Below, in pieces: positions 1 through 64,000 of a stretch of 64,000 nt of DNA. Source of the stretch: Gammaproteobacteria bacterium (GTDB lineage Bacteria > Pseudomonadota > Gammaproteobacteria > HIGHO2-12-38-15); NCBI GenBank assembly GCA_016218405.1, contig JACREE010000014.1, forward strand, positions 4,988 to 68,987, in the 5' to 3' direction. A model generated the notes under the pieces. That model made no database searches, was not told where the DNA came from, and worked only from the letters and a program-made list of their open reading frames with translations. Within the stretch, counting starts at the first letter, position 1. The number at the start of each line of letters is the position of its first letter. The position numbers were made by a program, and so were the translations under genes.

Positions 1-25
1 CGTCCTAAAGTACGAGAGAATTTTT

Positions 26-865
26 ATGGCTGAAAAATTAGTCATTGTCGTGGGTGACAAAACAACCCATGGCGGGACAGTGATAAGCGGCAATGAAAGT
101 TTAGAAATTTCCGATAAAGCTGCTGCTTGTCTTGGCGATAAGGTTTCTTGTCCACTTCACGGCGAAACCACCATCATCGAAGGATTTCACAGCATGTCGC
201 TCAATCCTAACAAGACACTTGCTTATGATGGCTGCAAAACCAGTTGTGGCGCAGAACTCATTGCAGGATGCCAAACTATACTCTTCGTTGAAACTGATTC
301 TTCCCATTGTTTGGTATCGGCACCTGCTTCTGACCTCAACCAAAACGAAGATGAATTTAAATTATTTGTTGCTACCGTTTGGGGAGAAGTGGCAAATCAA
401 AGTGAAGCTGCTTGGCAAGCAGTTGGATCTGTAATCATAAATCGGGTTGGACATCCCTATTGGGGACGAAGGGCTACATCAGTCACCAAAGTTATTTTAA
501 ATACTGGATTTGACGCAGCCGCCAACAATCAGAACCATGAATTTAAAAAAGCACACACTTATTTATTCCATGAGAATTCAAGCAACATACTCAATGAGTT
601 CGAGAAAAAAACGCTCGCCAGAATGCAAAGCCTTCTGATACCAATTTACTACAACAAACAAGTCACAACGAATGCCCACCACTACTACAGCCCAAAAGAA
701 CAGCAAAGACAACATCAGCATGAATTAACCTTGGGCGTACCTGAAGAAAAATGCAGATACAAAAAAATCCCAACATTCACGACCGAAAAAACAGTAAATG
801 AAGTTCACGTCAAACTCTCCCCTCACGACGATTTGAAATTTTATCACCGCACCCAACTAAAATGA
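26..865 (+). CDS. PAAR-like N-terminal domain fused to SleB/CwlJ-type cell wall hydrolase (Hydrolase_2-like) domain; candidate secreted antibacterial toxin
   Basis: N-terminus has three PAAR-like motifs: VGDKTTHGGTVISG, AAACLGDKVSCPLHG and AYDGCKTSCGAELIAG. The mid region FVATVWGEVANQSEAAWQAVGSVIINRV...TKVILNTGFD matches the SleB/CwlJ cell-wall hydrolase signature. ATG at 26 is preceded by GAGAGA. Its stop overlaps the next ORF's start (ATGA). Confidence 0.5.
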   Translation: MAEKLVIVVGDKTTHGGTVISGNESLEISDKAAACLGDKVSCPLHGETTIIEGFHSMSLNPNKTLAYDGCKTSCGAELIAGCQTILFVETDSSHCLVSAPASDLNQNEDEFKLFVATVWGEVANQSEAAWQAVGSVIINRVGHPYWGRRATSVTKVILNTGFDAAANNQNHEFKKAHTYLFHENSSNILNEFEKKTLARMQSLLIPIYYNKQVTTNAHHYYSPKEQQRQHQHELTLGVPEEKCRYKKIPTFTTEKTVNEVHVKLSPHDDLKFYHRTQLK

Positions 866-1446
866 AAAAAATAATCCTGGCTTTATTTAACGTCATTTTT
901 ATTTTAAATTGCGCCTCAGCCAATGAAGGCATAACGCAAGAAACTTCTTTACAAGAGACACATGCCGGAAACTCCCTCATCATTGAATGCAAAATCACCA
1001 AAAAACCTTGCACAATAAAAATAAAAAACATCAATAATCAGTCAACAACTTTTAGCGATTTCATAGACATTAACAAAATTGGCATAACATGGCATGGTGA
1101 TAACCTGGTAGAATTAAGAAGAAGTCTCGGCACTAATGCCTCATTTTCCAAATTTTATGACTTTAAAAGAATGAGGGGTGCAAAAAAAGAATACCCGGGT
1201 GTTATCGCAATTGACGCCGCTCACAACTTAGTTGCCTATTGCGATAGCTATCTAGTCCTAGTTGATAATTTGTTTGATGATAAATTTAAATTGATAACAA
1301 TCTCCAGACCCTATGCAGGCAGCACCGAGAGCTCAGTTTATCGAAACGATTCACGCTTCACAAAAACAGGGGATCTGCAACTCTCCTACATGGCAATTAT
1401 TAATAAAAGATATGAAGAAAGAGATGAGCTAGTAAATTTGCCATAA
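862..1446 (+). CDS. secreted protein (N-terminal signal peptide), candidate immunity partner of upstream toxin
   Basis: The start overlaps the upstream stop (ATGA at 862-865). The N-terminus MKKIILALFNVIFILNCASA is signal-peptide-like. No recognisable catalytic motif. Confidence 0.4.
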   Translation: MKKIILALFNVIFILNCASANEGITQETSLQETHAGNSLIIECKITKKPCTIKIKNINNQSTTFSDFIDINKIGITWHGDNLVELRRSLGTNASFSKFYDFKRMRGAKKEYPGVIAIDAAHNLVAYCDSYLVLVDNLFDDKFKLITISRPYAGSTESSVYRNDSRFTKTGDLQLSYMAIINKRYEERDELVNLP

Positions 1447-1457
1447 GCGTCCTCTCT

Positions 1458-2366
1458 CTATGATCTTAAGGAGTACTGTGCCACCATCATCGCCCCCAAC
1501 CAACCCAGGCCCACACAAACCGTCAAAAAGAAAAATGAATCTATAAAACCAGGCTGAAGAGAAGTAAGGAGTGAATTCGTCGCGCTATTTAATTGTCGCA
1601 ATGGGGTATCTAAATAAGAAAAAAATCCAAACACCACACTCCAAGCCAATCCTCCGCCCAATAAACCTAATAGAGAGCCAATGTATAAGTAGGGACGACG
1701 CGTGTATGCCAAACTGGCTCCCACTAATTTCATGACACGAACTTCTTCCATTCTATGCATCAAAATCAATCGAAGCGTGTTACCGATGATCAACACGACC
1801 GCCAACCCAAATAAACAAGCCAAGGTGTAAATAAAACGTTTAGCCGTGGCCAGTACGGTATACAACTGTTGAATAGAATTAACGTTAATTTGGTTTTGAT
1901 CAACCAAAGGCAACCGGTGCAATTGCTGTATCAACGAATTCAATGCTTGTGGTGATAAATCAGCACGTGGCTCAATTTCTAACACGGGTGGCAGTGGATT
2001 TTGCTCCAACTGCAACACGACTTCTTTAAACCCCTCTCTGCGCGCCAATTGTGCTAAACCCATTTCGGGTGAAATATAATTCACTGACGCCACAGCAGAA
2101 TGATGTTGTAACTTTTCTTTTAAATCATGAATGGCAGCCGGGGGCGCACTCGCTTGCAAGTACAACACAATTTGCGCCTGATGCGTCCATTGATTAAATA
2201 GCGTGTTCGCATAACGCGATGCGAGCAACAAGCCCCAAGGTAAAGCTAAGGCTACGGCTATCACCAGTAAAGTGATCACACTTCCCACCCATCCTGCTTT
2301 TAAATAACGATAGGCTTCTCGATAAGCATGTTGATGCGCGCGAAAATAAACGGAGACATTACGCAT
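1458..2366 (-). CDS. ftsX: cell division ABC transporter permease FtsX
   Basis: 302 aa with FtsX-like topology and sequence. Its start overlaps the ftsE stop (2359-2366). Confidence 0.85.
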   Translation of the reverse strand: MRNVSVYFRAHQHAYREAYRYLKAGWVGSVITLLVIAVALALPWGLLLASRYANTLFNQWTHQAQIVLYLQASAPPAAIHDLKEKLQHHSAVASVNYISPEMGLAQLARREGFKEVVLQLEQNPLPPVLEIEPRADLSPQALNSLIQQLHRLPLVDQNQINVNSIQQLYTVLATAKRFIYTLACLFGLAVVLIIGNTLRLILMHRMEEVRVMKLVGASLAYTRRPYLYIGSLLGLLGGGLAWSVVFGFFSYLDTPLRQLNSATNSLLTSLQPGFIDSFFFLTVCVGLGWLGAMMVAQYSLRS

Positions 2367-3039
2367 AAGCAGTTTCCTTTTCCTTTTTTAAACGTCCACG
2401 TTGCAATGAGACGACACGATGCGGCATTTTTGCAATCAAAGCCAAGTCATGACTTGCTACCAATAAGGTGACTCCCACCTGATGAAATTGCTGAAACAAA
2501 GTCATGATGTCGCGCGCCAACTCCGGATCCAGGTTGCCCGTGGGTTCATCCGCTAACAAGGCAACGGGTTTATTCACAATGGCCCGCGCAATGCTCACAC
2601 GTTGCTGCTCTCCTACAGACAAAGCCGCAGGCAGTGATTTTTCTTTTTTCAACAGACCCACTTTGTCTAAAGCTGCACGCACTCGCTTAGGAATTTCTCT
2701 CGGATCAAAATTGGTGATATGCAGTGGTAGGGCCACATTATCAAATACGGTTCTATCCATCAGTAGGTGAGGGTTTTGAAAAATAATGCCCATTTGTTGA
2801 CGCAACTGCAAAGCATCACGCGGACTGATTTGATTTAAGTTAAGTTGATTAAAGAAAATCTGTCCTTGCGTAGGACGATCTAACATTGCAATTAACTTGA
2901 TAATCGTGGTTTTACCCGCACCTGAATGCCCCGTCAAAAAAACCAATTCACCTTTTTTGACTTCAAAACTGAGTTGCGCAAGCGCTTCATAACCTGAATC
3001 ATAGCGTTTGCTCACCTGCACAAATTGGATCATGTTCAT
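2359..3039 (-). CDS. ftsE: cell division ATP-binding protein FtsE
   Basis: Walker A GHSGAGKTT, ABC signature LSVGEQQRVSIARA and Walker B LLADEPTGNLD. 226 aa, immediately upstream of ftsX. Confidence 0.9.
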   Translation of the reverse strand: MNMIQFVQVSKRYDSGYEALAQLSFEVKKGELVFLTGHSGAGKTTIIKLIAMLDRPTQGQIFFNQLNLNQISPRDALQLRQQMGIIFQNPHLLMDRTVFDNVALPLHITNFDPREIPKRVRAALDKVGLLKKEKSLPAALSVGEQQRVSIARAIVNKPVALLADEPTGNLDPELARDIMTLFQQFHQVGVTLLVASHDLALIAKMPHRVVSLQRGRLKKEKETAYA

Positions 3040-3066
3040 CTAACCCTCCTAATTAGGGCATTCTTT

Positions 3067-3106
3067 AGGGTCTGTTTACATTTCTAGCGAATTGTAAACA
3101 GACCCT
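3067..3106. promoter_or_regulatory. 14-bp perfect inverted repeat (AGGGTCTGTTTACA / TGTAAACAGACCCT, 12-nt spacer) in divergent ftsE promoter region
   Basis: The palindrome was read directly. It lies between the ftsE start (3039, minus) and the + strand ORF at 3205. Confidence 0.4.
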
Positions 3107-3204
3107 AGACTTTTTCAAACACCCTGTATTTTGTTATACTTCACGCGCGCGTGAAGTATAGAATCAAGCTAACGTCCTCTCCCACAGATGTCAAACAAAA
3201 ACAA

Positions 3205-3507
3205 ATGAACGTTCCCTTCAAATCTTGCTTATTTTTGTCCATTTTTTCACTTTTTATCAGCACACCTTGTGACGCATTACGCTGTGGAAACAATTTAGTC
3301 GACTTAGGCGATACGATGCGCACTGTTAAAACAAACTGCGGCAAACCAACACATATACGCAAAATCGTTCATGAAAATAAAAGAGGGAAATCAGAAAAGA
3401 TAGAATGGTGGTATGATTTTGGTCCTCGTGATTTTATCTATTCGCTCACCTTCAAGCAGGGAAAAGTGGTAAGAATACATACACAAGGATATGGTCATCT
3501 CAGATGA
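3205..3507 (+). CDS. small secreted hypothetical protein
   Basis: Internal ATG at 3205 gives MNVPFKSCLFLSIFSLFISTPCDA, a signal-peptide-like N-terminus. The track's upstream extension lacks one. Confidence 0.35.
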   Translation: MNVPFKSCLFLSIFSLFISTPCDALRCGNNLVDLGDTMRTVKTNCGKPTHIRKIVHENKRGKSEKIEWWYDFGPRDFIYSLTFKQGKVVRIHTQGYGHLR

Positions 3508-3546
3508 AAAAATGGGATTTCCATCTGAAATGACCCTTACAAACCA

Positions 3547-4011
3547 TTATGACAAGTTATAGGAAAACAAATCGTTAGACGCACCACCGCCAGTATTTTC
3601 AAGCGCCAAAACAATAGGGCCCGTGCAATGTGAGTCTAGGAAAGTAGGAGACCATTGATTATTTATCGTTTGCATCTCAAACACACAGGTTCCCAAAACT
3701 TCTGCCGGGCTTGAGGAGGTGGGATCAACATACGTGTAGGTGGCCAGTGTATGTATTTCAGTATTATCAAGCAGACCAAGCCAATCCTCTTTCTCGCCAT
3801 AAGTCATATTAAAAATTTTCACATCTTGCGTATTTGCAGTGATGGTGGCGGGTGGAGACATACTCCCCTCCCCTGATACAAACTGATAGGAAAGCATCGT
3901 CATCACATAGTTCGATTGGTTATTAACAGCCCCGACAACATGAGATTTAGAAAATGGGTTATAAGCAAAAGCCGCTTGGCACCCCATCGCCAATACAACA
4001 ACAAATAACAT
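3547..4011 (-). CDS. hypothetical secreted protein
   Basis: Internal start gives MLFVVVLAMGCQAAFA, a signal-peptide-like N-terminus. No known motif. Confidence 0.35.
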   Translation of the reverse strand: MLFVVVLAMGCQAAFAYNPFSKSHVVGAVNNQSNYVMTMLSYQFVSGEGSMSPPATITANTQDVKIFNMTYGEKEDWLGLLDNTEIHTLATYTYVDPTSSSPAEVLGTCVFEMQTINNQWSPTFLDSHCTGPIVLALENTGGGASNDLFSYNLS

Positions 4012-4096
4012 GGAAAAATATTTATTCACTTTTTCAGCTCCACATAAGTTAATTAGGACAACTATTGTACCGACATCCAAATCATTTCACCAGGCT

Positions 4097-4666
4097 CTAA
4101 CGATGTTCTGGCGCCACCATAAAAATCCCTGGCGCATTTCGTAGGTACTCTTTGTAATCCATCCCATACCCAAACACAAAACCATCGCTGACGGTTAATC
4201 CTGTAAAGTCTGCTTCTGGCAATCCTTCGGGTAAGCGCACGTCTTTTTTATCTAACAACACGGCTGTCAACACTTGTTTAGCTTGTGCTTGAATACAAAA
4301 ATTCACAATTTCTTTTAGGGTGACACCGCCATCTAAAATATCATCCACAATCAACACCACACGATCTTTTAGATCACAACGCGGCTTCACTAACCAATGA
4401 AGCTCGCCTCCTCGCGTAGCACCACGATAGCGTGTCGCATGAATATAATCGACTTCCAGTGGAAAATTTAAACGAGGAAGTAAGTTACCCGCTGGAATTA
4501 ATCCGCCCACCATCACACAAAGAAAAACAGGGTTTTGGTCTGCCAAAGCCCTATTCATTTTTTCTGCCATACGATCTAAGGCATTTTCAATATCTTGCCG
4601 GGTATAAATACATTCTGCTTTATCTTGGACAACACGAACATGGGCTGGGATATTCATAAAATTCAC
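4097..4666 (-). CDS. hpt: hypoxanthine phosphoribosyltransferase
   Basis: PRTase motif VVLIVDDILDGGVTL. C-terminus VFGYGMDYKEYLRN resembles E. coli Hpt VVGYGIDYAQRYRH. 189 aa. Confidence 0.8.
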   Translation of the reverse strand: MNFMNIPAHVRVVQDKAECIYTRQDIENALDRMAEKMNRALADQNPVFLCVMVGGLIPAGNLLPRLNFPLEVDYIHATRYRGATRGGELHWLVKPRCDLKDRVVLIVDDILDGGVTLKEIVNFCIQAQAKQVLTAVLLDKKDVRLPEGLPEADFTGLTVSDGFVFGYGMDYKEYLRNAPGIFMVAPEHR

Positions 4667-5565
4667 ACACTACCCATTTGTCTTTCTTTGATTTCATCCA
4701 GCGTTTTACAGTCAATACAGAGTGTCGCTGTAGGACGTGCTTCTAAACGTCGAATACCAATCTCAACACCACAACTTTCACAATAGCCGTATTCATCTTG
4801 ATCGATCTTGGAGAGCGCTTCTTCGATTTTCTTAATCAATTTACGTTCTCTGTCTCGCGTTCTCAACTCCAAACCAAATTCAGCTTCTTGCGTGGCACGA
4901 TCATTAGGATCAGGAAAGTTAGCTGCCTCATCTTGCATATGGTGAACTGTTCGATCCACCTCTTGCATTAAGTCTTGCTTCCACTGATTAAGCATATGAC
5001 GAAAGTGCTCACGTTGAGCCTCATTCATATACTCCTCACCCGGTTTTTCGGAATAAGGTCGTACACCTACCATACCCAAATCAGATGTCTGCCCAATCTG
5101 TTTTTGAGGCTTCGCTTTTTTAGCAACTTTAACTTTACTTTTTACTTCGATCTCGCTCATAGGTTCCTTCTGGGTCTGCGCTTTAACAAAATCCGTCATC
5201 ACAGTCACATTACTTTTACTGACTGTTTCTTTCACTTTTTCAACTAATTTAATCGGTTTTTTAGCAATACTTTTTTTCACTATCGCTTGAGCGGGTATCA
5301 CGCGCTTAGCCACACTTTTTTTAGGAAATGATTTTTTAGCAACAGGTCGAGAGGATATTTTTTTTGCACTCTTTTTTGCTTTAATGAGTTTTACTACTTT
5401 CTTTGGCACCACCTTCTTTACGGCTGTTTTTTTAGACTTAGATTTGGACAATGTAGACTTAGCTGGTTTTGTTTTGCGGCTCAGCGCTGTTTTTCGAGCA
5501 GGTACCTTCGCCGCTTTCTTTACGCCTTTGGCCTTCACTGGCGCCTTCCTACTTTTTGCTGGCAT
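4663..5565 (-). CDS. dksA: RNA polymerase-binding transcription factor DksA with long lysine/alanine-rich (histone H1-like) N-terminal extension
   Basis: The C-terminal 135 aa are near-identical in pattern to E. coli DksA (KPGEEYMNEAQ..., DEAANFPDPNDRATQEAEF, C4 zinc finger CESCGVEIGIRRLEARPTATLCIDCK). About 160 stop-free lysine-rich codons (AKK/KKV repeats) lie in frame upstream. The true start is uncertain: 5565, or an internal ATG near 5097-5070 for a canonical-length DksA. Confidence 0.75.
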   Translation of the reverse strand: MPAKSRKAPVKAKGVKKAAKVPARKTALSRKTKPAKSTLSKSKSKKTAVKKVVPKKVVKLIKAKKSAKKISSRPVAKKSFPKKSVAKRVIPAQAIVKKSIAKKPIKLVEKVKETVSKSNVTVMTDFVKAQTQKEPMSEIEVKSKVKVAKKAKPQKQIGQTSDLGMVGVRPYSEKPGEEYMNEAQREHFRHMLNQWKQDLMQEVDRTVHHMQDEAANFPDPNDRATQEAEFGLELRTRDRERKLIKKIEEALSKIDQDEYGYCESCGVEIGIRRLEARPTATLCIDCKTLDEIKERQMGSV

Positions 5566-5632
5566 AACGTCTCTCCCTAGTCTGAAACTGAATTTCGGAT
5601 CTTGTAGAGTAGAAGGGGAATTGTCAAGAAAG

Positions 5633-6460
5633 TTAAAATACGCCTATCGTAATTCGCTCATGACCGGCCAAGTCTTTCACAGAACGCACCTCCCTATAAC
5701 CGTTCAACACAAGTAAATCACGCACGGCTGCACCTTGTGAAAAACCATGTTCTAATAACAAACTTCCTCCTGGATATAGATGTTCAACAGCGCACTCCAC
5801 TAACTCCGTTAAGGCTTCTAATCCTGTCTTACCCGACACCAAGGCTTGTCGTGGTTCATCACTTAAAGCAGGTAAATGCGGATCATCTTCCGCCAAATAA
5901 GGTGGATTACTCAAAATAAGATGAAAACGTTGATGAGCTAACGCGGCAAACCAATCGCTTTGCACAAAGCGCACATTTTTGATTCCATTTAAGCCTGCAT
6001 TCGTCTGGGCCACTTCTAACGCTTTTTCAGCATTGTCCACTGCCACGACAGACCAAGCCGGACATTCTCGTGCCAAAGCAAGCGCAATTGCACCCGAACC
6101 TGTACCTAAGTCAGCCACCTGCCTTGCCTCATCATGGGGTAATAACATCAGCGCCGCTTCCACAAGCAATTCTGTTTCAGGTCTGGGGATGAGCACCTGC
6201 GTATTTACTTGCAACTCAAGAGACCAAAACGATTTCCGTCCAACAAGATACGCCAGGGGAACACCTTGCTTACGTTTAGCCAACATTTGTTCGAATAATT
6301 CACGCTGTTGGGAAGTAATCACTTCCTCATCTTTCAATAACAGCGCCAAGCAATCTCGTTGCAACACAAAACCTAATAAAAGACGGGCTTCCAACGCTGC
6401 CACATCAGAATGCGCCTGGAGTTGTTTTGTTGCCTGCTGGAGAAGCTGTTTAACTTTCAT
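5633..6460 (-). CDS. prmC: release factor glutamine methyltransferase PrmC (HemK)
   Basis: NPPY motif (LILSNPPYL), SAM-binding DLGTGSGAIALAL, and similarity to E. coli PrmC along the length. The start was chosen at MKVKQLLQQ by homology; the track ORF extends to 6535. Confidence 0.85.
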   Translation of the reverse strand: MKVKQLLQQATKQLQAHSDVAALEARLLLGFVLQRDCLALLLKDEEVITSQQRELFEQMLAKRKQGVPLAYLVGRKSFWSLELQVNTQVLIPRPETELLVEAALMLLPHDEARQVADLGTGSGAIALALARECPAWSVVAVDNAEKALEVAQTNAGLNGIKNVRFVQSDWFAALAHQRFHLILSNPPYLAEDDPHLPALSDEPRQALVSGKTGLEALTELVECAVEHLYPGGSLLLEHGFSQGAAVRDLLVLNGYREVRSVKDLAGHERITIGVF

Positions 6461-6548
6461 CAAAAAGACCAATGTTTGTTCAAAATAAGTGTCGAAGAAT
6501 AATTTTTGTCGTATTATACGCCTCATGTTTCTCAAGAGGTATTAAATC

Positions 6549-9500
6549 ATGACCAAACCCATCGTCATTCAAGGCGTTTCAAAACAAAAAGCTCATTTTG
6601 TAGGCTGGGTCAGCAAAACGCATTTCCACATCTTGGACATCAGACAAAATCCCACCTTTGCTTGCGTCAAACAGCTGTTGCAACCAGAAACCCTCTCACA
6701 ATCTACACTCGCGGAGCGCAAAGCCGTATTTTCTATTCTCAAGGAAATAGATCATCTGGGCCTTACCTTTCTCCAATTCGCCATACTTGCTTTAGAGGAC
6801 GATGACAGTGTCAAAGAGGTTTTAACACGGCTCGTCGCTCATGAAAATGAGGATGTCAATGCGCTTTCAACACTCACTCACGACTCTGCTTTACACATCG
6901 CGACTCTCCTCAACTTCCCAAAAACAATGGACGCACTTTTAGAATTAGGCGCTGTACCCGACATTATTAATGACGCAGGTTATCCCCCTCTGGCCTTAGC
7001 AGTTTATCTCGACTTTAGTGGCCATCTTGCCCATCCTTTATTGACACATCACAATATTGATCCGCTCATTCCATTTAATGGTGCTGATCCTTTTAGAGAA
7101 ATCCTCACCCTATCCGACCCCGTCATTGTTTCGGCTTTTTTAAACCACCCTATCGTTGGAGAAGAATTAACTGATCTTGTCGATGAAGCAGGCGGCGCCA
7201 GCGTGGTGCTCGGACAACTCTTTGAGCTTTTCCTCCTCACAAAAACCCGAGGTGACTCAGTAAGAGCACAAAATTTTCTGTCTATCTTAACTTCTTTGGT
7301 AGAAAAAGGACTGGATCCCTATGAACAATCGAATGCTGATTCGCCCAGCTTAATCATGCTCTCGATTTTTCATAAAGAGCCGCGTGTGTTTGACGCCGTT
7401 TTTATCGCAGAACGAGATATTTCTGTCTCTCGCACAAACTATCACTGCGTGGATCTTGTTCTTCAATGCGCCGATTTACCCTTCTTTAAACATATCGCAC
7501 GTACCCAAAAACCCTATCTTAATTATCTCATGCAAACTGACCCGCATTTTGCGGTCAAAGTGGCTCATTCGATGCTTGTTTATAATCATTTTAAGGCTCT
7601 CGACTGGCTATTTTTAGATTATCCAAATTTGGCACACATCGATATCAGCCCTTTGTCAAACGGAGGCACGCTCCTATTCAGCGCCGTACTTCGAGGTTTA
7701 TCTCAAAGTGTCTTGGCCCTTTGTCAACGCGGCGCCAACCCTAATATCGCCCTCACAGGTGATTATTATGGACCCGGCTCCAACAAAGTGGCTCTACCTA
7801 ACAATTTTCCAGCTCTTGTGTTTTCACCCAGCATTTATTCAACTTTTCGCGTTAAAAAAGGGGCGACTCCTTTACGCATTGCACTTTTGAATCGTGACTG
7901 GGACAATGTATTTACCCTTTTATTTTACGGCGCTAAATTTTCGTTACATGACAAAGAAGCCCTTCACCCCGTACTACTTGCACTTAGATATAAAAAAATA
8001 GAGTTGATTCGCCTCATTTTAAAAAAAGCATCACCACAACAAGAACGAAAAATATTGCTTTACTTTATCGCTAATAAAATCGCAGCTTATCGATTGGACA
8101 CAAAATTCCTTGTGTTAGAGGCCCTCAAAGCCAACCTACCTTCTTTACTTAAAAAATTAATTTCAACTCACCAAACACATCTTTACCGCGCCACAAAACG
8201 AACCAGAACAATACACTATACCGTCTTACCTCAACGTACCCACCTTTGGATTGAAAATTCAAAAGGGCGAAGTCTATTACACATCGCGCTGTTACTCACT
8301 CCACCCAAAAAAGAAAAAGAAAAAACTGCTTTCCTTAAAAACCAACACAAATGCATACAACTTTTAATAAACGAAATGAAAAAAAGAAACAGCGCTCGTT
8401 ATCAAAAATCAGTGGAAAACATTTTATTTTCGATCCACATTCATCCTCAACATACCGCCCAAATTCTCGAACTTTTAGCCCCCAAAGACCCCCTCGTCAT
8501 TTTAGCCATCCTCGATAAATTCGCCAGCCCAGGAAACACCATTGAGCGCTATTCTGTGATCAGGGAAATCATGCATGTCATTGAGCCCAGTGCATTATTA
8601 CGCCTAGCCAAACAACACGAAAAAACAAATCTAGCACAGTTTGTCACTCAGGAAATGCGTAACTCTATGCCTGTTGCTGATACTTCACCCACCACCACCT
8701 CAACTTCACCTTTAACCATTTTATCTACACCTAAAGCACAACCCAAACCTAAGCAACCTGCATCCACCTCACCCAAACAGGCTGTCGATTCAGCACCCAA
8801 AGATACCCTGTCCCTCTTTATTCAACACACAGCTGATAAGTTACTCACCTTAGCCTTACCAGCTAAAAGACCTTTTTCTCCTTTAGACAGGGCCTATTTT
8901 AATTTTTACTTTTTAAGATTGCTGAAACTCATCAGATCAACCCTTTTAACAGATAAAGATATCGTCTTTAGTAAACAAGTACCCTCTCATTATGTGAGGC
9001 ACCAACAAAAAAGAACGCTGGAGCTGTGTATTGCAAGTTTCATGTCACCCCAAACAGTGATCACAGAGGAAGAACAATCAAATATCATGAGATTTGTTAA
9101 AGAAGATTTACCTAATTTCGAACTTTTTATCCTTCATCTTAAAGAATTAAACTTTGAGGATCGTTGCTCAGAAGAAACAAAAGCCATACAAATGGCAGTG
9201 AACTTATCTACCTGCAGCGATGCCATTCTCGCCCGAACCATACTGCCTTATTTAGACGCCCTCAAAGAGGCATTGGAGATCAAAAAACTTTCTCAAACAG
9301 AATTATCTGTTTTTTTGTGCAATTATTTTATCCAGCTTGCTCCTTATCTTTCTCAGCTCAATATCAGAAGCGTCAGTTTGAAAGACACACTTCAAGCTTG
9401 GATAACACATTGCACTGCCCTCAATGAATCCCGCGCTTTTATTTTTCTGCCCGAAGAAGCCGGCTTTTTCGCACAACACAATCAAAAACGCTTCAACGGC

Positions 9501-18611: not shown

Positions 18612-19204
18612 CAAAAAAACTCATTCTCGCCACACACAATCCAGGTAAAATTCGTGAATTTGAACGCTTGTTTCGTGATCTACCTTATCAATTAATTTCA
18701 CAACAAGATTTTGCTGTACCTGAGTGTGAAGAACCTGCGTCTACGTTCATTGAAAATGCACTTATTAAGGCACGGCATGCTTCTGCTCACACCGGCTTAC
18801 CCGCCCTGGCGGATGATTCTGGTTTGGTGGTGCCTGCACTGCAAGGCGAACCTGGCATTTATTCTGCTCGCTACGCAAGCTCCGACGATCAACAAGCTAA
18901 TTGGAAAAAATTACTCGATAAATTACAGCTCCTGCCTGCAGATGACCGCAGCGCTTATTTTTATTGTTGTTTGGTTTTTATCCGACACCCCCTGGATCCC
19001 ACGCCTTTGGTCACAGAGGGTATTTGGCACGGACAGATTGCCCTCGAGGCAACAGGCGACAAAGGCTTCGGCTATGATCCTGTTTTTTATTTACCTCAGC
19101 TGCAATGCACTGCCGCTCAACTTTCCCCTGAAGAAAAAAACAGCATCAGCCACCGCGCCCAAGCGTTGGCGAAGATGAAAGATCGCCTTCCGCTTGAAAA
19201 GTGA
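18608..19204 (+). CDS. rdgB: dITP/XTP pyrophosphatase (Ham1/RdgB family)
   Basis: [15 protein letters not shown] and DDSGL...[10 protein letters not shown] motifs. ATGA overlap with the ychF stop. Confidence 0.85.
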
Positions 19205-19316
19205 ATGCCAAGACATCAGACGTTTTCCCTCCCCTCTCTCACCTGAAATTTTAGGGTGTCGTTCTTTTTTCGTTTCCAGTACCATAACATCCTAGGTATC
19301 CCACAAGGATGTAACA

Positions 19317-20198
19317 ATGCATCGTTTTTTACCATTTTTTGTTTTTTTATTTTTGGCCAGTTGTAACACGACCACGCCAAATTCTTTTCAACAACACCTC
19401 AATAAACTCGTTGCCACGGTGACAGACACTTCGTGGTATCGTCGTGCGCAATTAATTTCCCCACAAGGACAAGAGGTCCACGCTTATTTTCAATTCCAGT
19501 GTTATGACAAAGTCGTCATTGAGGGCAAATTTAATGTGAATGTCGTTGAGGGAGAAAGAGATGATGATGCCATTCGCATCACGGGTGATAAAGCATTTGT
19601 ATCGCGCGTACAAGCCACGGTATTGGATCGCACCCTCTATATTCGTATGAACCCTAAATATGATTACAAGATCACTCAACCCCTATTCATTCGCCTCCCT
19701 TATCGACAGCTTTGCAGTATTAGTTTTGACGGGGTAGGCAACTTAGTTCTTGAACACTTTAAGAGTCGTTATTTTGATTTAACACTTCAAGGCAATGTCA
19801 ACGCCTGGATCAAAGGCAATATTGTCTTAGCCAACCTCAACTTTAATAATGACGGGAAACTCGTGATGTATTGGGTTAACACAACGACACTCAATATCAC
19901 CGCGGGGAAAAAAGGACATATCTTATTAGCAGGTGTGGCAAACAACCTCAAGGCTGATGTCAGCGACAGCGCCACACTGGATGCCAAATATTTACAAACA
20001 CAAGTCGCACATATTCGCACTCAAAAACAAGGCAAGGCAGAAATCAACACCCAACAAAGTTTAAATATGCTGGCTGTTGATCAGAGCAATATCTATTATT
20101 ACAAGCAACCTAAATTTATCGCGAAATACATGCAAGGCTCAGGCTCTATTTTAGATATGCGCGGGGTGTATCCTCCGTATCCGCAAGAACTTCACTAA
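19317..20198 (+). CDS. lipoprotein with DUF2807-like (adhesin head/GIN-like) repeats
   Basis: Lipobox FLFLASCN. Repetitive beta-strand motifs (FDGVGNLVL, TLQGNVNAWIKGNIVLANL, NITAGKKGHILLAGV) typical of DUF2807-type proteins. Confidence 0.45.
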   Translation: MHRFLPFFVFLFLASCNTTTPNSFQQHLNKLVATVTDTSWYRRAQLISPQGQEVHAYFQFQCYDKVVIEGKFNVNVVEGERDDDAIRITGDKAFVSRVQATVLDRTLYIRMNPKYDYKITQPLFIRLPYRQLCSISFDGVGNLVLEHFKSRYFDLTLQGNVNAWIKGNIVLANLNFNNDGKLVMYWVNTTTLNITAGKKGHILLAGVANNLKADVSDSATLDAKYLQTQVAHIRTQKQGKAEINTQQSLNMLAVDQSNIYYYKQPKFIAKYMQGSGSILDMRGVYPPYPQELH

Positions 20199-20200
20199 CA

Positions 20201-20362
20201 TGACGTGGATTGCTTCGCGCTGTTCGCGCAATGACGGCCCGGAGGATTGGGGGGCATGATGGCCTGCATTTTTTCTCTCTGGGCCGTCATTGCGAGAACG
20301 GACGGCGTTTTTCCGCCGGACGAAGCAATCCACATCGCCCCGGAGGGTGGGGAGGCAATGTG
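20201..20362. repeat. GC-rich palindromic MITE/REP-like element (copy 1)
   Basis: Nested inverted repeats TGGATTGCTTCG/CGAAGCAATCCA and GCAATGACGGCC/GGCCGTCATTGC, plus the direct repeat CCGGAGGATTGGGGGGCATG / CCGGAGGGTGGGGAGGCAATG. Local GC is far above the surroundings. Related to the elements at 49677-49795 and 61429-61572. Confidence 0.5.
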
Positions 20363-20429
20363 TGCATACCCTAGCCTATAGGGAGCACACTCCTTTTAAG
20401 TTGAATTTGTTCCTATCTAGGGGCTATCA

Positions 20430-22832
20430 TCAAGCGACCGCACAAACGCGAGGTGCTGCATCAGGTTCTTGACGATCTTCTCTCCTCGCTGCTTCAACTG
20501 CACAAGACGTCGGTGTTGGAAAAAAGCCACAATTTTTGGGTGCAGCAGAAGGTGTTATCAACGATAATGCTCGATGAAGTTCCGCTGACAATACTTCTTC
20601 TTTCTGTTGATGTTGTTTAACCACTTGTACTTCAATCGCTTCTCTCACAGCATGCACAACCTGTCTGTAACTTGCGCTGCTTGATGACGATGGAGCATTC
20701 GTTGACGAATCAACAGTATCAGATAGCTCTGGCACAATACACCTGATTGTTGTTTTCACAGCAACACCCTTATCATTCCCATTGTTATCATCCTGGGGAG
20801 GAGAAGGCGGGGCAGAGTTCGCGTTATTTCCATTGTCACCCCCCTGGGGAGAAGGCGGCGTACCTTCATCCTGAGTATTTGGCACACCCTGCGCTTTTCT
20901 CTTCGCCATAAAAGTTTGGATGCTTGCTTTTATCCCTCTAAAGAACTTATTCACTTCTTTGACAGCGGTTTCAATAAATTCCATGTATTCACGGAAAGTA
21001 TCCGCAAAAGATTCTGCACCAGCCAAAGCACCCAAGGCAGCCCCCGAACCTTTCGCTGCAGGAAACACATTGCCAATCACATTCCAAAATAAAAACTTGA
21101 GAAGCACCACACCCACAATGATCGTTTTCACTATTTTAGATTTATTGACATAACGCTCCCCACGCCATGCTTCTTTGGCTCGACGAATAATATCTAAGAC
21201 ATCGTTTGTCAGCGTTTTTGCATTATCTTTTGCCGTGTCAGAATGGAATTTCACTTCACCCAAGAAAGAGAAAGCGGCCACAGCCATTGAAATACCTTGA
21301 CACACCAACAGGGGTATTTCATGCAATTTCATGAGCATTTCAGAAATAGTTTGAAAACCACTGTACACGTTTAAAGCACAGCCCAAACACGCCACCACAA
21401 AAAATCCAACAAAGAAAAGTGCCGTGAAAGCCATACGTAAACCATAACGCAAATCAGACTCTTGGTGATTTTCTACTTCCCCAGATACACAACGCGGCAC
21501 CAATCTACGTTTAAATAAATTTTTGAAAAAATCCACAAATTTTTCACCCACGTGTCCTTTACTGGCGCTCACCATGCCACGCAACATCACTGCCGTGAGA
21601 ACAAGCACTGACACCACCGCCACAAAAGCAAAGAGAGGTGGGAAAGCAGCACTCGTCACGCCCAATGCAGTCAAAATACTAATGGCACCTGTGTAGGCAA
21701 AAACACCCGCCACCGCCCCTGTCGCCAACGCCATGAAAAATCCCACCCCCAACGCGGCGCGCTTAAGTGCACTCAACCCTTTAAACATATTAAATAAGTA
21801 GGCAAAAACACTAGGCGTGTTTTTACTGGATAAAGCATAATTGACCGAAAATCCGCCTAGAAAAACAAAGACGGGTATCACCAGTGGAATAGCAGGAAAA
21901 ACGATCAACAACATACCCGCCGTTGCACAGGCACACCCCAACGCAAAAATTAACGCAAAAATTTTACCTATCACATAGAACACTTTGTTAAACTTGCTTA
22001 AGGTAAAAAAAGCTTCGTCTTCAATTTTTTTCTTGGTTTCTTTATCATCCAACACCTTCAAGATGCGTTGACGAATGGCGTTGGCCATTGCTTTTTTTCT
22101 TTCACTTAACTGAAGAGCGGTTTGATAGGCGTCTTCATATACTTGTTCCGCTTTCTTTTTATCCGCATCCGCTTGACGCAAATAATTTTCGCGCGCTGCT
22201 CGACCCTTTTCTGATGCATAGATAGCCGTACTTCCTGTTCTCGTTAAGAAATCCACGAGCATGTCTTCTGAAACTTGTTCATCTAACCCTTTTTTCTTCG
22301 CTTCTTTTAGCTTGTTTTTTTCTTCTTCCAGCAGCGCTTCGAAGCGTGCTTTTTTATCGCTCTCCGAAAAAGTGTTTTCGCTGAGTTCTGGCAACAAACG
22401 TCTGCGTGCGCGGCATTCAACTTCATCTTTATGTCGTTTAGCGGTTTTTTCATCTTCCCCATCTTCATTAGACAAAATGTAAAAAGCTTTGATGACTTCA
22501 CGAATAAAGGCATTTTCTGCTTTGTTATAAAGTGGTTTTTTAAATGTGTCTCGCCCTGCTGCTTTGAGTTTTGCACCTTTCCCTTTTGAGGCATTCAATT
22601 CAAATGAACCCCATTTCACAAACTCTCCCTGAGGCACACTCCCTCTTTCCAGGGCAGGCAACACTTCTTCTTCTGCCAATATGATTTCTCTCAAGGCATG
22701 TCTTTTCGAACCAATCTTAATTCGATCAGGTGGCGAAAAAAATTTCTTGATGCGTTGAGCCCATGTTCCTTTATCTGCACTTTCGGAAGAAGAAAGGGCT
22801 TCTTCTACAATCAACTTCGCTTCAACACCCAT
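20430..22832 (-). CDS. large hypothetical membrane protein (800 aa): charged/coiled-coil N-terminal region, multi-TM core, Pro/Ser/Asn-rich C-terminal tail
   Basis: 800-codon stop-free ORF. Lys/Glu-rich N-terminal region, four or more strongly hydrophobic segments mid-protein, and a low-complexity tail (PPSPQGGDNGNNANSAPPSPPQDDNNGND). No catalytic motif recognised. Confidence 0.5.
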   Translation of the reverse strand: MGVEAKLIVEEALSSSESADKGTWAQRIKKFFSPPDRIKIGSKRHALREIILAEEEVLPALERGSVPQGEFVKWGSFELNASKGKGAKLKAAGRDTFKKPLYNKAENAFIREVIKAFYILSNEDGEDEKTAKRHKDEVECRARRRLLPELSENTFSESDKKARFEALLEEEKNKLKEAKKKGLDEQVSEDMLVDFLTRTGSTAIYASEKGRAARENYLRQADADKKKAEQVYEDAYQTALQLSERKKAMANAIRQRILKVLDDKETKKKIEDEAFFTLSKFNKVFYVIGKIFALIFALGCACATAGMLLIVFPAIPLVIPVFVFLGGFSVNYALSSKNTPSVFAYLFNMFKGLSALKRAALGVGFFMALATGAVAGVFAYTGAISILTALGVTSAAFPPLFAFVAVVSVLVLTAVMLRGMVSASKGHVGEKFVDFFKNLFKRRLVPRCVSGEVENHQESDLRYGLRMAFTALFFVGFFVVACLGCALNVYSGFQTISEMLMKLHEIPLLVCQGISMAVAAFSFLGEVKFHSDTAKDNAKTLTNDVLDIIRRAKEAWRGERYVNKSKIVKTIIVGVVLLKFLFWNVIGNVFPAAKGSGAALGALAGAESFADTFREYMEFIETAVKEVNKFFRGIKASIQTFMAKRKAQGVPNTQDEGTPPSPQGGDNGNNANSAPPSPPQDDNNGNDKGVAVKTTIRCIVPELSDTVDSSTNAPSSSSSASYRQVVHAVREAIEVQVVKQHQQKEEVLSAELHRALSLITPSAAPKNCGFFPTPTSCAVEAARREDRQEPDAAPRVCAVA

Positions 22833-22998
22833 GAGAAAGATTCCTTTAACATTAGAAAAATAAGAGTTTTTAAACTTCTACCATTATTACGCTCACCCCA
22901 TTAACAAAATGTTAAGTGGAATAAAAAGTTCAAAATTTTATGCCGGATAGACAGGAAGAACAAGCTTGGTATGTCAGCTTCGGAATAATCTAAGACAA

Positions 22999-23694
22999 TC
23001 AGGATTTTTGATCCATGGCAGGAAAGATATCGATCTGAACACGTCTATTAAAAGCACTGCCGCGCGCAGAATGATTAGACGCAAGCGCACCCGAATCACC
23101 GGCAGCCACCACCTTGAGTTGCTCCCAACAGAGCCCCTTGGCCCAAAGATAAGCTGCCACAGCCTGAGCTTGTTTGCTTGAGAGCGAACATTTATGCCTG
23201 GGTGAGCCAATATCGTCTGTGTGTCCTGTCACCGTCATGGGGGCGTCCGGCGGGTAGGCCTTTAACAAAACAGCCACTTGATCCAGCACGGGGTGACAAG
23301 ACTCCTGGAGGATGTCTGTGGCTGACTCAAAACAAACATCAACAGGGATATATAAACTCACTTCTTCGCCTTGTTGTACCACTTGTACGCCCGCACGCTC
23401 CAGGCGCTCACGGGCCGCCCAAGCACTTTTCATGGAAGCACCTACCACACCCCCTAGCACACCACCACCTATGGCAGCGAGGGGAATATTTGCCTTGGTC
23501 ACTGCGCCTATAATAATGCCTGCACTTGCACCCACCGCTGCCCCCTTAGCTTTGGCGCTTGGCTTGACCTGACCACTTTCATAGGTCGCCAGCCCACAAG
23601 AAGAAAGCCATACACTGCAGAAAACAGCCACAAAAGACGGAAAACTCTTGAGGAGCAATCTTGAATGGTTTTTCACATTACCTCGGTCGGTCAT
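22999..23694 (-). CDS. OmpA-family (peptidoglycan-binding) lipoprotein with glycine-zipper segment
   Basis: Lipobox VWLSSC, glycine zipper GAAVGASAGIIIGAV...GGGVLGGVVGASM, and OmpA_C-like C-terminus (HTDDIGSPRHKCSLSSKQAQAVAAYL). The start was chosen at MTDRG. Confidence 0.65.
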   Translation of the reverse strand: MTDRGNVKNHSRLLLKSFPSFVAVFCSVWLSSCGLATYESGQVKPSAKAKGAAVGASAGIIIGAVTKANIPLAAIGGGVLGGVVGASMKSAWAARERLERAGVQVVQQGEEVSLYIPVDVCFESATDILQESCHPVLDQVAVLLKAYPPDAPMTVTGHTDDIGSPRHKCSLSSKQAQAVAAYLWAKGLCWEQLKVVAAGDSGALASNHSARGSAFNRRVQIDIFPAMDQKS

Positions 23695-24196
23695 ATTTCG
23701 CCATAAGCTCCGCAGTCGCCAAAATATGATCTTGCATGGCGGCTTCAATCAATGGTTTTTTCACCCCTTCAGGTAAACTTAAGGTCGTGTCCAAGGCATA
23801 CAGTTTAAAAAAATAACGATGCAAGGTATCGGGTGGACAAGGCCCCCCATACCCCAGCCTGTGCCAACTATTTAAGCCTTCCTGGGTACCCGGGGGAAGT
23901 GCATTCATCCCCTCAGGAAGCACCTGGGTATTTGCAGGAATATTAAATAACAACCAATGGTCCCAAATACCAACCGGCGCATCGGGATCATCCAACACCA
24001 AAACGAAGCTTTGTGTGCCCGCAGGCGCCCCCTGCCAAGTTAGCGCAGGAGAAATATCTTCTCCATCACAGGTGTATTTTTCGGGGATAAGCCCGCCCGC
24101 GTGAAAGGCAGAACTGGTTAAGATGAATGCCGTCATGGCGCATCCTTGCATTGAAAAAAGCAACAGGGTAAAAGCCATCATAATGGCACGTGACAT
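23678..24196 (-). CDS. YbhB/YbcL family PEBP (Raf kinase inhibitor-like) periplasmic protein
   Basis: PEBP motifs: DDPDAP, GYGGPCPP..HRYFFKLYALD. Signal peptide from MSRAIMMAFTLLLF. The track's 5' extension overlaps clpB and was not adopted. Confidence 0.7.
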   Translation of the reverse strand: MSRAIMMAFTLLLFSMQGCAMTAFILTSSAFHAGGLIPEKYTCDGEDISPALTWQGAPAGTQSFVLVLDDPDAPVGIWDHWLLFNIPANTQVLPEGMNALPPGTQEGLNSWHRLGYGGPCPPDTLHRYFFKLYALDTTLSLPEGVKKPLIEAAMQDHILATAELMAKYDRPR

Positions 24197-24200
24197 AATG

Positions 24201-26783
24201 TCAATCCGCTGAAAACACCAGCTTATCCTTTTCCAGTTTGACAAAAATTTCATCGCCAGAACTAAAACGACCCGTCAGAATGTCTTTAGCTAGCGGGTTT
24301 TCTACACTTTGTTGGATCACGCGCTTGAGAGGTCGCGCACCATAGACGGGATCATAGCCCGCTTCAGCCAGGTAATCCAAGGCTTTCTCGTCCACTTTCA
24401 GCTTCATATCTTTTTCATGCAAACGTTTGCGCAAATGCTCTATTTGAATGTTGGCCACACGGCGAATTTGTTCTCGTCCCAACGGATGAAACACCACCAT
24501 CTCATCAATACGATTAATGAATTCAGGGCGGAAATGCTGTGTGACCACCTCCATTACCGCTTCTTTCATCTTGTCGTAGGCATTTTTCTTTTCGGCTAAT
24601 TCTTGAATACGTTGCGAACCCAAATTGGAGGTCATCACGACCACCGTATTACGAAAATCAACCGTGCGACCATGCCCATCGGTTAAACGTCCATCATCCA
24701 ACACTTGCAATAAAATATTAAACACATCAGGATGCGCTTTTTCAATTTCGTCTAACAAAATCACTGAATAAGGTTTGCGTCTCACTGCCTCCGTTAAATA
24801 TCCTCCTTCTTCGTAACCCACGTAACCTGGAGGGGCACCAATCAAACGCGCTACCGTGTGTTTTTCCATAAACTCTGACATGTCGATGCGCACCATGGCT
24901 TCTTCTGTATCAAATAAAAAGCCGGCTAACGCTTTGCATAATTCTGTTTTTCCCACACCCGTTGGCCCCAAGAAAAGAAATGAACCGATGGGTCTGTTCG
25001 GATCAGCCAACCCTGCACGCGAACGACGTATCGCATTGGATACCACCGACACCGCTTCATCTTGACCAATGACGCGCTGATGCAATAATTCTTCCATTTT
25101 AAGTAGTTTTTCTTTTTCTCCTTCCAACATTTTAGACACAGGAATATGCGTCCACTTAGATACCACTTCTGCAATTTCTTCTTCAGTTACTTTGTTTCTC
25201 ACTAGCTGTTTTTCTGTTTTTTCTGCTTCAGCTGCTTTCGTGATTTGTTTTTCTACTTCCGGAATGCGTCCGTACTGCAACTCAGACATGCGCGTTAAAT
25301 CACCCGCACGGCGCGCCGTTTCCAATTCCATTCTCAAACGTTCTAATTCGCTCTTGAGATGTTGTGTACCCTGCAAAGATACTTTTTCTGCTTTCCAGAT
25401 TTCCTCTAAATCAGAATATTCTTTTCCTAATTTATTAATTTCTTCCTCTAAATGTTTTAATCGTTTTTTAGACGCATCGTCCGTTTCTTTTTTCAAAGCT
25501 TCTCGTTCGATTTTTAATTGAATTAATCGACGTTCTAAACGATCCATGGATTCAGGCTTAGAATCAATTTCCATACGAATACGGCTGGCGGCTTCATCAA
25601 TTAAATCGATGGCTTTGTCAGGCAAATTACGATCGGTGATGTAACGATGCGACAAAGTCGCTGCCGAGACAATGGCAGGATCCGTAATTTCAACGCCGTG
25701 GTGAATTTCATAACGCTCTTTTAATCCGCGCAAAATCGCAATGGTATCTTCTACGCTGGGTTCGTCCACCAATACTTTCTGAAAACGTCGCTCGAGCGCC
25801 GGATCTTTTTCAATATACTGACGAAATTCATCCAACGTGGTCGCACCCACACAATGCAACTCACCTCTTGCAAGCGCAGGTTTCAACATATTGCCCGCAT
25901 CCATCGATCCTTCGCTTTTTCCTGCGCCTACCACCGTATGTAATTCATCAATAAATAAAATAATTTGGCCTTCTTGTTTGGCCAATTCTTTTAATACCGC
26001 TTTCAATCGCTCTTCAAATTCACCTCGATATTTAGCGCCTGCCACCAGGGCACCCATATCTAACGCCAGCACGCGTTTGTTTTTAAGTCCTTCTGGTACT
26101 TCTCCATTCACAATGCGCTGCGCCAACCCTTCTACAATGGCTGTTTTACCCACACCGGGTTCACCAATTAAAACAGGATTATTTTTAGTACGTCGTTGTA
26201 ACACTTGAATCGTACGACGAATTTCGTCGTCACGACCAATCACAGGATCCAATTTTCCTTCTTCTGCACGCGCTGTTAAATCAATCGCGTACCGAGATAA
26301 GGCTTGACGTGTATCTTCTGCATTAGGATCCGTCACTTGTTCTCCTCCTCGCATTTGTTCAACCGCCGCTTCAAGATTTGTTTTATTGGCACCCGTTTCT
26401 TTCAGTATTTTTCCCAAAGTTCCATTGTCTTCTAATGCAGCCAATAAAAATAATTCACTTGAAATAAATTGATCTTTTCGTGTTTTTGCTAATTTGTCAC
26501 AATAATTTAATAAGCGCCCCAGTGTGTCTGACACATAGACAGAACCTGGCACCCCACTCACCTGGGGGAGACGATCAAGCTCAGCATCCAATTTATCTTC
26601 TAGTTTTGGCAGATTAACCCCCGCCCGCGCCAGCAAAGGACGGGTGGTCCCATTTGATTGGTCAAGCAAGGCCTTCATTAAATGAGCCGGTTCAATGTAT
26701 TGATTTTCTCGACCCACCGCCAAAGATTGCGCTTCTTCCAATGCTGCACGAAATTTTGTTGTTAATTTCTCCACAATACTCAT
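24201..26783 (-). CDS. clpB: ATP-dependent chaperone ClpB
   Basis: 860 aa with two AAA+ modules ([30 protein letters not shown]), a long middle coiled-coil, and end-to-end similarity to E. coli ClpB. Confidence 0.95.
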
Positions 26784-26817
26784 GATAGAGCTCCTCTTAT
26801 ACTCATAATCTGGTATT

Positions 26818-26850
26818 CTATTTGGGGTTTAAAAGTATAAACTCAAGCTT
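26818..26850 (-). promoter_or_regulatory. sigma-32 (heat shock) type promoter upstream of clpB
   Basis: Minus-strand reading gives CTTGAG, then 14 nt, then CCCCAAAT, followed about 36 nt later by the AAGAGGAG RBS and ATG. The consensus is CTTGAA-N13-15-CCCCATnT. Confidence 0.55.
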
Positions 26851-26889
26851 GCACACTCTCTTTACTCATATTCTTTTCGAGCACTCACC

Positions 26890-27819
26890 ATGACTGAACC
26901 AACCCAATGGGAAAAAGACACCCTACAGACCTTATTATTTGAAACCCTGAAAGAACAACGACGAAAACGTCGTTGGGGCATTTTCTTCAAGCTTGTTTTT
27001 TTTGGATTTATCGCATTTTTTATTTTCTTATCAAAACACACTCAACAAACCACTTTCAATCGCAACAAACCTCATGTCGCCGTGATCAATATTCATGGCA
27101 TTATTGATGACAACGGGCAGGCCAGCGCCAATAAAGTCATTACCGCACTCCATGATGCGTATGAAGAAAAAAATTTACAAGCAGTCATCTTGAGCATCAA
27201 CAGCCCAGGAGGCAGCAGTGTGCAATCATCCTACATGTATGATGAAGTCATGCGCTTACGAACCCTGAACAAAAAAATTCCTGTCTATGCGGTATGTGAA
27301 GATTATTGTGCTTCGGGTGGCTATTATATCGCTGCCAGCGCTGCCTCTATTTACGCCAATCCCGGCAGCTTAGTGGGATCCATTGGCGCGATGATCAATG
27401 GTTTTGGTGCAGTTGATGCCTTGCATAAACTCGGTATTGAACGCCGACTCATTACCTCTGGCAGTGATAAAGGATTCTTAGATCCTTTTTCTCCCCTGAA
27501 AAAAACGGATGAAGCCATTGCACAAACCATGCTGGATGAAGTGCACCAACAGTTTATTCAAGATGTGAAAGCAGGCCGCGGTGATCGCCTGAAAATCACG
27601 GACGATCTTTTTTCAGGTCGTGCATGGACAGGGACGGGCGCTAAACCTTTAGGATTAATTGATGGTTTTGGTAGTGTCGATAAAGTTGCAAGAGACATCA
27701 TTAAAAATGACAACCTTATTCGTTATAATGACGAAAATAATTTATTGGCACAACTGTCAGGTCAGTTTGGCACTTCATTCAAACAAGCCATTCAATCTGA
27801 ACTCATCACGAGGTGGTAA
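26890..27819 (+). CDS. sppA: signal peptide peptidase SppA (S49 family, short 36K type)
   Basis: S49 motifs (SINSPGGS, ASGGYYIAAS active-site Ser region), N-terminal TM segment, 309 aa. Confidence 0.75.
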   Translation: MTEPTQWEKDTLQTLLFETLKEQRRKRRWGIFFKLVFFGFIAFFIFLSKHTQQTTFNRNKPHVAVINIHGIIDDNGQASANKVITALHDAYEEKNLQAVILSINSPGGSSVQSSYMYDEVMRLRTLNKKIPVYAVCEDYCASGGYYIAASAASIYANPGSLVGSIGAMINGFGAVDALHKLGIERRLITSGSDKGFLDPFSPLKKTDEAIAQTMLDEVHQQFIQDVKAGRGDRLKITDDLFSGRAWTGTGAKPLGLIDGFGSVDKVARDIIKNDNLIRYNDENNLLAQLSGQFGTSFKQAIQSELITRW

Positions 27820-28136
27820 TGAAAAAAATAATCCTATTATTCAGCGTATTGATCCTCACCGGATGTAGCTTCATTTATCGACCTGATACAGAACAAGGCA
27901 ATATCATCACCCCTGACATGCTGGCAGAACGTCGTTTAGGCATGACGTCGCAGCAAGTTAAACACATCATGGGTAATCCTGTGCTTGCGCATAGTTTTGA
28001 TGTGAACCGTTGGGATTATATTTACACTTACCGCAAGAGCACCCGCCCCACGGATGTGAAGCGGTTTACCTTGTTTTTTGTTAACGATCACCTACAAAAA
28101 ATTACACCTGAGGAAAAATATAAAATCCCGTCGTAA
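27813..28136 (+). CDS. bamE: outer membrane protein assembly factor BamE (SmpA/OmlA)
   Basis: Lipobox LILTGCS. YRPDTEQGNIITPDMLAERRLGMTSQQVKHIMGNPVL parallels E. coli BamE [37 protein letters not shown]. Confidence 0.65.
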   Translation: MVMKKIILLFSVLILTGCSFIYRPDTEQGNIITPDMLAERRLGMTSQQVKHIMGNPVLAHSFDVNRWDYIYTYRKSTRPTDVKRFTLFFVNDHLQKITPEEKYKIPS

Positions 28137-28166
28137 AGAAGGAGGGGCTGAACGGCCATCTTAGCT

Positions 28167-28895
28167 TTATGCCCAGCGCGTATCCCTCAAATAACTCGAA
28201 GAATTTAACCAAGCCCTATCTGGGTAATAAGCCACGAGCACGGTTCCGTGTGAAATAGTGTCAATCACAGGTCGAACAACCTGCGGATCAATCGCAGGGC
28301 ATCCCCAACTTCGGCCAATTGCGCCATGTTGACGAGCATATTGGGTATTCACATACCATGCGCCGTGCATCACGATAGCGCGGTTATACACGTTATTATT
28401 AAATCCAGGCTCTAAACCTGTTAACCGAAGTGAATAGCCGTGCTCTCCTGCGTAGGTTGAGCCTGTGGCATAAACACCGATACTCGTCTTCAAACTATTG
28501 GGCTGATTCGAAAAGGAAGAAGCCACTACATCTCCACTATTCCTACCATGAGAGACCAACTCATTAAAAAGTAATCGCTCATTACGCAAATCAAATACCC
28601 AAAGTCGACGCTGATTGGAAGGTCTAGAATAATCGATAACCGTTAATACTTCTTTTTGATCATACCCTTCACTGCGCGCCTTATCATACGCATTCAGGGC
28701 CAACTTAATCACTTTTGGATTTAAATCTTGAGCTTGTTTGGATAACACACGCGCTGTTTTATCGGGATTAGGCAAACCAGGCAGACTTGCAGGGCGGCTC
28801 ACCGCGCCACACCCACCGCATACTAAGGTAAAAAGACAACATACCAAACTGAGTGACTTTTTTGTTTTACCGTTACTGAACTTAAACTTAATCAT
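28167..28895 (-). CDS. periplasmic L,D-transpeptidase family protein (YafK/ErfK-like)
   Basis: Signal peptide/lipobox (FTLVCGGCGA). C-terminal MHGAWYV...HGAIGRSWGCPAI resembles the L,D-transpeptidase catalytic His/Cys region. Confidence 0.5.
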   Translation of the reverse strand: MIKFKFSNGKTKKSLSLVCCLFTLVCGGCGAVSRPASLPGLPNPDKTARVLSKQAQDLNPKVIKLALNAYDKARSEGYDQKEVLTVIDYSRPSNQRRLWVFDLRNERLLFNELVSHGRNSGDVVASSFSNQPNSLKTSIGVYATGSTYAGEHGYSLRLTGLEPGFNNNVYNRAIVMHGAWYVNTQYARQHGAIGRSWGCPAIDPQVVRPVIDTISHGTVLVAYYPDRAWLNSSSYLRDTRWA

Positions 28896-29025
28896 TTTTC
28901 GCTCCTACTTTCACTTTTTAACTCGGTTAAGGCCAAAATTAAGCTTCAAACGGTTGTTTGAGTGATTGTGGGTGCCATTTTATCATAATGGACATAAAAA
29001 ATACAGTTCTTGCCTCCCCAAATCG

Positions 29026-29529
29026 TTATAAAATATCCGCACCGATTAAATATTCGATAAGAACTAACCCCCCAATCACCAACAAAATAAGTGAAAAAAT
29101 AAGCAGTGCGGGATGACGCTCCTCAAATCCCTTCGCTTCTTCCGTTCCTTTCAGCTCACGCCCTTCATCCCGCTCATCTGCCACGGCTTTTTCATGCAAT
29201 TTCGCCAGCTCTGCATCTTTTTTTTCCAGCGTCACAGTAGCGTGCCAAGAAATAAAAAAAAGCAATCCACTCGCTAACAAAAAAGGGGCTATCAATACGA
29301 CACGGTGCCAGAATCCCTGCAAGTCATTGTGCTCCTCGAGCCATCCAGACAGGGTGATAACAAAATCAGGCACCGTGGACGTTGCATTAAAAAAAACATA
29401 AGGAATCATCACTAAAATAAACAACAGCACAATAAGCCCTATGACAGAACTCAATACACCTACAAAAAACAGGGGGGCATCGGCGCTAGGTTGGTTACGG
29501 CTCATACTAATTACTCCCTTCTGTATCAT
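29026..29529 (-). CDS. hypothetical integral membrane protein
   Basis: 3-4 predicted TM segments and a charged central loop. No motif. Confidence 0.35.
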   Translation of the reverse strand: MIQKGVISMSRNQPSADAPLFFVGVLSSVIGLIVLLFILVMIPYVFFNATSTVPDFVITLSGWLEEHNDLQGFWHRVVLIAPFLLASGLLFFISWHATVTLEKKDAELAKLHEKAVADERDEGRELKGTEEAKGFEERHPALLIFSLILLVIGGLVLIEYLIGADIL

Positions 29530-29712
29530 CCCTAAATTCAGAACGTCTAAGCAAAGTATAGCTATAAACCCAGAAAAAACCGTTGAATCTATTACAAACC
29601 GTCAATTCGTAAAGATATTAACCTGCTTTTTCTAGGATAAAAAAAGAACCGCTATTCACAAAGAAAATATTCTGTGTAACTATGGCACGTTACGACTCTA
29701 CCCAACCATTTT

Positions 29713-31107
29713 ATGCTCGAAATTATTTTTCTGACTGTTGTCGCTGCATTTGCACTCCAAATTATACTATTTTTATGGATTAAATCTGGACATACACAAT
29801 TACAGCATCAGGCCCAAACCAAGCTTGAACACTTGACTCAACAAGGCGTTCAAATAAAAATCGAGAACGAAGCTCATTTCTACTCATTAAAACAAGAATT
29901 GTCATCCCAGAACAAAATTCAGCAAGAATTATTACTCAATCAGCTTTCTTCTGCGCTCCAAACTCATATTAAGCAATATCAAAGCATGATGGAATACCTG
30001 CATGAAATAACCTCTAAAATCAATCAATCTTTTAACTCATTAAATGAACAAAGCAAAAAAGAACACCACGATTTTCGTCAACAATTTGATCACCACCAAC
30101 TCAAAACTTTAAATGTATTGCAAGAAAGCCTGTCTCAAGGCCTGCAATCTGTTTCAGCACGTATCCATGAAACTTTAACGTTTAACGCAGACACGCTCGG
30201 AAAACGCGTAGAAAAGCTCACTCAAGATACTGACTTGAGATTAAAAGAAATTAGCGGTCAAGTAGATCGGCGATTGACAGAAGGATTTGAAAAAACCACG
30301 GCTACCTTTGTCGATGTATTAACACGATTGGCCATTATTGATGAGGCCCAGAAAAAAATCACTGAATTATCTAACAACGTTGTCAGCCTTCAAGAAATTT
30401 TGTCAGACAAACGTTCTCGCGGTGCATTTGGTGAAGTACAACTTTCTTCGCTTATCCACAACGTCATCCCCGCCTCTCATGTCAAACTGCAACATGATTT
30501 AAGTAATGGAAAACGCGCTGATTGTTTTTTACTCTTACCTGAGCCCACCGGCAACATTGTGATTGATGCAAAATTTCCACTTGAAAGTTATCGCACCATG
30601 ACCAACATTCAATTAGGCGAAAGTGATCGACGTAATGCAGAAAAACAATTCAGAATTGACGTCAGAAAACATATTCAAGATATCGCTCAAAAATATATTC
30701 TTCCAGGTGAAACAGCCGATGGCGCCATGATGTTTATTCCAGCTGAATCTATTTTTGCTGAAATACACGCAAATCATCCTGAATTAATTGAAGAAGCACA
30801 TAAATTACGTGTTTGGCTTGCTTCCCCTAGCACCATGATGGCTATTCTCACCACAGCACGTGCAGTGATCAAAGATGCCGCCACGCGAAAACAAATACAC
30901 GTTATCCAAGAACATCTATCTTATTTAGCACAAGATTTTCAGCGTTTTCAAGAACGCATGGATCAGCTCGCACGCCACATCAACCAAGCACACGGTGATA
31001 TTCAAGATGTGCAAACTTCCGCGCGAAAAATCACAAATCGTTTTGTAAAAATTGAAAAAGTAGAATTAGAAAAAACAGCACTTCAAGACCTTGAAGAACC
31101 CTCATGA
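29713..31107 (+). CDS. rmuC: DNA recombination protein RmuC
   Basis: N-terminal TM helix, long coiled-coil, C-terminal nuclease-like region (DAKFPLESY, MFIPAESIFAE). 464 aa. Confidence 0.8.
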   Translation: MLEIIFLTVVAAFALQIILFLWIKSGHTQLQHQAQTKLEHLTQQGVQIKIENEAHFYSLKQELSSQNKIQQELLLNQLSSALQTHIKQYQSMMEYLHEITSKINQSFNSLNEQSKKEHHDFRQQFDHHQLKTLNVLQESLSQGLQSVSARIHETLTFNADTLGKRVEKLTQDTDLRLKEISGQVDRRLTEGFEKTTATFVDVLTRLAIIDEAQKKITELSNNVVSLQEILSDKRSRGAFGEVQLSSLIHNVIPASHVKLQHDLSNGKRADCFLLLPEPTGNIVIDAKFPLESYRTMTNIQLGESDRRNAEKQFRIDVRKHIQDIAQKYILPGETADGAMMFIPAESIFAEIHANHPELIEEAHKLRVWLASPSTMMAILTTARAVIKDAATRKQIHVIQEHLSYLAQDFQRFQERMDQLARHINQAHGDIQDVQTSARKITNRFVKIEKVELEKTALQDLEEPS

Positions 31108-31134
31108 TTATGATTAGCGAGCGTAAAATAAAGT

Positions 31135-32046
31135 ATGTTTGCACTTCAAATTGAAAGCCTAAACAAAACCTATAAAAATGGGGTCGTTGCCCTTCAAGAT
31201 ATCTGTTTCTCTGTAGCCAAAGGTGATTTCTTTGCTTTACTTGGGCCCAATGGTGCAGGCAAATCTACCACCATTGGCATCATTACGTCCCTCGTCAATA
31301 AATCCTCAGGACGCATACGCGTCTTTAATCATGACATAGACACACATCCTTCCGAAGCCAAACAATGCATCGGTGTCGTGCCCCAGGAATTTAATTTCAA
31401 TATTTTTGAAAAAGTCGAACAAATCCTCATTAATCAAGCGGGTTATTATGGTATCCCCTATCGCATTGCAAAAAAACGCACCGAGCACTACCTTAAACGT
31501 TTAGGTCTCTGGAATAAACGCCACTCCAATGCACGCGACTTATCAGGCGGAATGAAGCGACGGCTCATGATCGCTCGCGCCCTCATTCATGAACCCAAAC
31601 TATTGATCTTAGATGAACCCACAGCAGGTGTAGACATTGAATTACGTCGCTCTCTTTGGGATTTTGTACGAGAAATAAATGAAAAGGGCACCACCATTAT
31701 CTTAACAACACATTACTTAGAAGAAGCAGAATCACTTTGCAGAAACATTGCTATCATTAATCATGGAAAAATCATTGAACACACAGAAAAACATACCTTG
31801 CTCAACAAATTAAAAAAAGAACATTTTATTTTATATTTGCGTGACCCTCTTCACCACACACCCATTTTACCTGGATTCAACATCACATTACTTGATCAAA
31901 ATACATTAGATGTAGAAATTGATGTCACACAAAACATCAATGATCTTTTTCAAAAATTAAGCGAGCACACCATTTTAGTAAAAAGCATGCGAAATAAAAC
32001 GAATCGTCTGGAAGAGTTATTTTTAAAATTAACGAATTCATCGTAA
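31135..32046 (+). CDS. ABC transporter ATP-binding protein (YadG-like, ABC-2 exporter)
   Basis: Walker A GPNGAGKST, signature LSGGMKRRL, Walker B LLILDEPTAGVD. 303 aa. Confidence 0.85.
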   Translation: MFALQIESLNKTYKNGVVALQDICFSVAKGDFFALLGPNGAGKSTTIGIITSLVNKSSGRIRVFNHDIDTHPSEAKQCIGVVPQEFNFNIFEKVEQILINQAGYYGIPYRIAKKRTEHYLKRLGLWNKRHSNARDLSGGMKRRLMIARALIHEPKLLILDEPTAGVDIELRRSLWDFVREINEKGTTIILTTHYLEEAESLCRNIAIINHGKIIEHTEKHTLLNKLKKEHFILYLRDPLHHTPILPGFNITLLDQNTLDVEIDVTQNINDLFQKLSEHTILVKSMRNKTNRLEELFLKLTNSS

Positions 32047-32051
32047 AACAC

Positions 32052-32843
32052 TTGGCCCTATCCATGAAACCATCATCAAATATTACATTTATTTCATTTT
32101 CCACCATCGTCAGCAAAGAGATCACGCGCTTTATTCGAATTTGGTCTCAAACACTGCTGCCGCCCGCCATTATAATGGCCTTGTATTTTATTATTTTTGG
32201 TAACTTTGTTGGCTCACAGCTGCCACTCACCCAAGGTTACACTTACATGCAATTTATTGCACCCGGTCTTATTATGATGGCTGTTATCACCAATGCTTAC
32301 AACAATGTGGTTTCTTCTTTTTTCACACAGCGCTTTCAAAAAAGCGTTGATGAAATTTTAGTTTCTCCTACACCCAACTGGGTCATATTACTCGGCTTCT
32401 CCACGGGAGGAATCTTGCGTGGCGTACTGGTTGGCATTATTGTGGGATTAATCGCATTATGCTTCACTCACTTACACTTCCAGCATCTTTTCGTTACTTT
32501 CATCGCAGCCTTACTTACGTCTATCTTTTTTTCTTTCGCAGGTTTTACAAATGCCTTGTTTGCTAGAAAATTCGATGACGTTGCCATTATTCCTACTTTT
32601 ATTCTCACGCCGCTTACTTACCTGGGCGGTGTTTTTTATTCATTGAATCAACTTCCTCCACATTGGCAAACTTTCGCAAAACTTAACCCCATTATTTACA
32701 TGGTAGACACTTTTCGTTATGGTTTATTAGGTATCACCGACATCAATGTTTATTTTTCACTCGGCTTGTTATTCTTACTCACGTGTCTTTTGTTTTTTGT
32801 TAACCTTTATTTGCTCAATAAGGGCGTGGGATTAAAACCATGA
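32052..32843 (+). CDS. ABC-2 type transporter permease (YadH-like)
   Basis: Six hydrophobic segments, 263 aa, immediately downstream of the ATPase. Confidence 0.8.
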   Translation: MALSMKPSSNITFISFSTIVSKEITRFIRIWSQTLLPPAIIMALYFIIFGNFVGSQLPLTQGYTYMQFIAPGLIMMAVITNAYNNVVSSFFTQRFQKSVDEILVSPTPNWVILLGFSTGGILRGVLVGIIVGLIALCFTHLHFQHLFVTFIAALLTSIFFSFAGFTNALFARKFDDVAIIPTFILTPLTYLGGVFYSLNQLPPHWQTFAKLNPIIYMVDTFRYGLLGITDINVYFSLGLLFLLTCLLFFVNLYLLNKGVGLKP

Positions 32844-33811
32844 CACTCGTCACCAACGAACACACGGGTGTGTTACTCATTAATTTAGGTACACCAAGCG
32901 CACCCACACCTCAAGCTGTTAAATGTTATTTAGCTGAATTTTTATCTGATCCCTTGGTTGTTTCAATTTGGCCACCGCTCTGGAAGTATTTACTTCACAC
33001 CCTCATTTTACCTTTTCGATCAAAAAAATCGGCCGCTTTATATCGCTCTATTTGGCTACCTTCGGGTTCTCCCTTAATGGTGTATTCCCTCACGCAAACC
33101 CAAGCCTTACAAAACAAAATTATCGCTTCTCACTTACACACTCACGTTACTTTAGCCATGCGTTATGGCAAACCCTCCATTTCAGAAGGCATTCAGGAAC
33201 TGCGCTCCTTAGGGATAAAAAAAATAACGGTTATTCCTCTTTATCCACAATACGCTCATGCCACAACAGGCTCTGCAAAATTTGCTTTTCTTTCAGCATT
33301 AGAATCTCAACACACCAGTTTCGACTATAAATTTATTGAGGATTTTTATGCTCATCCTCTCTATATAGAAGCATTGGCAACACAGATCGAAAATAGCTGG
33401 AAAAAACGTTCGCGTGGTGAAAAATTATTATTGTCTTTTCATGGCTTGCCCAAAACACACAGCCAACAAAGTGATTCTTATGAAAAACAATGCCTCAACA
33501 CAGCGCATCTTTTAGCCGAACGCTTACATTTAAATAAGGTGGGCTATGAAATTGTCTTTCAATCACGATTTGGTTTTCAAAAATGGTTACAACCTAGCTG
33601 CGCAGCGGCCTTGAAAAAATTAGCGGAAAACGGTTGCCAAAGCGTTGATATTTTTTGTCCTGGTTTTGTTGCTGATTGTTTAGAAACATTAGAAGAAATA
33701 GCGGTTACAAATAAGAAAATTTTTTTAAATGCAGGCGGGCGTTCTTTTCATTATATTCCCGCCTTAAACGCCTCCCCCCTATTTATCGAAACACTTTTTT
33801 CATTGATATGA
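32840..33811 (+). CDS. hemH: ferrochelatase
   Basis: N-terminal GVLLINLGTP signature. 323 aa. Overlaps the permease stop. Confidence 0.85.
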   Translation: MTLVTNEHTGVLLINLGTPSAPTPQAVKCYLAEFLSDPLVVSIWPPLWKYLLHTLILPFRSKKSAALYRSIWLPSGSPLMVYSLTQTQALQNKIIASHLHTHVTLAMRYGKPSISEGIQELRSLGIKKITVIPLYPQYAHATTGSAKFAFLSALESQHTSFDYKFIEDFYAHPLYIEALATQIENSWKKRSRGEKLLLSFHGLPKTHSQQSDSYEKQCLNTAHLLAERLHLNKVGYEIVFQSRFGFQKWLQPSCAAALKKLAENGCQSVDIFCPGFVADCLETLEEIAVTNKKIFLNAGGRSFHYIPALNASPLFIETLFSLI

Positions 33812-33826
33812 GAGAATACAACGGAC

Positions 33827-34981
33827 TCAAGCTCTTGCCAACGCTCTATGACGGCAACGTGCTGTCTCCATATCGTTATAAGGTTGGATGATGAGCCTTC
33901 CTAAACGACCCCCCGTCAAGACGGATTCAATCGCCTTGTCCGACATAAATCCCATTTCTTCAAGCGCAGGTTTTATCGTTTTGGCATCCAAAATAAACAA
34001 CCCTCCCTCCTCCTCTTCATTTATTTTTTTTGAAATTAACGATAAACAAGCTCTCGCGACATTTAATTTATTTTTTTGACTACAATCTGAACGCCAAAGA
34101 CGCTGCACAGCCAGGTGATAATCAGCCCCCTCCAAGGTACGTAGTTTGATGTATTCCTCCAAAAACCACTGCGTCCTTTTATATAAAGCTTGGCGAGATG
34201 TCACACCTTCTCCTGACACAAACAAAAGATAAAAATTTAGATTATCCATCTTCAATTCTTCAGGACGTATTATTGTTAGGCGAGCGCCTGCCAAGATCAG
34301 ACGTATCATCAAACGCACACTCCACTCACTCCCTGAATGAGCATAACGACAAACAAGCAACACCTTTTCCAAAAAAGAATATCGCTTCTCTCTCCTTTCA
34401 GCAGGAGGTTTAGCGTGAACATCCGCCCCCACACTCAACGCACTACAGACAGCATGGTACACTTCTCCTTCTATCCCCTCGCCTCTGCGCAATAATCGAT
34501 AAAGAAAAGGATTCCCAGCACTGTCCCTTGCATCAACATCAGCCCCCCATCGTTTTAATTTTTCTAATTTTTTCTTTTTTTCTTGAGTCAATTCTTTGCC
34601 TTGACTAATTTCCAACATAAAAGCCACATTAATTAACTCAACAGACGCATCATGCACCCTTTCTCTATTTTCTTTTTTATTTTGCAAAATTTCAATTTTC
34701 AACAAAGCTTTTATTTCTTCTTCTGTTTCTTCCTGACCAATGAGCTGCAAAATTACTTTTGCAACATTTTCCACTGAAAACCCAATGACACCGCGATTTA
34801 CCCATTCTTCAATAGGAACAGGCTTTCGTTGACGAACAGCCGATAAATAGAGCGTCACCCACCTTGAATCAGGCACAAGTTTTTGCGATAAATCATCATC
34901 GCTCAAGTTCTTCAAGGCTACTAACTCACCAGTTAACTCGCTTTCCCCCAGATACTTTATTTGATTTGCTCCACCTGACAT
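33827..34981 (-). CDS. ankyrin-repeat-like protein, candidate effector; 3' end of ABC gene overlaps its start
   Basis: Ankyrin loop signatures WGADVDARDSAGNPFLYRLL and SVGADVHAKPP. Otherwise novel. Start set at MSGGANQ; the track ORF extends to 35017. Confidence 0.45.
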   Translation of the reverse strand: MSGGANQIKYLGESELTGELVALKNLSDDDLSQKLVPDSRWVTLYLSAVRQRKPVPIEEWVNRGVIGFSVENVAKVILQLIGQEETEEEIKALLKIEILQNKKENRERVHDASVELINVAFMLEISQGKELTQEKKKKLEKLKRWGADVDARDSAGNPFLYRLLRRGEGIEGEVYHAVCSALSVGADVHAKPPAERREKRYSFLEKVLLVCRYAHSGSEWSVRLMIRLILAGARLTIIRPEELKMDNLNFYLLFVSGEGVTSRQALYKRTQWFLEEYIKLRTLEGADYHLAVQRLWRSDCSQKNKLNVARACLSLISKKINEEEEGGLFILDAKTIKPALEEMGFMSDKAIESVLTGGRLGRLIIQPYNDMETARCRHRALARA

Positions 34982-35661
34982 AAGCACCCCTCCTCCATTC
35001 GCAAAACACGCCCACAACGCTCTGCCACCTTTTCTTCATGCGTAATCAACACCACTGTCATACCATCATGTCGATTAAGAGACAGAAACAGAGACATAAT
35101 TTCATCGCTTGTACGCCTATCTAAAGCGCCTGTCGGTTCGTCAGCCAATAATAAATGGGGTTCTCCCACCAAAGCACGCGCAATTGCCACACGCTGTTGT
35201 TGTCCTCCTGATAATTGCGTTGGTTTTCTATCGTGAAATTCTTCTAATCCTACTTTCTTTAGCATTTTAAATGATTGTTCTTTGATTTTTTCGGGAGAAA
35301 GATTGCGGTACAACAACGGTAATCCCACATTTTGCAAAGCGGTCATACGCGGAAGCAAGAAAAAAGATTGAAAAACAAACCCAATGGTTCGATTTCGTAA
35401 TGCAGCTAATTCATCTTCTTCATACGAGAATACATCACATTCATTCAGATAATATTTACCTGATGTAGGGTGATCTAAAACACCCAAAATATTCATCAAT
35501 GTTGATTTACCCGATCCCGACTCACCTACAATACCGACAAATTCACCCGTTTCAATCTGCAGATTCACTCCATTTAACACGGGGAATGCAACATCATTCA
35601 GATAATAATTTTTACAAATGTTTTCAAGTTTTACGATGGACAAGAATATGATCTCCTGCAA
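34957..35661 (-). CDS. ABC transporter ATP-binding protein (MacB/LolD/DevA-type ATPase, no fused permease)
   Basis: Walker A GESGSGKST, signature LSGGQQQRVAIARA, Walker B LLLADEPTGALD. 234 aa. Confidence 0.8.
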   Translation of the reverse strand: MQEIIFLSIVKLENICKNYYLNDVAFPVLNGVNLQIETGEFVGIVGESGSGKSTLMNILGVLDHPTSGKYYLNECDVFSYEEDELAALRNRTIGFVFQSFFLLPRMTALQNVGLPLLYRNLSPEKIKEQSFKMLKKVGLEEFHDRKPTQLSGGQQQRVAIARALVGEPHLLLADEPTGALDRRTSDEIMSLFLSLNRHDGMTVVLITHEEKVAERCGRVLRMEEGCLCQVEQIK

Positions 35662-36784
35662 TTAATCCTTTGGTGACTTCTACATCTTGCAAGGTGGTTT
35701 GCCCTGTCATAACAGGTACTTCAATGATTTTTTTATTTGTTTCACGATCAAACATTTTTATTGTACTTAAACCATTTTTCACCATCACAGCATTAATCGG
35801 CACCAATATTGTAGGTTCATGCGCCACAATAATTTTAACCATGGCACTCATGCCCACCGCGATTTTTTTGCGATCATCTTCACTGATATGTTTCACATCC
35901 ACTCTAACAGGAAAGGTAGGTAAAACACTGCCCACACCTGCCAAGGCTTGCGCACTGACATCTGCCACCTCTCCCTCTAAAACAATGCCTGGAAATCCAT
36001 CACTTGTCACTACGGCTTTTTGCCCTACTTTGATTGAGTTAATGTCCACTTGATTGACAGACACTGTCAGACTGATCCCCGTCATATCACCAATAGAGAC
36101 CAACACCTGTCCTGCTTTAACTTGACTACCTACCACAACTTTCGTTGAACTTCCTGCTCCCTCTTCTCCCGTGCCTGCACCCTTTTCAGGCAACAAGGCT
36201 ACCCCATCCGCGTTTGCATTTAAATTCAATATATCAAACTGTGTAAGCAAGGCTTTATTCACCGCCTCACGATCACTTATCATGAGCGACTTCGCTTCTT
36301 CTAATTTTATATTTGCTTTTTGCAGTATTTGGCTCAATGACTGCTCTGCCTGAAAATAACTTAGGTAAGCATCATTGTAATTTGTTTGGGATGCATGATA
36401 CTCATTCGTTGAGATAATACCTTCTTTATGCAACACTTCATCTTCATCTAATTTAGTTTGATTGTTATCATATTGTTCTTTTGCTTTAAGATAAGAAGTT
36501 AAGGATTCACGATAATCTTTTTCTAATTGTGCCGAGCGGAGTGTAAAAAGCGGCATCCCTACTTTAAGTTGCTGACCGTATTCAAAATATTTTTTCTCAA
36601 TCACCCCATCCACTGGACTTATCATCACAGCCAATTTCAAGGCTTGCACCGTTCCACTAAAAAATAATTCATTCACAATAGGACGTCGCTGCACCGCATA
36701 AACAACATAGCCTTTTGGCGCTTCAAATTTTCCCTTACACCCCAGCAAAGAGAGGAAAATAAACGCTATTATCCATTTCTTCAT
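35624..36784 (-). CDS. HlyD/MacA-family periplasmic adaptor (membrane fusion) protein
   Basis: Lipobox N-terminus (LLGCKG), coiled-coil hairpin, then beta-barrel/lipoyl-like motifs. 386 aa. Confidence 0.75.
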   Translation of the reverse strand: MKKWIIAFIFLSLLGCKGKFEAPKGYVVYAVQRRPIVNELFFSGTVQALKLAVMISPVDGVIEKKYFEYGQQLKVGMPLFTLRSAQLEKDYRESLTSYLKAKEQYDNNQTKLDEDEVLHKEGIISTNEYHASQTNYNDAYLSYFQAEQSLSQILQKANIKLEEAKSLMISDREAVNKALLTQFDILNLNANADGVALLPEKGAGTGEEGAGSSTKVVVGSQVKAGQVLVSIGDMTGISLTVSVNQVDINSIKVGQKAVVTSDGFPGIVLEGEVADVSAQALAGVGSVLPTFPVRVDVKHISEDDRKKIAVGMSAMVKIIVAHEPTILVPINAVMVKNGLSTIKMFDRETNKKIIEVPVMTGQTTLQDVEVTKGLIAGDHILVHRKT

Positions 36785-36809
36785 ACATACCTCATAAACT
36801 TCTTATAAC

Positions 36810-38309
36810 TCATTTATCTCTAAGTTGAATATCCCAGGTATTTAAGGTTGTCCCTATCAAAAATTGAAGCTGTGATAAGGCATTTAAATAATTTATTTGA
36901 TTAGATACCACCGCCAATTCTGATGAGGTAAGGGAATTTTGAAGATTGCTCACTTCAAACATCGTCACACGACCATAGGATAATTTTATTTTTGAAATCT
37001 CTAGATTGCGTTTTGCCAAATCACGCGCCTGCTTGGCCAGCTCCACCTGTTGTTTCAATAATTTTAAATTGGTAATAGCATTAATCACTTGAGTTTCTAA
37101 ATTACGCCTGCTTTGCGCAATAGCCACTTCCTGTTGCTCAATCGCTACTTTTGCTTGTAATACCGCCTGCTTTTTCGCAAAATTTCGAATAGGCACCGAT
37201 ACTTCAACTTGCACGTTTTGTTGGCTGTCATTACTTCCGTTTAAGTTGGACATATTCAAACCTTGACCATCACCCAAAGTATTCGACAAGGTTAAATTTA
37301 GAGAAGTACGTTCTTGATCTTTTGCCACCACTAAATTTCGACGATTTTGCCCTTGCTGAATTAATGACGCTTGGTAGGCAAAGTTATTCGCTAAACCCAC
37401 TTGCATTGCTTCTTCTAACAAAGGCACTTTCAAGTTTTGTGTATCAATATCTGACATCACATCAATAGGCGTACAAGGATTTAATCCAATGTCATTTAAT
37501 AAGGTTTGCTTGGCTTGCGCTAACAAATTTTCACTTTGCTTGATGCTTAAATTGTCTTGCGCAATGGCTGCTTTTGATTGAACGGCTTCTGCAGGTGCTC
37601 GCTGACCACTTTTAATTTGCAACTCAAGTTGACGATAAGTTTTTGAATCATTTTCTAAAGTTAAGCGCTGAATTTTTAATTGATTTACCGCTGCAACCAC
37701 TTGTCTATAGTCAGAAATAATTATTGTAATCGCTTGCGCTGTTGTATTTTTTAAATTAAGACGACTGAGAAATTCAGAATCACGCGCATTACGTATCCCT
37801 GCCAGCGTCACTTCTTCCCCAAATCCTTGCATTAAAGGTTGCGTCACACTCAAGGTTACATTGGTGGTATTTATCCCTTGCGTACTCGTCAGGTTGTTCA
37901 CTTGCGCTGAAAATTGCGTACCCAAACTGTTATTCAGTGTGGTGGTTTGTGTAACTTGAGTACCACTTGAGTAAATAGAAATATTGTTTGTAATCGAACG
38001 GCCATACTGCCCGCTGGCTGTCAACGCATATTGTAATTCAAAATTATTTTCTGCCACCCTGAGCGCAAACTTATCTACCACGCGCTGTAATTCTTGTGAT
38101 TGAATACTGGGGTTATAACGCAATGCCAGCAGCACAGCTTCTCTCATGGATAAGCGCTTAGCAGGCAAGGGGGATGCCGTCTGAACAGGCTCTGCTGCTA
38201 CCCCTGCATGACATACCCATAGGAGAAATAAAAAAACGGCCCCTACCCTGCCTCTTTTTACAAACCGGGCCCTATGAGGTAAGTCCCAATGATTTTGCAT
38301 AACCCTCAC
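36810..38309 (-). CDS. TolC-family outer membrane efflux protein
   Basis: 499 aa, signal peptide, two internally repeated long coiled-coil/beta segments typical of TolC/OprM-type outer membrane factors. Confidence 0.7.
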   Translation of the reverse strand: MRVMQNHWDLPHRARFVKRGRVGAVFLFLLWVCHAGVAAEPVQTASPLPAKRLSMREAVLLALRYNPSIQSQELQRVVDKFALRVAENNFELQYALTASGQYGRSITNNISIYSSGTQVTQTTTLNNSLGTQFSAQVNNLTSTQGINTTNVTLSVTQPLMQGFGEEVTLAGIRNARDSEFLSRLNLKNTTAQAITIIISDYRQVVAAVNQLKIQRLTLENDSKTYRQLELQIKSGQRAPAEAVQSKAAIAQDNLSIKQSENLLAQAKQTLLNDIGLNPCTPIDVMSDIDTQNLKVPLLEEAMQVGLANNFAYQASLIQQGQNRRNLVVAKDQERTSLNLTLSNTLGDGQGLNMSNLNGSNDSQQNVQVEVSVPIRNFAKKQAVLQAKVAIEQQEVAIAQSRRNLETQVINAITNLKLLKQQVELAKQARDLAKRNLEISKIKLSYGRVTMFEVSNLQNSLTSSELAVVSNQINYLNALSQLQFLIGTTLNTWDIQLRDK

Positions 38310-38369
38310 CTAGGCAAATCTGTGCAAAATGAATGCAGTTTACTGGTTTTTACCCATAAAACCAATCAT

Positions 38370-39401
38370 TTAATGAGAAGAAGGGAGCACACCCAGGGCT
38401 TTCAAACGTTCTTTAATACTTGGGTGTGTTGAGAAAATCCCACTCAAAGAGGTCACAGGTTCAATACCCGCCTGAATAGGATCGTAAATATAAGCCGCAC
38501 GACGCACATCTTCATGCGCCGTTCTTGCATATTGCTGACGGTAATTTTCTTTATTTGTCTGATGATCTTGATCAATTTTCATCAGCGCTTTTGCCAAAGG
38601 AGAATTATCTCGCATTAATTCAACACAACCTGCATCCGCCATGTATTCACGCAAACGACTTAAGTACAGCATGAGCAACAAAGTGATCAAGGGCAATAAA
38701 AATCTCAACAACATGATAATAACAACTAATCCTTGGCCACCCTTACGATCACGCTCATCACGACCATACAACACGCTATAAAAAAGCATGTCTACAACCA
38801 TCAGGATAAGGTTGCTCAACACAGAAGCAGTTAAAGTCAGCTTGATATCCATGTGTCGAATATGGCTCAACTCATGCGCCATCACCGCTTGCAACTCATC
38901 TCGATCCAATTTTTCCACCAAACCACGCGTGATAGCCACCATGGCTGATTTATCACTGTACCCACTTGCAAAAGCATTCATGTAATCAGCATCTATCAAA
39001 AACACGCGAGGCACAAATTGCAACCCCGCAGCCAATTTGAGTTCTTCAACCACGTTATAAAGTTGCGTTTCTGATAAATTTTTAGCTGTCTTGGGCGTTA
39101 TTTCTTTGTATTCCGTACCAAAAAGCATGATTTTGTCATACAAAGCATAGGTTACCCACAGCGACACCAAACTGAGGATTATCAATATCGACGTTGCAAA
39201 AGGGAAAAGCTGCAAGCTAAGCAACGCTTGGAACAGGCTACTTGGGGAGGCTTCGGGGTAAGTCTGCGAGTAAAAAAGTACATCTAATAACAATCCCACC
39301 ATCGCATAAATCAACACGAACACGATAATAACCCATCGTGTTCGCGACTGATTCCGACGGAGTTGACCTCGCCAATCAGGTACGCTGCTATAATCCATCA
39401 T
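38370..39401 (-). CDS. M48-family zinc metallopeptidase (HtpX-like) with membrane segments
   Basis: HExxH motif (AVMAHELSHIRHMD), multiple TM helices, 343 aa. Adjacent to lemA. Confidence 0.75.
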   Translation of the reverse strand: MMDYSSVPDWRGQLRRNQSRTRWVIIVFVLIYAMVGLLLDVLFYSQTYPEASPSSLFQALLSLQLFPFATSILIILSLVSLWVTYALYDKIMLFGTEYKEITPKTAKNLSETQLYNVVEELKLAAGLQFVPRVFLIDADYMNAFASGYSDKSAMVAITRGLVEKLDRDELQAVMAHELSHIRHMDIKLTLTASVLSNLILMVVDMLFYSVLYGRDERDRKGGQGLVVIIMLLRFLLPLITLLLMLYLSRLREYMADAGCVELMRDNSPLAKALMKIDQDHQTNKENYRQQYARTAHEDVRRAAYIYDPIQAGIEPVTSLSGIFSTHPSIKERLKALGVLPSSH

Positions 39402-39404
39402 AAG

Positions 39405-39986
39405 TTAAAGTTTCACGGTGTAATTTTCTTTTTGCTGAACTTGATCACTAGGCAAAGCCCAATAGACAAAGCTTTTATACAGTTTAGGGAAAAGCCCCAC
39501 CACTATTGATTCAAAAAATGATTTTTGAGCTACATTGTACTGCTCAATACTGTCGTTATACGCTTGCTTAGCAAACGCTAATTTGTTTTCTGTACTGACA
39601 ATTTCTTCCTGCAACTGCAACACATTTTGATTAGCTTTAAGATCAGGATACTGCTCAAACGTTAAGTTTAAGCCCGACACTACTTTAGAAATACCATCTT
39701 CCGCTGCGCGTCGCCCCGACTCATCACCCGCGGCTTCTGCCTGCTGCGCCTTATTACGCAATGCCACCACGTCTTTGAGTGTTGTCTGTTCATAATCCAT
39801 GTATTTTTTAACAACATTGATGAGCGATTCAAATACTTTGTAACGTCGATCTAGCTGAATATCGATTTGTTTTTCATTGTTGTTCACCGCTTCTATCAGG
39901 GCAATGAGTTTGTTGTAAATCATGACCATCCATGCACCCAACGCCAGGAATATAATCAGCAACAGGATTACAATCGTCATCTTCAA
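39405..39986 (-). CDS. lemA: LemA family protein
   Basis: N-terminal TM helix plus the conserved LemA core (MIYNKLIALIEAVNNNEKQIDIQLDRRYKVFESLINVVK...LAFAKQAYNDSIEQYN). Confidence 0.8.
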   Translation of the reverse strand: MKMTIVILLLIIFLALGAWMVMIYNKLIALIEAVNNNEKQIDIQLDRRYKVFESLINVVKKYMDYEQTTLKDVVALRNKAQQAEAAGDESGRRAAEDGISKVVSGLNLTFEQYPDLKANQNVLQLQEEIVSTENKLAFAKQAYNDSIEQYNVAQKSFFESIVVGLFPKLYKSFVYWALPSDQVQQKENYTVKL

Positions 39987-40187
39987 CCTCCATTAAGAAC
40001 TTACATCACAAATGTGATACTTGAATATCGTACCTGAAGGAATGCCATGTTTATACCCCTTGTATCTGAAGGGGTATGTAGCAAGTTGCCCCCCTGTGTT
40101 GAGTATGTGATAATCGCCACTGGACCTGCTTGGGCAAAATTAGAAACATATTGCACCAGCCCTTATTATTCGAAAATGGAGTTTCTC

Positions 40188-40808
40188 ATGAAATCCTTCC
40201 CCCTCATTCCTGCTGCAATACTCGCTGCTACAGCCGCGTTTTTTACCCATGCTGCACAAGCTGTCGCTGTCCCAAACGGCGCGTTACCTGGTTTTTATTT
40301 GGGCGGTCAAATGGGTTACACCCAACTGGGTTATGATGATGGTGATTTTACCAATAGCTCAAGCATCACACGCGTGAATAACGATGGTATAGGTGGCCGC
40401 GTTTATTTTGGCTACCAAATCAATCACTACTTTGGTGCTGAAGCAGGTTATACCCTGTACGGCATGGCGCGGGTCACAGGGTTCAATAACAATTCTAGCC
40501 TAGGGGGTGACATTCGCCATCAAGCCCTTGATATCGTGCTAAAAGGAACCTATCCCCTTGTAGACAGTGGTTTTAATATTTATGGGAAAGCAGGTGTTGC
40601 GTTTGTAAAAGAAACAGCGTCTCAAACGCTAATTACCGCAGCCGATTATTCTGACAACAACGCCACGCTTTTCACTTATGGTGCAGGCGCCACTTATAAT
40701 ATTTGGCCGCAAGTACCCCTTGAATTCTCTTGGACACAGGTTTTACATAACAATGAAATTGCCAACTCAAGCTTGGCCGCTATCGGTATTGGTTACTACT
40801 TTGGCTAA
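40188..40808 (+). CDS. small outer membrane beta-barrel protein (OmpA-like transmembrane/OMP_b-brl family), paralog 1
   Basis: Signal peptide MKSFPLIPAAILAATAAFFTHAAQA. Alternating amphipathic strands. C-terminal aromatic (YYFG). Start ATG at 40188 with GGAG RBS. Confidence 0.55.
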   Translation: MKSFPLIPAAILAATAAFFTHAAQAVAVPNGALPGFYLGGQMGYTQLGYDDGDFTNSSSITRVNNDGIGGRVYFGYQINHYFGAEAGYTLYGMARVTGFNNNSSLGGDIRHQALDIVLKGTYPLVDSGFNIYGKAGVAFVKETASQTLITAADYSDNNATLFTYGAGATYNIWPQVPLEFSWTQVLHNNEIANSSLAAIGIGYYFG

Positions 40809-40839
40809 CGCGTTGACCAACCAATCAGATTGAGCCCCT

Positions 40840-41421
40840 ATGAAAAGAAAATTGTCCACCTTTTTACTCGGGTTGACCTTAAGCAGTACAGCACAGGCTG
40901 TTTTTCCTGGACCCTATGCGGGCATCACCCTTGGCGAAGCCTTCACAAATTATTCCGCTTCCAACACGGGTCTGGCCTCCGCAACGGTAGATAATACAGG
41001 GCTCGGTGGCTCCCTCTATGGTGGGTATCAATTTAATATGAATTGGGGTGTAGAACTGGCGTATGTACAGTTTCCCTCAACAAAATTTGACAATGTTGTC
41101 GGTGGCGCCAACAGCACAGGCACGGTCAATGAAAATGCCATAGAAATCATGATAAAAGGAACCGTTCCTATCAGTGATGCGGGTTTTAACATCACTGCCA
41201 AGGCGGGTGCAGCCTACCTCAATGCCACCGCATCACATACTTTTTCTAACGTCAGCGGCGCCCCCAACCAAGGACGGCTCTTACCTGCCTATGGCGTTGG
41301 TTTCAGCTATGATGTTACCTCCTCCACCCCGCTGGAAATCAGCTGGTCTCGCATCCAAAATGGCGGCAACATGCAAAGCGCCGATTTGCTGGGGCTCAGC
41401 TTGACTTATTTTTTTAACTGA
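40840..41421 (+). CDS. small outer membrane beta-barrel protein, paralog 2
   Basis: Same architecture as the upstream gene, with matching blocks (YGGYQFN vs YFGYQIN, KGTVPISDAGFNITAKAGAAYL vs KGTYPLVDSGFNIYGKAGVAFV) and C-terminal TYFFN. Confidence 0.55.
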   Translation: MKRKLSTFLLGLTLSSTAQAVFPGPYAGITLGEAFTNYSASNTGLASATVDNTGLGGSLYGGYQFNMNWGVELAYVQFPSTKFDNVVGGANSTGTVNENAIEIMIKGTVPISDAGFNITAKAGAAYLNATASHTFSNVSGAPNQGRLLPAYGVGFSYDVTSSTPLEISWSRIQNGGNMQSADLLGLSLTYFFN

Positions 41422-41522
41422 CACGCTTTTTTTAAGGCGTCACACTGCATAGCATGAGTCCTTCAGGTCCGAGCAGGATGTGTTAAAATGCAAACACCTG
41501 ACACACACCCCTCTCACCCTCC

Positions 41523-44099
41523 ATGTCTCACACCCTCGAGTCTTCACAACATACACCCATGATGCAGCAATACTTGCGCATTAAGGCGCAGCATCCTCAT
41601 ATGCTTTTGTTTTATCGCATGGGTGATTTTTATGAACTTTTTTATGATGATGCGAAGAAAGCAGCTCGATTACTGAATGTTACCTTAACGCAACGTGGGC
41701 AATCAGCAGGACAACCCATTCCTATGGCCGGCGTGCCTTATCATGCCGCAGAAACATATTTGGCAAAATTGGTAAAATTAGGTGAATCGGTTGTTATTTG
41801 TGAACAAGTGGGTGATCCTGCCACCAGCAAAGGGCCTGTTGAAAGACAGGTTTCGCGTATCATCACACCCGGCACTGTAATTGACGATGCTTTTTTAGAT
41901 GAAGGTCATGACACTCTGTTACTTGCCATTGCTTATCAGACGCCCCATTTAGGCTTGGCCACACTGAATATGAGCAATGGACGTTTGCACGTTTTACAAT
42001 TAAGCAGCGCCGCCTTGTATGATGAACTTGCACGCTTAAAACCCAGTGAAATTCTTGTGCCTGAAACTTTTCCTTTTATGGCTGACTTAAAAGAATATGC
42101 TGCCGTTAAAAAACGTCCCGACTGGGAGTTTGATTATCACACCGCGCAACGCCTTTTAACTCAACAATTTAAAACAAAAGATTTAACGGGGTTTGGTTGC
42201 GACGATCATCCTCTTGCTGTCGCAGCAGCAGGATGCTTACTCAATTACGCACAAGAAACACAACGAACTGCGCTCACACATCTCCACACCTTTCACGTAG
42301 AACAACCCAGCGAATGGATTTTACTGGATGCACACACACGCCGTAATCTAGAAATCACCGACAACCGGCAAGGCGAAAAAAAACACACTCTATTTCACGT
42401 CTTAGACCACACGGCCACCGCGATGGGACGTCGCCTTCTACAACGATGGTTACATCAACCCTTACGCTCAACAGTCAAAATTAACTTACGCCAACAAGCT
42501 ATCGCTGACTTATTACAAGATTCTACTCTGCATGAACTTCATGATTTACTTCATCAATGCGGTGACATAGAACGCATTTTAGCACGTGTCGCACTTAAAA
42601 CTGCGCGACCTCGTGATCTAGCAAGGCTCCGAGATACGCTACACGTTTTACCTCAAATAAAAATTCACCTTGAAAAATTAAATTCCCCCACCCTACAACA
42701 ATTAAATCAGACTTTATTTGATTTTTCTGCGCTCTCACAATTATTAAACGCGGCTATCGTTCCCCAACCTCCTGCGCTATTACGCGACGGCGGTATTATT
42801 GCAGAAGGCTTTCATGCTGAATTAGACGAATTACGTTTGTTACAAGAAAATGCAGGCGAATTTTTAATTAAATTAGAACAAACAGAGAAAGCACGAACAG
42901 GCATCAATACACTCAAAGTAGGCTACAATAAAATTCACGGTTTTTATATTGAAGTCAGCCGAGGTCAAGCTGAACACGCCCCTGCTGATTACATACGAAG
43001 ACAAACACTTAAAAATGCAGAGCGCTTTATCACACCTGAACTGAAGGCGCATGAAGAAAAAGTGTTAAGCAGTAGTAGCCGCGCACTCGCACTCGAAAAA
43101 GTGATTTACGAACAAATTCTAGATACTTTATGTAATGACATCGTGAGACTGCAAAAAACAGCTACTGCCATTGCCACATTGGACGTCCTCACTAATTTTG
43201 CTGAACGTGCATACACATTGCGTTTAACTCGTCCAGAGTTTTGCGAACAAACGGGCATTCACATCAAAGCAGGCCGCCACTTAATCATTGAACAACTGTC
43301 TGACACGCCTTTCGTGCCAAATTCAACTTTATTAAATTCAGCACAACGCATGCTCATCATCACAGGCCCCAACATGGGCGGGAAATCCACTTATATGCGT
43401 CAAACTGCACTCATCGTGTTACTGGCTTATGTAGGTAGCTTTGTGCCCGCAGAACAAGCACAAATCGGCCCCATTGATCGTATTTTTACACGCATTGGTG
43501 CAAGCGATAATTTAGCACAAGGCCACTCCACCTTCATGGTTGAAATGACGGAAACTGCCGCAATTCTTCATAATGCTACAGAACAAAGTCTTGTGTTACT
43601 CGATGAAATTGGGCGGGGCACAAGCACTTACGATGGCCTTGCACTTGCATTCTCTTGCGCGGATTATCTTGCCACACGTATCCGCGCCTTCACTTTATTT
43701 GCCACACATTATTTTGAACTTACTCGACTCGCCGATGAAATCAGCACCATCAAAAATCATCACGTGGATGTCATTGAACACAAAGACCGTGTCGTGTTTC
43801 TTTATACCTTACTCGAGGGTCCCGCCAGCAAAAGCTATGGCCTACAAGTTGCGGAATTGGCAGGCGTACCTGCCCCTGTTATCGCACTTGCAAAAGAAAA
43901 ATTAAAACAATTAGAGTTGACACCCGCTCTTCCCACGCCCCAAGCTCCCGCAGATAGTTCGCCTTCCTATAGGCCTATCCTAGAAAAATTACACGCCCTT
44001 AATCCTGATTTGCTGACGCCACGCGAAGCCATGGATGTACTTTATCAGCTTAAAAAAGAGTTACACATTTTGATCGACCAAAGGTCGAACACTGCGTGA
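41523..44099 (+). CDS. mutS: DNA mismatch repair protein MutS
   Basis: N-terminus [42 protein letters not shown] is near-identical to E. coli MutS. Walker [10 protein letters not shown]. 858 aa. Confidence 0.95.
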
Positions 44100-44108
44100 A
44101 CGCTTACT

Positions 44109-44858
44109 TTATTTTTCCACCAATTGATACAAAACCCGCATTTCTTCCGCATCCAACTCACGGCTTCGACCTGGTCTCAGCAATCGCGGCAAGGTAATCG
44201 AACCATAGCGAACACGAATCAAACGACTCACTTTCACACCCAAAGATTCCCACAACCTTCTAACTTCTCTGTTTTTTCCTTCACGCAAAATCACCTTGTA
44301 CCAATGATTCGCTCCCGTTCCACCCGCGTCCTCCACTTCATCAAAAGCATACTGTACGCCATCCATTTCTACCCCCGACTTTAGTTGTTTAATCATGGAA
44401 GCCGTCACTTCACCCAACACTCTTACTGCGTATTCTCGCTCTACCTCAAATGAGGGATGCATCAATCGATGCGCCAACTCACCATCGGTTGTCAACAATA
44501 ATAATCCTGAGGTATTTAAATCGAGTCTACCCACGGGAATCCATCGACTATTTCTCAATGGAGGCAAATTTTCAAAAATTGTTTTTCTGGCTTGCGGATC
44601 AGACCGCGTACAAATTTCACCTTCCGGCTTATGGTAAATCAAAACACGTTTTTTACTTTTGTCTGTTGAAAACCGTCTTACCAAATGTCCATCTACTTTT
44701 ATTTTATCTTCAGAGGTAACACGCGTCCCTAATTTCGCCACTTCATCATTAATAAGCACACGTCCTTCAGTCATCCAGGCTTCAATTTGACGACGCGACC
44801 CCAAACCTAAACCCGCCAATACTTTTTGTACTTTTTCACTTTCATTTTTTTCAGTCAT
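44109..44858 (-). CDS. rluB: 23S rRNA pseudouridine synthase RluB
   Basis: S4 domain (KVQKVLAGLGLGSRRQIEAWM), RluB-type catalytic core (HPSFEVEREYAVRV), basic C-terminus. The start was chosen at MTEKNESEK. Confidence 0.8.
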   Translation of the reverse strand: MTEKNESEKVQKVLAGLGLGSRRQIEAWMTEGRVLINDEVAKLGTRVTSEDKIKVDGHLVRRFSTDKSKKRVLIYHKPEGEICTRSDPQARKTIFENLPPLRNSRWIPVGRLDLNTSGLLLLTTDGELAHRLMHPSFEVEREYAVRVLGEVTASMIKQLKSGVEMDGVQYAFDEVEDAGGTGANHWYKVILREGKNREVRRLWESLGVKVSRLIRVRYGSITLPRLLRPGRSRELDAEEMRVLYQLVEK

Positions 44859-44860
44859 TA

Positions 44861-46468
44861 TCATCTCTTCGTAACAGGAAAACGCCAATCTTTACCAAAT
44901 GATCGCACAGTCACACGCGGCCCTATGGGTGCTTGCTGTCGTTTGTATTCATTTTTTTTAATTAATGCATTGATTCTTTCAACCATAACAGGTTCATACC
45001 CCAACTTCGCCACAGCTTGCTCAGGTAAGTTTTTTTCAATTAAAGCATGCAACACTTTATCCAACACTTCATAAGGCGGCAAATCATCTTGATCTACCTC
45101 ACCCAGTGATAATTCCGCTGTGGGTGGTCGCGTTAAAATACGTTCTGGAATAATTGCTGCTTGTTCATTGCGATATCTCACCAGACGATACACTTCTGTT
45201 TTATACACATCTTTTAACACATCAAATCCACCCGCCATATCACCGTACAAAGTAGAATACCCCACCGCCACTTCACTTTTATTACTCGTGGTTAACACCA
45301 ACCCATTAAATTTATTTGCCATCGCCATCAATAAAATGGCACGAATTCTTGCTTGTATGTTTTTTTCTGTTACATCAGATGCTCTTCCTTCAAACAAAGG
45401 GGTCAAAGTTTTAAGTAATGAATCGAAAACAGATTCAATCGTCACTTCTTCCGTTTTTACCTCCAAAGCATTTGCCAATGCATAGGCATCTTCTACACTC
45501 ATGCTTGCTGTATAACGCGAAGGCATAATAAGCGCCGTTACTTTATCTGCCCCCAACGCATCCGCTGCCAAAGTCAATACCAAAGCAGAATCAACACCCC
45601 CTGACAACCCTAAAAACACCCGATTAAATTTATTTTTTGTCACATAATCACGCAATGACAAACATAATGCTTCATACAATTGTGCGCAGTCTGTCAAAGG
45701 AGGAGGCATTATTTCAGATGAAGAAACCAGCAAATTTTTTTTATTTTGATGTATCTCAACAAGCACCCTGTCTTCTTTACAAAATGCGGCACATACCTGT
45801 ATTTGACCCTGCGCATCCATTAATAAAGAGCGCCCATCAAAAATCAAATCATCCTGTCCACCCACTTGATTTACATACAACAGGGGCACTTTGTTTTCTT
45901 GAGCACGCTGTTTTAACACATGCGTTCTTGCCGAAAATTTTTTATCATCATAAGGAGAAGCATTAATTGTGATCACCCATTGCGCACCCTGACTCACCGC
46001 TTGCGCGATGGGCGACGGGTACCACACATCTTCACAAATCACCAAACCCGTTTTGATACCTCTACACTCAAACACACAGCCTTGGTGCCCTGGAGTAAAA
46101 TAACGCACCTCATCAAACACACCGTAATTGGGCAGAAAGTGTTTTCTATAATGCGCAATTATTTTATTTTCAAATAACACACTGGCTACATTAAAACGCT
46201 CATCGTTTGTTTTTTCTGGATAACCCAATACAACATAGCAATCCTGACTACAGGCTTTAATTTTTGTCAGCGCTATTTCTATTTTTTCAAACAAGTCATC
46301 ACTCAACAGCAGATCTTCTGGAGGATACCCGGTTAATGCCAACTCCGAAAAAACGACCATGTCTGCCGTATTTTTTTTTGCCCACTGAATTGTCTCTATC
46401 ATTTTTTCTGCGTTACCCAACACATCACCCACGCAGAAATTAAGTTGAGCCATGGCCACTTTTAACAC
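44861..46468 (-). CDS. nadE: glutamine-dependent NAD+ synthetase (nitrilase + NadE domains)
   Basis: N-terminal CN-hydrolase domain (MAQLNFCVGD..., ELALTGYPPEDL). C-terminal NAD synthetase PP-loop (LGLSGGVDSALV). 535 aa. Confidence 0.85.
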   Translation of the reverse strand: MLKVAMAQLNFCVGDVLGNAEKMIETIQWAKKNTADMVVFSELALTGYPPEDLLLSDDLFEKIEIALTKIKACSQDCYVVLGYPEKTNDERFNVASVLFENKIIAHYRKHFLPNYGVFDEVRYFTPGHQGCVFECRGIKTGLVICEDVWYPSPIAQAVSQGAQWVITINASPYDDKKFSARTHVLKQRAQENKVPLLYVNQVGGQDDLIFDGRSLLMDAQGQIQVCAAFCKEDRVLVEIHQNKKNLLVSSSEIMPPPLTDCAQLYEALCLSLRDYVTKNKFNRVFLGLSGGVDSALVLTLAADALGADKVTALIMPSRYTASMSVEDAYALANALEVKTEEVTIESVFDSLLKTLTPLFEGRASDVTEKNIQARIRAILLMAMANKFNGLVLTTSNKSEVAVGYSTLYGDMAGGFDVLKDVYKTEVYRLVRYRNEQAAIIPERILTRPPTAELSLGEVDQDDLPPYEVLDKVLHALIEKNLPEQAVAKLGYEPVMVERINALIKKNEYKRQQAPIGPRVTVRSFGKDWRFPVTKR

Positions 46469-46543
46469 GCAACCCCCGTATCTAAAGAATTGATTTTGCG
46501 CTACAATAACTGGAATTCGCCTGATAAACCAGCAATTTACCCC

Positions 46544-47152
46544 ATGAGCACACTCTATATCATTTGCGCCCCCTCTGGCGCAGGCAAAACAAGCTTAGTC
46601 GCTGCCGCCGTCGCTAGCTTAGAACGAGTGGAGATTTCTGTTTCTCACACCACACGCCCTATGAGACCCGGCGAAAAAGAAGGCATCAACTACCATTTTG
46701 TTAATACCCCCACCTTTCAATCTATGATTACGCATCAAGATTTCTTAGAGCATGCGCTTGTTTTTGATAATCATTATGGCACTTCACGCTCGTTTGTCGC
46801 AGAAAAGCTAAAAAACAATATCGATGTCATTTTAGAAATTGATTGGCAAGGGGCACAACAAATTACAAATTTATTCCAAAATACAGTTTCTATCTTTATC
46901 CTCCCGCCCTCCATGGAAATACTCAGCTCTCGCCTTCGCTTACGCGGCCAGGATAGCGCTGCCGTGATTGAAAAGCGCTTAGCCGAGGCACGCCATGAAA
47001 TTCAACACTATCAAGAATTTGACTACCTCGTGGTTAATGACGATTTTTCACACGCCGTGAACGACCTCAAATCCATTATCACCGCACACCGCCTCTCCCT
47101 GTCCTTGCAAAAACGTACCCAAGCCTCACTTATTCGGGCACTTCTCGCTTAA
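46544..47152 (+). CDS. gmk: guanylate kinase
   Basis: MSTLYIICAPSGAGKTSL P-loop. Start at the internal ATG 46544; the track's 5' extension has no support. Confidence 0.85.
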   Translation: MSTLYIICAPSGAGKTSLVAAAVASLERVEISVSHTTRPMRPGEKEGINYHFVNTPTFQSMITHQDFLEHALVFDNHYGTSRSFVAEKLKNNIDVILEIDWQGAQQITNLFQNTVSIFILPPSMEILSSRLRLRGQDSAAVIEKRLAEARHEIQHYQEFDYLVVNDDFSHAVNDLKSIITAHRLSLSLQKRTQASLIRALLA

Positions 47153-47244
47153 AGCTTCCCTTCGCTCCTCAACTCACTTACAATTGTTCGTTTTGAATAC
47201 TATATTTAATGTTAGAGATGTACCCAAGAGGAGCACACTGAAAA

Positions 47245-47454
47245 ATGGCGCGTATTACCGTAGAAGATTGCCTGGAACATGTTACCAATCGGTTTGAGTT
47301 GGTTTTGGTGGCCACAAAGAGGGCAAGACAGCTCTCTCAAACGAATGCTGACCCCCTTGTCCCTTGGGAAAACGATAAACCAACCGTTGTCGCGCTCAGA
47401 GAAATTGCTCAGGGTCATACCCAATTTGACAAAAAAATTGACGATACACTCTAG
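47245..47454 (+). CDS. rpoZ: DNA-directed RNA polymerase subunit omega
   Basis: [30 protein letters not shown] is nearly the E. coli RpoZ N-terminus. 69 aa. gmk-rpoZ-spoT synteny. Confidence 0.9.
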
Positions 47455-47538
47455 TAGGTCGTTTCACTGGAGTCTCAATAAACCCTAGAAGATCTGCTCA
47501 GAAAGATGTCGTGACGCTTACTCATAAGGAAGCCTAGC

Positions 47539-49656
47539 GTGTCATTATTTGACGAACTACGCCATGACTTAATTACTTACCTTGATCGAGAGCAGATTGA
47601 GGTTATTCATCGGGCTTACCTACTCGCCTCAGACGCACACAAACACCAACATCGGCGTAGTGGCGAACCTTATATCACCCACCCCCTGGCTGTTGCACAT
47701 ATCCTCTGTTCCTTGCGAATGGACTACCAAAGCATCAGCGCAGCCATTCTCCATGACACCATGGAGGACACACCCATTGAAAAAAACCAACTCATTGAAG
47801 AATTCGGGCAAGAAATAGCCGATCTCGTTGATGGCGTCAGCAAACTCACCCAAATTGAATTCACCACACGCGAGCAAGCACAAGCTGAAAACTTCCGCAA
47901 AATGTTACTCGCCATGAGTCGTGACATTCGCGTTATTTTAGTCAAACTAGCAGATCGCTTGCACAACATGCGTACCCTAGGTGGGCTCCCTCCTGCAAAA
48001 CAACGTCAGAAAGCCATTGAAACGCTTGAAATCTATGCTCCCATCGCCAGCCGGCTAGGCATGTACGCCTTTAAAATGGAGCTTGAAGAGTTGGGTTTAG
48101 CCACACTTTACCCCTTTCGATATCGCGTACTCCAAACTGCCCTTGAACATGTCACAAAAACACGACAAGCCGCCGTCACACAGATTGAAACGGCTTTAAA
48201 AAGTTGCCTTGAAAAACACCATCTCCCCCCCAGCGCCATTTGGTACCATCAGCGCCATCTTTATACTTTGTACAAAAAAATGAAGCGCGAACATCTCTCC
48301 TTCCAAGAAGTCATCGATTTTTTCTCCTTTCGAATTATCGTCGACAATATCGATGATTGTTACCGCGCACTCGGCGCCATTCACAATCTGTACCGCCCCA
48401 TTCCTGAGCATTTTCGCGACTACATTGCCCTCCCCAAAACCAATCACTACCAAGCCTTACACACTACGCTGTTTGGCCCCAATGGCACTCCCATTGAAAT
48501 TCAAATTCGCACCGCTGAAATGGATGAAAAAGCAGAGCAAGGTATTACTGCACACCTTATCTTCAAGAAAGGCAAAACTCTAAAAGAAATTCAAAGCCAT
48601 ACTCAAAATTGGTTACAAGGTTTAATGGATTTACAACAACAAAACACAGATAATCCTGTCGAATTTATTGAAAATGTTAAAATTGATCTCACCCCTAAAG
48701 AAGTGTATGTCTTCACCCCGAAAGGGCGCATTATGGAACTCCCTCTGGGCGCTACACCTGTTGATTTTGCTTATGCTATACATTCTGATATTGGCAATGC
48801 CTGCATCGCTTCAAAAGTAGATAAACGACTTGTGCCACTGAGCACCCCCCTCAGCAATGGCCAAACCATCGAAATTATTACTGCACCAGGTGCACGCCCC
48901 AACCCAGCCTGGCTTAGCTTTATCATGACAAGTAAAGCACGTAGCCATATTAAAAATTACCTCAAAGAACTTAATCATTCAGAATCAGTGGCATTGGGAG
49001 AACGTTTGCTCAAAGGTGCATTAAAAATAATGGGCACCACACTGAGTAAATTCCCTCATCACGCTTTAAAAAGCACTGCTTCAGAATTGGGTTATCCTTC
49101 AAAAGAAGCGCTCTATGAAGCCATTGGCTTAGGCAATCAAATTGCCACGGTGGTGGCACTGCATCTTGCGGAACAAAATGACACCATCACTCCTCCCAGC
49201 AAAAAGAAAAAACGGGCACTCATCATCAAAGGAAATGAAGGCAGAATTTTGCGTTTTGCTGAATGCTGTCACCCCATTCCAGGCGATCCTATTGCAGGCT
49301 TCTTTGAAACAGGGCAAGGTGTAGTAGTACATACTAAGAACTGCCCTGAGGCGGCGCGCACGCAGACACACAACGAACCAGAACATTATCTTCCTGTGCG
49401 CTGGGGAGAAACCCCCGAGGGCGATTTCAAGGTAAAAATCACGGTAGAAGTGATCAACCAACGCGGCGTCTTAGCTCAAATTACCACAGCCATTTCAGAC
49501 GCAGACGCTGATATTCAGAATGTAAATATTGAAGAACATGACGGCAACTACTGCTCTCTTCATTTCACGATTTTGGTGCGGAACCGCACACACCTAGCAC
49601 GTGTTTTTCGACGCCTTCACTCACTTAACGTTGTTTCTCGCTTAGCGCGCCGGTAA
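47539..49656 (+). CDS. spoT: bifunctional (p)ppGpp synthetase/hydrolase SpoT
   Basis: HD hydrolase motif (HPLAVAHIL...HDTMEDT), synthetase domain, TGS and ACT C-terminal domains. 705 aa. Confidence 0.9.
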   Translation: MSLFDELRHDLITYLDREQIEVIHRAYLLASDAHKHQHRRSGEPYITHPLAVAHILCSLRMDYQSISAAILHDTMEDTPIEKNQLIEEFGQEIADLVDGVSKLTQIEFTTREQAQAENFRKMLLAMSRDIRVILVKLADRLHNMRTLGGLPPAKQRQKAIETLEIYAPIASRLGMYAFKMELEELGLATLYPFRYRVLQTALEHVTKTRQAAVTQIETALKSCLEKHHLPPSAIWYHQRHLYTLYKKMKREHLSFQEVIDFFSFRIIVDNIDDCYRALGAIHNLYRPIPEHFRDYIALPKTNHYQALHTTLFGPNGTPIEIQIRTAEMDEKAEQGITAHLIFKKGKTLKEIQSHTQNWLQGLMDLQQQNTDNPVEFIENVKIDLTPKEVYVFTPKGRIMELPLGATPVDFAYAIHSDIGNACIASKVDKRLVPLSTPLSNGQTIEIITAPGARPNPAWLSFIMTSKARSHIKNYLKELNHSESVALGERLLKGALKIMGTTLSKFPHHALKSTASELGYPSKEALYEAIGLGNQIATVVALHLAEQNDTITPPSKKKKRALIIKGNEGRILRFAECCHPIPGDPIAGFFETGQGVVVHTKNCPEAARTQTHNEPEHYLPVRWGETPEGDFKVKITVEVINQRGVLAQITTAISDADADIQNVNIEEHDGNYCSLHFTILVRNRTHLARVFRRLHSLNVVSRLARR

Positions 49657-49676
49657 CTATTTGTTTTTAACAAACC

Positions 49677-49795
49677 CATAGCACCCGCCCGCCTCCCAGC
49701 TCTGACCGTCATAGCACCGAATGACGCAGCCAAGCAAACATAATCCACATCATGCTGGATTGCTTAGCGAAGCTCGCATGACGGTCAGCAGGAAG
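49677..49795. repeat. GC-rich palindromic MITE/REP-like element (copy 2)
   Basis: CTGACCGTCAT/ATGACGGTCAG inverted repeat and a TGGATTGCTTAGCGAAGC core shared with the element at 20201-20362. Confidence 0.45.
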
Positions 49796-49814
49796 GAGAA
49801 AACGCTGTCGCTAG

Positions 49815-49848
49815 ACATTAGACCTCTTTCAAAAGAAGTCTAATGTCA
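49815..49848 (-). terminator. hairpin downstream of cspA (candidate intrinsic terminator)
   Basis: GACATTAGAC...GTCTAATGTC 10-bp inverted repeat immediately 3' of the cspA stop. The following T-tract is weak. Confidence 0.4.
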
Positions 49849-49855
49849 AATGGTT

Positions 49856-50062
49856 TTAGGCTAATTCAACTTCTTCAGCTTGAGGACCTTTAGGGCCTTG
49901 GCTAGCTTTAAATAACACACTAGCTCCTTCAGGTAGCGTTTTAAACCCGCTGGACTGGATGGCGCTAAAATGAACAAAGTAATCTTTGCCATTGCTTTCA
50001 ATAAAACCAAAACCTTTGCTTTCATTAAACCACTTAACGGTACCACGTACTTTATCTGACAT
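49856..50062 (-). CDS. cspA: cold shock protein (CspA family)
   Basis: [21 protein letters not shown] with RNP1/RNP2 motifs. 68 aa. Confidence 0.9.
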
Positions 50063-50271
50063 ATCTGTTTCCTTTAATTTGAAATGAACTATTGTTGCAA
50101 GATGGTTTTAACCCGAATCAGCATATTATTCAAACTATTTTAAATAAATTTGCAAAATAATTTGAATAATATGCTCCAACCCAGCCCCAGACTGTTCAAA
50201 TATAGAGCAAATTGTCGCAATTTGAAGTTATCGATAAATTTCAATTTTATCCTGGTAAAACCAATCATCGT

Positions 50272-50541
50272 TTAATTCGTTGATCCCGCCCCGGGTGGTA
50301 GTACGCTATCTTCTGAAAAAAGAAATTTCTCCATTTCTTTTTCAAGCAAGGCGTGCGCATCAGGATCCAAGAGGCTCAGACGATATTCATTGATATACAT
50401 AATTTGACGCTGTTGCCACTGTTTCCAGGCTTCAACTGAGATGGTTTGATAAATCCTCTCCCCCAACACACCCGGGTAAGGTGGTAGATCAAATCCTTTA
50501 GCTTCTTTTTTCAGTTTTTCACAAAAAACAGTACGTGACAT
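50272..50541 (-). CDS. yggX: Fe(2+)-trafficking protein YggX
   Basis: MSRTVFCEKLKKEAKGFDLPPYPGVLGERIY... parallels E. coli YggX [31 protein letters not shown]. Downstream of mutY as in enterics. Confidence 0.85.
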   Translation of the reverse strand: MSRTVFCEKLKKEAKGFDLPPYPGVLGERIYQTISVEAWKQWQQRQIMYINEYRLSLLDPDAHALLEKEMEKFLFSEDSVLPPGAGSTN

Positions 50542-50548
50542 TATTTAT

Positions 50549-51661
50549 TCACCCCTCTATCATTTTTAAAATTCGACAAATCGGTTTAGGTAACCCCACA
50601 GACTGTGGCGCATTCGCATCGTACCAAATCAAACCTTGATCCTCCATCACACACAAAGCCTGAGAACTGACTTTCGCGCGAATAGGCTTAATATCTAGAT
50701 GAAAATGACTGAAGGTGTGTCGAAACACAGATAATTCTTTCGCTTGCTTGATCGCAAGATTAAATTTTTTTTGACACCACATCACTAAATCATTTTCTTC
50801 ACACTCAGGCAAACTCCATAACCCTCCCCAAATACCCATAGAAGGACGCTGCTGCAATAGAATTTCTCCTTTCTCATTTTCAATAACCAGCAAATTCACC
50901 TGTCGTACTGGCAATGTTTTCTTAGGCTTTGTTCCTGGAAAACGAGCGGGCTCGCCTGATTGAAACGCCAAGCAACTCAGCTTCAGCGGACATCCCTCAC
51001 AATGTGGTTGCGTACGTGTACATAACAGCGCCCCCAAATCCATCATGGCTTGCGTATAATCTCTGCATCGAAATAAAGGCAAACAGGCCTTTGCATACGT
51101 CCATAATTTTTCTTCTATTTTTTTATTACCCGGCCAATCACTCACACCATAAAAACGAGACAAAACACGTTTTACATTTCCATCCAGAATAGGTTCAGCT
51201 TGATTAAAAGCAATAGCACAAATAGCCCCGGCCGTAGAACGACCCACACCTGGCAAAGACTGTAATTGCTCAGAAGAAGAAGGAAAAAACCCCCGATACT
51301 GTGCTGCGATCAGCTGAGCTGTTTTATGCAAATTACGTGCACGCGCATAATACCCTAAGCCAGTCCACAGATGTAAAACATGATCGAGCGGCGCAGCCGC
51401 TAAGCAATTCACATCAGGAAACACTTCCATGAAACGATGAAAATAAGGAATAACGGTCGAAACCTGTGTTTGCTGCAACATAATTTCAGACACATACACA
51501 CGATACGCCGTCACAGATTGCTGCCAAGGCAAATCTTTTCTACCGTGCCTATCAAACCAACTTAGCACAGCCGTTGAAAAAGAAAATTTTTCTCCACGTT
51601 TTTTCTTGATAGAATTTACACCTTCTTTCACTTTTAAGTTGTCCTGCTTTTTTAGAAACAA
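50549..51661 (-). CDS. mutY: A/G-specific adenine DNA glycosylase
   Basis: HhH-GPD motif, [4Fe-4S] cysteines (CTRTQPHCEGCPLKLSC), C-terminal NUDIX-like domain. 370 aa. Confidence 0.85.
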   Translation of the reverse strand: MFLKKQDNLKVKEGVNSIKKKRGEKFSFSTAVLSWFDRHGRKDLPWQQSVTAYRVYVSEIMLQQTQVSTVIPYFHRFMEVFPDVNCLAAAPLDHVLHLWTGLGYYARARNLHKTAQLIAAQYRGFFPSSSEQLQSLPGVGRSTAGAICAIAFNQAEPILDGNVKRVLSRFYGVSDWPGNKKIEEKLWTYAKACLPLFRCRDYTQAMMDLGALLCTRTQPHCEGCPLKLSCLAFQSGEPARFPGTKPKKTLPVRQVNLLVIENEKGEILLQQRPSMGIWGGLWSLPECEENDLVMWCQKKFNLAIKQAKELSVFRHTFSHFHLDIKPIRAKVSSQALCVMEDQGLIWYDANAPQSVGLPKPICRILKMIEG

Positions 51662-51688
51662 TGCAGTTCAGTGTTGAAATATGAGTTT

Positions 51689-53758
51689 TTATTGTTTCTG
51701 TAGCAACCCCCCCAATCCTTCCACAATACTGCTCGCAGCATCTTTCCCTACTTTTTTCTCTAGATAATCACTGACTTTACCTTGCAGTTGTTTTTTGGCT
51801 TGCTGCTTCAACTGTTCTTTTGCGATGACTTCAACATCAGGCAAAATAGATACTTTATTAAAAGGACCCGTAATTTTCAGTGGGATAGATTGATCAGTCA
51901 GCGCAGAGGCGGAAATCGTTAATTGATAATTAATACGTTGATTGACTAAATCAAAGTCACCTTGTCCTTTTGCTTGGAACACAGGCCCTTGCAACAATAA
52001 ATCATTATTCGTTGCCACACCTTGATTGAACAGCATGCTACCCGACAAAGTACCAAACTCTGTTTGATTGGTATTTGTTGTTTGCGTAAGCGCTTGCTTG
52101 CTATTTAACAATGATTTTCCTAGCGCATAGTAGTAAGGCACATCAATTCCCTTTAATACACCATTTTTAAGGACAAACAACATATTCCCATTTAAATTTC
52201 GCACACACTCATCCAACGAATTCCCTCGCGTCGAAAGAAGATGATTAATATCTGCTTTTCCTGTTAACTGCACTTGTGTGATGGGCGATAAATCTTTCGC
52301 TAACGATTGAACATCAACACCCATCAATGCCCCCTTCGCACTCACACTGGAAGTCACGCTATTCAAAGTAAGCTGGCCAATATAACTACCCCCATAAACG
52401 TAGGTCTTAATGGGATTTATCGTATAAATACCCTGGCTAGCCAATACGCTCAGCTGGGTATTATTCAATATCATATCCGCTAGTTTCAATGAACCCACAC
52501 TGATACTCCCCACCCCACCCCAACCCTTTACCGCAGCCGGCGATGTTTTTCGAGAAGAAACGGCAGGGGATGTTTTCGCAGGCATACTCCCCACTGATTT
52601 CATCTTATATTGATTTAAATCCAGCTGATCTAAACTCAAGCCAAATTGAAATATTTTTTTAGCAAAATCCGTTACACCCACAGCGCCTGTTAACATACTG
52701 TTATCCAGAGTGAGTTGTAATTTATTTAATAACAAAGAATTAGGCGTAGCTTGTAATTCAAATTTAGCCGAGATTTGATTCATTGCACTTGAACTTTGAA
52801 AAACAGGAAAGGGTTGATTTGCGATTGCGAAAATCCGTTTTGGATCGAAAGGATCTACTTTTAATTTCGCCAACACAACAGGTGTATCACCTTGGTAATT
52901 CGTTTCAAGCTCACCTGAAACATGCACAGCATCAATTTTTCCATCAAATTCTGTTAAGGCAAGATGCTGTTTATCTACATCCGCTAATATCTGTCCGCTG
53001 ATTACCAATTTAACTGGCTTCATTGACGGCATATTGATCTGACTTTGAATTTGTAAATTTCCCAACTGAATTTGCTTCAAATCAGGCTGGAACAACACTT
53101 CAGAGGTCATATTCATTTGTCCAGAACGCTGCCCTCCCAAATCAAACGCTGTTGACACAGAAAAATCAAAAGGTTGAGCAGGCGCGATATGCGTTGAACG
53201 CACATTCACATTGTCCAACATTATTTTTTGTTTTTTCGAAATATCTTCATAAGAAAAATGGGAATTCGTTAATGCAACGGATTGTATTTCTAAATTAATC
53301 GGTTTATTTGAAACAACAGGGGGCGAATTCGCTGTATCGTTTTGTTTGACTGAAGCAGGCGCCATCTCCCAGTTTTTATGACCATTTCGATCCACTACAA
53401 AATGCCCCACCATACCGTCCACTGCCAAATGATTTACCACCACTTTGCCCGTCAAAAGAGGCAACAACCCTAAGCCCAAATCAAGACGTTGTACCGTCAC
53501 AAAAGAAGGATCATTTGCAACAAATCCCTCTGGGTTGCCTAATTCAAGATGTGTGGCACTGAGCTTGATGCGAGGAAACAAAGACCAAGACAAATTCCCC
53601 TTTAAACTCACTTCACGATGTATTTTTTCAGACACGATGCGGGTGATATGATTTCGCATGAATTCTGGTTTAAAGAAAACATTAAGCATCACGGTTAAAA
53701 AAACAAAAAGTACAACCGTAACCAACAACACCATAAAAAAAATCTTTAATGCCTTCAT
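51689..53758 (-). CDS. asmA: AsmA-family outer-membrane assembly protein
   Basis: N-terminal TM anchor followed by a long beta-rich AsmA-like region. 689 aa. Confidence 0.7.
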   Translation of the reverse strand: MKALKIFFMVLLVTVVLFVFLTVMLNVFFKPEFMRNHITRIVSEKIHREVSLKGNLSWSLFPRIKLSATHLELGNPEGFVANDPSFVTVQRLDLGLGLLPLLTGKVVVNHLAVDGMVGHFVVDRNGHKNWEMAPASVKQNDTANSPPVVSNKPINLEIQSVALTNSHFSYEDISKKQKIMLDNVNVRSTHIAPAQPFDFSVSTAFDLGGQRSGQMNMTSEVLFQPDLKQIQLGNLQIQSQINMPSMKPVKLVISGQILADVDKQHLALTEFDGKIDAVHVSGELETNYQGDTPVVLAKLKVDPFDPKRIFAIANQPFPVFQSSSAMNQISAKFELQATPNSLLLNKLQLTLDNSMLTGAVGVTDFAKKIFQFGLSLDQLDLNQYKMKSVGSMPAKTSPAVSSRKTSPAAVKGWGGVGSISVGSLKLADMILNNTQLSVLASQGIYTINPIKTYVYGGSYIGQLTLNSVTSSVSAKGALMGVDVQSLAKDLSPITQVQLTGKADINHLLSTRGNSLDECVRNLNGNMLFVLKNGVLKGIDVPYYYALGKSLLNSKQALTQTTNTNQTEFGTLSGSMLFNQGVATNNDLLLQGPVFQAKGQGDFDLVNQRINYQLTISASALTDQSIPLKITGPFNKVSILPDVEVIAKEQLKQQAKKQLQGKVSDYLEKKVGKDAASSIVEGLGGLLQKQ

Positions 53759-53759
53759 A

Positions 53760-54863
53760 TCATCTATCCTTTAAAATAAATTCACGTAAAAAATAATCCT
53801 GATGGATGGCTTGTTTCACTTTTTTCAGTGTATCTTCGGCCAGCACATTTGCTCTTGCTGTTCCCTCTCGCAAAATAGCAAGCAATGATGTTTCGTCTTG
53901 CGAATATAATTTTCGACGCTCATGCATGGGCTCCAAAAGCGCAATGATCACTTCCACCAATTTCTTCTTGCATACCACATCCCCAACCCCACCTTGTTGA
54001 TATAGCATTTTTGTTTCTTCTACCCAATCTTTATCAGGATTAAATGCATCATGAAAAATCCACAACGGGTTTTCTTCTACTTTGCCTGGATCCGTCGCAC
54101 GAATGCGATGGGGATCCGTGTAAATACTCATGACTTTTTTATAAACGGTATCATTGTCATCACTTAAATAAATCGCATTATTCAGCGATTTACTCATCTT
54201 TAACAACTGACCGTGTGCACCCGGACCACCTAGCCCAACTAAACGCTTGGTTCGCCCCAGCTTGCTTTGAAAAAGAGGGAACAACCCGCCTGCACTCACG
54301 TAGTTTTCATCGGCTGTGTGTGGATCAACGCCACAATAAAGTTGATTAAATCGACGTGCCACTTCTCGTGCCAACTCTAACAAAGGTAACTGATCTTCTC
54401 CCACCGGCACCACCTGAGCACGAAAGGCAAGAATATCTGCCACCTGACCAATCGGATATAACAAAAATCCAAACGGATAATTGTCACCCAGTTGTTTGTC
54501 TCGTATTTCATCTTTAAGTGTTGGATTACGCATTAAGCGTGGGTATGGCACCAGCATACTAAATAAAAAAGTAAGCTCCGCGATAGCAGGAACTTCAGTT
54601 TGAATAAAAATCGTACTTAAATGAGGATCAATACCTGCCGCCAAGTAGTCCAAAGTAATATCTAACACATTTTGTCGAATTTCTTGTGGGCAAGATGCAC
54701 GCGTAGTAAACGCATGCATGTTCGCCAATATAAAATAGCAGTCATAATCACGCTGCATAGCCACACGATTTTCTAAAGAACCCACCCAATGCCCTAAATG
54801 CAACTTTCCCGTGGGTGTATCACCCGTTAAAAGACGAGGTTTTTGTTCCGTTGTTTTCTTCAT
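53760..54863 (-). CDS. trpS: tryptophanyl-tRNA synthetase
   Basis: HIGH-like TGKLHLGHW, KMSKS, and blocks matching E. coli TrpS (VVPVGEDQLPLLELAREVARRFNQLY vs [26 protein letters not shown]). Confidence 0.8.
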   Translation of the reverse strand: MKKTTEQKPRLLTGDTPTGKLHLGHWVGSLENRVAMQRDYDCYFILANMHAFTTRASCPQEIRQNVLDITLDYLAAGIDPHLSTIFIQTEVPAIAELTFLFSMLVPYPRLMRNPTLKDEIRDKQLGDNYPFGFLLYPIGQVADILAFRAQVVPVGEDQLPLLELAREVARRFNQLYCGVDPHTADENYVSAGGLFPLFQSKLGRTKRLVGLGGPGAHGQLLKMSKSLNNAIYLSDDNDTVYKKVMSIYTDPHRIRATDPGKVEENPLWIFHDAFNPDKDWVEETKMLYQQGGVGDVVCKKKLVEVIIALLEPMHERRKLYSQDETSLLAILREGTARANVLAEDTLKKVKQAIHQDYFLREFILKDR

Positions 54864-55255
54864 GCTAACTCTTTCGTTTGAATAATAATGGCTTCAATTT
54901 CTATTTGAGCACCTCTTGGCAAACTTTGCACCCCCAACACAGCTCGCGCAGGATAAGGTGCTTGAAAATAATGAGCCATCACTTCATTCACTAAAGCAAA
55001 GTGGGTGAGATCCGTAAGATATATTGTCACTTTGACTATTTCATCGAATGTAGCTTGGCTAGCGTGCACGATTGCCTGTAGATTTTCAAAAACTTGTTTA
55101 ACTTGAGCGTGAATATCGCTTGATATTAATTGCATTGTACCGGGCACAAGGGGAATTTGCCCTGAAATATAAACCACCTGCCCCACCCTGACTGCCTGGG
55201 AATAAGTCCCTATGGCTTGAGGCGCCAAATCCGTATGAATTATTTTTTTACTCAT
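54860..55255 (-). CDS. ridA: RidA/YjgF family reactive intermediate deaminase
   Basis: 131 aa YjgF/chorismate-mutase-like fold signature (APQAIGTYSQAV...PARAVLGVQSLPRGAQIEIEAI). Confidence 0.8.
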   Translation of the reverse strand: MSKKIIHTDLAPQAIGTYSQAVRVGQVVYISGQIPLVPGTMQLISSDIHAQVKQVFENLQAIVHASQATFDEIVKVTIYLTDLTHFALVNEVMAHYFQAPYPARAVLGVQSLPRGAQIEIEAIIIQTKELA

Positions 55256-55372
55256 TTCAGCAATCCTTTTAGCGATAAAACTTACATTTTACCCTGAAGA
55301 AGCGCTTACGCAAAACAAACAAATCAACCACCTTGACTCTCACCCTCTAACCCGGTTTAATAGCGACTTTGC

Positions 55373-55448
<76 letters not shown>

Positions 55449-55489
55449 CAAAAATCAAGTGATTTCATGTTTTCCATTAGCTGCCACTC

Positions 55490-56125
55490 TTAACCTCTTA
55501 ACAACGTCCTCACTTCCTCATCGCTTGTTTGAGGAAAGTGTTGATACCCTTCACCCACCGATGAAAACAGCGCAGGGCTGAGTATACAAATAAATTCATC
55601 TACGGATTGTTTAATTTCTTCTGCTGTTTGTATTTCTGAAATAGGCACAGCCACCACTATTTTTTCAGGATCATATTTCTTGAGAACGTGAATGGCCACC
55701 TTCATGGTCGCACCCGTTGCCACGCCATCATCCACTAAAATAATCGTTTTATTTTTAAGAGACGGAAAAGCCCGCTCCCCTCTGTATTTTTTTTCATTTT
55801 CTTTTAGCAACTTTGTTTTTTGAAAAATAATTTCGTCCATCACCTCTTTTGAAAGATTAAAATTTTCAATCACCTCCCGGTTAAACACAATTTCGCCCAA
55901 GGCGATGGCACCAAAAGCCACTTCTTCATAACCCGGCACACCCAATTTTTTCACTACTAATACATCTAAAGGAAGAGACAACGCTTGTGCAATTTCATAC
56001 GCCACGGGCACCCCCCCACGCGGCAGCGCAACCACCCAAACATTTTTCCGCTTCGTATAAGCACGGAGTTTATTTGCCAATAATTTCCCCGCCTCAGCAC
56101 GATCTAAAAATTTTTCCATTGACAT
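55490..56125 (-). CDS. putative phosphoribosyltransferase (type I PRTase fold)
   Basis: PRPP-binding loop IILVDDGVATGATM. Start at MSMEKFLDRAEAGKLLANKL, typical of COG1926-like proteins. Confidence 0.55.
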   Translation of the reverse strand: MSMEKFLDRAEAGKLLANKLRAYTKRKNVWVVALPRGGVPVAYEIAQALSLPLDVLVVKKLGVPGYEEVAFGAIALGEIVFNREVIENFNLSKEVMDEIIFQKTKLLKENEKKYRGERAFPSLKNKTIILVDDGVATGATMKVAIHVLKKYDPEKIVVAVPISEIQTAEEIKQSVDEFICILSPALFSSVGEGYQHFPQTSDEEVRTLLRG

Positions 56126-56294
56126 AAACACTCCTTTCGAATGGCTGAATTTTAAGCAATGGAATGAATTATATGATGGGTATAACAATCATATATCAAT
56201 ATAATATGGGCGTCATATCCATCATACATTTCCATCACAGATGGAAATCTCGGTTATTCCAGCAAGGAGTACCCCAGAGAGCTTGTTATACTAT

Positions 56295-57623
56295 CTACAT
56301 CAACAAAAAACGCCACAAAGGTAATATTTTTACATCATTTTTTTGCTTATCATCCCCACCCAGCGCATGACTTAACACAACAATTTTTTCAGAACCCGGA
56401 AATAATTTTGCAACATCATTAAGATTAGAAATTTCATGGGGCTTTAGCTCAATATTGTCTTGATTTCCACAGACTACTTGTATTAACTTTTTCACGGAAT
56501 TACCTTCTCGCACGACAAAATCAATCTCTCCTCCTTTATTAATGTAAAATAAACCATCTTGTACTTGACGCATAAGCCCCTGGTATACGGCTGTTTCAAT
56601 CACATGCCCTATATCCAAGGAATTAGAAAGAGTTAAAACTTGACGAAACCCCAAATCAATCGCATGAATTTTTTTGGGGTTACGATTTCTTTCCGACACT
56701 TTAAGGCTGTAATAAGGCAGAAAATCAATCAAAAATGCCTCTTGTAAATAATCACAATAAGCATGAGCTAAATCTAATGAGACATCGAATAATTTTGAAA
56801 TTCGTTGAAATGAAACCAAGCTTGCTGTATGCGTAAGTAAATGCACAGCCAATCCTCTTAACAACATTACGTCACGAATATTGTGTCTTATTGCCACGTC
56901 TTTAAATAAAATATCATCAAAATATTGCTTCAATAACAACTCTTTTCGTAACTCATTCTCAGAAATAACCACCTCAGGAAAACCACCCCATTTGAGATAT
57001 TTTTTAAGCGCGTGATGAACCTCTGGCCTTGCGGGGAGCAACAAAGGTTGCTTAGGAGATTCGATCCCCTCAAAACGTAAAAATTCTTTAAAGGATAAAG
57101 GGAATACCCTAAAAGAAATATGTCGACCCGTTAACAAAGTTCCTAATTCTCTAGACATCAATTTCGATGAAGAACCCGTAATAAATATTTTAATATTTTC
57201 TGTGTCATTTCTTGCGCGAACCCATCTCTCCCATTGAGCTACATTTTGTATTTCATCTAAAAACAAATAAATTTTCCCGACAGGAAATATATTCTCACGA
57301 TAATTTTTGTAAATTTTTTCCAATAAATCGACATTGAGATGCGGAGAAAAAGCAGGTTCCTCAAAATTAACATGCAACATCGATTCAGGAGCAACCCCTT
57401 TCTCAGTTAATAAATCCATAATTTGGAACAAAATAGTTGTTTTACCTGCGCGCCTTGGACCCGTGAAAACAACGATTTCTTTCGTTTCTAAAAAAAGCCT
57501 CACCTTAGATAAAATATCTCGCCTTTCCCCCCCTGACAACATTGCCCCGCCCCAGCGATTCCACTTAGCTAAAACCTCAAACAAAGACATATCGCCTCCA
57601 TATATGATGGTTATATCAATCAT
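56295..57623 (-). CDS. AAA+ ATPase with DUF4143-type C-terminal domain
   Basis: Walker A GPRRAGKTT, Walker B LFLDEIQ, C-terminal nuclease-like DUF4143 region. 442 aa. Confidence 0.7.
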   Translation of the reverse strand: MIDITIIYGGDMSLFEVLAKWNRWGGAMLSGGERRDILSKVRLFLETKEIVVFTGPRRAGKTTILFQIMDLLTEKGVAPESMLHVNFEEPAFSPHLNVDLLEKIYKNYRENIFPVGKIYLFLDEIQNVAQWERWVRARNDTENIKIFITGSSSKLMSRELGTLLTGRHISFRVFPLSFKEFLRFEGIESPKQPLLLPARPEVHHALKKYLKWGGFPEVVISENELRKELLLKQYFDDILFKDVAIRHNIRDVMLLRGLAVHLLTHTASLVSFQRISKLFDVSLDLAHAYCDYLQEAFLIDFLPYYSLKVSERNRNPKKIHAIDLGFRQVLTLSNSLDIGHVIETAVYQGLMRQVQDGLFYINKGGEIDFVVREGNSVKKLIQVVCGNQDNIELKPHEISNLNDVAKLFPGSEKIVVLSHALGGDDKQKNDVKILPLWRFLLM

Positions 57624-57668
57624 ATTATACTAACATATGATGGTTATATCAATCATATATTAGTATAA

Positions 57669-57974
57669 CACTCAACCTCTGCAGCCACACGAATTTTCAG
57701 ACAAAAAATAACGTTAATAGACTGGTATAGTCGTTATGTTTTAGATTGGGAATTAAGTATTACGTTGGAAGCTGATTTTTGTATTGATACGTTGTCGAGA
57801 GTATTAGCCGCTGAAAAATGTAATATTTTCAACACAGATCAAGACTCTCAATTTACAAGTAAAAATTTCACTGGATTATTAAAACAAAATGATATAAAAA
57901 TCAGCATGGATGGAAAAGGCCGCGCCTTGGACAAAGTACACAGCTTATTTAATGAATGGAAATATGCAAGGTAA
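57669..57974 (+). pseudogene. IS3-family transposase (rve integrase core) remnant
   Basis: The frame encodes ...DWYSRYVLDWELSITLEADFCIDTLSRV...NTDQDSQFTSKNFTGLLKQNDIKISMDGKGRALDKV, i.e. the middle and end of an IS3 OrfB-like integrase. It lacks the N-terminus and HTH, and the DN has degraded to DK. Confidence 0.5.
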
Positions 57975-57979
57975 TACTT

Positions 57980-59395
57980 ATGGATCTTAGTCAAGTTAAA
58001 GCGCTGATACAGCAGGGTGAGTCACATAACCTTGAATTCAAGAAATCTACCACACAATTAAAACCAGCATGCGAAACAATCTGTGCATTTTTAAATACGA
58101 AAGGTGGAACTGTCCTGATTGGAGTTAAAGATGATGGCCAAATCATCGGGCAGCACTTGACAGATAATACTCGTCAGGAAATCGCTCGTGAAATTAAAAA
58201 AATTGAACCGCCTTCAAACGAGCAGATAAATATTGATTATGTACTTTTTGATGATAATAAATTTGTAATTGTGATCGATGTTATTGCTGGTGGTCATGCA
58301 CCTTATACTTACGATGGTCGTCCGTATGTACGTATCGAGTCTTCAACAGGATTGATGTCGCAACATCTCTATGAGCAATTACTCGTTCGACGTGGCCAAC
58401 TAAATCATGCGTGGGACACGCAGCTAGCGAAAGGATATACAATTAATTCATTGGATCATGAAGACATTCGTCGAACCATAAAAGAAGGTGTTGATAAACA
58501 TAGAATTGGAATTGAAGTGCTTAATTATGATATCGATCATATATTGCGCAGTTTAGAATTAATCAAGAATGATAAACTGGTTAATGCTGCTGTTGTACTC
58601 TATGCGAAAGACGTAAAGCCCGATTACTCACAATGCATGATCAGATTGGCTAGATTCAGAGGAATCGATAAATTAGGCGATTTTATTGATAATCAACGGG
58701 TGTATGGTAATGCTTTCCGAATTATATCTGCCGCATTGGAATTTGCCATGCGTCATTTACCGATCGCTAGTTTTTTTGAACCTGGCAATATACAAAGAAT
58801 CGATCAGCCGGCTGTTCCACAACTTGCGCTTAGAGAAGCTTTAGTTAACGCCATTTCTCATCGCGATTACACCAATCATTCTGCAACAATTTCATTGGCA
58901 ATCTATGATGACAGGTTGGAGCTATGGAATAACGGTGTATTGCCACCACAATTGAGTTTTGCTGCTTTGCGAAAAAGGCACGAGTCGTATCCTAGGAATA
59001 AAACCATAGCGACTATTTTTTATGAACAAGGGTGGGTTGAAGGCTGGGGAACCGGAACAACTCGAATGATAGGGTATTGCCAAAAAAATGGTACACCCGA
59101 ACCTGAATTTGAGGAATATTCTGGTGGTTTTGTGGTTATTTTTCGATTTAAAGAGCCAATGGGCGGGGGAGGAAAAATAAGTAATATTGAAAAACCAGCT
59201 TTAAACAAAAGACAGGAAAAAATACTCGAAATTCTAACAGGTGGAAAGGCGCTAAGCGCAAATGAAATATTTGATCAACTAGATGATGTTGCTAGTTTAC
59301 GAACTGTTAAAGCTGACTTGGCAGCATTGAAAAAATTGTTATTGCTCGAACAAATTGGGAAAGGCAGAGCAACGGTTTGGAAGGTTAGAAAATAA
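57980..59395 (+). CDS. AlbA_2 (Schlafen-like divergent AAA) + HATPase_c_4 + C-terminal wHTH protein ('RecG-like putative transcriptional regulator')
   Basis: N-terminus LIQQGESHNLEFKKS...ICAFLNTKGGTVLIGVKDDGQI is the AlbA_2 signature. C-terminal HTH-like KRQEKILEIL. 471 aa from the ATG at 57980. Confidence 0.7.
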   Translation: MDLSQVKALIQQGESHNLEFKKSTTQLKPACETICAFLNTKGGTVLIGVKDDGQIIGQHLTDNTRQEIAREIKKIEPPSNEQINIDYVLFDDNKFVIVIDVIAGGHAPYTYDGRPYVRIESSTGLMSQHLYEQLLVRRGQLNHAWDTQLAKGYTINSLDHEDIRRTIKEGVDKHRIGIEVLNYDIDHILRSLELIKNDKLVNAAVVLYAKDVKPDYSQCMIRLARFRGIDKLGDFIDNQRVYGNAFRIISAALEFAMRHLPIASFFEPGNIQRIDQPAVPQLALREALVNAISHRDYTNHSATISLAIYDDRLELWNNGVLPPQLSFAALRKRHESYPRNKTIATIFYEQGWVEGWGTGTTRMIGYCQKNGTPEPEFEEYSGGFVVIFRFKEPMGGGGKISNIEKPALNKRQEKILEILTGGKALSANEIFDQLDDVASLRTVKADLAALKKLLLLEQIGKGRATVWKVRK

Positions 59396-59397
59396 CG

Positions 59398-59437
59398 AAT
59401 CGTGCAGAATCGTGCAGAATCGTGCAGAATCGTGCAG
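59398..59437. repeat. perfect 10-bp tandem repeat (AATCGTGCAG) x4
   Basis: Read directly; begins 2 nt after the stop of the preceding CDS. Confidence 0.9.
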
Positions 59438-59470
59438 AAATCGCATAACTATTTGATTGATTTCATATTT

Positions 59471-59632
59471 ATACCCCTTGTACCTGAAGGGACTGGTTTT
59501 TGAGGAAGTATTTTTTGCAAGGTAAAATTCTTTCTCGAACAAGCAATAGTCTACTCTGTTGCGAGCGAGAGAAAGTTTTACCTTGCGGAAAAGACAAACT
59601 CAAAAATCAGCATCTTCAGGTACAAGGGGTAT
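59471..59632. repeat. nested palindromic MITE-like element / long hairpin
   Basis: Outer 20-bp arms ATACCCCTTGTACCTGAAGG / TCTTCAGGTACAAGGGGTAT (19 of 20 complementary). Inner arms GCAAGGTAAAATTCTTTCTCG / CGAGAGAAAGTTTTACCTTGC. A 25-bp mini-version of the same stem occurs at 40053-40077. Confidence 0.5.
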
Positions 59633-59668
59633 ATATGATGGTTGCTCAATTAACGGGTAGATTTAACG

Positions 59669-64000: not shown

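Follow-up and report, generated by a model that had tools for sequence, protein, structure and literature searches.

Known glycan-cleaving T6SS effectors and the locus

Tge1/Tse3-Tsi3, Tge2, Tge3, and VgrG3-TsiV3 are type VI secretion system (T6SS) toxins that cut the glycan strands of peptidoglycan in the periplasm, and each has a periplasmic immunity protein encoded by the adjacent gene. SleB-type lytic transglycosylases have been counted among T6SS toxins only since 2024, and on the strength of a single tested protein, T6EC3 of the T6EC3/T6IC3 pair from Acinetobacter rudis CIP 110305 (Geller et al. 2024, Mol Syst Biol, PMC11148199). Toxicity of T6EC3 in the periplasm and rescue by T6IC3 were demonstrated in that work, and a glutamate equivalent to Glu121 of the protein described here was found to be essential, the E108Q variant of T6EC3 being non-toxic (PMC11148199). 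This residue corresponds to the glutamate of the SleB GE motif, which is the catalytic glutamate of SleB (PMC11148199).

The two genes analyzed here, ORF1 and ORF2, lie in a 64-kb stretch of DNA (the window) and carry existing labels of "PAAR domain-containing protein" and "hypothetical protein," respectively. The combination of a PAAR domain with a SleB-like domain has already been published as T6EC3/T6IC3, and ORF1/ORF2 is a fresh example of this known toxin type. We consider it likely that the two genes encode a specialized T6SS effector and its immunity protein. In the window, two genes thereby gain a solid functional annotation, and no new kind of system is added. The features of the locus are as follows.

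14 to 19, plus strand: GAGAGA, a possible ribosome-binding site 6 nt upstream of the ORF1 ATG, inferred from a reading of the sequence only
26 to 865, plus strand: ORF1, a complete gene of 279 aa for a predicted PAAR and SleB-like effector (open reading frame list; NCBI match)
50 to 265 (aa 9 to 80), plus strand: PAAR domain, a cone capping the VgrG spike (Pfam PF05488; Foldseek 4jiw_D/4jiv_D)
275 to 340 (aa 84 to 105), plus strand: flexible linker, variable in length among homologues (pLDDT <50; alignment A1)
347 to 862 (aa 108 to 279), plus strand: SleB/Hydrolase_2-like domain, a predicted lytic transglycosylase toxin (PF07486; PDB profile; Foldseek; pLDDT >90)
386 to 388, plus strand: GAA codon of Glu121, the predicted catalytic glutamate of the WGE motif (alignment to the GE of SleB AVYGE)
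862 to 865, plus strand: ATGA overlap of the ORF1 stop and the ORF2 start, translational coupling (direct reading of the sequence)
862 to 1446, plus strand: ORF2, 194 aa, a predicted periplasmic cognate immunity protein
862 to 921 (aa 1 to 20), plus strand: Sec signal peptide of ORF2, with predicted cleavage between ASA and NE (n, h, and c regions; AlphaFold2 helix at aa 2 to 20)

Domains of ORF1

The initial annotation had described ORF1 as a fusion of PAAR and SleB/CwlJ-type hydrolase domains, and both halves of this description were borne out by profile and structure comparisons. The PAAR_motif family (PF05488) matched aa 9 to 80 with 70.6 bits (E = 1.4e-19), well above the Pfam gathering cutoff of 27 bits and over the full length of the profile (positions 1 to 70). 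In Foldseek searches, the N-terminal part of the AlphaFold2 model, in which the PAAR region reaches only moderate pLDDT in parts (50 to 89), matched the PAAR structures 4jiw_D (E = 1.2e-3; probability, 1.0; TMt, 0.58) and 4jiv_D (probability, 1.0). The nearest annotated PAAR relatives, with 44 to 47% amino acid identity, are core PAAR proteins within T6SS clusters, and a search of a plasmid collection returned matches to the PAAR domain only. One relative (P0013) has a PAAR domain 69% identical to that of ORF1 joined to an unrelated C terminus, which indicates swapping of toxin domains.

The C-terminal domain fell just below the Pfam threshold, but its identity was confirmed by a profile comparison with the PDB, structural matches of the AlphaFold2 model to SleB, and the conserved Glu121. 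Hydrolase_2 (PF07486) matched aa 125 to 228 with 25.0 bits (E = 3e-5), 2 bits under its cutoff of 27. The same Pfam family is matched by 81 of the 130 closest representatives of the ORF1 toxin family, with a best E value of 6.8e-13, and the family profile found the SleB structures 4f55 and 4fet in the PDB at an E value of 2e-4, with VATVWGE of the family aligned to AVYGE of SleB. The ORF1 model has a pLDDT of 81 overall and of >90 across aa 108 to 279, and this domain matched the SleB catalytic domain 4fet_B (Foldseek E = 4.5e-3; probability, 1.0; TMt, 0.57; 127 columns) as well as 4f55 (probability, 1.0). Glu121 is invariant in alignments A1 and A3, and at least 90% of the 130 representatives have it. 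A 2012 study by Li et al. is said to support the glutamate of the GE motif as the catalytic residue of SleB.

Gene boundaries and the partner gene

The ORF1 protein is identical to a 279-aa protein from an NCBI metagenome-assembled genome (MAG), where its annotated length is the same. The gene had been suspected of extending upstream of the window; on another contig that carries the same locus, however, the stop codon of an aminotransferase gene lies 17 nt before the ORF1 ATG, which rules out such an extension. The toxin-immunity cassette is squeezed between housekeeping genes, with gaps of 17 nt and 11 nt, and has ftsX and ftsE as convergent neighbors. A promoter and terminator scan across the locus gave nothing above background. 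A signal of horizontal transfer was considered and rejected; the GC content of ORF2 (35.9%) is lower than that of the window (42.3%), but ORF1 is not AT richer. The 7-nt sequence GCGTCCT is present at both ends of the cassette, which may be due to chance.

Translational coupling of ORF2 to ORF1 and a signal peptide on ORF2, both part of the initial annotation, were confirmed: the two reading frames and their 4-nt overlap are as described, and the N terminus of ORF2 reads as the n, h, and c regions MKK, IILALFNVIFIL, and NCASA-NEG, the hyphen marking the predicted cleavage site. The AlphaFold2 model of ORF2, which is of moderate confidence (pLDDT, 70), places the N-terminal helix ahead of an all-beta body, and an N-terminal start of this kind is common to all homologues. 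No family in Pfam or NCBIfam matched ORF2, and structural comparison of its model gave no convincing match to a known immunity protein. A word-indexed search with the single sequence returned only ORF2 itself, and a search with the profile returned three distant proteins; the family was revealed by synteny together with local tblastn and HMM searches. Its three subfamilies are connected by hhalign with probabilities of 99.0, 96.9, and 95.3%.

Of 32 independent loci with the toxin domain, 29 have a gene of the signal-peptide superfamily of ORF2 immediately after it, irrespective of whether PAAR or Hcp is the carrier, and this pairing is nearly obligate. The toxin module is accompanied by one dedicated periplasmic immunity family outside Pfam, and ORF2 most likely protects its producer from the ORF1 toxin. 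The same pairing bears on the reading that ORF1 is a housekeeping enzyme with which the organism remodels its own wall and that ORF2 is an unrelated secreted protein. Hydrolase_2 does occur elsewhere with LysM, PG_binding_1, or Peptidase_M23 domains, as in ordinary wall hydrolases, and the neighboring ftsX and ftsE regulate wall hydrolases. However, ORF1 lacks a signal peptide and bears PAAR, a domain not known to function except in contractile injection machines, and the family of ORF2 is tied to the toxin domain in 29 of the 32 loci, so that we regard a housekeeping role as scarcely credible.

Carriers of the toxin domain and proposed delivery

At 50% identity, the toxin family resolves into about 340 clusters. 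The 130 nearest representatives include fusions of the toxin domain to T6SS_HCP (7 proteins), VgrG/Phage_GPD (5 proteins), PAAR (4 proteins), DUF4280 (3 proteins), and RHS (3 proteins), which makes the SleB-like domain a widely shared toxin module. Hcp carries it in P0014 and P0015, and the 4-nt overlap of toxin and immunity genes recurs at two loci with Hcp fusions, L008 and L011. The use of multiple T6SS carriers, taken together with the pairing with a signal-peptide-bearing family, is the signature of a T6SS effector-immunity pair, and the toxin-immunity assignment in the initial annotation is upheld on these grounds. A defined immunity family is now available to test against this new class of cell wall toxins.

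In the mechanism that we propose, the PAAR domain of ORF1 would be seated on the tip of the VgrG spike, and a neighboring Gram-negative cell would receive the tethered C-terminal domain in its periplasm when the T6SS fires. There the SleB-like domain, with Glu121 as the general acid, would cut the glycan strands of peptidoglycan in the manner of a lytic transglycosylase, and the target cell would round up and lyse. ORF2, synthesized in step with the toxin by virtue of the ATGA overlap, would be exported by the Sec system to the periplasm of the producer, where it would bind and block toxin arriving from sister cells. The mechanism presupposes, above all, a working T6SS in the organism.

A Pfam scan of approximately 50 open reading frames of the 64-kb window found no genes of a T6SS or of an extracellular contractile injection system (eCIS), and tss, hcp, and vgrG genes are absent from it. 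The initial annotation, which had likewise seen nothing else of a T6SS there, agrees with this result. An 859-aa AAA+ protein was considered as a T6SS component and rejected, since it has ClpB-type domains and housekeeping neighbors. No T6SS structural genes were found within 10 kb of the PAAR-type homologues, and none lie in the 10-kb flanks of loci L002, L005, L025, L035/L036, and L041.

The PAAR domain might instead tip another contractile machine, such as an eCIS, a tailocin, or a prophage tail, with the hydrolase digesting the wall during penetration. Peptidoglycan hydrolases are a frequent component of phage tail spikes, which would suit such an arrangement. PAAR subtypes, moreover, can serve either the T6SS or eCIS (PMC8651086). 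Yet neither the window nor the 10-kb flanks of the homologues contain sheath, tube, or baseplate (Afp-like) genes or phage genes, and the hydrolase domain had no match in a collection of 50,697 phage records. A dedicated periplasmic immunity gene suits an interbacterial toxin, unlike a structural lysin, and the fusions of the toxin domain to Hcp and VgrG favor the T6SS. Use of ORF1 by another machine is therefore very improbable.

Homologous toxin genes are frameshifted in related genomes (P0008 and P0011). These frameshifts are independent, occur in a related metagenome, and are each present in 2 to 3 separate assemblies, and the downstream immunity genes are intact. Further copies have decayed to a truncated gene (L025), to PAAR remnants (L035/L036), and to an Hcp(1-66)-toxin remnant (L002). 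The Hcp-toxin fusions, which reach 5 to 7 copies per genome (MAGs SZAS-81 and MFD00731.bin.2.180), are in some cases truncated by IS66. The frameshifted, truncated (L025), and remnant toxin genes of the relatives suggest that the toxin-immunity system may be decaying in this lineage. They favor a reading in which the T6SS has been lost or is being lost and the pair is a stranded orphan cassette, with ORF1 undelivered and nearing pseudogenization and with ORF2 retained against related toxins from other bacteria, or the pair kept as an addiction module. The absence of T6SS genes from the window and from around the PAAR-type loci would fit such a relic, as would the tight placement of the cassette between housekeeping genes. 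Against this, ORF1 is intact across all 279 codons and keeps every invariant residue of the family, including Glu121, and other copies are likewise intact (P0002 to P0007, P0009, P0010, and P0026). In addition, bacteria with a T6SS commonly have orphan PAAR effectors encoded far away from its main cluster. We therefore judge a relic to be fairly unlikely and retain the effector-immunity reading.

The toxin domain is encountered chiefly in uncultured bacteria that may be associated with protists and in which both amplification and decay of copies are seen; the toxin-immunity superfamily is multicopy in MAGs that abound in F-box, LRR, and ankyrin proteins, and no database contains its immunity fold. 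Ankyrin, F-box, and LRR proteins are also present in this and related genomes and hint at a host-associated lifestyle; they are the only such pointers for an organism that the initial annotation had likened to Legionellales. It is unlikely that a host-associated gammaproteobacterium without a T6SS keeps the pair intact or, in a milder form, that the superfamily is a specialized weapon of protist-associated bacteria. If a T6SS were indeed lacking, the pair would either reach its target by a route new for PAAR proteins or persist as a selfish addiction or defense cassette.

Comparison with known systems

ORF1 resembles T6EC3 in its N-terminal PAAR domain, in its comparable total size of about 280 to 290 aa, and in a C-terminal domain that is similar in structure to the catalytic domain of SleB (PDB 4F55) and has a glutamate corresponding to the catalytic one of SleB; ORF2 resembles T6IC3 in being an immunity gene product with a natural periplasmic signal peptide. 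The C-terminal domain of T6EC3 has no Pfam match, whereas that of ORF1 lies near the Hydrolase_2 cutoff, and the host is an uncultured groundwater gammaproteobacterial MAG rather than A. rudis. No Acinetobacter protein was found among the related loci or the best 150 representatives, and ORF1 and T6EC3, likened here through the published description, architecture, and fold, may therefore be only distant relatives.

With SleB/CwlJ of Bacillus (PDB 4F55 and 4FET), ORF1 shares the catalytic fold and the (Y/W)GE...NR(V) motif with its catalytic glutamate. In contrast to ORF1, SleB carries PG_binding_1 as its N-terminal domain and cuts the organism's own muramic-lactam cortex at germination; what sets ORF1 apart is its PAAR domain, additional elements at the C terminus (aa ~230 to 279), a cognate immunity gene, and a Gram-negative host. 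Tge1/Tse3, Tge2, Tge3, and VgrG3 have lysozyme or chitosanase-like folds, not that of SleB, and are mostly cargo effectors rather than PAAR fusions. The Hcp-toxin fusions P0014 and P0015 have a homologous toxin domain, with 36 to 45% identity to that of ORF1, and a homologous immunity gene that overlaps the toxin stop codon, as in ORF1/ORF2; their carrier is the Hcp tube protein, whereas that of ORF1 is the PAAR tip.

Layout of the ORF1-ORF2 cassette

The predicted toxin gene ORF1 and the gene directly downstream, ORF2, quite probably form a T6SS effector-immunity pair, as judged from sequence: a PAAR-tipped, SleB-like lytic transglycosylase and its immunity protein. The cassette and the genes it meets at its 3' end are as follows.

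26..865, + strand: ORF1, predicted toxin gene, 279 aa
862..1446, + strand: ORF2, predicted immunity gene, 194 aa
1458..3039, - strand: ftsX and ftsE, convergent with ORF2

The ORF2 ATG overlaps the ORF1 TGA (ATGA), and the stops of ORF2 and ftsX lie just 11 nt apart. The initial annotation had cautioned that ORF1 might reach further upstream, reasonably so because the 25 nt 5' of ORF1 in the window contain no in-frame stop. Such an extension is excluded by an NCBI MAG ("Gammaproteobacteria bacterium") in which the identical protein is annotated with 279 aa, and by L001, another assembly of this locus, in which a class-III aminotransferase gene ends with a TAA 17 nt before the ORF1 ATG. The heptamer GCGTCCT occurs twice, at window positions 2-8 (one base before the window start being counted in L001) and 1447-1453, that is, at the end of the aminotransferase gene and directly after the ORF2 stop. 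This pair brackets the two-gene cassette and could reflect either a target-site duplication or coincidence.

A PAAR domain fused to a SleB-like hydrolase

Pfam places PAAR_motif at aa 9 to 80 of ORF1 (70.6 bits; cutoff, 27) and Hydrolase_2 at aa 125 to 228 (25.0 bits; cutoff, 27; E = 3e-5), while the only NCBIfam matches are weak ones, to T6SS_PAAR_dom and spore_SleB. Because the Hydrolase_2 score lies 2 bits below threshold, the hydrolase call was checked in three further ways, which bear out the PAAR-SleB/CwlJ fusion originally proposed. First, a PDB search with a profile built from ORF1 plus 13 homologues hit the catalytic domains of SleB (4f55, E = 2e-4; 4fet, E = 5e-4), aligning the family motif F-x-L-F-V-A-T-V-(W/Y)-G-E...S-V-I-x-N-R-V onto L-M-A-N-A-V-Y-G-E...A-V-I-L-N-R-V of SleB. 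Second, the AlphaFold2 model of ORF1 (mean pLDDT, 81) comprises a beta-rich part (aa 5 to 80), a disordered linker (aa 84 to 105), and a helical domain with pLDDT above 90 (aa 108 to 279); with Foldseek, the N-terminal part resembles the PAAR proteins 4jiw_D and 4jiv_D and the C-terminal part SleB 4fet and 4f55, each with probability 1.0 and target TM-scores of about 0.57. Third, a search of 1.84 billion proteins with a profile restricted to the C-terminal domain recovered 338 cluster representatives (E ≤ 1e-3), and Hydrolase_2 was found in 81 of the best 130 (best E, 6.8e-13). One residue of the motif is singled out here.

386-388, + strand: codon of Glu121, aligned with the glutamate of the SleB YGE motif

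Glu121 is invariant among close homologues and kept in at least 90% of the 130 representatives, as are N139, R140, and F162.

A probable downstream immunity family and multiple carriers

ORF2 belongs to no family in Pfam or NCBIfam. Its N terminus is built like a Sec signal peptide (MKK, a 12-residue hydrophobic core, and predicted cleavage at ASA|NE), and its AlphaFold2 model (pLDDT, 70; pTM, 0.64) consists of a helix at aa 2 to 20 followed by an all-beta body. Word-indexed searches yielded almost no homologues; synteny exposed them. Directly 3' of every readable PAAR-type homologue lies a gene for a signal-peptide-bearing protein of 180 to 210 aa, several of these proteins being 31 to 41% identical to ORF2. 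Profile-profile comparison (hhalign probabilities, 99.0, 96.9, and 95.3%) shows the ORF2-like, L009-like, and Hcp-linked subfamilies, L009 being one of the 41 fetched loci with homologues, to be homologous; none of 22 family members matches Pfam.

HMMs built locally for the toxin domain and for the downstream family were run over all 41 loci and the window. Among 32 independent toxin copies whose downstream sequence could be read, 29 are directly followed by an immunity-family gene; those that are not comprise L019, the truncated copy of L025, and the L035/36 remnant. In the homologues P0014 and P0015 the toxin domain (43 to 45% identical to that of ORF1) is carried on Hcp, and at such loci a signal-peptide gene overlaps the toxin stop codon. 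T6SS-type carriers among the 130 nearest representatives (Pfam) include T6SS_HCP (7), PAAR (4), DUF4280 (3), RHS (3), and Phage_GPD/VgrG with DUF2345 and Phage_base_V (5); the same set holds the ordinary wall-binding contexts LysM (9), PG_binding_1 (7), and Peptidase_M23 (7). Conversely, the PAAR domain of P0013 is 69% identical to that of ORF1 and is joined to an unrelated C terminus. The same toxin is found on many carriers, the same carrier bears different toxins, and the partner gene follows faithfully downstream; this combination is the usual hallmark of polymorphic T6SS effectors that have a cognate immunity protein. The toxin-immunity reading of the initial annotation is supported.

At L021:9983-11020 (= L037), from a fermentation-metagenome MAG labelled Firmicutes bacterium UBA4881, a stand-alone 150-aa SleB-like ORF precedes an immunity-family gene (E = 1.7e-11). 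In this MAG a T6SS would not be expected.

Delivery

The closest annotated relatives of the ORF1 PAAR domain, 44 to 47% identical to it, are short core PAAR proteins encoded within T6SS clusters, such as those of Rahnella aquatilis (VgrG, PAAR, TssM/VasK, and TssA) and Burkholderia thailandensis (VgrG, PAAR, and TssF). As first noted, no other T6SS gene is seen in the window: a Pfam scan of approximately 50 of its ORFs found no T6SS or eCIS component, nor do the 10-kb flanks of PAAR-type homologues contain any. The scanned ORFs instead encode housekeeping functions (including ClpB, MutS, SpoT, AsmA, NadE, HemA, PrfA, PrmC, FtsEX, DksA, Prs, Pth, and YchF), outer-membrane proteins, two L,D-transpeptidases, an ankyrin-repeat protein, and a small low-GC island. 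Each of these PAAR-type cassettes lies among housekeeping genes, at differing places (next to folK, hemCDXY, or dnaN-recF-gyrB). T6SS-positive bacteria commonly carry orphan PAAR effectors, and the lack of T6SS genes nearby is therefore no proof that the system is missing. PAAR-tipped ORF1 would be delivered by a T6SS into neighbouring Gram-negative cells, where the SleB-like domain, a predicted lytic transglycosylase, would attack peptidoglycan; ORF2, co-translated and Sec-exported, would shield kin cells.

Amplification and decay in relatives

Relatives show clear signs of toxin decay. The PAAR-SleB toxin genes of P0008 and P0011 (L002:10001-10847 and L005:720-1552) carry single frameshifts at different positions, each identical in two to three independent assemblies and each followed by an intact immunity gene; L025 has a truncated toxin without an immunity gene, and L035/L036 only a PAAR remnant. 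A second, divergently oriented cassette lies at L002:8392-9631 (- strand): an Hcp remnant (aa 1 to 66) is joined to a portion of the SleB-like domain, and behind it come an immunity-family gene and two further 174-aa ORFs without assigned function. Such frameshifted, truncated, and remnant copies might suggest that the cassette is a stranded relic, but ORF1 of the window is intact with every invariant residue, and we regard the relic reading as unlikely.

Hcp-SleB-like toxin and immunity cassettes occur in five copies in MAG MFD00731.bin.2.180 (L011-L019) and seven in MAG SZAS-81 (L010, L013, L014, L016, L018, L020, and L022); some stand in tandem (L011 and L012), and an IS66 transposase truncates one copy. 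F-box and LRR proteins adjoin the cassettes in the former MAG, and the related contig L002 also encodes an ankyrin protein. Ankyrin repeats are a eukaryote-like feature typical of host-associated bacteria. The hosts of the amplified and decaying copies are uncultured, possibly protist-associated bacteria.

Other features of the window

3547..4080, - strand: 177-aa ORF, no Pfam match
4663..5565, - strand: DksA homologue, 300 aa, DksA_N and zinc-finger domains only at aa 183 to 287
6549..9746, + strand: 1065-aa ankyrin-repeat protein
9835..10593, + strand, and 28167..28895, - strand: L,D-transpeptidase genes (YkuD and YkuD_2), two in 64 kb
20430..22832, - strand: 800-aa ORF, no Pfam match
29026..29529, - strand: 167-aa ORF, no Pfam match
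33827..35017, - strand: 396-aa ORF, no Pfam match
55373..61429: low-GC stretch (35 to 37% versus 42% for the window) beside a tRNA gene (55373-55445)

The first ~180 aa of the DksA homologue form a lysine/alanine-rich, histone-H1-like extension. Within the low-GC stretch lie genes for a GNAT acetyltransferase, a Schlafen AlbA_2/HATPase_c_4 protein, and two AAA_14/DUF4143 ATPases; it may represent a defence locus or an island that has integrated here.

Comparison with a published pair

The PAAR and SleB-like architecture has already been published for T6EC3 of Acinetobacter rudis (Geller et al. 2024, Mol Syst Biol, PMC11148199), the only paper linking Hydrolase_2 to T6SS found in our literature search. 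T6EC3 is toxic in the E. coli periplasm, its E108Q mutant is non-toxic, and T6IC3, which has its own signal peptide, neutralises it (PMC11148199). E108, needed for toxicity, corresponds to the SleB YGE glutamate, with which Glu121 of ORF1 aligns. ORF1 and ORF2 match T6EC3/T6IC3 in architecture, and may be related to that pair in sequence or be analogues only; there are no Acinetobacter sequences among the related loci or top toxin-domain representatives. To the published architecture the present cassettes add a defined immunity superfamily, a breadth of carriers, and a pattern of amplification and decay.

What the first reader, a model, noticed from the sequence alone, without database searches (positions are those of the whole stretch)
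4663..5565. dksA carries a ~160-codon lysine-rich, histone H1-like N-terminal extension in frame
The C-terminal 135 aa are a canonical DksA (coiled-coil DxxDxA tip region and C4 zinc finger). The reading frame stays open for about 480 nt further upstream, encoding AKK/KKV/KSxxK repeats (MPAKSRKAPVKAKGVKKAAKVPARKTALSRKTKPAKS...) before reaching an ATG. A stop-free stretch this long in an AT-leaning genome is unlikely by chance. The composition resembles eukaryotic H1-like or AlgP-like basic DNA-binding tails and the histone-like proteins described in developmental-cycle bacteria. A DksA tethered to a nucleoid-binding tail would be an unusual architecture. The alternative is a canonical DksA from an internal start, with the upstream frame being a separate K-rich protein that fused by loss of a stop codon.
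Basis: partly seen in the sequence, partly recalled or inferred. Interest (0 to 1): 0.6.

Follow-up and report, generated by a model that had tools for sequence, protein, structure and literature searches.

The report
DksA with a lysine-rich disordered tail
This gene encodes an ordinary stress-response transcription factor (DksA) preceded in the same reading frame by about 150 extra residues of strongly positively charged, unstructured protein; the fusion is real and conserved, turns out to be common in uncultured Gammaproteobacteria, and has experimental precedents in Streptomyces and Xanthomonas.

Summary
Window 4663..5565 (-) is one 300-codon ORF. Residues 157-298 align without gaps to E. 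coli DksA 9-150, with the DxxDxA tip and four zinc cysteines intact. The preceding ~148 residues are a disordered polycationic tail; residues 1-118 are 32% Lys, net +41, pI 12.

The tail is very probably translated. The upstream ATG has a strong Shine-Dalgarno sequence in the window and in seven orthologues. All eight keep the frame open although synonymous sites are saturated. A peptide motif (NVTxxxDFxK) is conserved upstream of the internal Met136 that NCBI's annotation of the identical protein uses as start. No canonical dksA locus has a separate K-rich gene upstream, so the stop-loss fusion idea is not supported.

The architecture is not unusual. Of 74 species-representative loci, 35 carry such a tail, 7 to over 200 residues long. 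Streptomyces DdbA has a DNA-binding H1-like N-terminus on a DksA-like domain. Xanthomonas DksA was re-annotated from 147 to 256 aa by mass spectrometry and start-codon mutagenesis.

"H1-like" is compositional only: no HC2 profile match and no tandem repeats here.

The likely role, binding DNA or another polyanion, is inferred. A second, short isoform from Met136 is possible but only weakly supported.

The parts
4663..5565 (-). Full dksA ORF: 300 codons plus TGA, giving a 33.8 kDa protein of pI 10.1
   Evidence: The frame is open in the window and in 7 orthologues.
5571..5577 (-). Shine-Dalgarno GGGAGAG, 5 nt upstream of the ATG at 5565-5563
   Evidence: Anti-SD duplex is -8.8 kcal/mol here and -7.4 to -13.1 in the 7 orthologues. 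Background inside the ORF averages about -1.5, with the 5th percentile between -4 and -7.
5599..5627 (-). Promoter-like stretch between the prmC stop (5635-5633) and the dksA start: a perfect TTGACA (5627-5622), then the block CTCTACAAGAT (5609-5599)
   Evidence: Sequence. The CTCTACAAGAT block recurs, exactly or with up to three mismatches, at the same position in L001, L002, L003, L085 and L101. The consensus scan did not call it, because the -10 is weak. Promoter function is inferred.
5212..5565 (-). Polycationic low-complexity tail, residues 1-118 (K 32%, net +41, pI 12), predicted disordered
   Evidence: Composition. AlphaFold2 pLDDT is about 50 with no secondary structure. No tandem repeats and no Pfam hit. 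Composition is conserved while sequence diverges (pN 0.41-0.50) among orthologues.
5182..5211 (-). Conserved short peptide motif NVTVMTDFVK (residues 119-128) within the linker, upstream of Met136
   Evidence: N119, V120, T121, D125 and F126 are identical in the window, L001, L101, L002 and L003. The motif is also present in L085. It shows protein-level constraint upstream of the annotated short start.
5071..5181 (-). Rest of the linker (residues 129-165), moderately basic. It holds Met136 and ends at the start of the conserved GVRPY.
   Evidence: pLDDT 42-49.
5158..5169 (-). Candidate internal start: SD-like AAGGAA (5169-5164), CCT, then ATG of Met136 (5160-5158). This is the start used in the public 165-aa annotation (P0002).
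   Evidence: The ATG and an AAGG[A/G]A or GGAG element are conserved in 7 of the 8 clade members and absent in L085. Duplex is -4.8 to -5.7 kcal/mol, within the best 3-17% of positions in each ORF. The Lys codon is AAG in all five closest sequences, against 28% AAG usage in the tail. Suggestive only.
4666..5070 (-). Canonical DksA core (residues 166-300): coiled coil plus C4 zinc-finger globular domain
   Evidence: pLDDT 80-94, helices 182-215 and 220-255.
4894..4911 (-). Coiled-coil tip DPNDRA (D219, D222, A224), equivalent to E. coli D71, D74, A76
   Evidence: Gap-free alignment with an offset of 148. These positions are invariant in 36 homologues. Coordinates.
4708..4782 (-). Zinc-finger cysteines: C262/C265 (CESC, 4771-4782) and C283/C286 (CIDC, 4708-4719)
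4097..4666 (-). Downstream phosphoribosyltransferase gene. Its possible GTG start overlaps the dksA stop, so it is probably co-transcribed.
   Evidence: The same adjacency occurs in L003 and L085/L086.

Best explanation
The gene makes a 300-residue DksA whose main translation start is the upstream ATG at 5565.

The C-terminal 135-150 residues are a standard DksA. A coiled coil with the DxxDxA tip would insert into the RNA polymerase secondary channel, and a C4 zinc-finger globular domain completes it. This part presumably acts with ppGpp as in E. coli.

The first roughly 150 residues are an intrinsically disordered, strongly polycationic tail (+41 over 118 residues). In DksA, the N-terminus sits in the globular domain at the mouth of the secondary channel. 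The tail should therefore project into solvent without blocking RNA polymerase binding.

The most likely role of the tail is sequence-independent binding to a polyanion, chromosomal DNA first of all. That would keep DksA concentrated on the nucleoid next to its target, and might couple DNA compaction to transcription control, as was proposed for Streptomyces DdbA.

The tail belongs to a continuum. In many Gammaproteobacteria the conserved M-[A/P]-x-K-K-K N-terminus of DksA has been expanded into K/A/P/T/V-rich low-complexity sequence of 7 to more than 200 residues.

Shown here: the ORF, its conservation, the start signals, the disorder prediction and DksA membership. Inferred: translation in this organism, geometry on RNA polymerase, polyanion binding and its physiological purpose.
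For: ORF and DksA identity.

Upstream start:
- A strong SD precedes the upstream ATG in all 8 clade members, far stronger than at any internal ATG.
- The gene begins 67 nt after the prmC stop, behind a conserved promoter-like block.

Conservation:
- Orthologues share the synteny hemA-prfA-prmC-dksA-hpt-ftsE-ftsX.
- They keep the tail in frame. Gene lengths are all multiples of three and every ORF is intact.
- Synonymous sites are saturated (pS 0.52-0.97 across segments and pairs, mostly at or above 0.68). Non-synonymous divergence is lower everywhere: pN 0.34-0.50 in the tail, 0.17-0.32 in the linker and 0.04-0.14 in the core.
- The motif NVTxxxDFxK lies upstream of Met136.
- The N-terminal M-[A/P]-x-K-K-K is conserved: K at positions 5 and 6 in more than 80% of 113 long homologues.

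Distribution: 35 of 74 evaluable species-representative loci have tails, and their SD-supported starts give the same N-terminus.

Structure: AlphaFold2 puts residues 1-165 at pLDDT about 50 with no secondary structure, and the core at 80-94.

Experimental precedents:
- In Xanthomonas euvesicatoria an MS peptide AAPAAAKPAAKPVASK maps to the extension. Start-codon mutagenesis shows translation from the first GTG, extending DksA from 147 to 256 aa (PMC5559785).
- In Streptomyces DdbA the H1-like N-terminal domain binds supercoiled and linear DNA in EMSA, whereas the DksA-like domain alone does not (PMC3643593).

Context: spoT lies in the same window, so the organism has ppGpp metabolism.
Against: - There is no expression or proteomic data for this organism.
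- NCBI's pipeline annotated the identical protein from Met136 as 165 aa (P0002).
- The tail has no profile match to any DNA-binding family. DNA binding rests on charge and analogy only.
- Similar bacterial K/A-rich tails bind other polyanions: polyphosphate granules for AlgP (PMC9239181) and RNA for PhaF (PMC12818456, abstract seen). The ligand is therefore not settled.
- dN/dS in a low-complexity region depends on the alignment and dS is saturated. The selection argument rests mainly on frame preservation, not on the ratio.
- The placement of the N-terminus on RNA polymerase comes from my knowledge of the E. coli complex structures (5VSW/5W1T, listed). It was not modelled here.
Confidence: 0.6

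Rival explanations
1. Two isoforms from one gene. The upstream ATG gives the tailed 300-aa form. The conserved internal Met136, with its own weak SD, gives a free DksA of canonical size (165 aa, pI 5.7). The ratio would partition DksA between a polyanion-bound pool and a freely diffusing pool. This extends the best explanation and does not exclude it.
For: - Met136 and an SD-like AAGG[A/G]A or GGAG element 3-4 nt upstream are conserved in 7 of 8 clade members. Duplex is -4.8 to -5.7 kcal/mol, within the best 3-17% of positions in each ORF.
- The Lys133 codon is AAG in all five closest sequences, although AAG makes up only 28% of Lys codons in the tail.
- An (E/T)PM(S/T)E motif at the same position occurs in further database homologues: P0040, P0053, P0054 and P0092. 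Other clades have a Met 18-30 residues before the conserved PY, preceded by K/E/G codons.
- In Xanthomonas a shorter 'processed variant' of DksA accompanies the full-length protein (PMC5559785).
Against: - The internal SD is much weaker than the upstream one.
- The tail is purine-rich, so SD-like strings are common.
- Apart from that Lys codon, no run of synonymous-site conservation stands out around the site.
- L085/P0004 and most other tailed lineages lack a Met at this position.
- The conserved residues could equally be a peptide motif.
Confidence: 0.2
2. The public annotation is right. Only the 165-aa protein from Met136 (or a shorter one) is made, and the 405 nt upstream are an untranslated leader that happens to be open.
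For: NCBI annotated the identical sequence as a 165-aa DksA (P0002). Met136 has a moderate SD.
Against: - A stop-free run of this length has P of 1e-4 to 1e-5 by composition.
- It is preserved in frame in 8 of 8 orthologues across saturated synonymous divergence.
- The upstream ATG has the strongest SD in the region in every orthologue.
- A peptide motif and the N-terminal MxxKKK are conserved.
- The equivalent extension is experimentally translated in Xanthomonas.
Confidence: 0.04
3. The tail's ligand is not DNA but polyphosphate or RNA. It would recruit DksA to polyP granules or transcripts during starvation, or serve as a polyP/Lon-dependent handle for proteolytic processing to the short form.
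For: - The H1-like K/P/A tail of AlgP localises to polyP granules and is needed for their spacing (PMC9239181).
- DksA regulates polyP accumulation in E. coli (Gray 2019, cited).
- The disordered K/A-rich region of PhaF binds RNA (PMC12818456, abstract).
- A processed DksA form is seen in Xanthomonas.
Against: - Nothing in the sequence discriminates between polyanions.
- The one tested H1-like-DksA fusion, DdbA, binds DNA and affects nucleoid condensation and supercoiling.
- The link to polyP/Lon-stimulated degradation comes from my own recall and is untested.
Confidence: 0.15
4. A formerly separate K-rich (histone-like) gene fused to dksA by loss of its stop codon.
For: None found beyond the two-part composition of the protein.
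Against: - No stand-alone K-rich ORF lies upstream of any of 38 canonical dksA loci. The two apparent exceptions are a contig edge (L012) and a frameshifted assembly (L048).
- Tail lengths form a continuum from a few residues to more than 200.
- Canonical-length DksAs already begin M-A-x-K-K-K. That fits in-place expansion of low-complexity sequence.
Confidence: 0.02

Closest known systems
Escherichia coli DksA (151 aa; PDB 1TJL, 5VSW, 5W1T)
   Same: Residues 157-298 align without gaps to E. coli residues 9-150 (E 2.5e-65). The DxxDxA tip, the four zinc cysteines, and the basic residues at the positions of E. coli R91, K94, K98, R129 and K139 are all present and invariant in 36 homologues. TIGR02420 is passed.
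   Different: There are 148 extra N-terminal residues, disordered and net +45, so the whole protein has pI 10 instead of being acidic. Thr replaces E. coli Asn88. The score against the enterobacterial equivalog NF008045 is below its cutoff (239 vs 289).
Streptomyces coelicolor DdbA (SCO2075), an H1-like DNA-binding N-terminus on a DksA-like C-terminus (PMC3643593)
   Same: Same order of parts: a highly basic lysine-rich N-terminal region followed by a DksA-type coiled coil with two Asp residues and a C4 zinc finger. This is the only such fusion with functional data: the N-terminal domain binds DNA, and a mutant is affected in nucleoid condensation and supercoiling.
   Different: - DdbA's tail is 93 residues with five S/T-A/T-A-K-K pentapeptide repeats. 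The tail here has no repeats and is richer in V and S.
- DdbA's DksA-like part is only distantly related to E. coli DksA (blastp 8e-11 according to the paper). The core here is a close orthologue.
- The authors reported DdbA as restricted to streptomycetes, so the two fusions are probably independent.
Xanthomonas euvesicatoria DksA, re-annotated from 147 to 256 aa (PMC5559785)
   Same: A gammaproteobacterial dksA with an in-frame N-terminal extension missed by annotation. The MS peptide from the extension (AAPAAAKPAAKPVASK) and the mutagenesis primers (coding AAKKP and AAPKSRKPVAK) show it is A/K/P-rich. Translation from the most upstream start was shown by mutagenesis. As here, an antisense shadow ORF overlaps the extension.
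   Different: That genome is GC-rich, so its tail is rich in Ala and Pro, not Val and Ser. It is shorter (about 109 extra residues) and starts at GTG. The paper treats it as an annotation correction and does not discuss the tail's nature or function. Its full sequence could not be retrieved for alignment here.
Bacterial H1-like proteins: Chlamydia Hc2 (Pfam PF07382) and Pseudomonas AlgP
   Same: Lysine-rich, disordered, polycationic composition. 18 of 36 tailed DksA homologues match PF07382.
   Different: The window's tail does not match PF07382 or any other family even at E of 10 or below. It has no KPAA or pentapeptide repeats. In AlgP the tail is C-terminal and attached to a different domain.

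Membership tests
DksA (RNA polymerase-binding transcription factor; TIGR02420, Pfam PF21157 + PF01258) | Profile match above the curated cutoffs | tested here: met
   TIGR02420 scores 174.3 bits against a cutoff of 115.5. PF21157 scores 119.4 vs 27 and PF01258 43.3 vs 24.9. The narrower equivalog NF008045 is below its cutoff (239 vs 289).
DksA | Coiled-coil tip with the two acidic residues (DxxDxA; E. coli D71 and D74) | tested here: met
   D219-P-N-D222-R-A224 aligns to E. coli D71-P-V-D74-R-A76. These positions are invariant in 36 homologues. The helical hairpin 182-215/220-255 has pLDDT of about 90.
DksA | C4 zinc finger (E. coli C114, C117, C135, C138) | tested here: met
   C262, C265, C283 and C286 are present and invariant.
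DksA | Residues reported to contact ppGpp at site 2 (E. coli R91, K98, R129, K139; residue list recalled from the literature, not checked here) | tested here: met
   The equivalent R239, K246, R277 and K287 are present and invariant in the 36-sequence alignment.
DksA | Binds the RNA polymerase secondary channel and potentiates ppGpp | not testable with these tools
   Needs in vitro transcription or binding assays.
Histone H1-like nucleoprotein HC2 (PF07382) | Profile match | tested here: not met
   No hit for the whole protein at E of 1 or below, nor for residues 1-164 at E of 10 or below. 18 of 36 tailed relatives do match. Matches to this low-complexity profile are largely compositional.
Histone H1-like tails (H1 C-terminal domain, AlgP, DdbA) | Short K-rich peptide repeats (S/TPKK, KPAA, S/T-A-A-K-K) | tested here: not met
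   No tandem repeats at the DNA level. The protein shows irregular KK/KKx spacing without a repeating unit.
Histone H1-like tails | Lysine-rich, intrinsically disordered, high net positive charge | tested here: met
   K 32%, net +41, pI 12 over residues 1-118. pLDDT is about 50 with no secondary structure.
Histone H1-like tails | Binds and condenses DNA | not testable with these tools
   Needs EMSA, AFM or localisation experiments. The only support is the DdbA precedent.
DdbA (Streptomyces SCO2075 orthologues) | Orthology to SCO2075, in a conserved position near ftsZ in streptomycete genomes | not tested
The paper reports orthologues only in streptomycetes. Here the gene sits between prmC and a phosphoribosyltransferase gene. 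I treat it as an analogue, not a member.

The most novel reading that the evidence does not exclude
A large, undescribed class of gammaproteobacterial DksA proteins carries an expandable polycationic tail that tethers the stringent-response factor to the nucleoid or to polyphosphate. In this clade one mRNA would yield both a tethered 300-aa form and, from the conserved internal Met136 start, a free 165-aa form. The cell could then tune how much DksA is available to compete for the RNA polymerase secondary channel.
Probability: 0.15. Interest if true: 0.65.

Novelty: new member of a known kind. Interest (0 to 1): 0.42.

Why it matters
DksA is the partner of ppGpp in the proteobacterial stringent response, and almost everything known about it comes from tail-less proteins of about 150 residues. 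Three points follow.

1. In this sample about half of gammaproteobacterial species representatives encode a DksA with a polycationic disordered tail. Models based on free diffusion and competition with GreA/GreB for the secondary channel may not transfer to those organisms.

2. The papers found in the library searched describe such a fusion functionally only for Streptomyces DdbA, which was reported as genus-specific. In Xanthomonas it appears only as an annotation correction. The breadth of the trait seems to be unreported.

3. There is a practical consequence. NCBI's annotation of this very genome starts the protein at Met136 and leaves about 400 nt as apparent intergenic DNA. Xanthomonas had the same error plus a spurious antisense gene. 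Low-complexity N-terminal extensions like this one are probably under-annotated systematically.

Tried and rejected
- Tandem Repeats Finder on 4600-5700 found nothing, so 'repeats' was dropped.
- Pfam on the isolated tail at E of 10 or below gave only a chance EIIA-man hit. No profile-level H1/HC2 assignment is possible for this protein.
- The consensus promoter scan did not call the TTGACA/CTCTACAAGAT region, and the total number of sites equals the shuffle expectation. The promoter is therefore only an inference from conservation.
- Looking up contigs for the 165-aa public protein P0002 returned nothing.
- The genome-contig scan returned no close relative of the window organism; the best core identity was about 80%. 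It served as a distribution sample instead.
- A clade-specific DNA pattern scan of metagenome contigs gave 19 stretches but only one new clade member, L101.
- I tested for synonymous-site conservation around the internal SD/ATG in five sequences. Beyond Lys133 AAG and Ser137 AGC, no run of conserved codons stands out. Internal initiation stays a hypothesis.
- dN/dS could not be estimated properly because dS is saturated in most comparisons.
- Placing the organism by ClpB was inconclusive. Identity is 85-90% to unnamed MAGs and about 77% equally to Legionella species and Thiohalobacter. The 'developmental-cycle bacterium' angle was left open.
- Literature searches for a described gammaproteobacterial H1-like DksA found only the DdbA and Xanthomonas papers. 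Hits on Herbaspirillum and Cupriavidus concerned unrelated H1-like proteins.
- The Legionella DksA paper gave no information on protein length.
Full report
**1. What is in the sequence**

Window 4663..5565 on the minus strand is a single ATG-initiated ORF of 300 codons.
- Pfam places DksA_N at residues 184-254 and the dksA/traR zinc finger at 259-288.
- NCBIfam TIGR02420 (dksA) is passed, 174 bits against 115.5.
- Against solved structures, residues 157-298 align without a gap to E. coli DksA residues 9-150 (E 2.5e-65). E. coli residue n therefore corresponds to residue n+148 here.
- The tip DxxDxA (D219, D222, A224), the four cysteines (C262, C265, C283, C286) and the basic residues at the positions of E. 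coli R91, K94, K98, R129 and K139 are present. They are invariant in a 36-sequence alignment.

The part of the protein beyond E. coli Met1 is 148 residues.
- Residues 1-118 are 32% Lys with net charge +41 and pI 12.
- Residues 119-165 are a mildly basic linker.
- The core has pI 5.1.

AlphaFold2 with a 36-sequence alignment gives pLDDT of about 50 and no secondary structure for residues 1-165. The core scores 80-94, with helices 182-215 and 220-255.

There are no tandem repeats at the DNA level. The tail matches no Pfam family even at E of 10 or below.

**2. Is the open frame more than chance, and is it translated?**

- At the window's composition (42.3% GC), 165 stop-free codons have P of about 1e-4. 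With the A-rich composition of the stretch itself, P is about 9e-6. The other two sense frames contain 16 and 18 stops.
- The ATG at 5565 is preceded by GGGAGAG, with an anti-SD duplex of -8.8 kcal/mol. Positions inside the ORF average -1.6.
- The gene starts 67 nt after the prmC stop. That spacer holds a perfect TTGACA and a block, CTCTACAAGAT, that recurs in relatives. A consensus scan did not call a promoter there.

I recovered seven orthologues with DNA: L001, L002, L003, L085, L087, L088 and L101.
- Where enough flanking DNA is held, they share the neighbourhood hemA-prfA-prmC-dksA-hpt-ftsE-ftsX, or part of it.
- All have a long ORF of 259-299 codons, a strong SD (-7.4 to -13.1 kcal/mol) at the upstream ATG, and a K-rich tail in frame.
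- Synonymous sites are saturated (pS 0.52-0.97, mostly at or above 0.68), yet no stop or frameshift has accumulated. pN is 0.34-0.50 in the tail, 0.17-0.32 in the linker and 0.04-0.14 in the core.
- A peptide motif, NVTxxxDF(V/L)K (residues 119-128), is conserved upstream of Met136.

The same kind of extension is translated in Xanthomonas euvesicatoria.
- Proteogenomics found the peptide AAPAAAKPAAKPVASK upstream of the annotated start.
- Start-codon mutagenesis placed initiation at the first GTG, lengthening DksA from 147 to 256 aa.
- A shorter 'processed' form was also seen (PMC5559785).

I therefore regard translation of the full 300 residues as very likely. The public 165-aa annotation of the identical sequence (P0002) is probably a start-site error.

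**3. How common is it?**

- Of the 120 best database homologues, 113 are at least 200 aa and the median length is 255 aa. This ranking is biased because the tail adds score.
- A less biased sample is the 80 species-representative genomes whose dksA best matches the query, mostly through the core.
- Taking the in-frame ATG with the best SD as the start, 74 loci are evaluable. Their tail lengths are:
  - canonical length: 39 loci, for example Kangiella, Thiodiazotropha, Halopseudomonas and Methylococcus;
  - 7-49 residues: 17 loci;
  - 50-99 residues: 12 loci;
  - 100-149 residues: 4 loci;
  - 150 residues or more: 2 loci.
- The loci with tails include Methylohalomonas, Thiohalomonadaceae, Chromatiales and Pseudohongiellaceae MAGs.
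- Long and short forms start alike, with M-[A/P]-x-K-K-K.
- No canonical locus has a separate K-rich gene upstream. The two apparent exceptions are a contig edge and a frameshifted assembly.

Together these points indicate in-place expansion and contraction of an N-terminal low-complexity segment, not fusion of two genes. The window's tail is at the long end of a continuum.

**4. What it most likely does**

The core has everything needed to act as DksA, and spoT is encoded in the same window. The tail is a disordered polycation.

The only tested fusion of this kind is Streptomyces DdbA.
- Its tail alone binds supercoiled and linear DNA, and its DksA-like part does not.
- The mutant is altered in nucleoid condensation and supercoiling (PMC3643593).

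By analogy, and because a +41 segment will bind nucleic acid, I take non-specific DNA binding that tethers DksA to the nucleoid as the leading model. This is inference.

Other bacterial K/A-rich tails bind polyphosphate granules (AlgP, PMC9239181) or RNA (PhaF, abstract). The ligand is therefore open.

From my knowledge of the E. coli RNA polymerase-DksA structures, the DksA N-terminus lies in the globular domain outside the secondary channel. A tail there should not block insertion of the coiled coil. I did not model this.

**5. A possible second isoform**

- Met136, the start used by NCBI, is conserved in 7 of the 8 clade members.
- It is preceded by AAGG[A/G]A or GGAG with a 3-4 nt spacer. 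The duplex is -4.8 to -5.7 kcal/mol, within the best 3-17% of positions in each ORF.
- The Lys codon in that element is AAG in all five closest sequences, although AAG accounts for only 28% of Lys codons in the tail.
- Against this, L085 lacks the Met, and no wider synonymous conservation is seen. Most other tailed lineages have no Met there.

Internal initiation is a reasonable hypothesis and no more than that.

**6. Comparison with what is known, and novelty**

- The protein is a member of the DksA family; all sequence-testable defining features are met.
- It works like DdbA in architecture but is not a DdbA orthologue as far as can be judged.
- It is the same kind of protein as the long Xanthomonas DksA.
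- Calling the tail 'histone H1-like' is justified for composition and disorder only. It is not justified for repeats or profile similarity in this protein, although 18 of 36 relatives match Pfam HC2.
- Searches of the held literature found no description of tailed DksA as a widespread gammaproteobacterial trait.

I file it as a new member of a known kind. The individual finding is not surprising once the databases are consulted. The breadth of the trait and the possible isoform switch are the interesting residue.

**7. Organism**

The contig belongs to an uncultured gammaproteobacterial MAG.
- Its ClpB is 85-90% identical to proteins of unnamed MAGs, one of them a groundwater 'RIFCSPHIGHO2' bin.
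- It is about 77% identical to both Legionella species and Thiohalobacter.
- An ankyrin-repeat ORF next to prmC hints at a host-associated lifestyle.

Placement remains uncertain.

Noticed in passing
window 5158-5565 (-), versus protein P0002: The public (NCBI) annotation of the identical sequence starts DksA at Met136 (165 aa). That leaves about 400 nt of coding sequence looking like intergenic DNA. Gene callers used for other collections call the full-length form in relatives (P0001, P0003, P0005).
   Followed up: yes
window 4975-5247 (+) and 5384-5716 (+): Phe-rich ORFs of 90 and 110 aa lie antisense to the K-rich tail (TTT opposite AAA). They are almost certainly shadow ORFs. In Xanthomonas the equivalent antisense ORF, XCV2557, had been annotated as a gene and was proposed for deletion.
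   Followed up: partly
window 5257-5433 (-) and 5116-5121 (-); locus L048: The tail contains eight runs of 6-8 A (the longest, 8 A, at 5358-5365), while the core has none. Such runs are prone to slippage and sequencing error. In L048 the K-rich region upstream of dksA is split over three frames. This looks like homopolymer frameshift errors, or real slippage variants.
   Followed up: partly
window 6549-10593 (+): In relatives prfA and prmC are adjacent (hemA-prfA-prmC-dksA). Here a 1065-aa ankyrin-repeat ORF (6549-9746) and a YkuD L,D-transpeptidase-domain ORF (9835-10593), both on the opposite strand, lie in the roughly 5 kb (6536-11658) that separates prmC from prfA (11659-12735). This looks like an insertion of effector-like genes, suggestive of a host-associated lifestyle.
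   Followed up: partly
window 4657-4668 (-): The dksA stop (TGA, 4665-4663) overlaps a possible GTG start (4666-4664) of the downstream phosphoribosyltransferase gene, and an ATG follows at 4657. In L085 the two genes abut exactly (3801/3802). This suggests co-transcription and perhaps translational coupling.
   Followed up: no
window 5599-5627 (-); same position in L001, L002, L003, L085, L101: A block CTCTACAAGAT about 35-45 nt upstream of the dksA start is conserved (exactly or with up to three mismatches) across genomes whose synonymous sites are saturated. In the window a perfect TTGACA lies 12 nt upstream of it. It may be the dksA promoter or an operator. E. coli dksA is autoregulated, as I recall it.
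   Followed up: partly
window 47539-49656 (+): A bifunctional SpoT/RelA-family (p)ppGpp synthetase/hydrolase gene lies about 42 kb from dksA in the same window. clpB (24201-26783) and mutS (41523-44099) are also present.
   Followed up: no
window 20430-22832 (-) and 3547-4080 (-): ORFs of 800 aa and 177 aa have no Pfam match. The 800-aa one also has no NCBIfam match at 1e-10; the 177-aa one was not scanned against NCBIfam. Function unknown.
   Followed up: no
loci L009, L021, L024, L036, L040, L041 (Thiodiazotropha, Sedimenticolaceae): DksA proteins of canonical length in these lineages still begin MAQKKA, MTAKKK or MAVKKK. This is the same N-terminal motif that heads the long tails, as if it were the seed from which the low-complexity tail expands.
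   Followed up: partly

Follow-up and report, generated by a model that had tools for sequence, protein, structure and literature searches.

A TolC-adaptor-ATPase operon of MacAB-TolC/LitOPAI type without a linked permease gene

How can a MacB-type ATPase serve an efflux pump when no permease gene lies beside it? In a stretch of 64,000 nucleotides of DNA, analyzed here as a whole and called the window, genes for a TolC-family outer-membrane factor, a periplasmic adaptor, and a MacB-type ATPase follow one another, and the place after the ATPase gene is taken by an ORF (here ORF4) that an earlier note had described as ankyrin-like. Three possibilities had been offered: a permease encoded elsewhere, a decayed pump, or a dedicated export system linked to the ankyrin-like protein. 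Our analysis points to the first of these as the likeliest.

Genes of the locus and their products

The features of the locus are as follows.

39986..39405, minus strand: LemA (Pfam LemA, 2.7e-36)
39401..38370, minus strand: HtpX-like M48 peptidase (Pfam Peptidase_M48, 1.5e-35)
36810..38309, minus strand: TolC-family outer-membrane factor, OEP gene (Pfam OEP, TIGR01844)
35624..36784, minus strand: periplasmic adaptor (MFP), putative lipoprotein (HlyD_3, HlyD_D23, TIGR01730)
34957..35643, minus strand: MacB/LolD-type (type VII ABC) nucleotide-binding subunit (ABC_tran)
34957..34996, minus strand: ATPase/ORF4 junction, read directly from the sequence
33827..34981, minus strand: ORF4, 384 aa, MBI5447446.1 / HY939_01795 (no family match)
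34499..34576, minus strand: ankyrin-like motif of ORF4, residues 136 to 161, KKKLEKLKRWGADVDARDSAGNPFLY (DARPin/consensus-ankyrin matches)
32840..33811, plus strand: ferrochelatase, hemH (Pfam Ferrochelatase, 2.4e-104)

The three pump genes and ORF4 are co-directional, as had been reported, all four ORFs lying on the minus strand at the positions above. The OEP gene encodes 499 aa when read from GTG 38309, the true start possibly being a few codons downstream, and the product has a signal-like hydrophobic segment at its N terminus. It matches Pfam OEP in two stretches (6.3e-27) and TIGR01844 over residues 54 to 487 (6.5e-15), and it is thus identified as the TolC-family outer-membrane factor of a MacAB-TolC/LitOPAI-type pump. 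It is 79% identical to its orthologue in the nearest relative, L010 (pN, 0.131 versus pS, 0.717).

The adaptor gene begins 25 nt past the OEP stop codon and encodes 386 aa. Its N terminus, MKKWIIAFIFLSLLGC, reads as a lipobox, and the adaptor is therefore probably a lipoprotein. It matches HlyD_3 (3.2e-14), HlyD_D23 (4e-12), and also DarC, and it passes the cut-off of TIGR01730 RND_mfp (98.5 bits; cut-off, 94.9), as expected of the membrane fusion protein of such a pump. Its matches in the PDB are ZneB, EmrA, MacA (weak; 9QGY_G, 7.4e-5), and MexA.

The ATPase gene overlaps the 3' end of the adaptor gene by 20 nt. The earlier assignment of its product to the MacB/LolD/DevA type is supported by profile matches, whereas the length of 234 aa (from TTG 35661) is the less likely one; alignment with relatives favors TTG 35643 and thus 228 aa. 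No transmembrane segments are predicted in the ATPase, which matches Pfam ABC_tran (3e-35). Among NCBIfam models, the highest scores are those of LolD (TIGR02211, 241.8 bits against a cut-off of 307.75; NF008639, 217.5 bits against 360), MacB (NF007826, 225.6 bits), YbbA (219.5 bits), DarD, and DevA (196.6 bits against 295.8), all under their cut-offs. The best PDB matches are Spr0694 (5XU1_A, 1.4e-64), MJ0796, LolD, the MacB nucleotide-binding domain (NBD; 5NIK_J, 3.7e-53), and YbbA. The Walker A motif, Q-loop, LSGGQQQR signature, Walker B motif, and H-loop are intact in this protein and in every member of the clade described below, identifying it as a MacB-superfamily NBD with a complete set of catalytic motifs. 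Wherever its closest solved homologues have a characterized membrane partner (Spr0694, LolD, MacB NBD, YbbA, and BceA), that partner is of the FtsX fold.

Two other assignments were considered and rejected. In a type I secretion system (HlyB-HlyD-TolC), the ATPase would be of the HlyB type, with a fused six-TM ABC_membrane domain; the one found here is of the MacB type and lacks a membrane domain, and with 29 bits the adaptor stays far under the TIGR01843 type_I_hlyD cut-off (208.65). A LolCDE system is not indicated either, the ATPase being under the LolD cut-offs and no LolC/E being encoded within the window.

The locus is a variant of the known MacAB-TolC/LitOPAI-type system. By analogy, its closest studied relative appears to be LitOPAI (lpg2925-lpg2922) of Legionella pneumophila, a MacAB-TolC-like transporter that is needed for intracellular replication and whose substrate is not known (PMC11559062). 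The two share the order of channel (LitO), adaptor (LitP, 381 aa), and separate MacB-type ATPase (LitA), and the host lineage here is Legionellales/Coxiellales-like, as for LitOPAI. However, LitOPAI has a LitI-type permease gene, which the window operon and its whole clade lack. The likeness rests on architecture and on orthologues in Legionellales and Coxiellaceae. Escherichia coli MacAB-TolC (PDB 5NIK and 5LIL) is comparable in that the ATPase resembles the MacB NBD, the adaptor weakly resembles MacA, and the duct is of the TolC family. In E. coli, however, NBD and permease form one polypeptide and tolC lies at a separate locus, whereas the window has a separate 228-aa NBD, a linked duct gene, and no linked permease. 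The Streptococcus pneumoniae Spr0693-0694-0695 and Bacillus subtilis YknXYZ systems also have the NBD and the membrane domain split, with a separate ATPase, but these are Gram-positive systems without an outer-membrane factor and with the permease gene beside the ATPase gene. The ATPase also scores highly on the LolD and DevA models, like LolCDE and cyanobacterial DevBCA, but no LolC/E or DevC gene adjoins, and the accompanying adaptor and channel genes indicate an efflux pump and not Lol.

The missing permease and the variable site after the ATPase gene

As the earlier note had observed, no FtsX-like permease gene lies beside the three pump genes, and transmembrane prediction, tblastn, and Pfam revealed none in the 64 kb. 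In tblastn searches with three orthologous permeases, the best match in the window had an E value of 0.47, and no permease remnant was detected in the window or in L002 to L006. Within the 64 kb, an FtsX domain is encoded by one gene alone, the cell-division gene ftsX (1458-2387), which adjoins its own ftsE-like ABC ATPase gene (2359-3039). No FtsX-fold permease with four transmembrane segments and a MacB periplasmic core was found fused to or adjoining the NBD in the window. The permease gene is therefore missing both here and in the rest of the window, and a TolC-MFP-MacB-type ATPase set without a linked permease is, as had been claimed, a non-standard arrangement.

A permease of the clade was also sought by profile. 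Among the best 120 permease-profile matches (down to ~48% identity), no listed name or accession came from the metagenome-assembled genome (MAG) of the window (MBI54474xx), the MAGs being incomplete. Five matches of RIFCSP/Rifle type were checked by accession, and all fall far outside the ranges of the four RIFCSP MAGs with a clade-type adaptor. The one candidate traced to its locus, P0186, was rejected, as it belongs to a different organism in which all four genes of the operon are present. No permease of the window MAG or of a clade member was thus identified among these matches, which is weak evidence against its existence.

Complete operons have the order OEP-MFP-ATPase-permease, the permease being a MacB_PCD+FtsX protein of 392 to 401 aa, and their adaptors are 31% to 39% identical to that of the window. 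They comprise L007, L008, L009, L013 to L015, L017, and L093, together with the alpha- and deltaproteobacterial L018 to L021; distant orthologous operons with the permease occur in Coxiellaceae and Legionellales. The pump genes of the window are homologous to those of L007 to L009, L013 to L015, L017, and L093, and the complete relatives L007 to L009 and L013 to L017 share the full LitO-LitP-LitA-LitI layout. The ancestral gene order consists of four genes, including the permease gene.

The closest relatives form a clade of uncultured Legionella/Coxiella-like bacteria, with adaptors 52% to 74% identical to that of the window and the gene order mutS-OMPs-lemA-htpX-OEP-MFP-ATPase-[variable site]-hemH. 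In all of these, the window, L010, L097, L003/L004, L005/L006, and L011, no permease gene follows the ATPase gene, and six independent relatives of the window share this absence. Upstream, lemA and htpX are co-directional with the OEP gene, lie directly before it, and form a conserved boundary in the clade (the lemA-htpX-OEP order is the same in L002, L003, L005, and L011); they may be co-transcribed with the pump genes. Downstream, hemH is convergent with ORF4, lies 15 nt from its stop codon, and is the conserved edge of the variable site, with the same position in L003, L005, and L011. At the end of L097, a partial convergent ORF aligns by eye with the ferrochelatase C terminus.

Between the ATPase gene and hemH, the contents vary across the relatives. 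ORF4, or a member of its family, occupies the site in the window and in L010; a DUF975-like membrane protein of 257 aa is encoded there in L097, a secreted protein of 123 to 125 aa in L003/L004 and L011, and four secreted paralogues plus a Fic protein in L005/L006. In L003, PIN/PhD and DUF188 genes are additionally present. A toxin-antitoxin pair is among the contents of the site. A further copy of the L005 protein family is encoded elsewhere in the window (3547-4086), and this family is therefore not tied to the pump. Conservation of the four-gene block as a whole was not borne out: the three pump genes are kept, and the gene after the ATPase gene differs among relatives. ORF4 occupies the very position that the permease gene has in orthologous operons, and it is most likely one of several unrelated, lineage-specific fillers and not a pump partner.

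A permease in trans and the alternatives

Our preferred reading, to which we give a probability of roughly 0.6, is that three of the four components of a LitOPAI-like pump are encoded here and that this pump still works with its permease in trans, the vacated site having been filled by unrelated genes and ORF4 being independent of the pump. The ancestral fourth gene would have encoded a LitI-like MacB_PCD+FtsX permease of ~400 aa, and the operon would have lost this gene in an ancestor common to the whole uncultured Legionellales/Coxiellales-like clade. The pump would still be assembled, an FtsX-fold permease being supplied from another locus, either by the cognate gene at a new position or by a paralogue that is shared. 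[quoted passage not shown] The stretch bounded by the ATPase gene and the convergent hemH would be a drop-in site for unrelated lineage-specific genes. ORF4 would probably be co-transcribed with the pump yet functionally independent, possibly being a host-interaction protein.

The selection acting on the three pump genes bears on whether the pump has decayed. Between the window and L010, their pN values are 0.13 to 0.16 and their pS values 0.66 to 0.80 (saturated), like those of the housekeeping neighbor htpX, and none of the three ORFs is truncated in any of seven independent clade genomes. The identities of the three proteins to those of complete systems (OEP, 29% to 36%; MFP, 31% to 39%; ATPase, 48% to 57%) are about the same as those among the complete systems (30% to 45%, 33% to 45%, and 52% to 59%, respectively), and divergence has been no faster than in pumps retaining the permease. 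The three genes are thus under strong purifying selection, which shows that the proteins are in use; that they also still act as an ABC pump is inferred. Since the remaining genes are under such selection, the pump is most likely still assembled. That they are instead a decaying remnant of a pump dead since the permease was lost would fit the missing gene and the lack of a detectable remnant of it, but with intact catalytic motifs, pN far under pS, and no rate acceleration, we regard decay as very improbable. An assembly or binning artefact is harder still to credit. The source is a MAG, and the searched GTDB representative set does not include it, but a second assembler, used on the same run for the independent Logan assembly L001, gives the ATPase-ORF4-hemH junction base for base (100% identity over 33704-35197), and the clade loci come from independent NCBI, ENA, and Logan assemblies of different samples. 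The permease-less layout is no assembly accident, because it is common to six independent relatives.

A functional tie between ORF4 and the pump, with ORF4 as a cytoplasmic regulator or ATPase partner or as a pump-dependent cargo or effector, is improbable, although the junction is suggestive. The most likely ORF4 start, ATG 34981 (34981-34979), is the same in the NCBI and Logan gene calls; as had been noted, it overlaps the end of the ATPase gene, here by 25 nt (ATPase TAA at 34959-34957). The Shine-Dalgarno sequence GGAGGAGGGG (34996-34987), a strong one, lies 5 nt upstream of the ATG, inside the ATPase gene, and no terminator-like site was found between the ATPase gene and ORF4. In addition, the single full-length homologue of ORF4, P0259 (26% identity; E, 7e-14), is encoded at the same site in L010. 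There, however, the overlap is replaced by a 48-nt gap, and four other clade lineages keep the pump genes with unrelated genes at the site. Evolution of ORF4 is also faster, by a factor of ~5, than that of the pump genes (dN, 0.82 versus 0.14 to 0.18; pN, 0.50 versus 0.13 to 0.16), and for this reason ORF4 is not co-evolving with them. The dedicated export of ORF4 envisaged earlier is disfavored as well: neither a signal peptide nor a transmembrane segment is predicted in ORF4, whereas MacB-type pumps take their substrates from the periplasm (PMC5985334), and the ATPase is not of the type I secretion class. Somewhat less unlikely, if still doubtful, is that the three proteins have been rewired to another inner-membrane partner (LolC/E, another FtsX-family protein, or a non-homologous membrane protein, for example the HtpX-like protein encoded next to them) or that the ATPase doubles as LolD. 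The strong selection across a clade without a linked permease is compatible with this, as are the profile search, whose top 120 matches include no LitI-type permease of a clade MAG, and the close packing of lemA-htpX-OEP-MFP-ATPase, the M48 gene of L005 abutting the OEP gene. Nothing positive, however, points to any alternative partner; LemA-HtpX is unlinked to the pump genes in L012 and in complete systems, the profile result covers the best 120 matches (down to ~48% identity), the MAGs are incomplete, and characterized MacB-type NBDs all use FtsX-fold membrane domains (PMC5985334).

Should the permease merely be encoded elsewhere in the genome, the most likely outcome, the locus is a gene-order curiosity of modest import. 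We think it unlikely that the clade truly lacks a cognate MacB/LitI-type permease, with the pump proteins using a non-cognate or non-homologous partner or the ATPase being shared with an FtsX-family system such as Lol; this would represent a new way to energize a tripartite envelope conduit, for which the variable downstream site might supply lineage-specific clients. The clade is a natural experiment: channel, adaptor, and ATPase genes have remained together and under constraint, and the permease gene has been separated from them or replaced. Such a clade could reveal how much freedom there is to exchange type VII ABC parts or to encode them in trans. Directly past the ATPase gene lies a hotspot gathering lineage-specific secreted, membrane, and eukaryotic-like genes.

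ORF4 and the ankyrin question

ORF4 is predicted to be all-helical and has no Pfam, NCBIfam, or PHROG match; it is alone in its cluster among 5.8 billion proteins. Its description as ankyrin-like did not hold up against family profiles, as no Pfam or NCBIfam model matched even at E values of ≤10 and the gathering scores of Ank and Ank_2 to Ank_5 were not reached. In a PDB profile search, DARPins and consensus ankyrins aligned only with a motif of 21 to 26 residues, KKKLEKLKRWGADVDARDSAGNPFLY, which is similar to the portion of an ankyrin repeat made up of helix 2, GADVNA, and the beta-turn. An hhalign comparison of ORF4 with ankyrin covered 26 columns (probability, 2%; E, 0.023). Genuine ankyrin proteins match only residues ~127 to 204 of ORF4 in a full HMMER scan (phmmer), with E values of 4.5e-8 to 1.4e-4 that sum several repeats over one short region. 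The AF2 model of ORF4 has pLDDT values below 50 at residues 149 to 261, which include part of this region, and a Foldseek search of this poor-quality model against the PDB gave nothing at E values of ≤0.001. No tandem array of 33-residue helix-turn-helix units, as in the ankyrin fold, was found in ORF4. Given the poor AF2 model, there is a small chance that ORF4 has one or two degenerate ankyrin repeats.

The link to an ankyrin protein on which the proposed export system depended essentially falls away, ORF4 lacking ankyrin HMM support and being missing from most of the relatives that keep the pump. ORF4 may be likened to the fast-evolving, eukaryotic-like proteins of Legionellales. With the ankyrin-repeat effectors of Legionella and Coxiella it shares one GADVxARDxxG-type motif, lineage specificity, fast evolution, and a helical character, but no ankyrin HMM matches it, and neither a repeat array nor an ankyrin fold was detected. 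No dot/icm genes were identified among the window ORFs scanned against Pfam. For annotation, an ankyrin-repeat label is unsuitable for ORF4. A genuine ankyrin-repeat protein is encoded in the same window at 6546-9746.

The pump locus and its borders

The earlier note had described an efflux operon that lacks a permease and is coupled to an ankyrin-like gene. The layout proved to be real and the permease absent, but the ankyrin label did not hold, as ORF4, the gene following the ATPase gene, has no ankyrin HMM support. Read directly from the sequence, the four minus-strand genes are closely packed:

38309..36810, minus strand, TolC-family outer-membrane factor (OEP), 499 aa; Pfam OEP match (6.3e-27) in two stretches
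36784..35624, minus strand, periplasmic adaptor (MFP), 386 aa; HlyD_3 and HlyD_D23 matches, TIGR01730 at 98.5 bits (cut-off, 94.9)
35643..34957, minus strand, ABC ATPase, 228 aa; TTG start at 35643 placed by alignment with relatives
34981..33827, minus strand, ORF4, 384 aa; ATG start

The N terminus of the adaptor, MKKWIIAFIFLSLLGC, reads as a lipobox. With the TTG start, the ATPase gene overlaps the adaptor gene by 20 nt, and ORF4, which has a strong SD sequence (GGAGGAGGGG) 5 nt upstream of its ATG, overlaps the end of the ATPase gene (stop codon, 34959-34957) by 25 nt. NCBIfam and PDB matches place the ATPase in the MacB/LolD/YbbA/DevA group, with 241.8 bits for LolD, 225.6 for MacB, 219.5 for YbbA, 215.3 for DarD, and 196.6 for DevA, each below its equivalog cut-off. 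The nearest solved structures were Spr0694 (5XU1_A, 1.4e-64) and then MJ0796, LolD, the MacB NBD, and YbbA. On these sequence features, the locus is predicted to encode a type VII ABC tripartite pump of the known MacAB-TolC/LitOPAI kind in a variant organization.

The upstream border consists of lemA and an htpX-like M48 peptidase gene (38370-39986, minus strand), which lie directly upstream of and are co-directional with the pump genes across the clade of uncultured Legionellales/Coxiellales-like relatives sharing the permease-less trio. In L005 (4937-7997), a contig of this clade, the stop of the M48 gene directly adjoins the start of the OEP gene. The linkage was not seen in contig L012 or in complete four-gene systems. 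The lemA, htpX-like, and pump genes (five or six genes) may form a single transcription unit. Downstream, the convergent ferrochelatase gene hemH (32840-33811, plus strand), whose stop lies 15 nt from that of ORF4, flanks the pump locus in every clade member with shared synteny. Export of protoporphyrin has been suggested for MacAB-TolC (reviewed in PMC5985334), and the position of hemH beside the pump genes is probably a coincidence with respect to this idea. Logan contig L001, which comes from another assembly of this sequencing run, is 100% identical to the window over positions 33704-35197, and the ATPase-ORF4-hemH junction is therefore not a mis-join. A promoter and terminator consensus scan of the 33.4- to 40.3-kb region yielded nothing above shuffled expectation, and Rfam and tRNA scans gave no match within the locus.

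Loss of the permease gene in a clade of relatives

No transmembrane segment was predicted in either the ATPase or ORF4. The sole FtsX-domain gene of the 64 kb is the cell division gene ftsX (1458-2387, minus strand; FtsX_ECD and FtsX domains), which overlaps an ftsE-like ABC ATPase gene (2359-3039, minus strand). When three orthologous permeases were compared with the window in six frames by tblastn, no match was obtained (best E value, 0.47, elsewhere in the window), and no permease pseudogene or overprinted remnant was found beneath ORF4. The other multi-TM ORFs of the window encode an ABC-2 permease with its own ATPase, an HtpX-like peptidase, and an 815-aa protein without a Pfam family. 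The last of these (20430-22877, minus strand) was considered as a hidden permease and rejected, having neither FtsX nor other Pfam matches and no similarity to permeases. With about eight predicted TM segments in residues 296-600 and no match to a Pfam family at a cut-off as loose as E<=0.1, it is an uncharacterized large membrane protein.

Homologues of the locus came as a discrete set from an adaptor search, and the surrounding contigs were inspected. In distant homologues from Coxiellaceae-type and other uncultured gammaproteobacteria (L007, L008, and L009; adaptor identity, 31-39%), the OEP, MFP, and ATPase genes are directly followed by a gene for a 392-401-aa MacB_PCD+FtsX permease. The same four-gene order was found in L013-L015, L017, and L093 (a Coxiellaceae MAG, a Legionellales MAG, and others, identified via the permease profile) and in the alpha- and deltaproteobacterial MAGs L018-L021, and a protein search located the permease family also in Coxiella burnetii. 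This is likewise the gene order of LitO-LitP-LitA-LitI (lpg2925-lpg2922) of Legionella pneumophila, a MacAB-TolC-like transporter of unknown substrate that is required for intracellular replication (PMC11559062). The four-gene order in both the distant homologues and LitOPAI thus indicates that the four-gene operon is the ancestral state.

The close homologues have adaptors 52-74% identical to that of the window. The full synteny of the window, i.e., mutS, two OmpA-like beta-barrel genes, lemA, the htpX-like gene, OEP, MFP, ATPase, a slot of variable content, hemH, an ABC-2 transporter, and rmuC, was found in L002, L003/L004, L005/L006, and L011, while the short contigs L010 and L097 cover the OEP-to-slot part only. 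No permease gene follows the ATPase gene in any clade contig reaching past it (L010, L097, L003/L004, L005/L006, and L011); L002 and L012 stop at the ATPase gene and were excluded from this comparison. Since the permease is absent from all informative close relatives, its loss is a shared derived feature of the clade, and the permease-less layout recurs in independent assemblies from NCBI, ENA, and Logan.

The earlier note had also raised the possibility of a decayed pump, which the remaining trio contradicts. All ATPases of the clade retain the Walker A (GxSGSGKS), Q-loop (FQSFxLLP), signature (LSGGQQQRVAIARAL), Walker B (LLADEPTGALD), and H-loop (ITHE) motifs. In the comparison with L010, the nearest relative of the window, pN per site was 0.131 for the OEP, 0.160 for the MFP, and 0.141 for the ATPase, whereas synonymous sites were saturated (pS, 0.66-0.80); the housekeeping htpX-like neighbor showed a like pattern (pN, 0.19-0.27). 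The trio is no more distant from permease-bearing systems (identities: OEP, 29-36%; MFP, 31-39%; ATPase, 48-57%) than the permease-bearing systems are from one another (30-45%, 33-45%, and 52-59%, respectively). The trio underwent no rate acceleration after the permease loss, and the pump is not decaying. Taken together, the comparisons indicate that the permease gene was lost from the operon across the clade while the other three genes stayed constrained.

ORF4 and other occupants of the vacated slot

ORF4 is a real gene, a long ORF with a strong SD sequence and a syntenic homologue with conserved blocks (e.g., RTQxFLEEY...EGA...C.Q.NKL..AR.CL). This homologue, P0259 of L010 (402 aa), is 26% identical over the full length and is the only one detectable (phmmer E value, 7e-14; 1.84 billion representatives). 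The evolutionary rate of ORF4 is roughly fivefold that of its neighbors (pN, 0.50; dN, 0.82), and neither a signal peptide nor a TM segment was predicted. The overlap with the ATPase gene is not conserved, being replaced by a 48-nt gap in L010.

What likeness ORF4 has to ankyrin lies in a single motif, KKKLEKLKRWGADVDARDSAGNPFLY (residues 136-161), with a weaker one, ...SVGADVHAKP, after it. ORF4 had no match in Pfam (even at E<=10), NCBIfam, or PHROGs, and P0259 had none in PHROGs. In a PDB profile search, DARPins matched over 21 residues only, and hhalign against an approximate ankyrin consensus aligned 26 columns with a probability of 2%. The phmmer matches to genuine, Pfam-confirmed ankyrin proteins arose from several repeats aligning to one short region. 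AF2 models reached a pLDDT of 37.6 from the single sequence and 56.8 with a two-sequence alignment; the better model was confident only at residues 11-100 and fell below 50 over residues 149-261, and a Foldseek search of the PDB with the model returned nothing at E<=0.001. A genuine ankyrin repeat protein of 1,066 aa is encoded elsewhere in the window (6546-9746, plus strand; Pfam Ank_2, 3.3e-9, plus Ank_4, Ank_3, and Ank). Eukaryotic-like repeat proteins are thus part of the organism's gene repertoire, in line with a host-associated, Legionellales/Coxiellales-like lifestyle.

Between the ATPase gene and the convergent hemH, the slot vacated by the permease varies in content between genomes, and ORF4 and P0259 occupy it only in the window and L010. 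In L097, whose adaptor is 68% identical to that of the window, it holds a gene for a 257-aa polytopic membrane protein (3435-4208; DUF975-like at E 0.4 only) that is related neither to ORF4 nor to MacB permeases. In L003/L004 and L011, it holds a gene for a 123-125-aa signal peptide protein that is Tyr- and Cys-rich and shows 62% identity across these two lineages; the gene lies 30-45 nt downstream of the ATPase gene (L003, 9870-10247; L011, 9855-10226). The exports of MacB-type pumps include small Sec-delivered proteins, e.g., the enterotoxin STII (PMC5985334), and by analogy this protein could be a dedicated periplasmic cargo of the pump. The slot of L003/L004 also contains a PIN/PhD toxin-antitoxin pair and a DUF188 gene (L003, 10318-10957), and that of L005/L006 contains four tandem paralogues for a secreted protein of about 150 aa and a gene for a 508-aa Fic domain protein (L005, 11960-13486). 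The Fic, PIN/PhD, and DUF188 genes are typical accessory or mobile cargo. The signal peptide family of about 150 aa has no Pfam match; its L005 paralogues (9887-11763) are 62-74% identical, and a single copy, 26-37% identical, lies distant from the pump in the window (3547-4086, minus strand). The family was rejected as pump-specific cargo on account of that copy.

The link between ORF4 and the pump, one of the possibilities offered in the earlier note, essentially fails: ankyrin HMM support is lacking, and most relatives that keep the pump have other genes in the slot, although the nearest, L010, has a diverged homologue. As a cytoplasmic 384-aa protein, ORF4 is also not a plausible substrate, because the pump collects its substrates in the periplasm. 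As a speculation, a role in host interaction would fit the rapid evolution of ORF4, its restriction to the lineage, and its eukaryotic-like motif.

Probable source of the permease and other features of the window

The characterized NBDs of this ATPase superfamily all work via an FtsX-fold membrane domain, and MacB-type pumps act by mechanotransmission on periplasmic substrates (PMC5985334). Given this dependence and the constraint on the trio, the simplest reading is therefore that the permease would be supplied from another locus. We put at about 0.6 the probability that the pump is still served by a permease encoded elsewhere and that ORF4 is an incidental, co-transcribed filler of the vacated slot. 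The alternative, that a cognate permease is truly lacking in the clade and some other partner powers the conduit, runs against the FtsX-fold dependence of the known NBDs. It is in keeping with the searches made so far, and we consider it unlikely.

In the genome contig collection, the adaptor search matched neither a relative nor the window itself. The permease profile found at least five Legionellales/Coxiellaceae-like loci in the same collection (four complete operons plus a locus from a Legionella sp.), with no clade member among the matches listed. When the profile was run against 5.8 billion proteins, none of the best 120 matches considered, all at least ~48% identical, was tied by name or accession to the MAG of the window (proteins MBI5447446/8; contig, 72,140 bp) or to the RIFCSP MAGs of the clade. 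The five RIFCSP/Rifle-type matches whose accessions were looked up fell far from the ranges of the four RIFCSP MAGs with a clade-type adaptor. The one candidate followed, P0186, was rejected as part of a complete operon in a different organism. In the Legionella sp. UBA11403 locus (L016; DNVL01000253.1, 3582-5754), the adaptor gene is directly followed by a MacB-type permease gene, and no ATPase was detected on the whole 6.7-kb contig, a split that is the reverse of that in the window.

In another part of the window, two AAA_14/DUF4143 ATPase genes (56295-57629, minus strand; 60179-61429, plus strand) and a Schlafen AlbA_2/HATPase_c_4 gene (57956-59395) come after tRNA-Phe (55373-55448). The region from 55373 to 61429 resembles a small island associated with the tRNA gene and may be related to defense.
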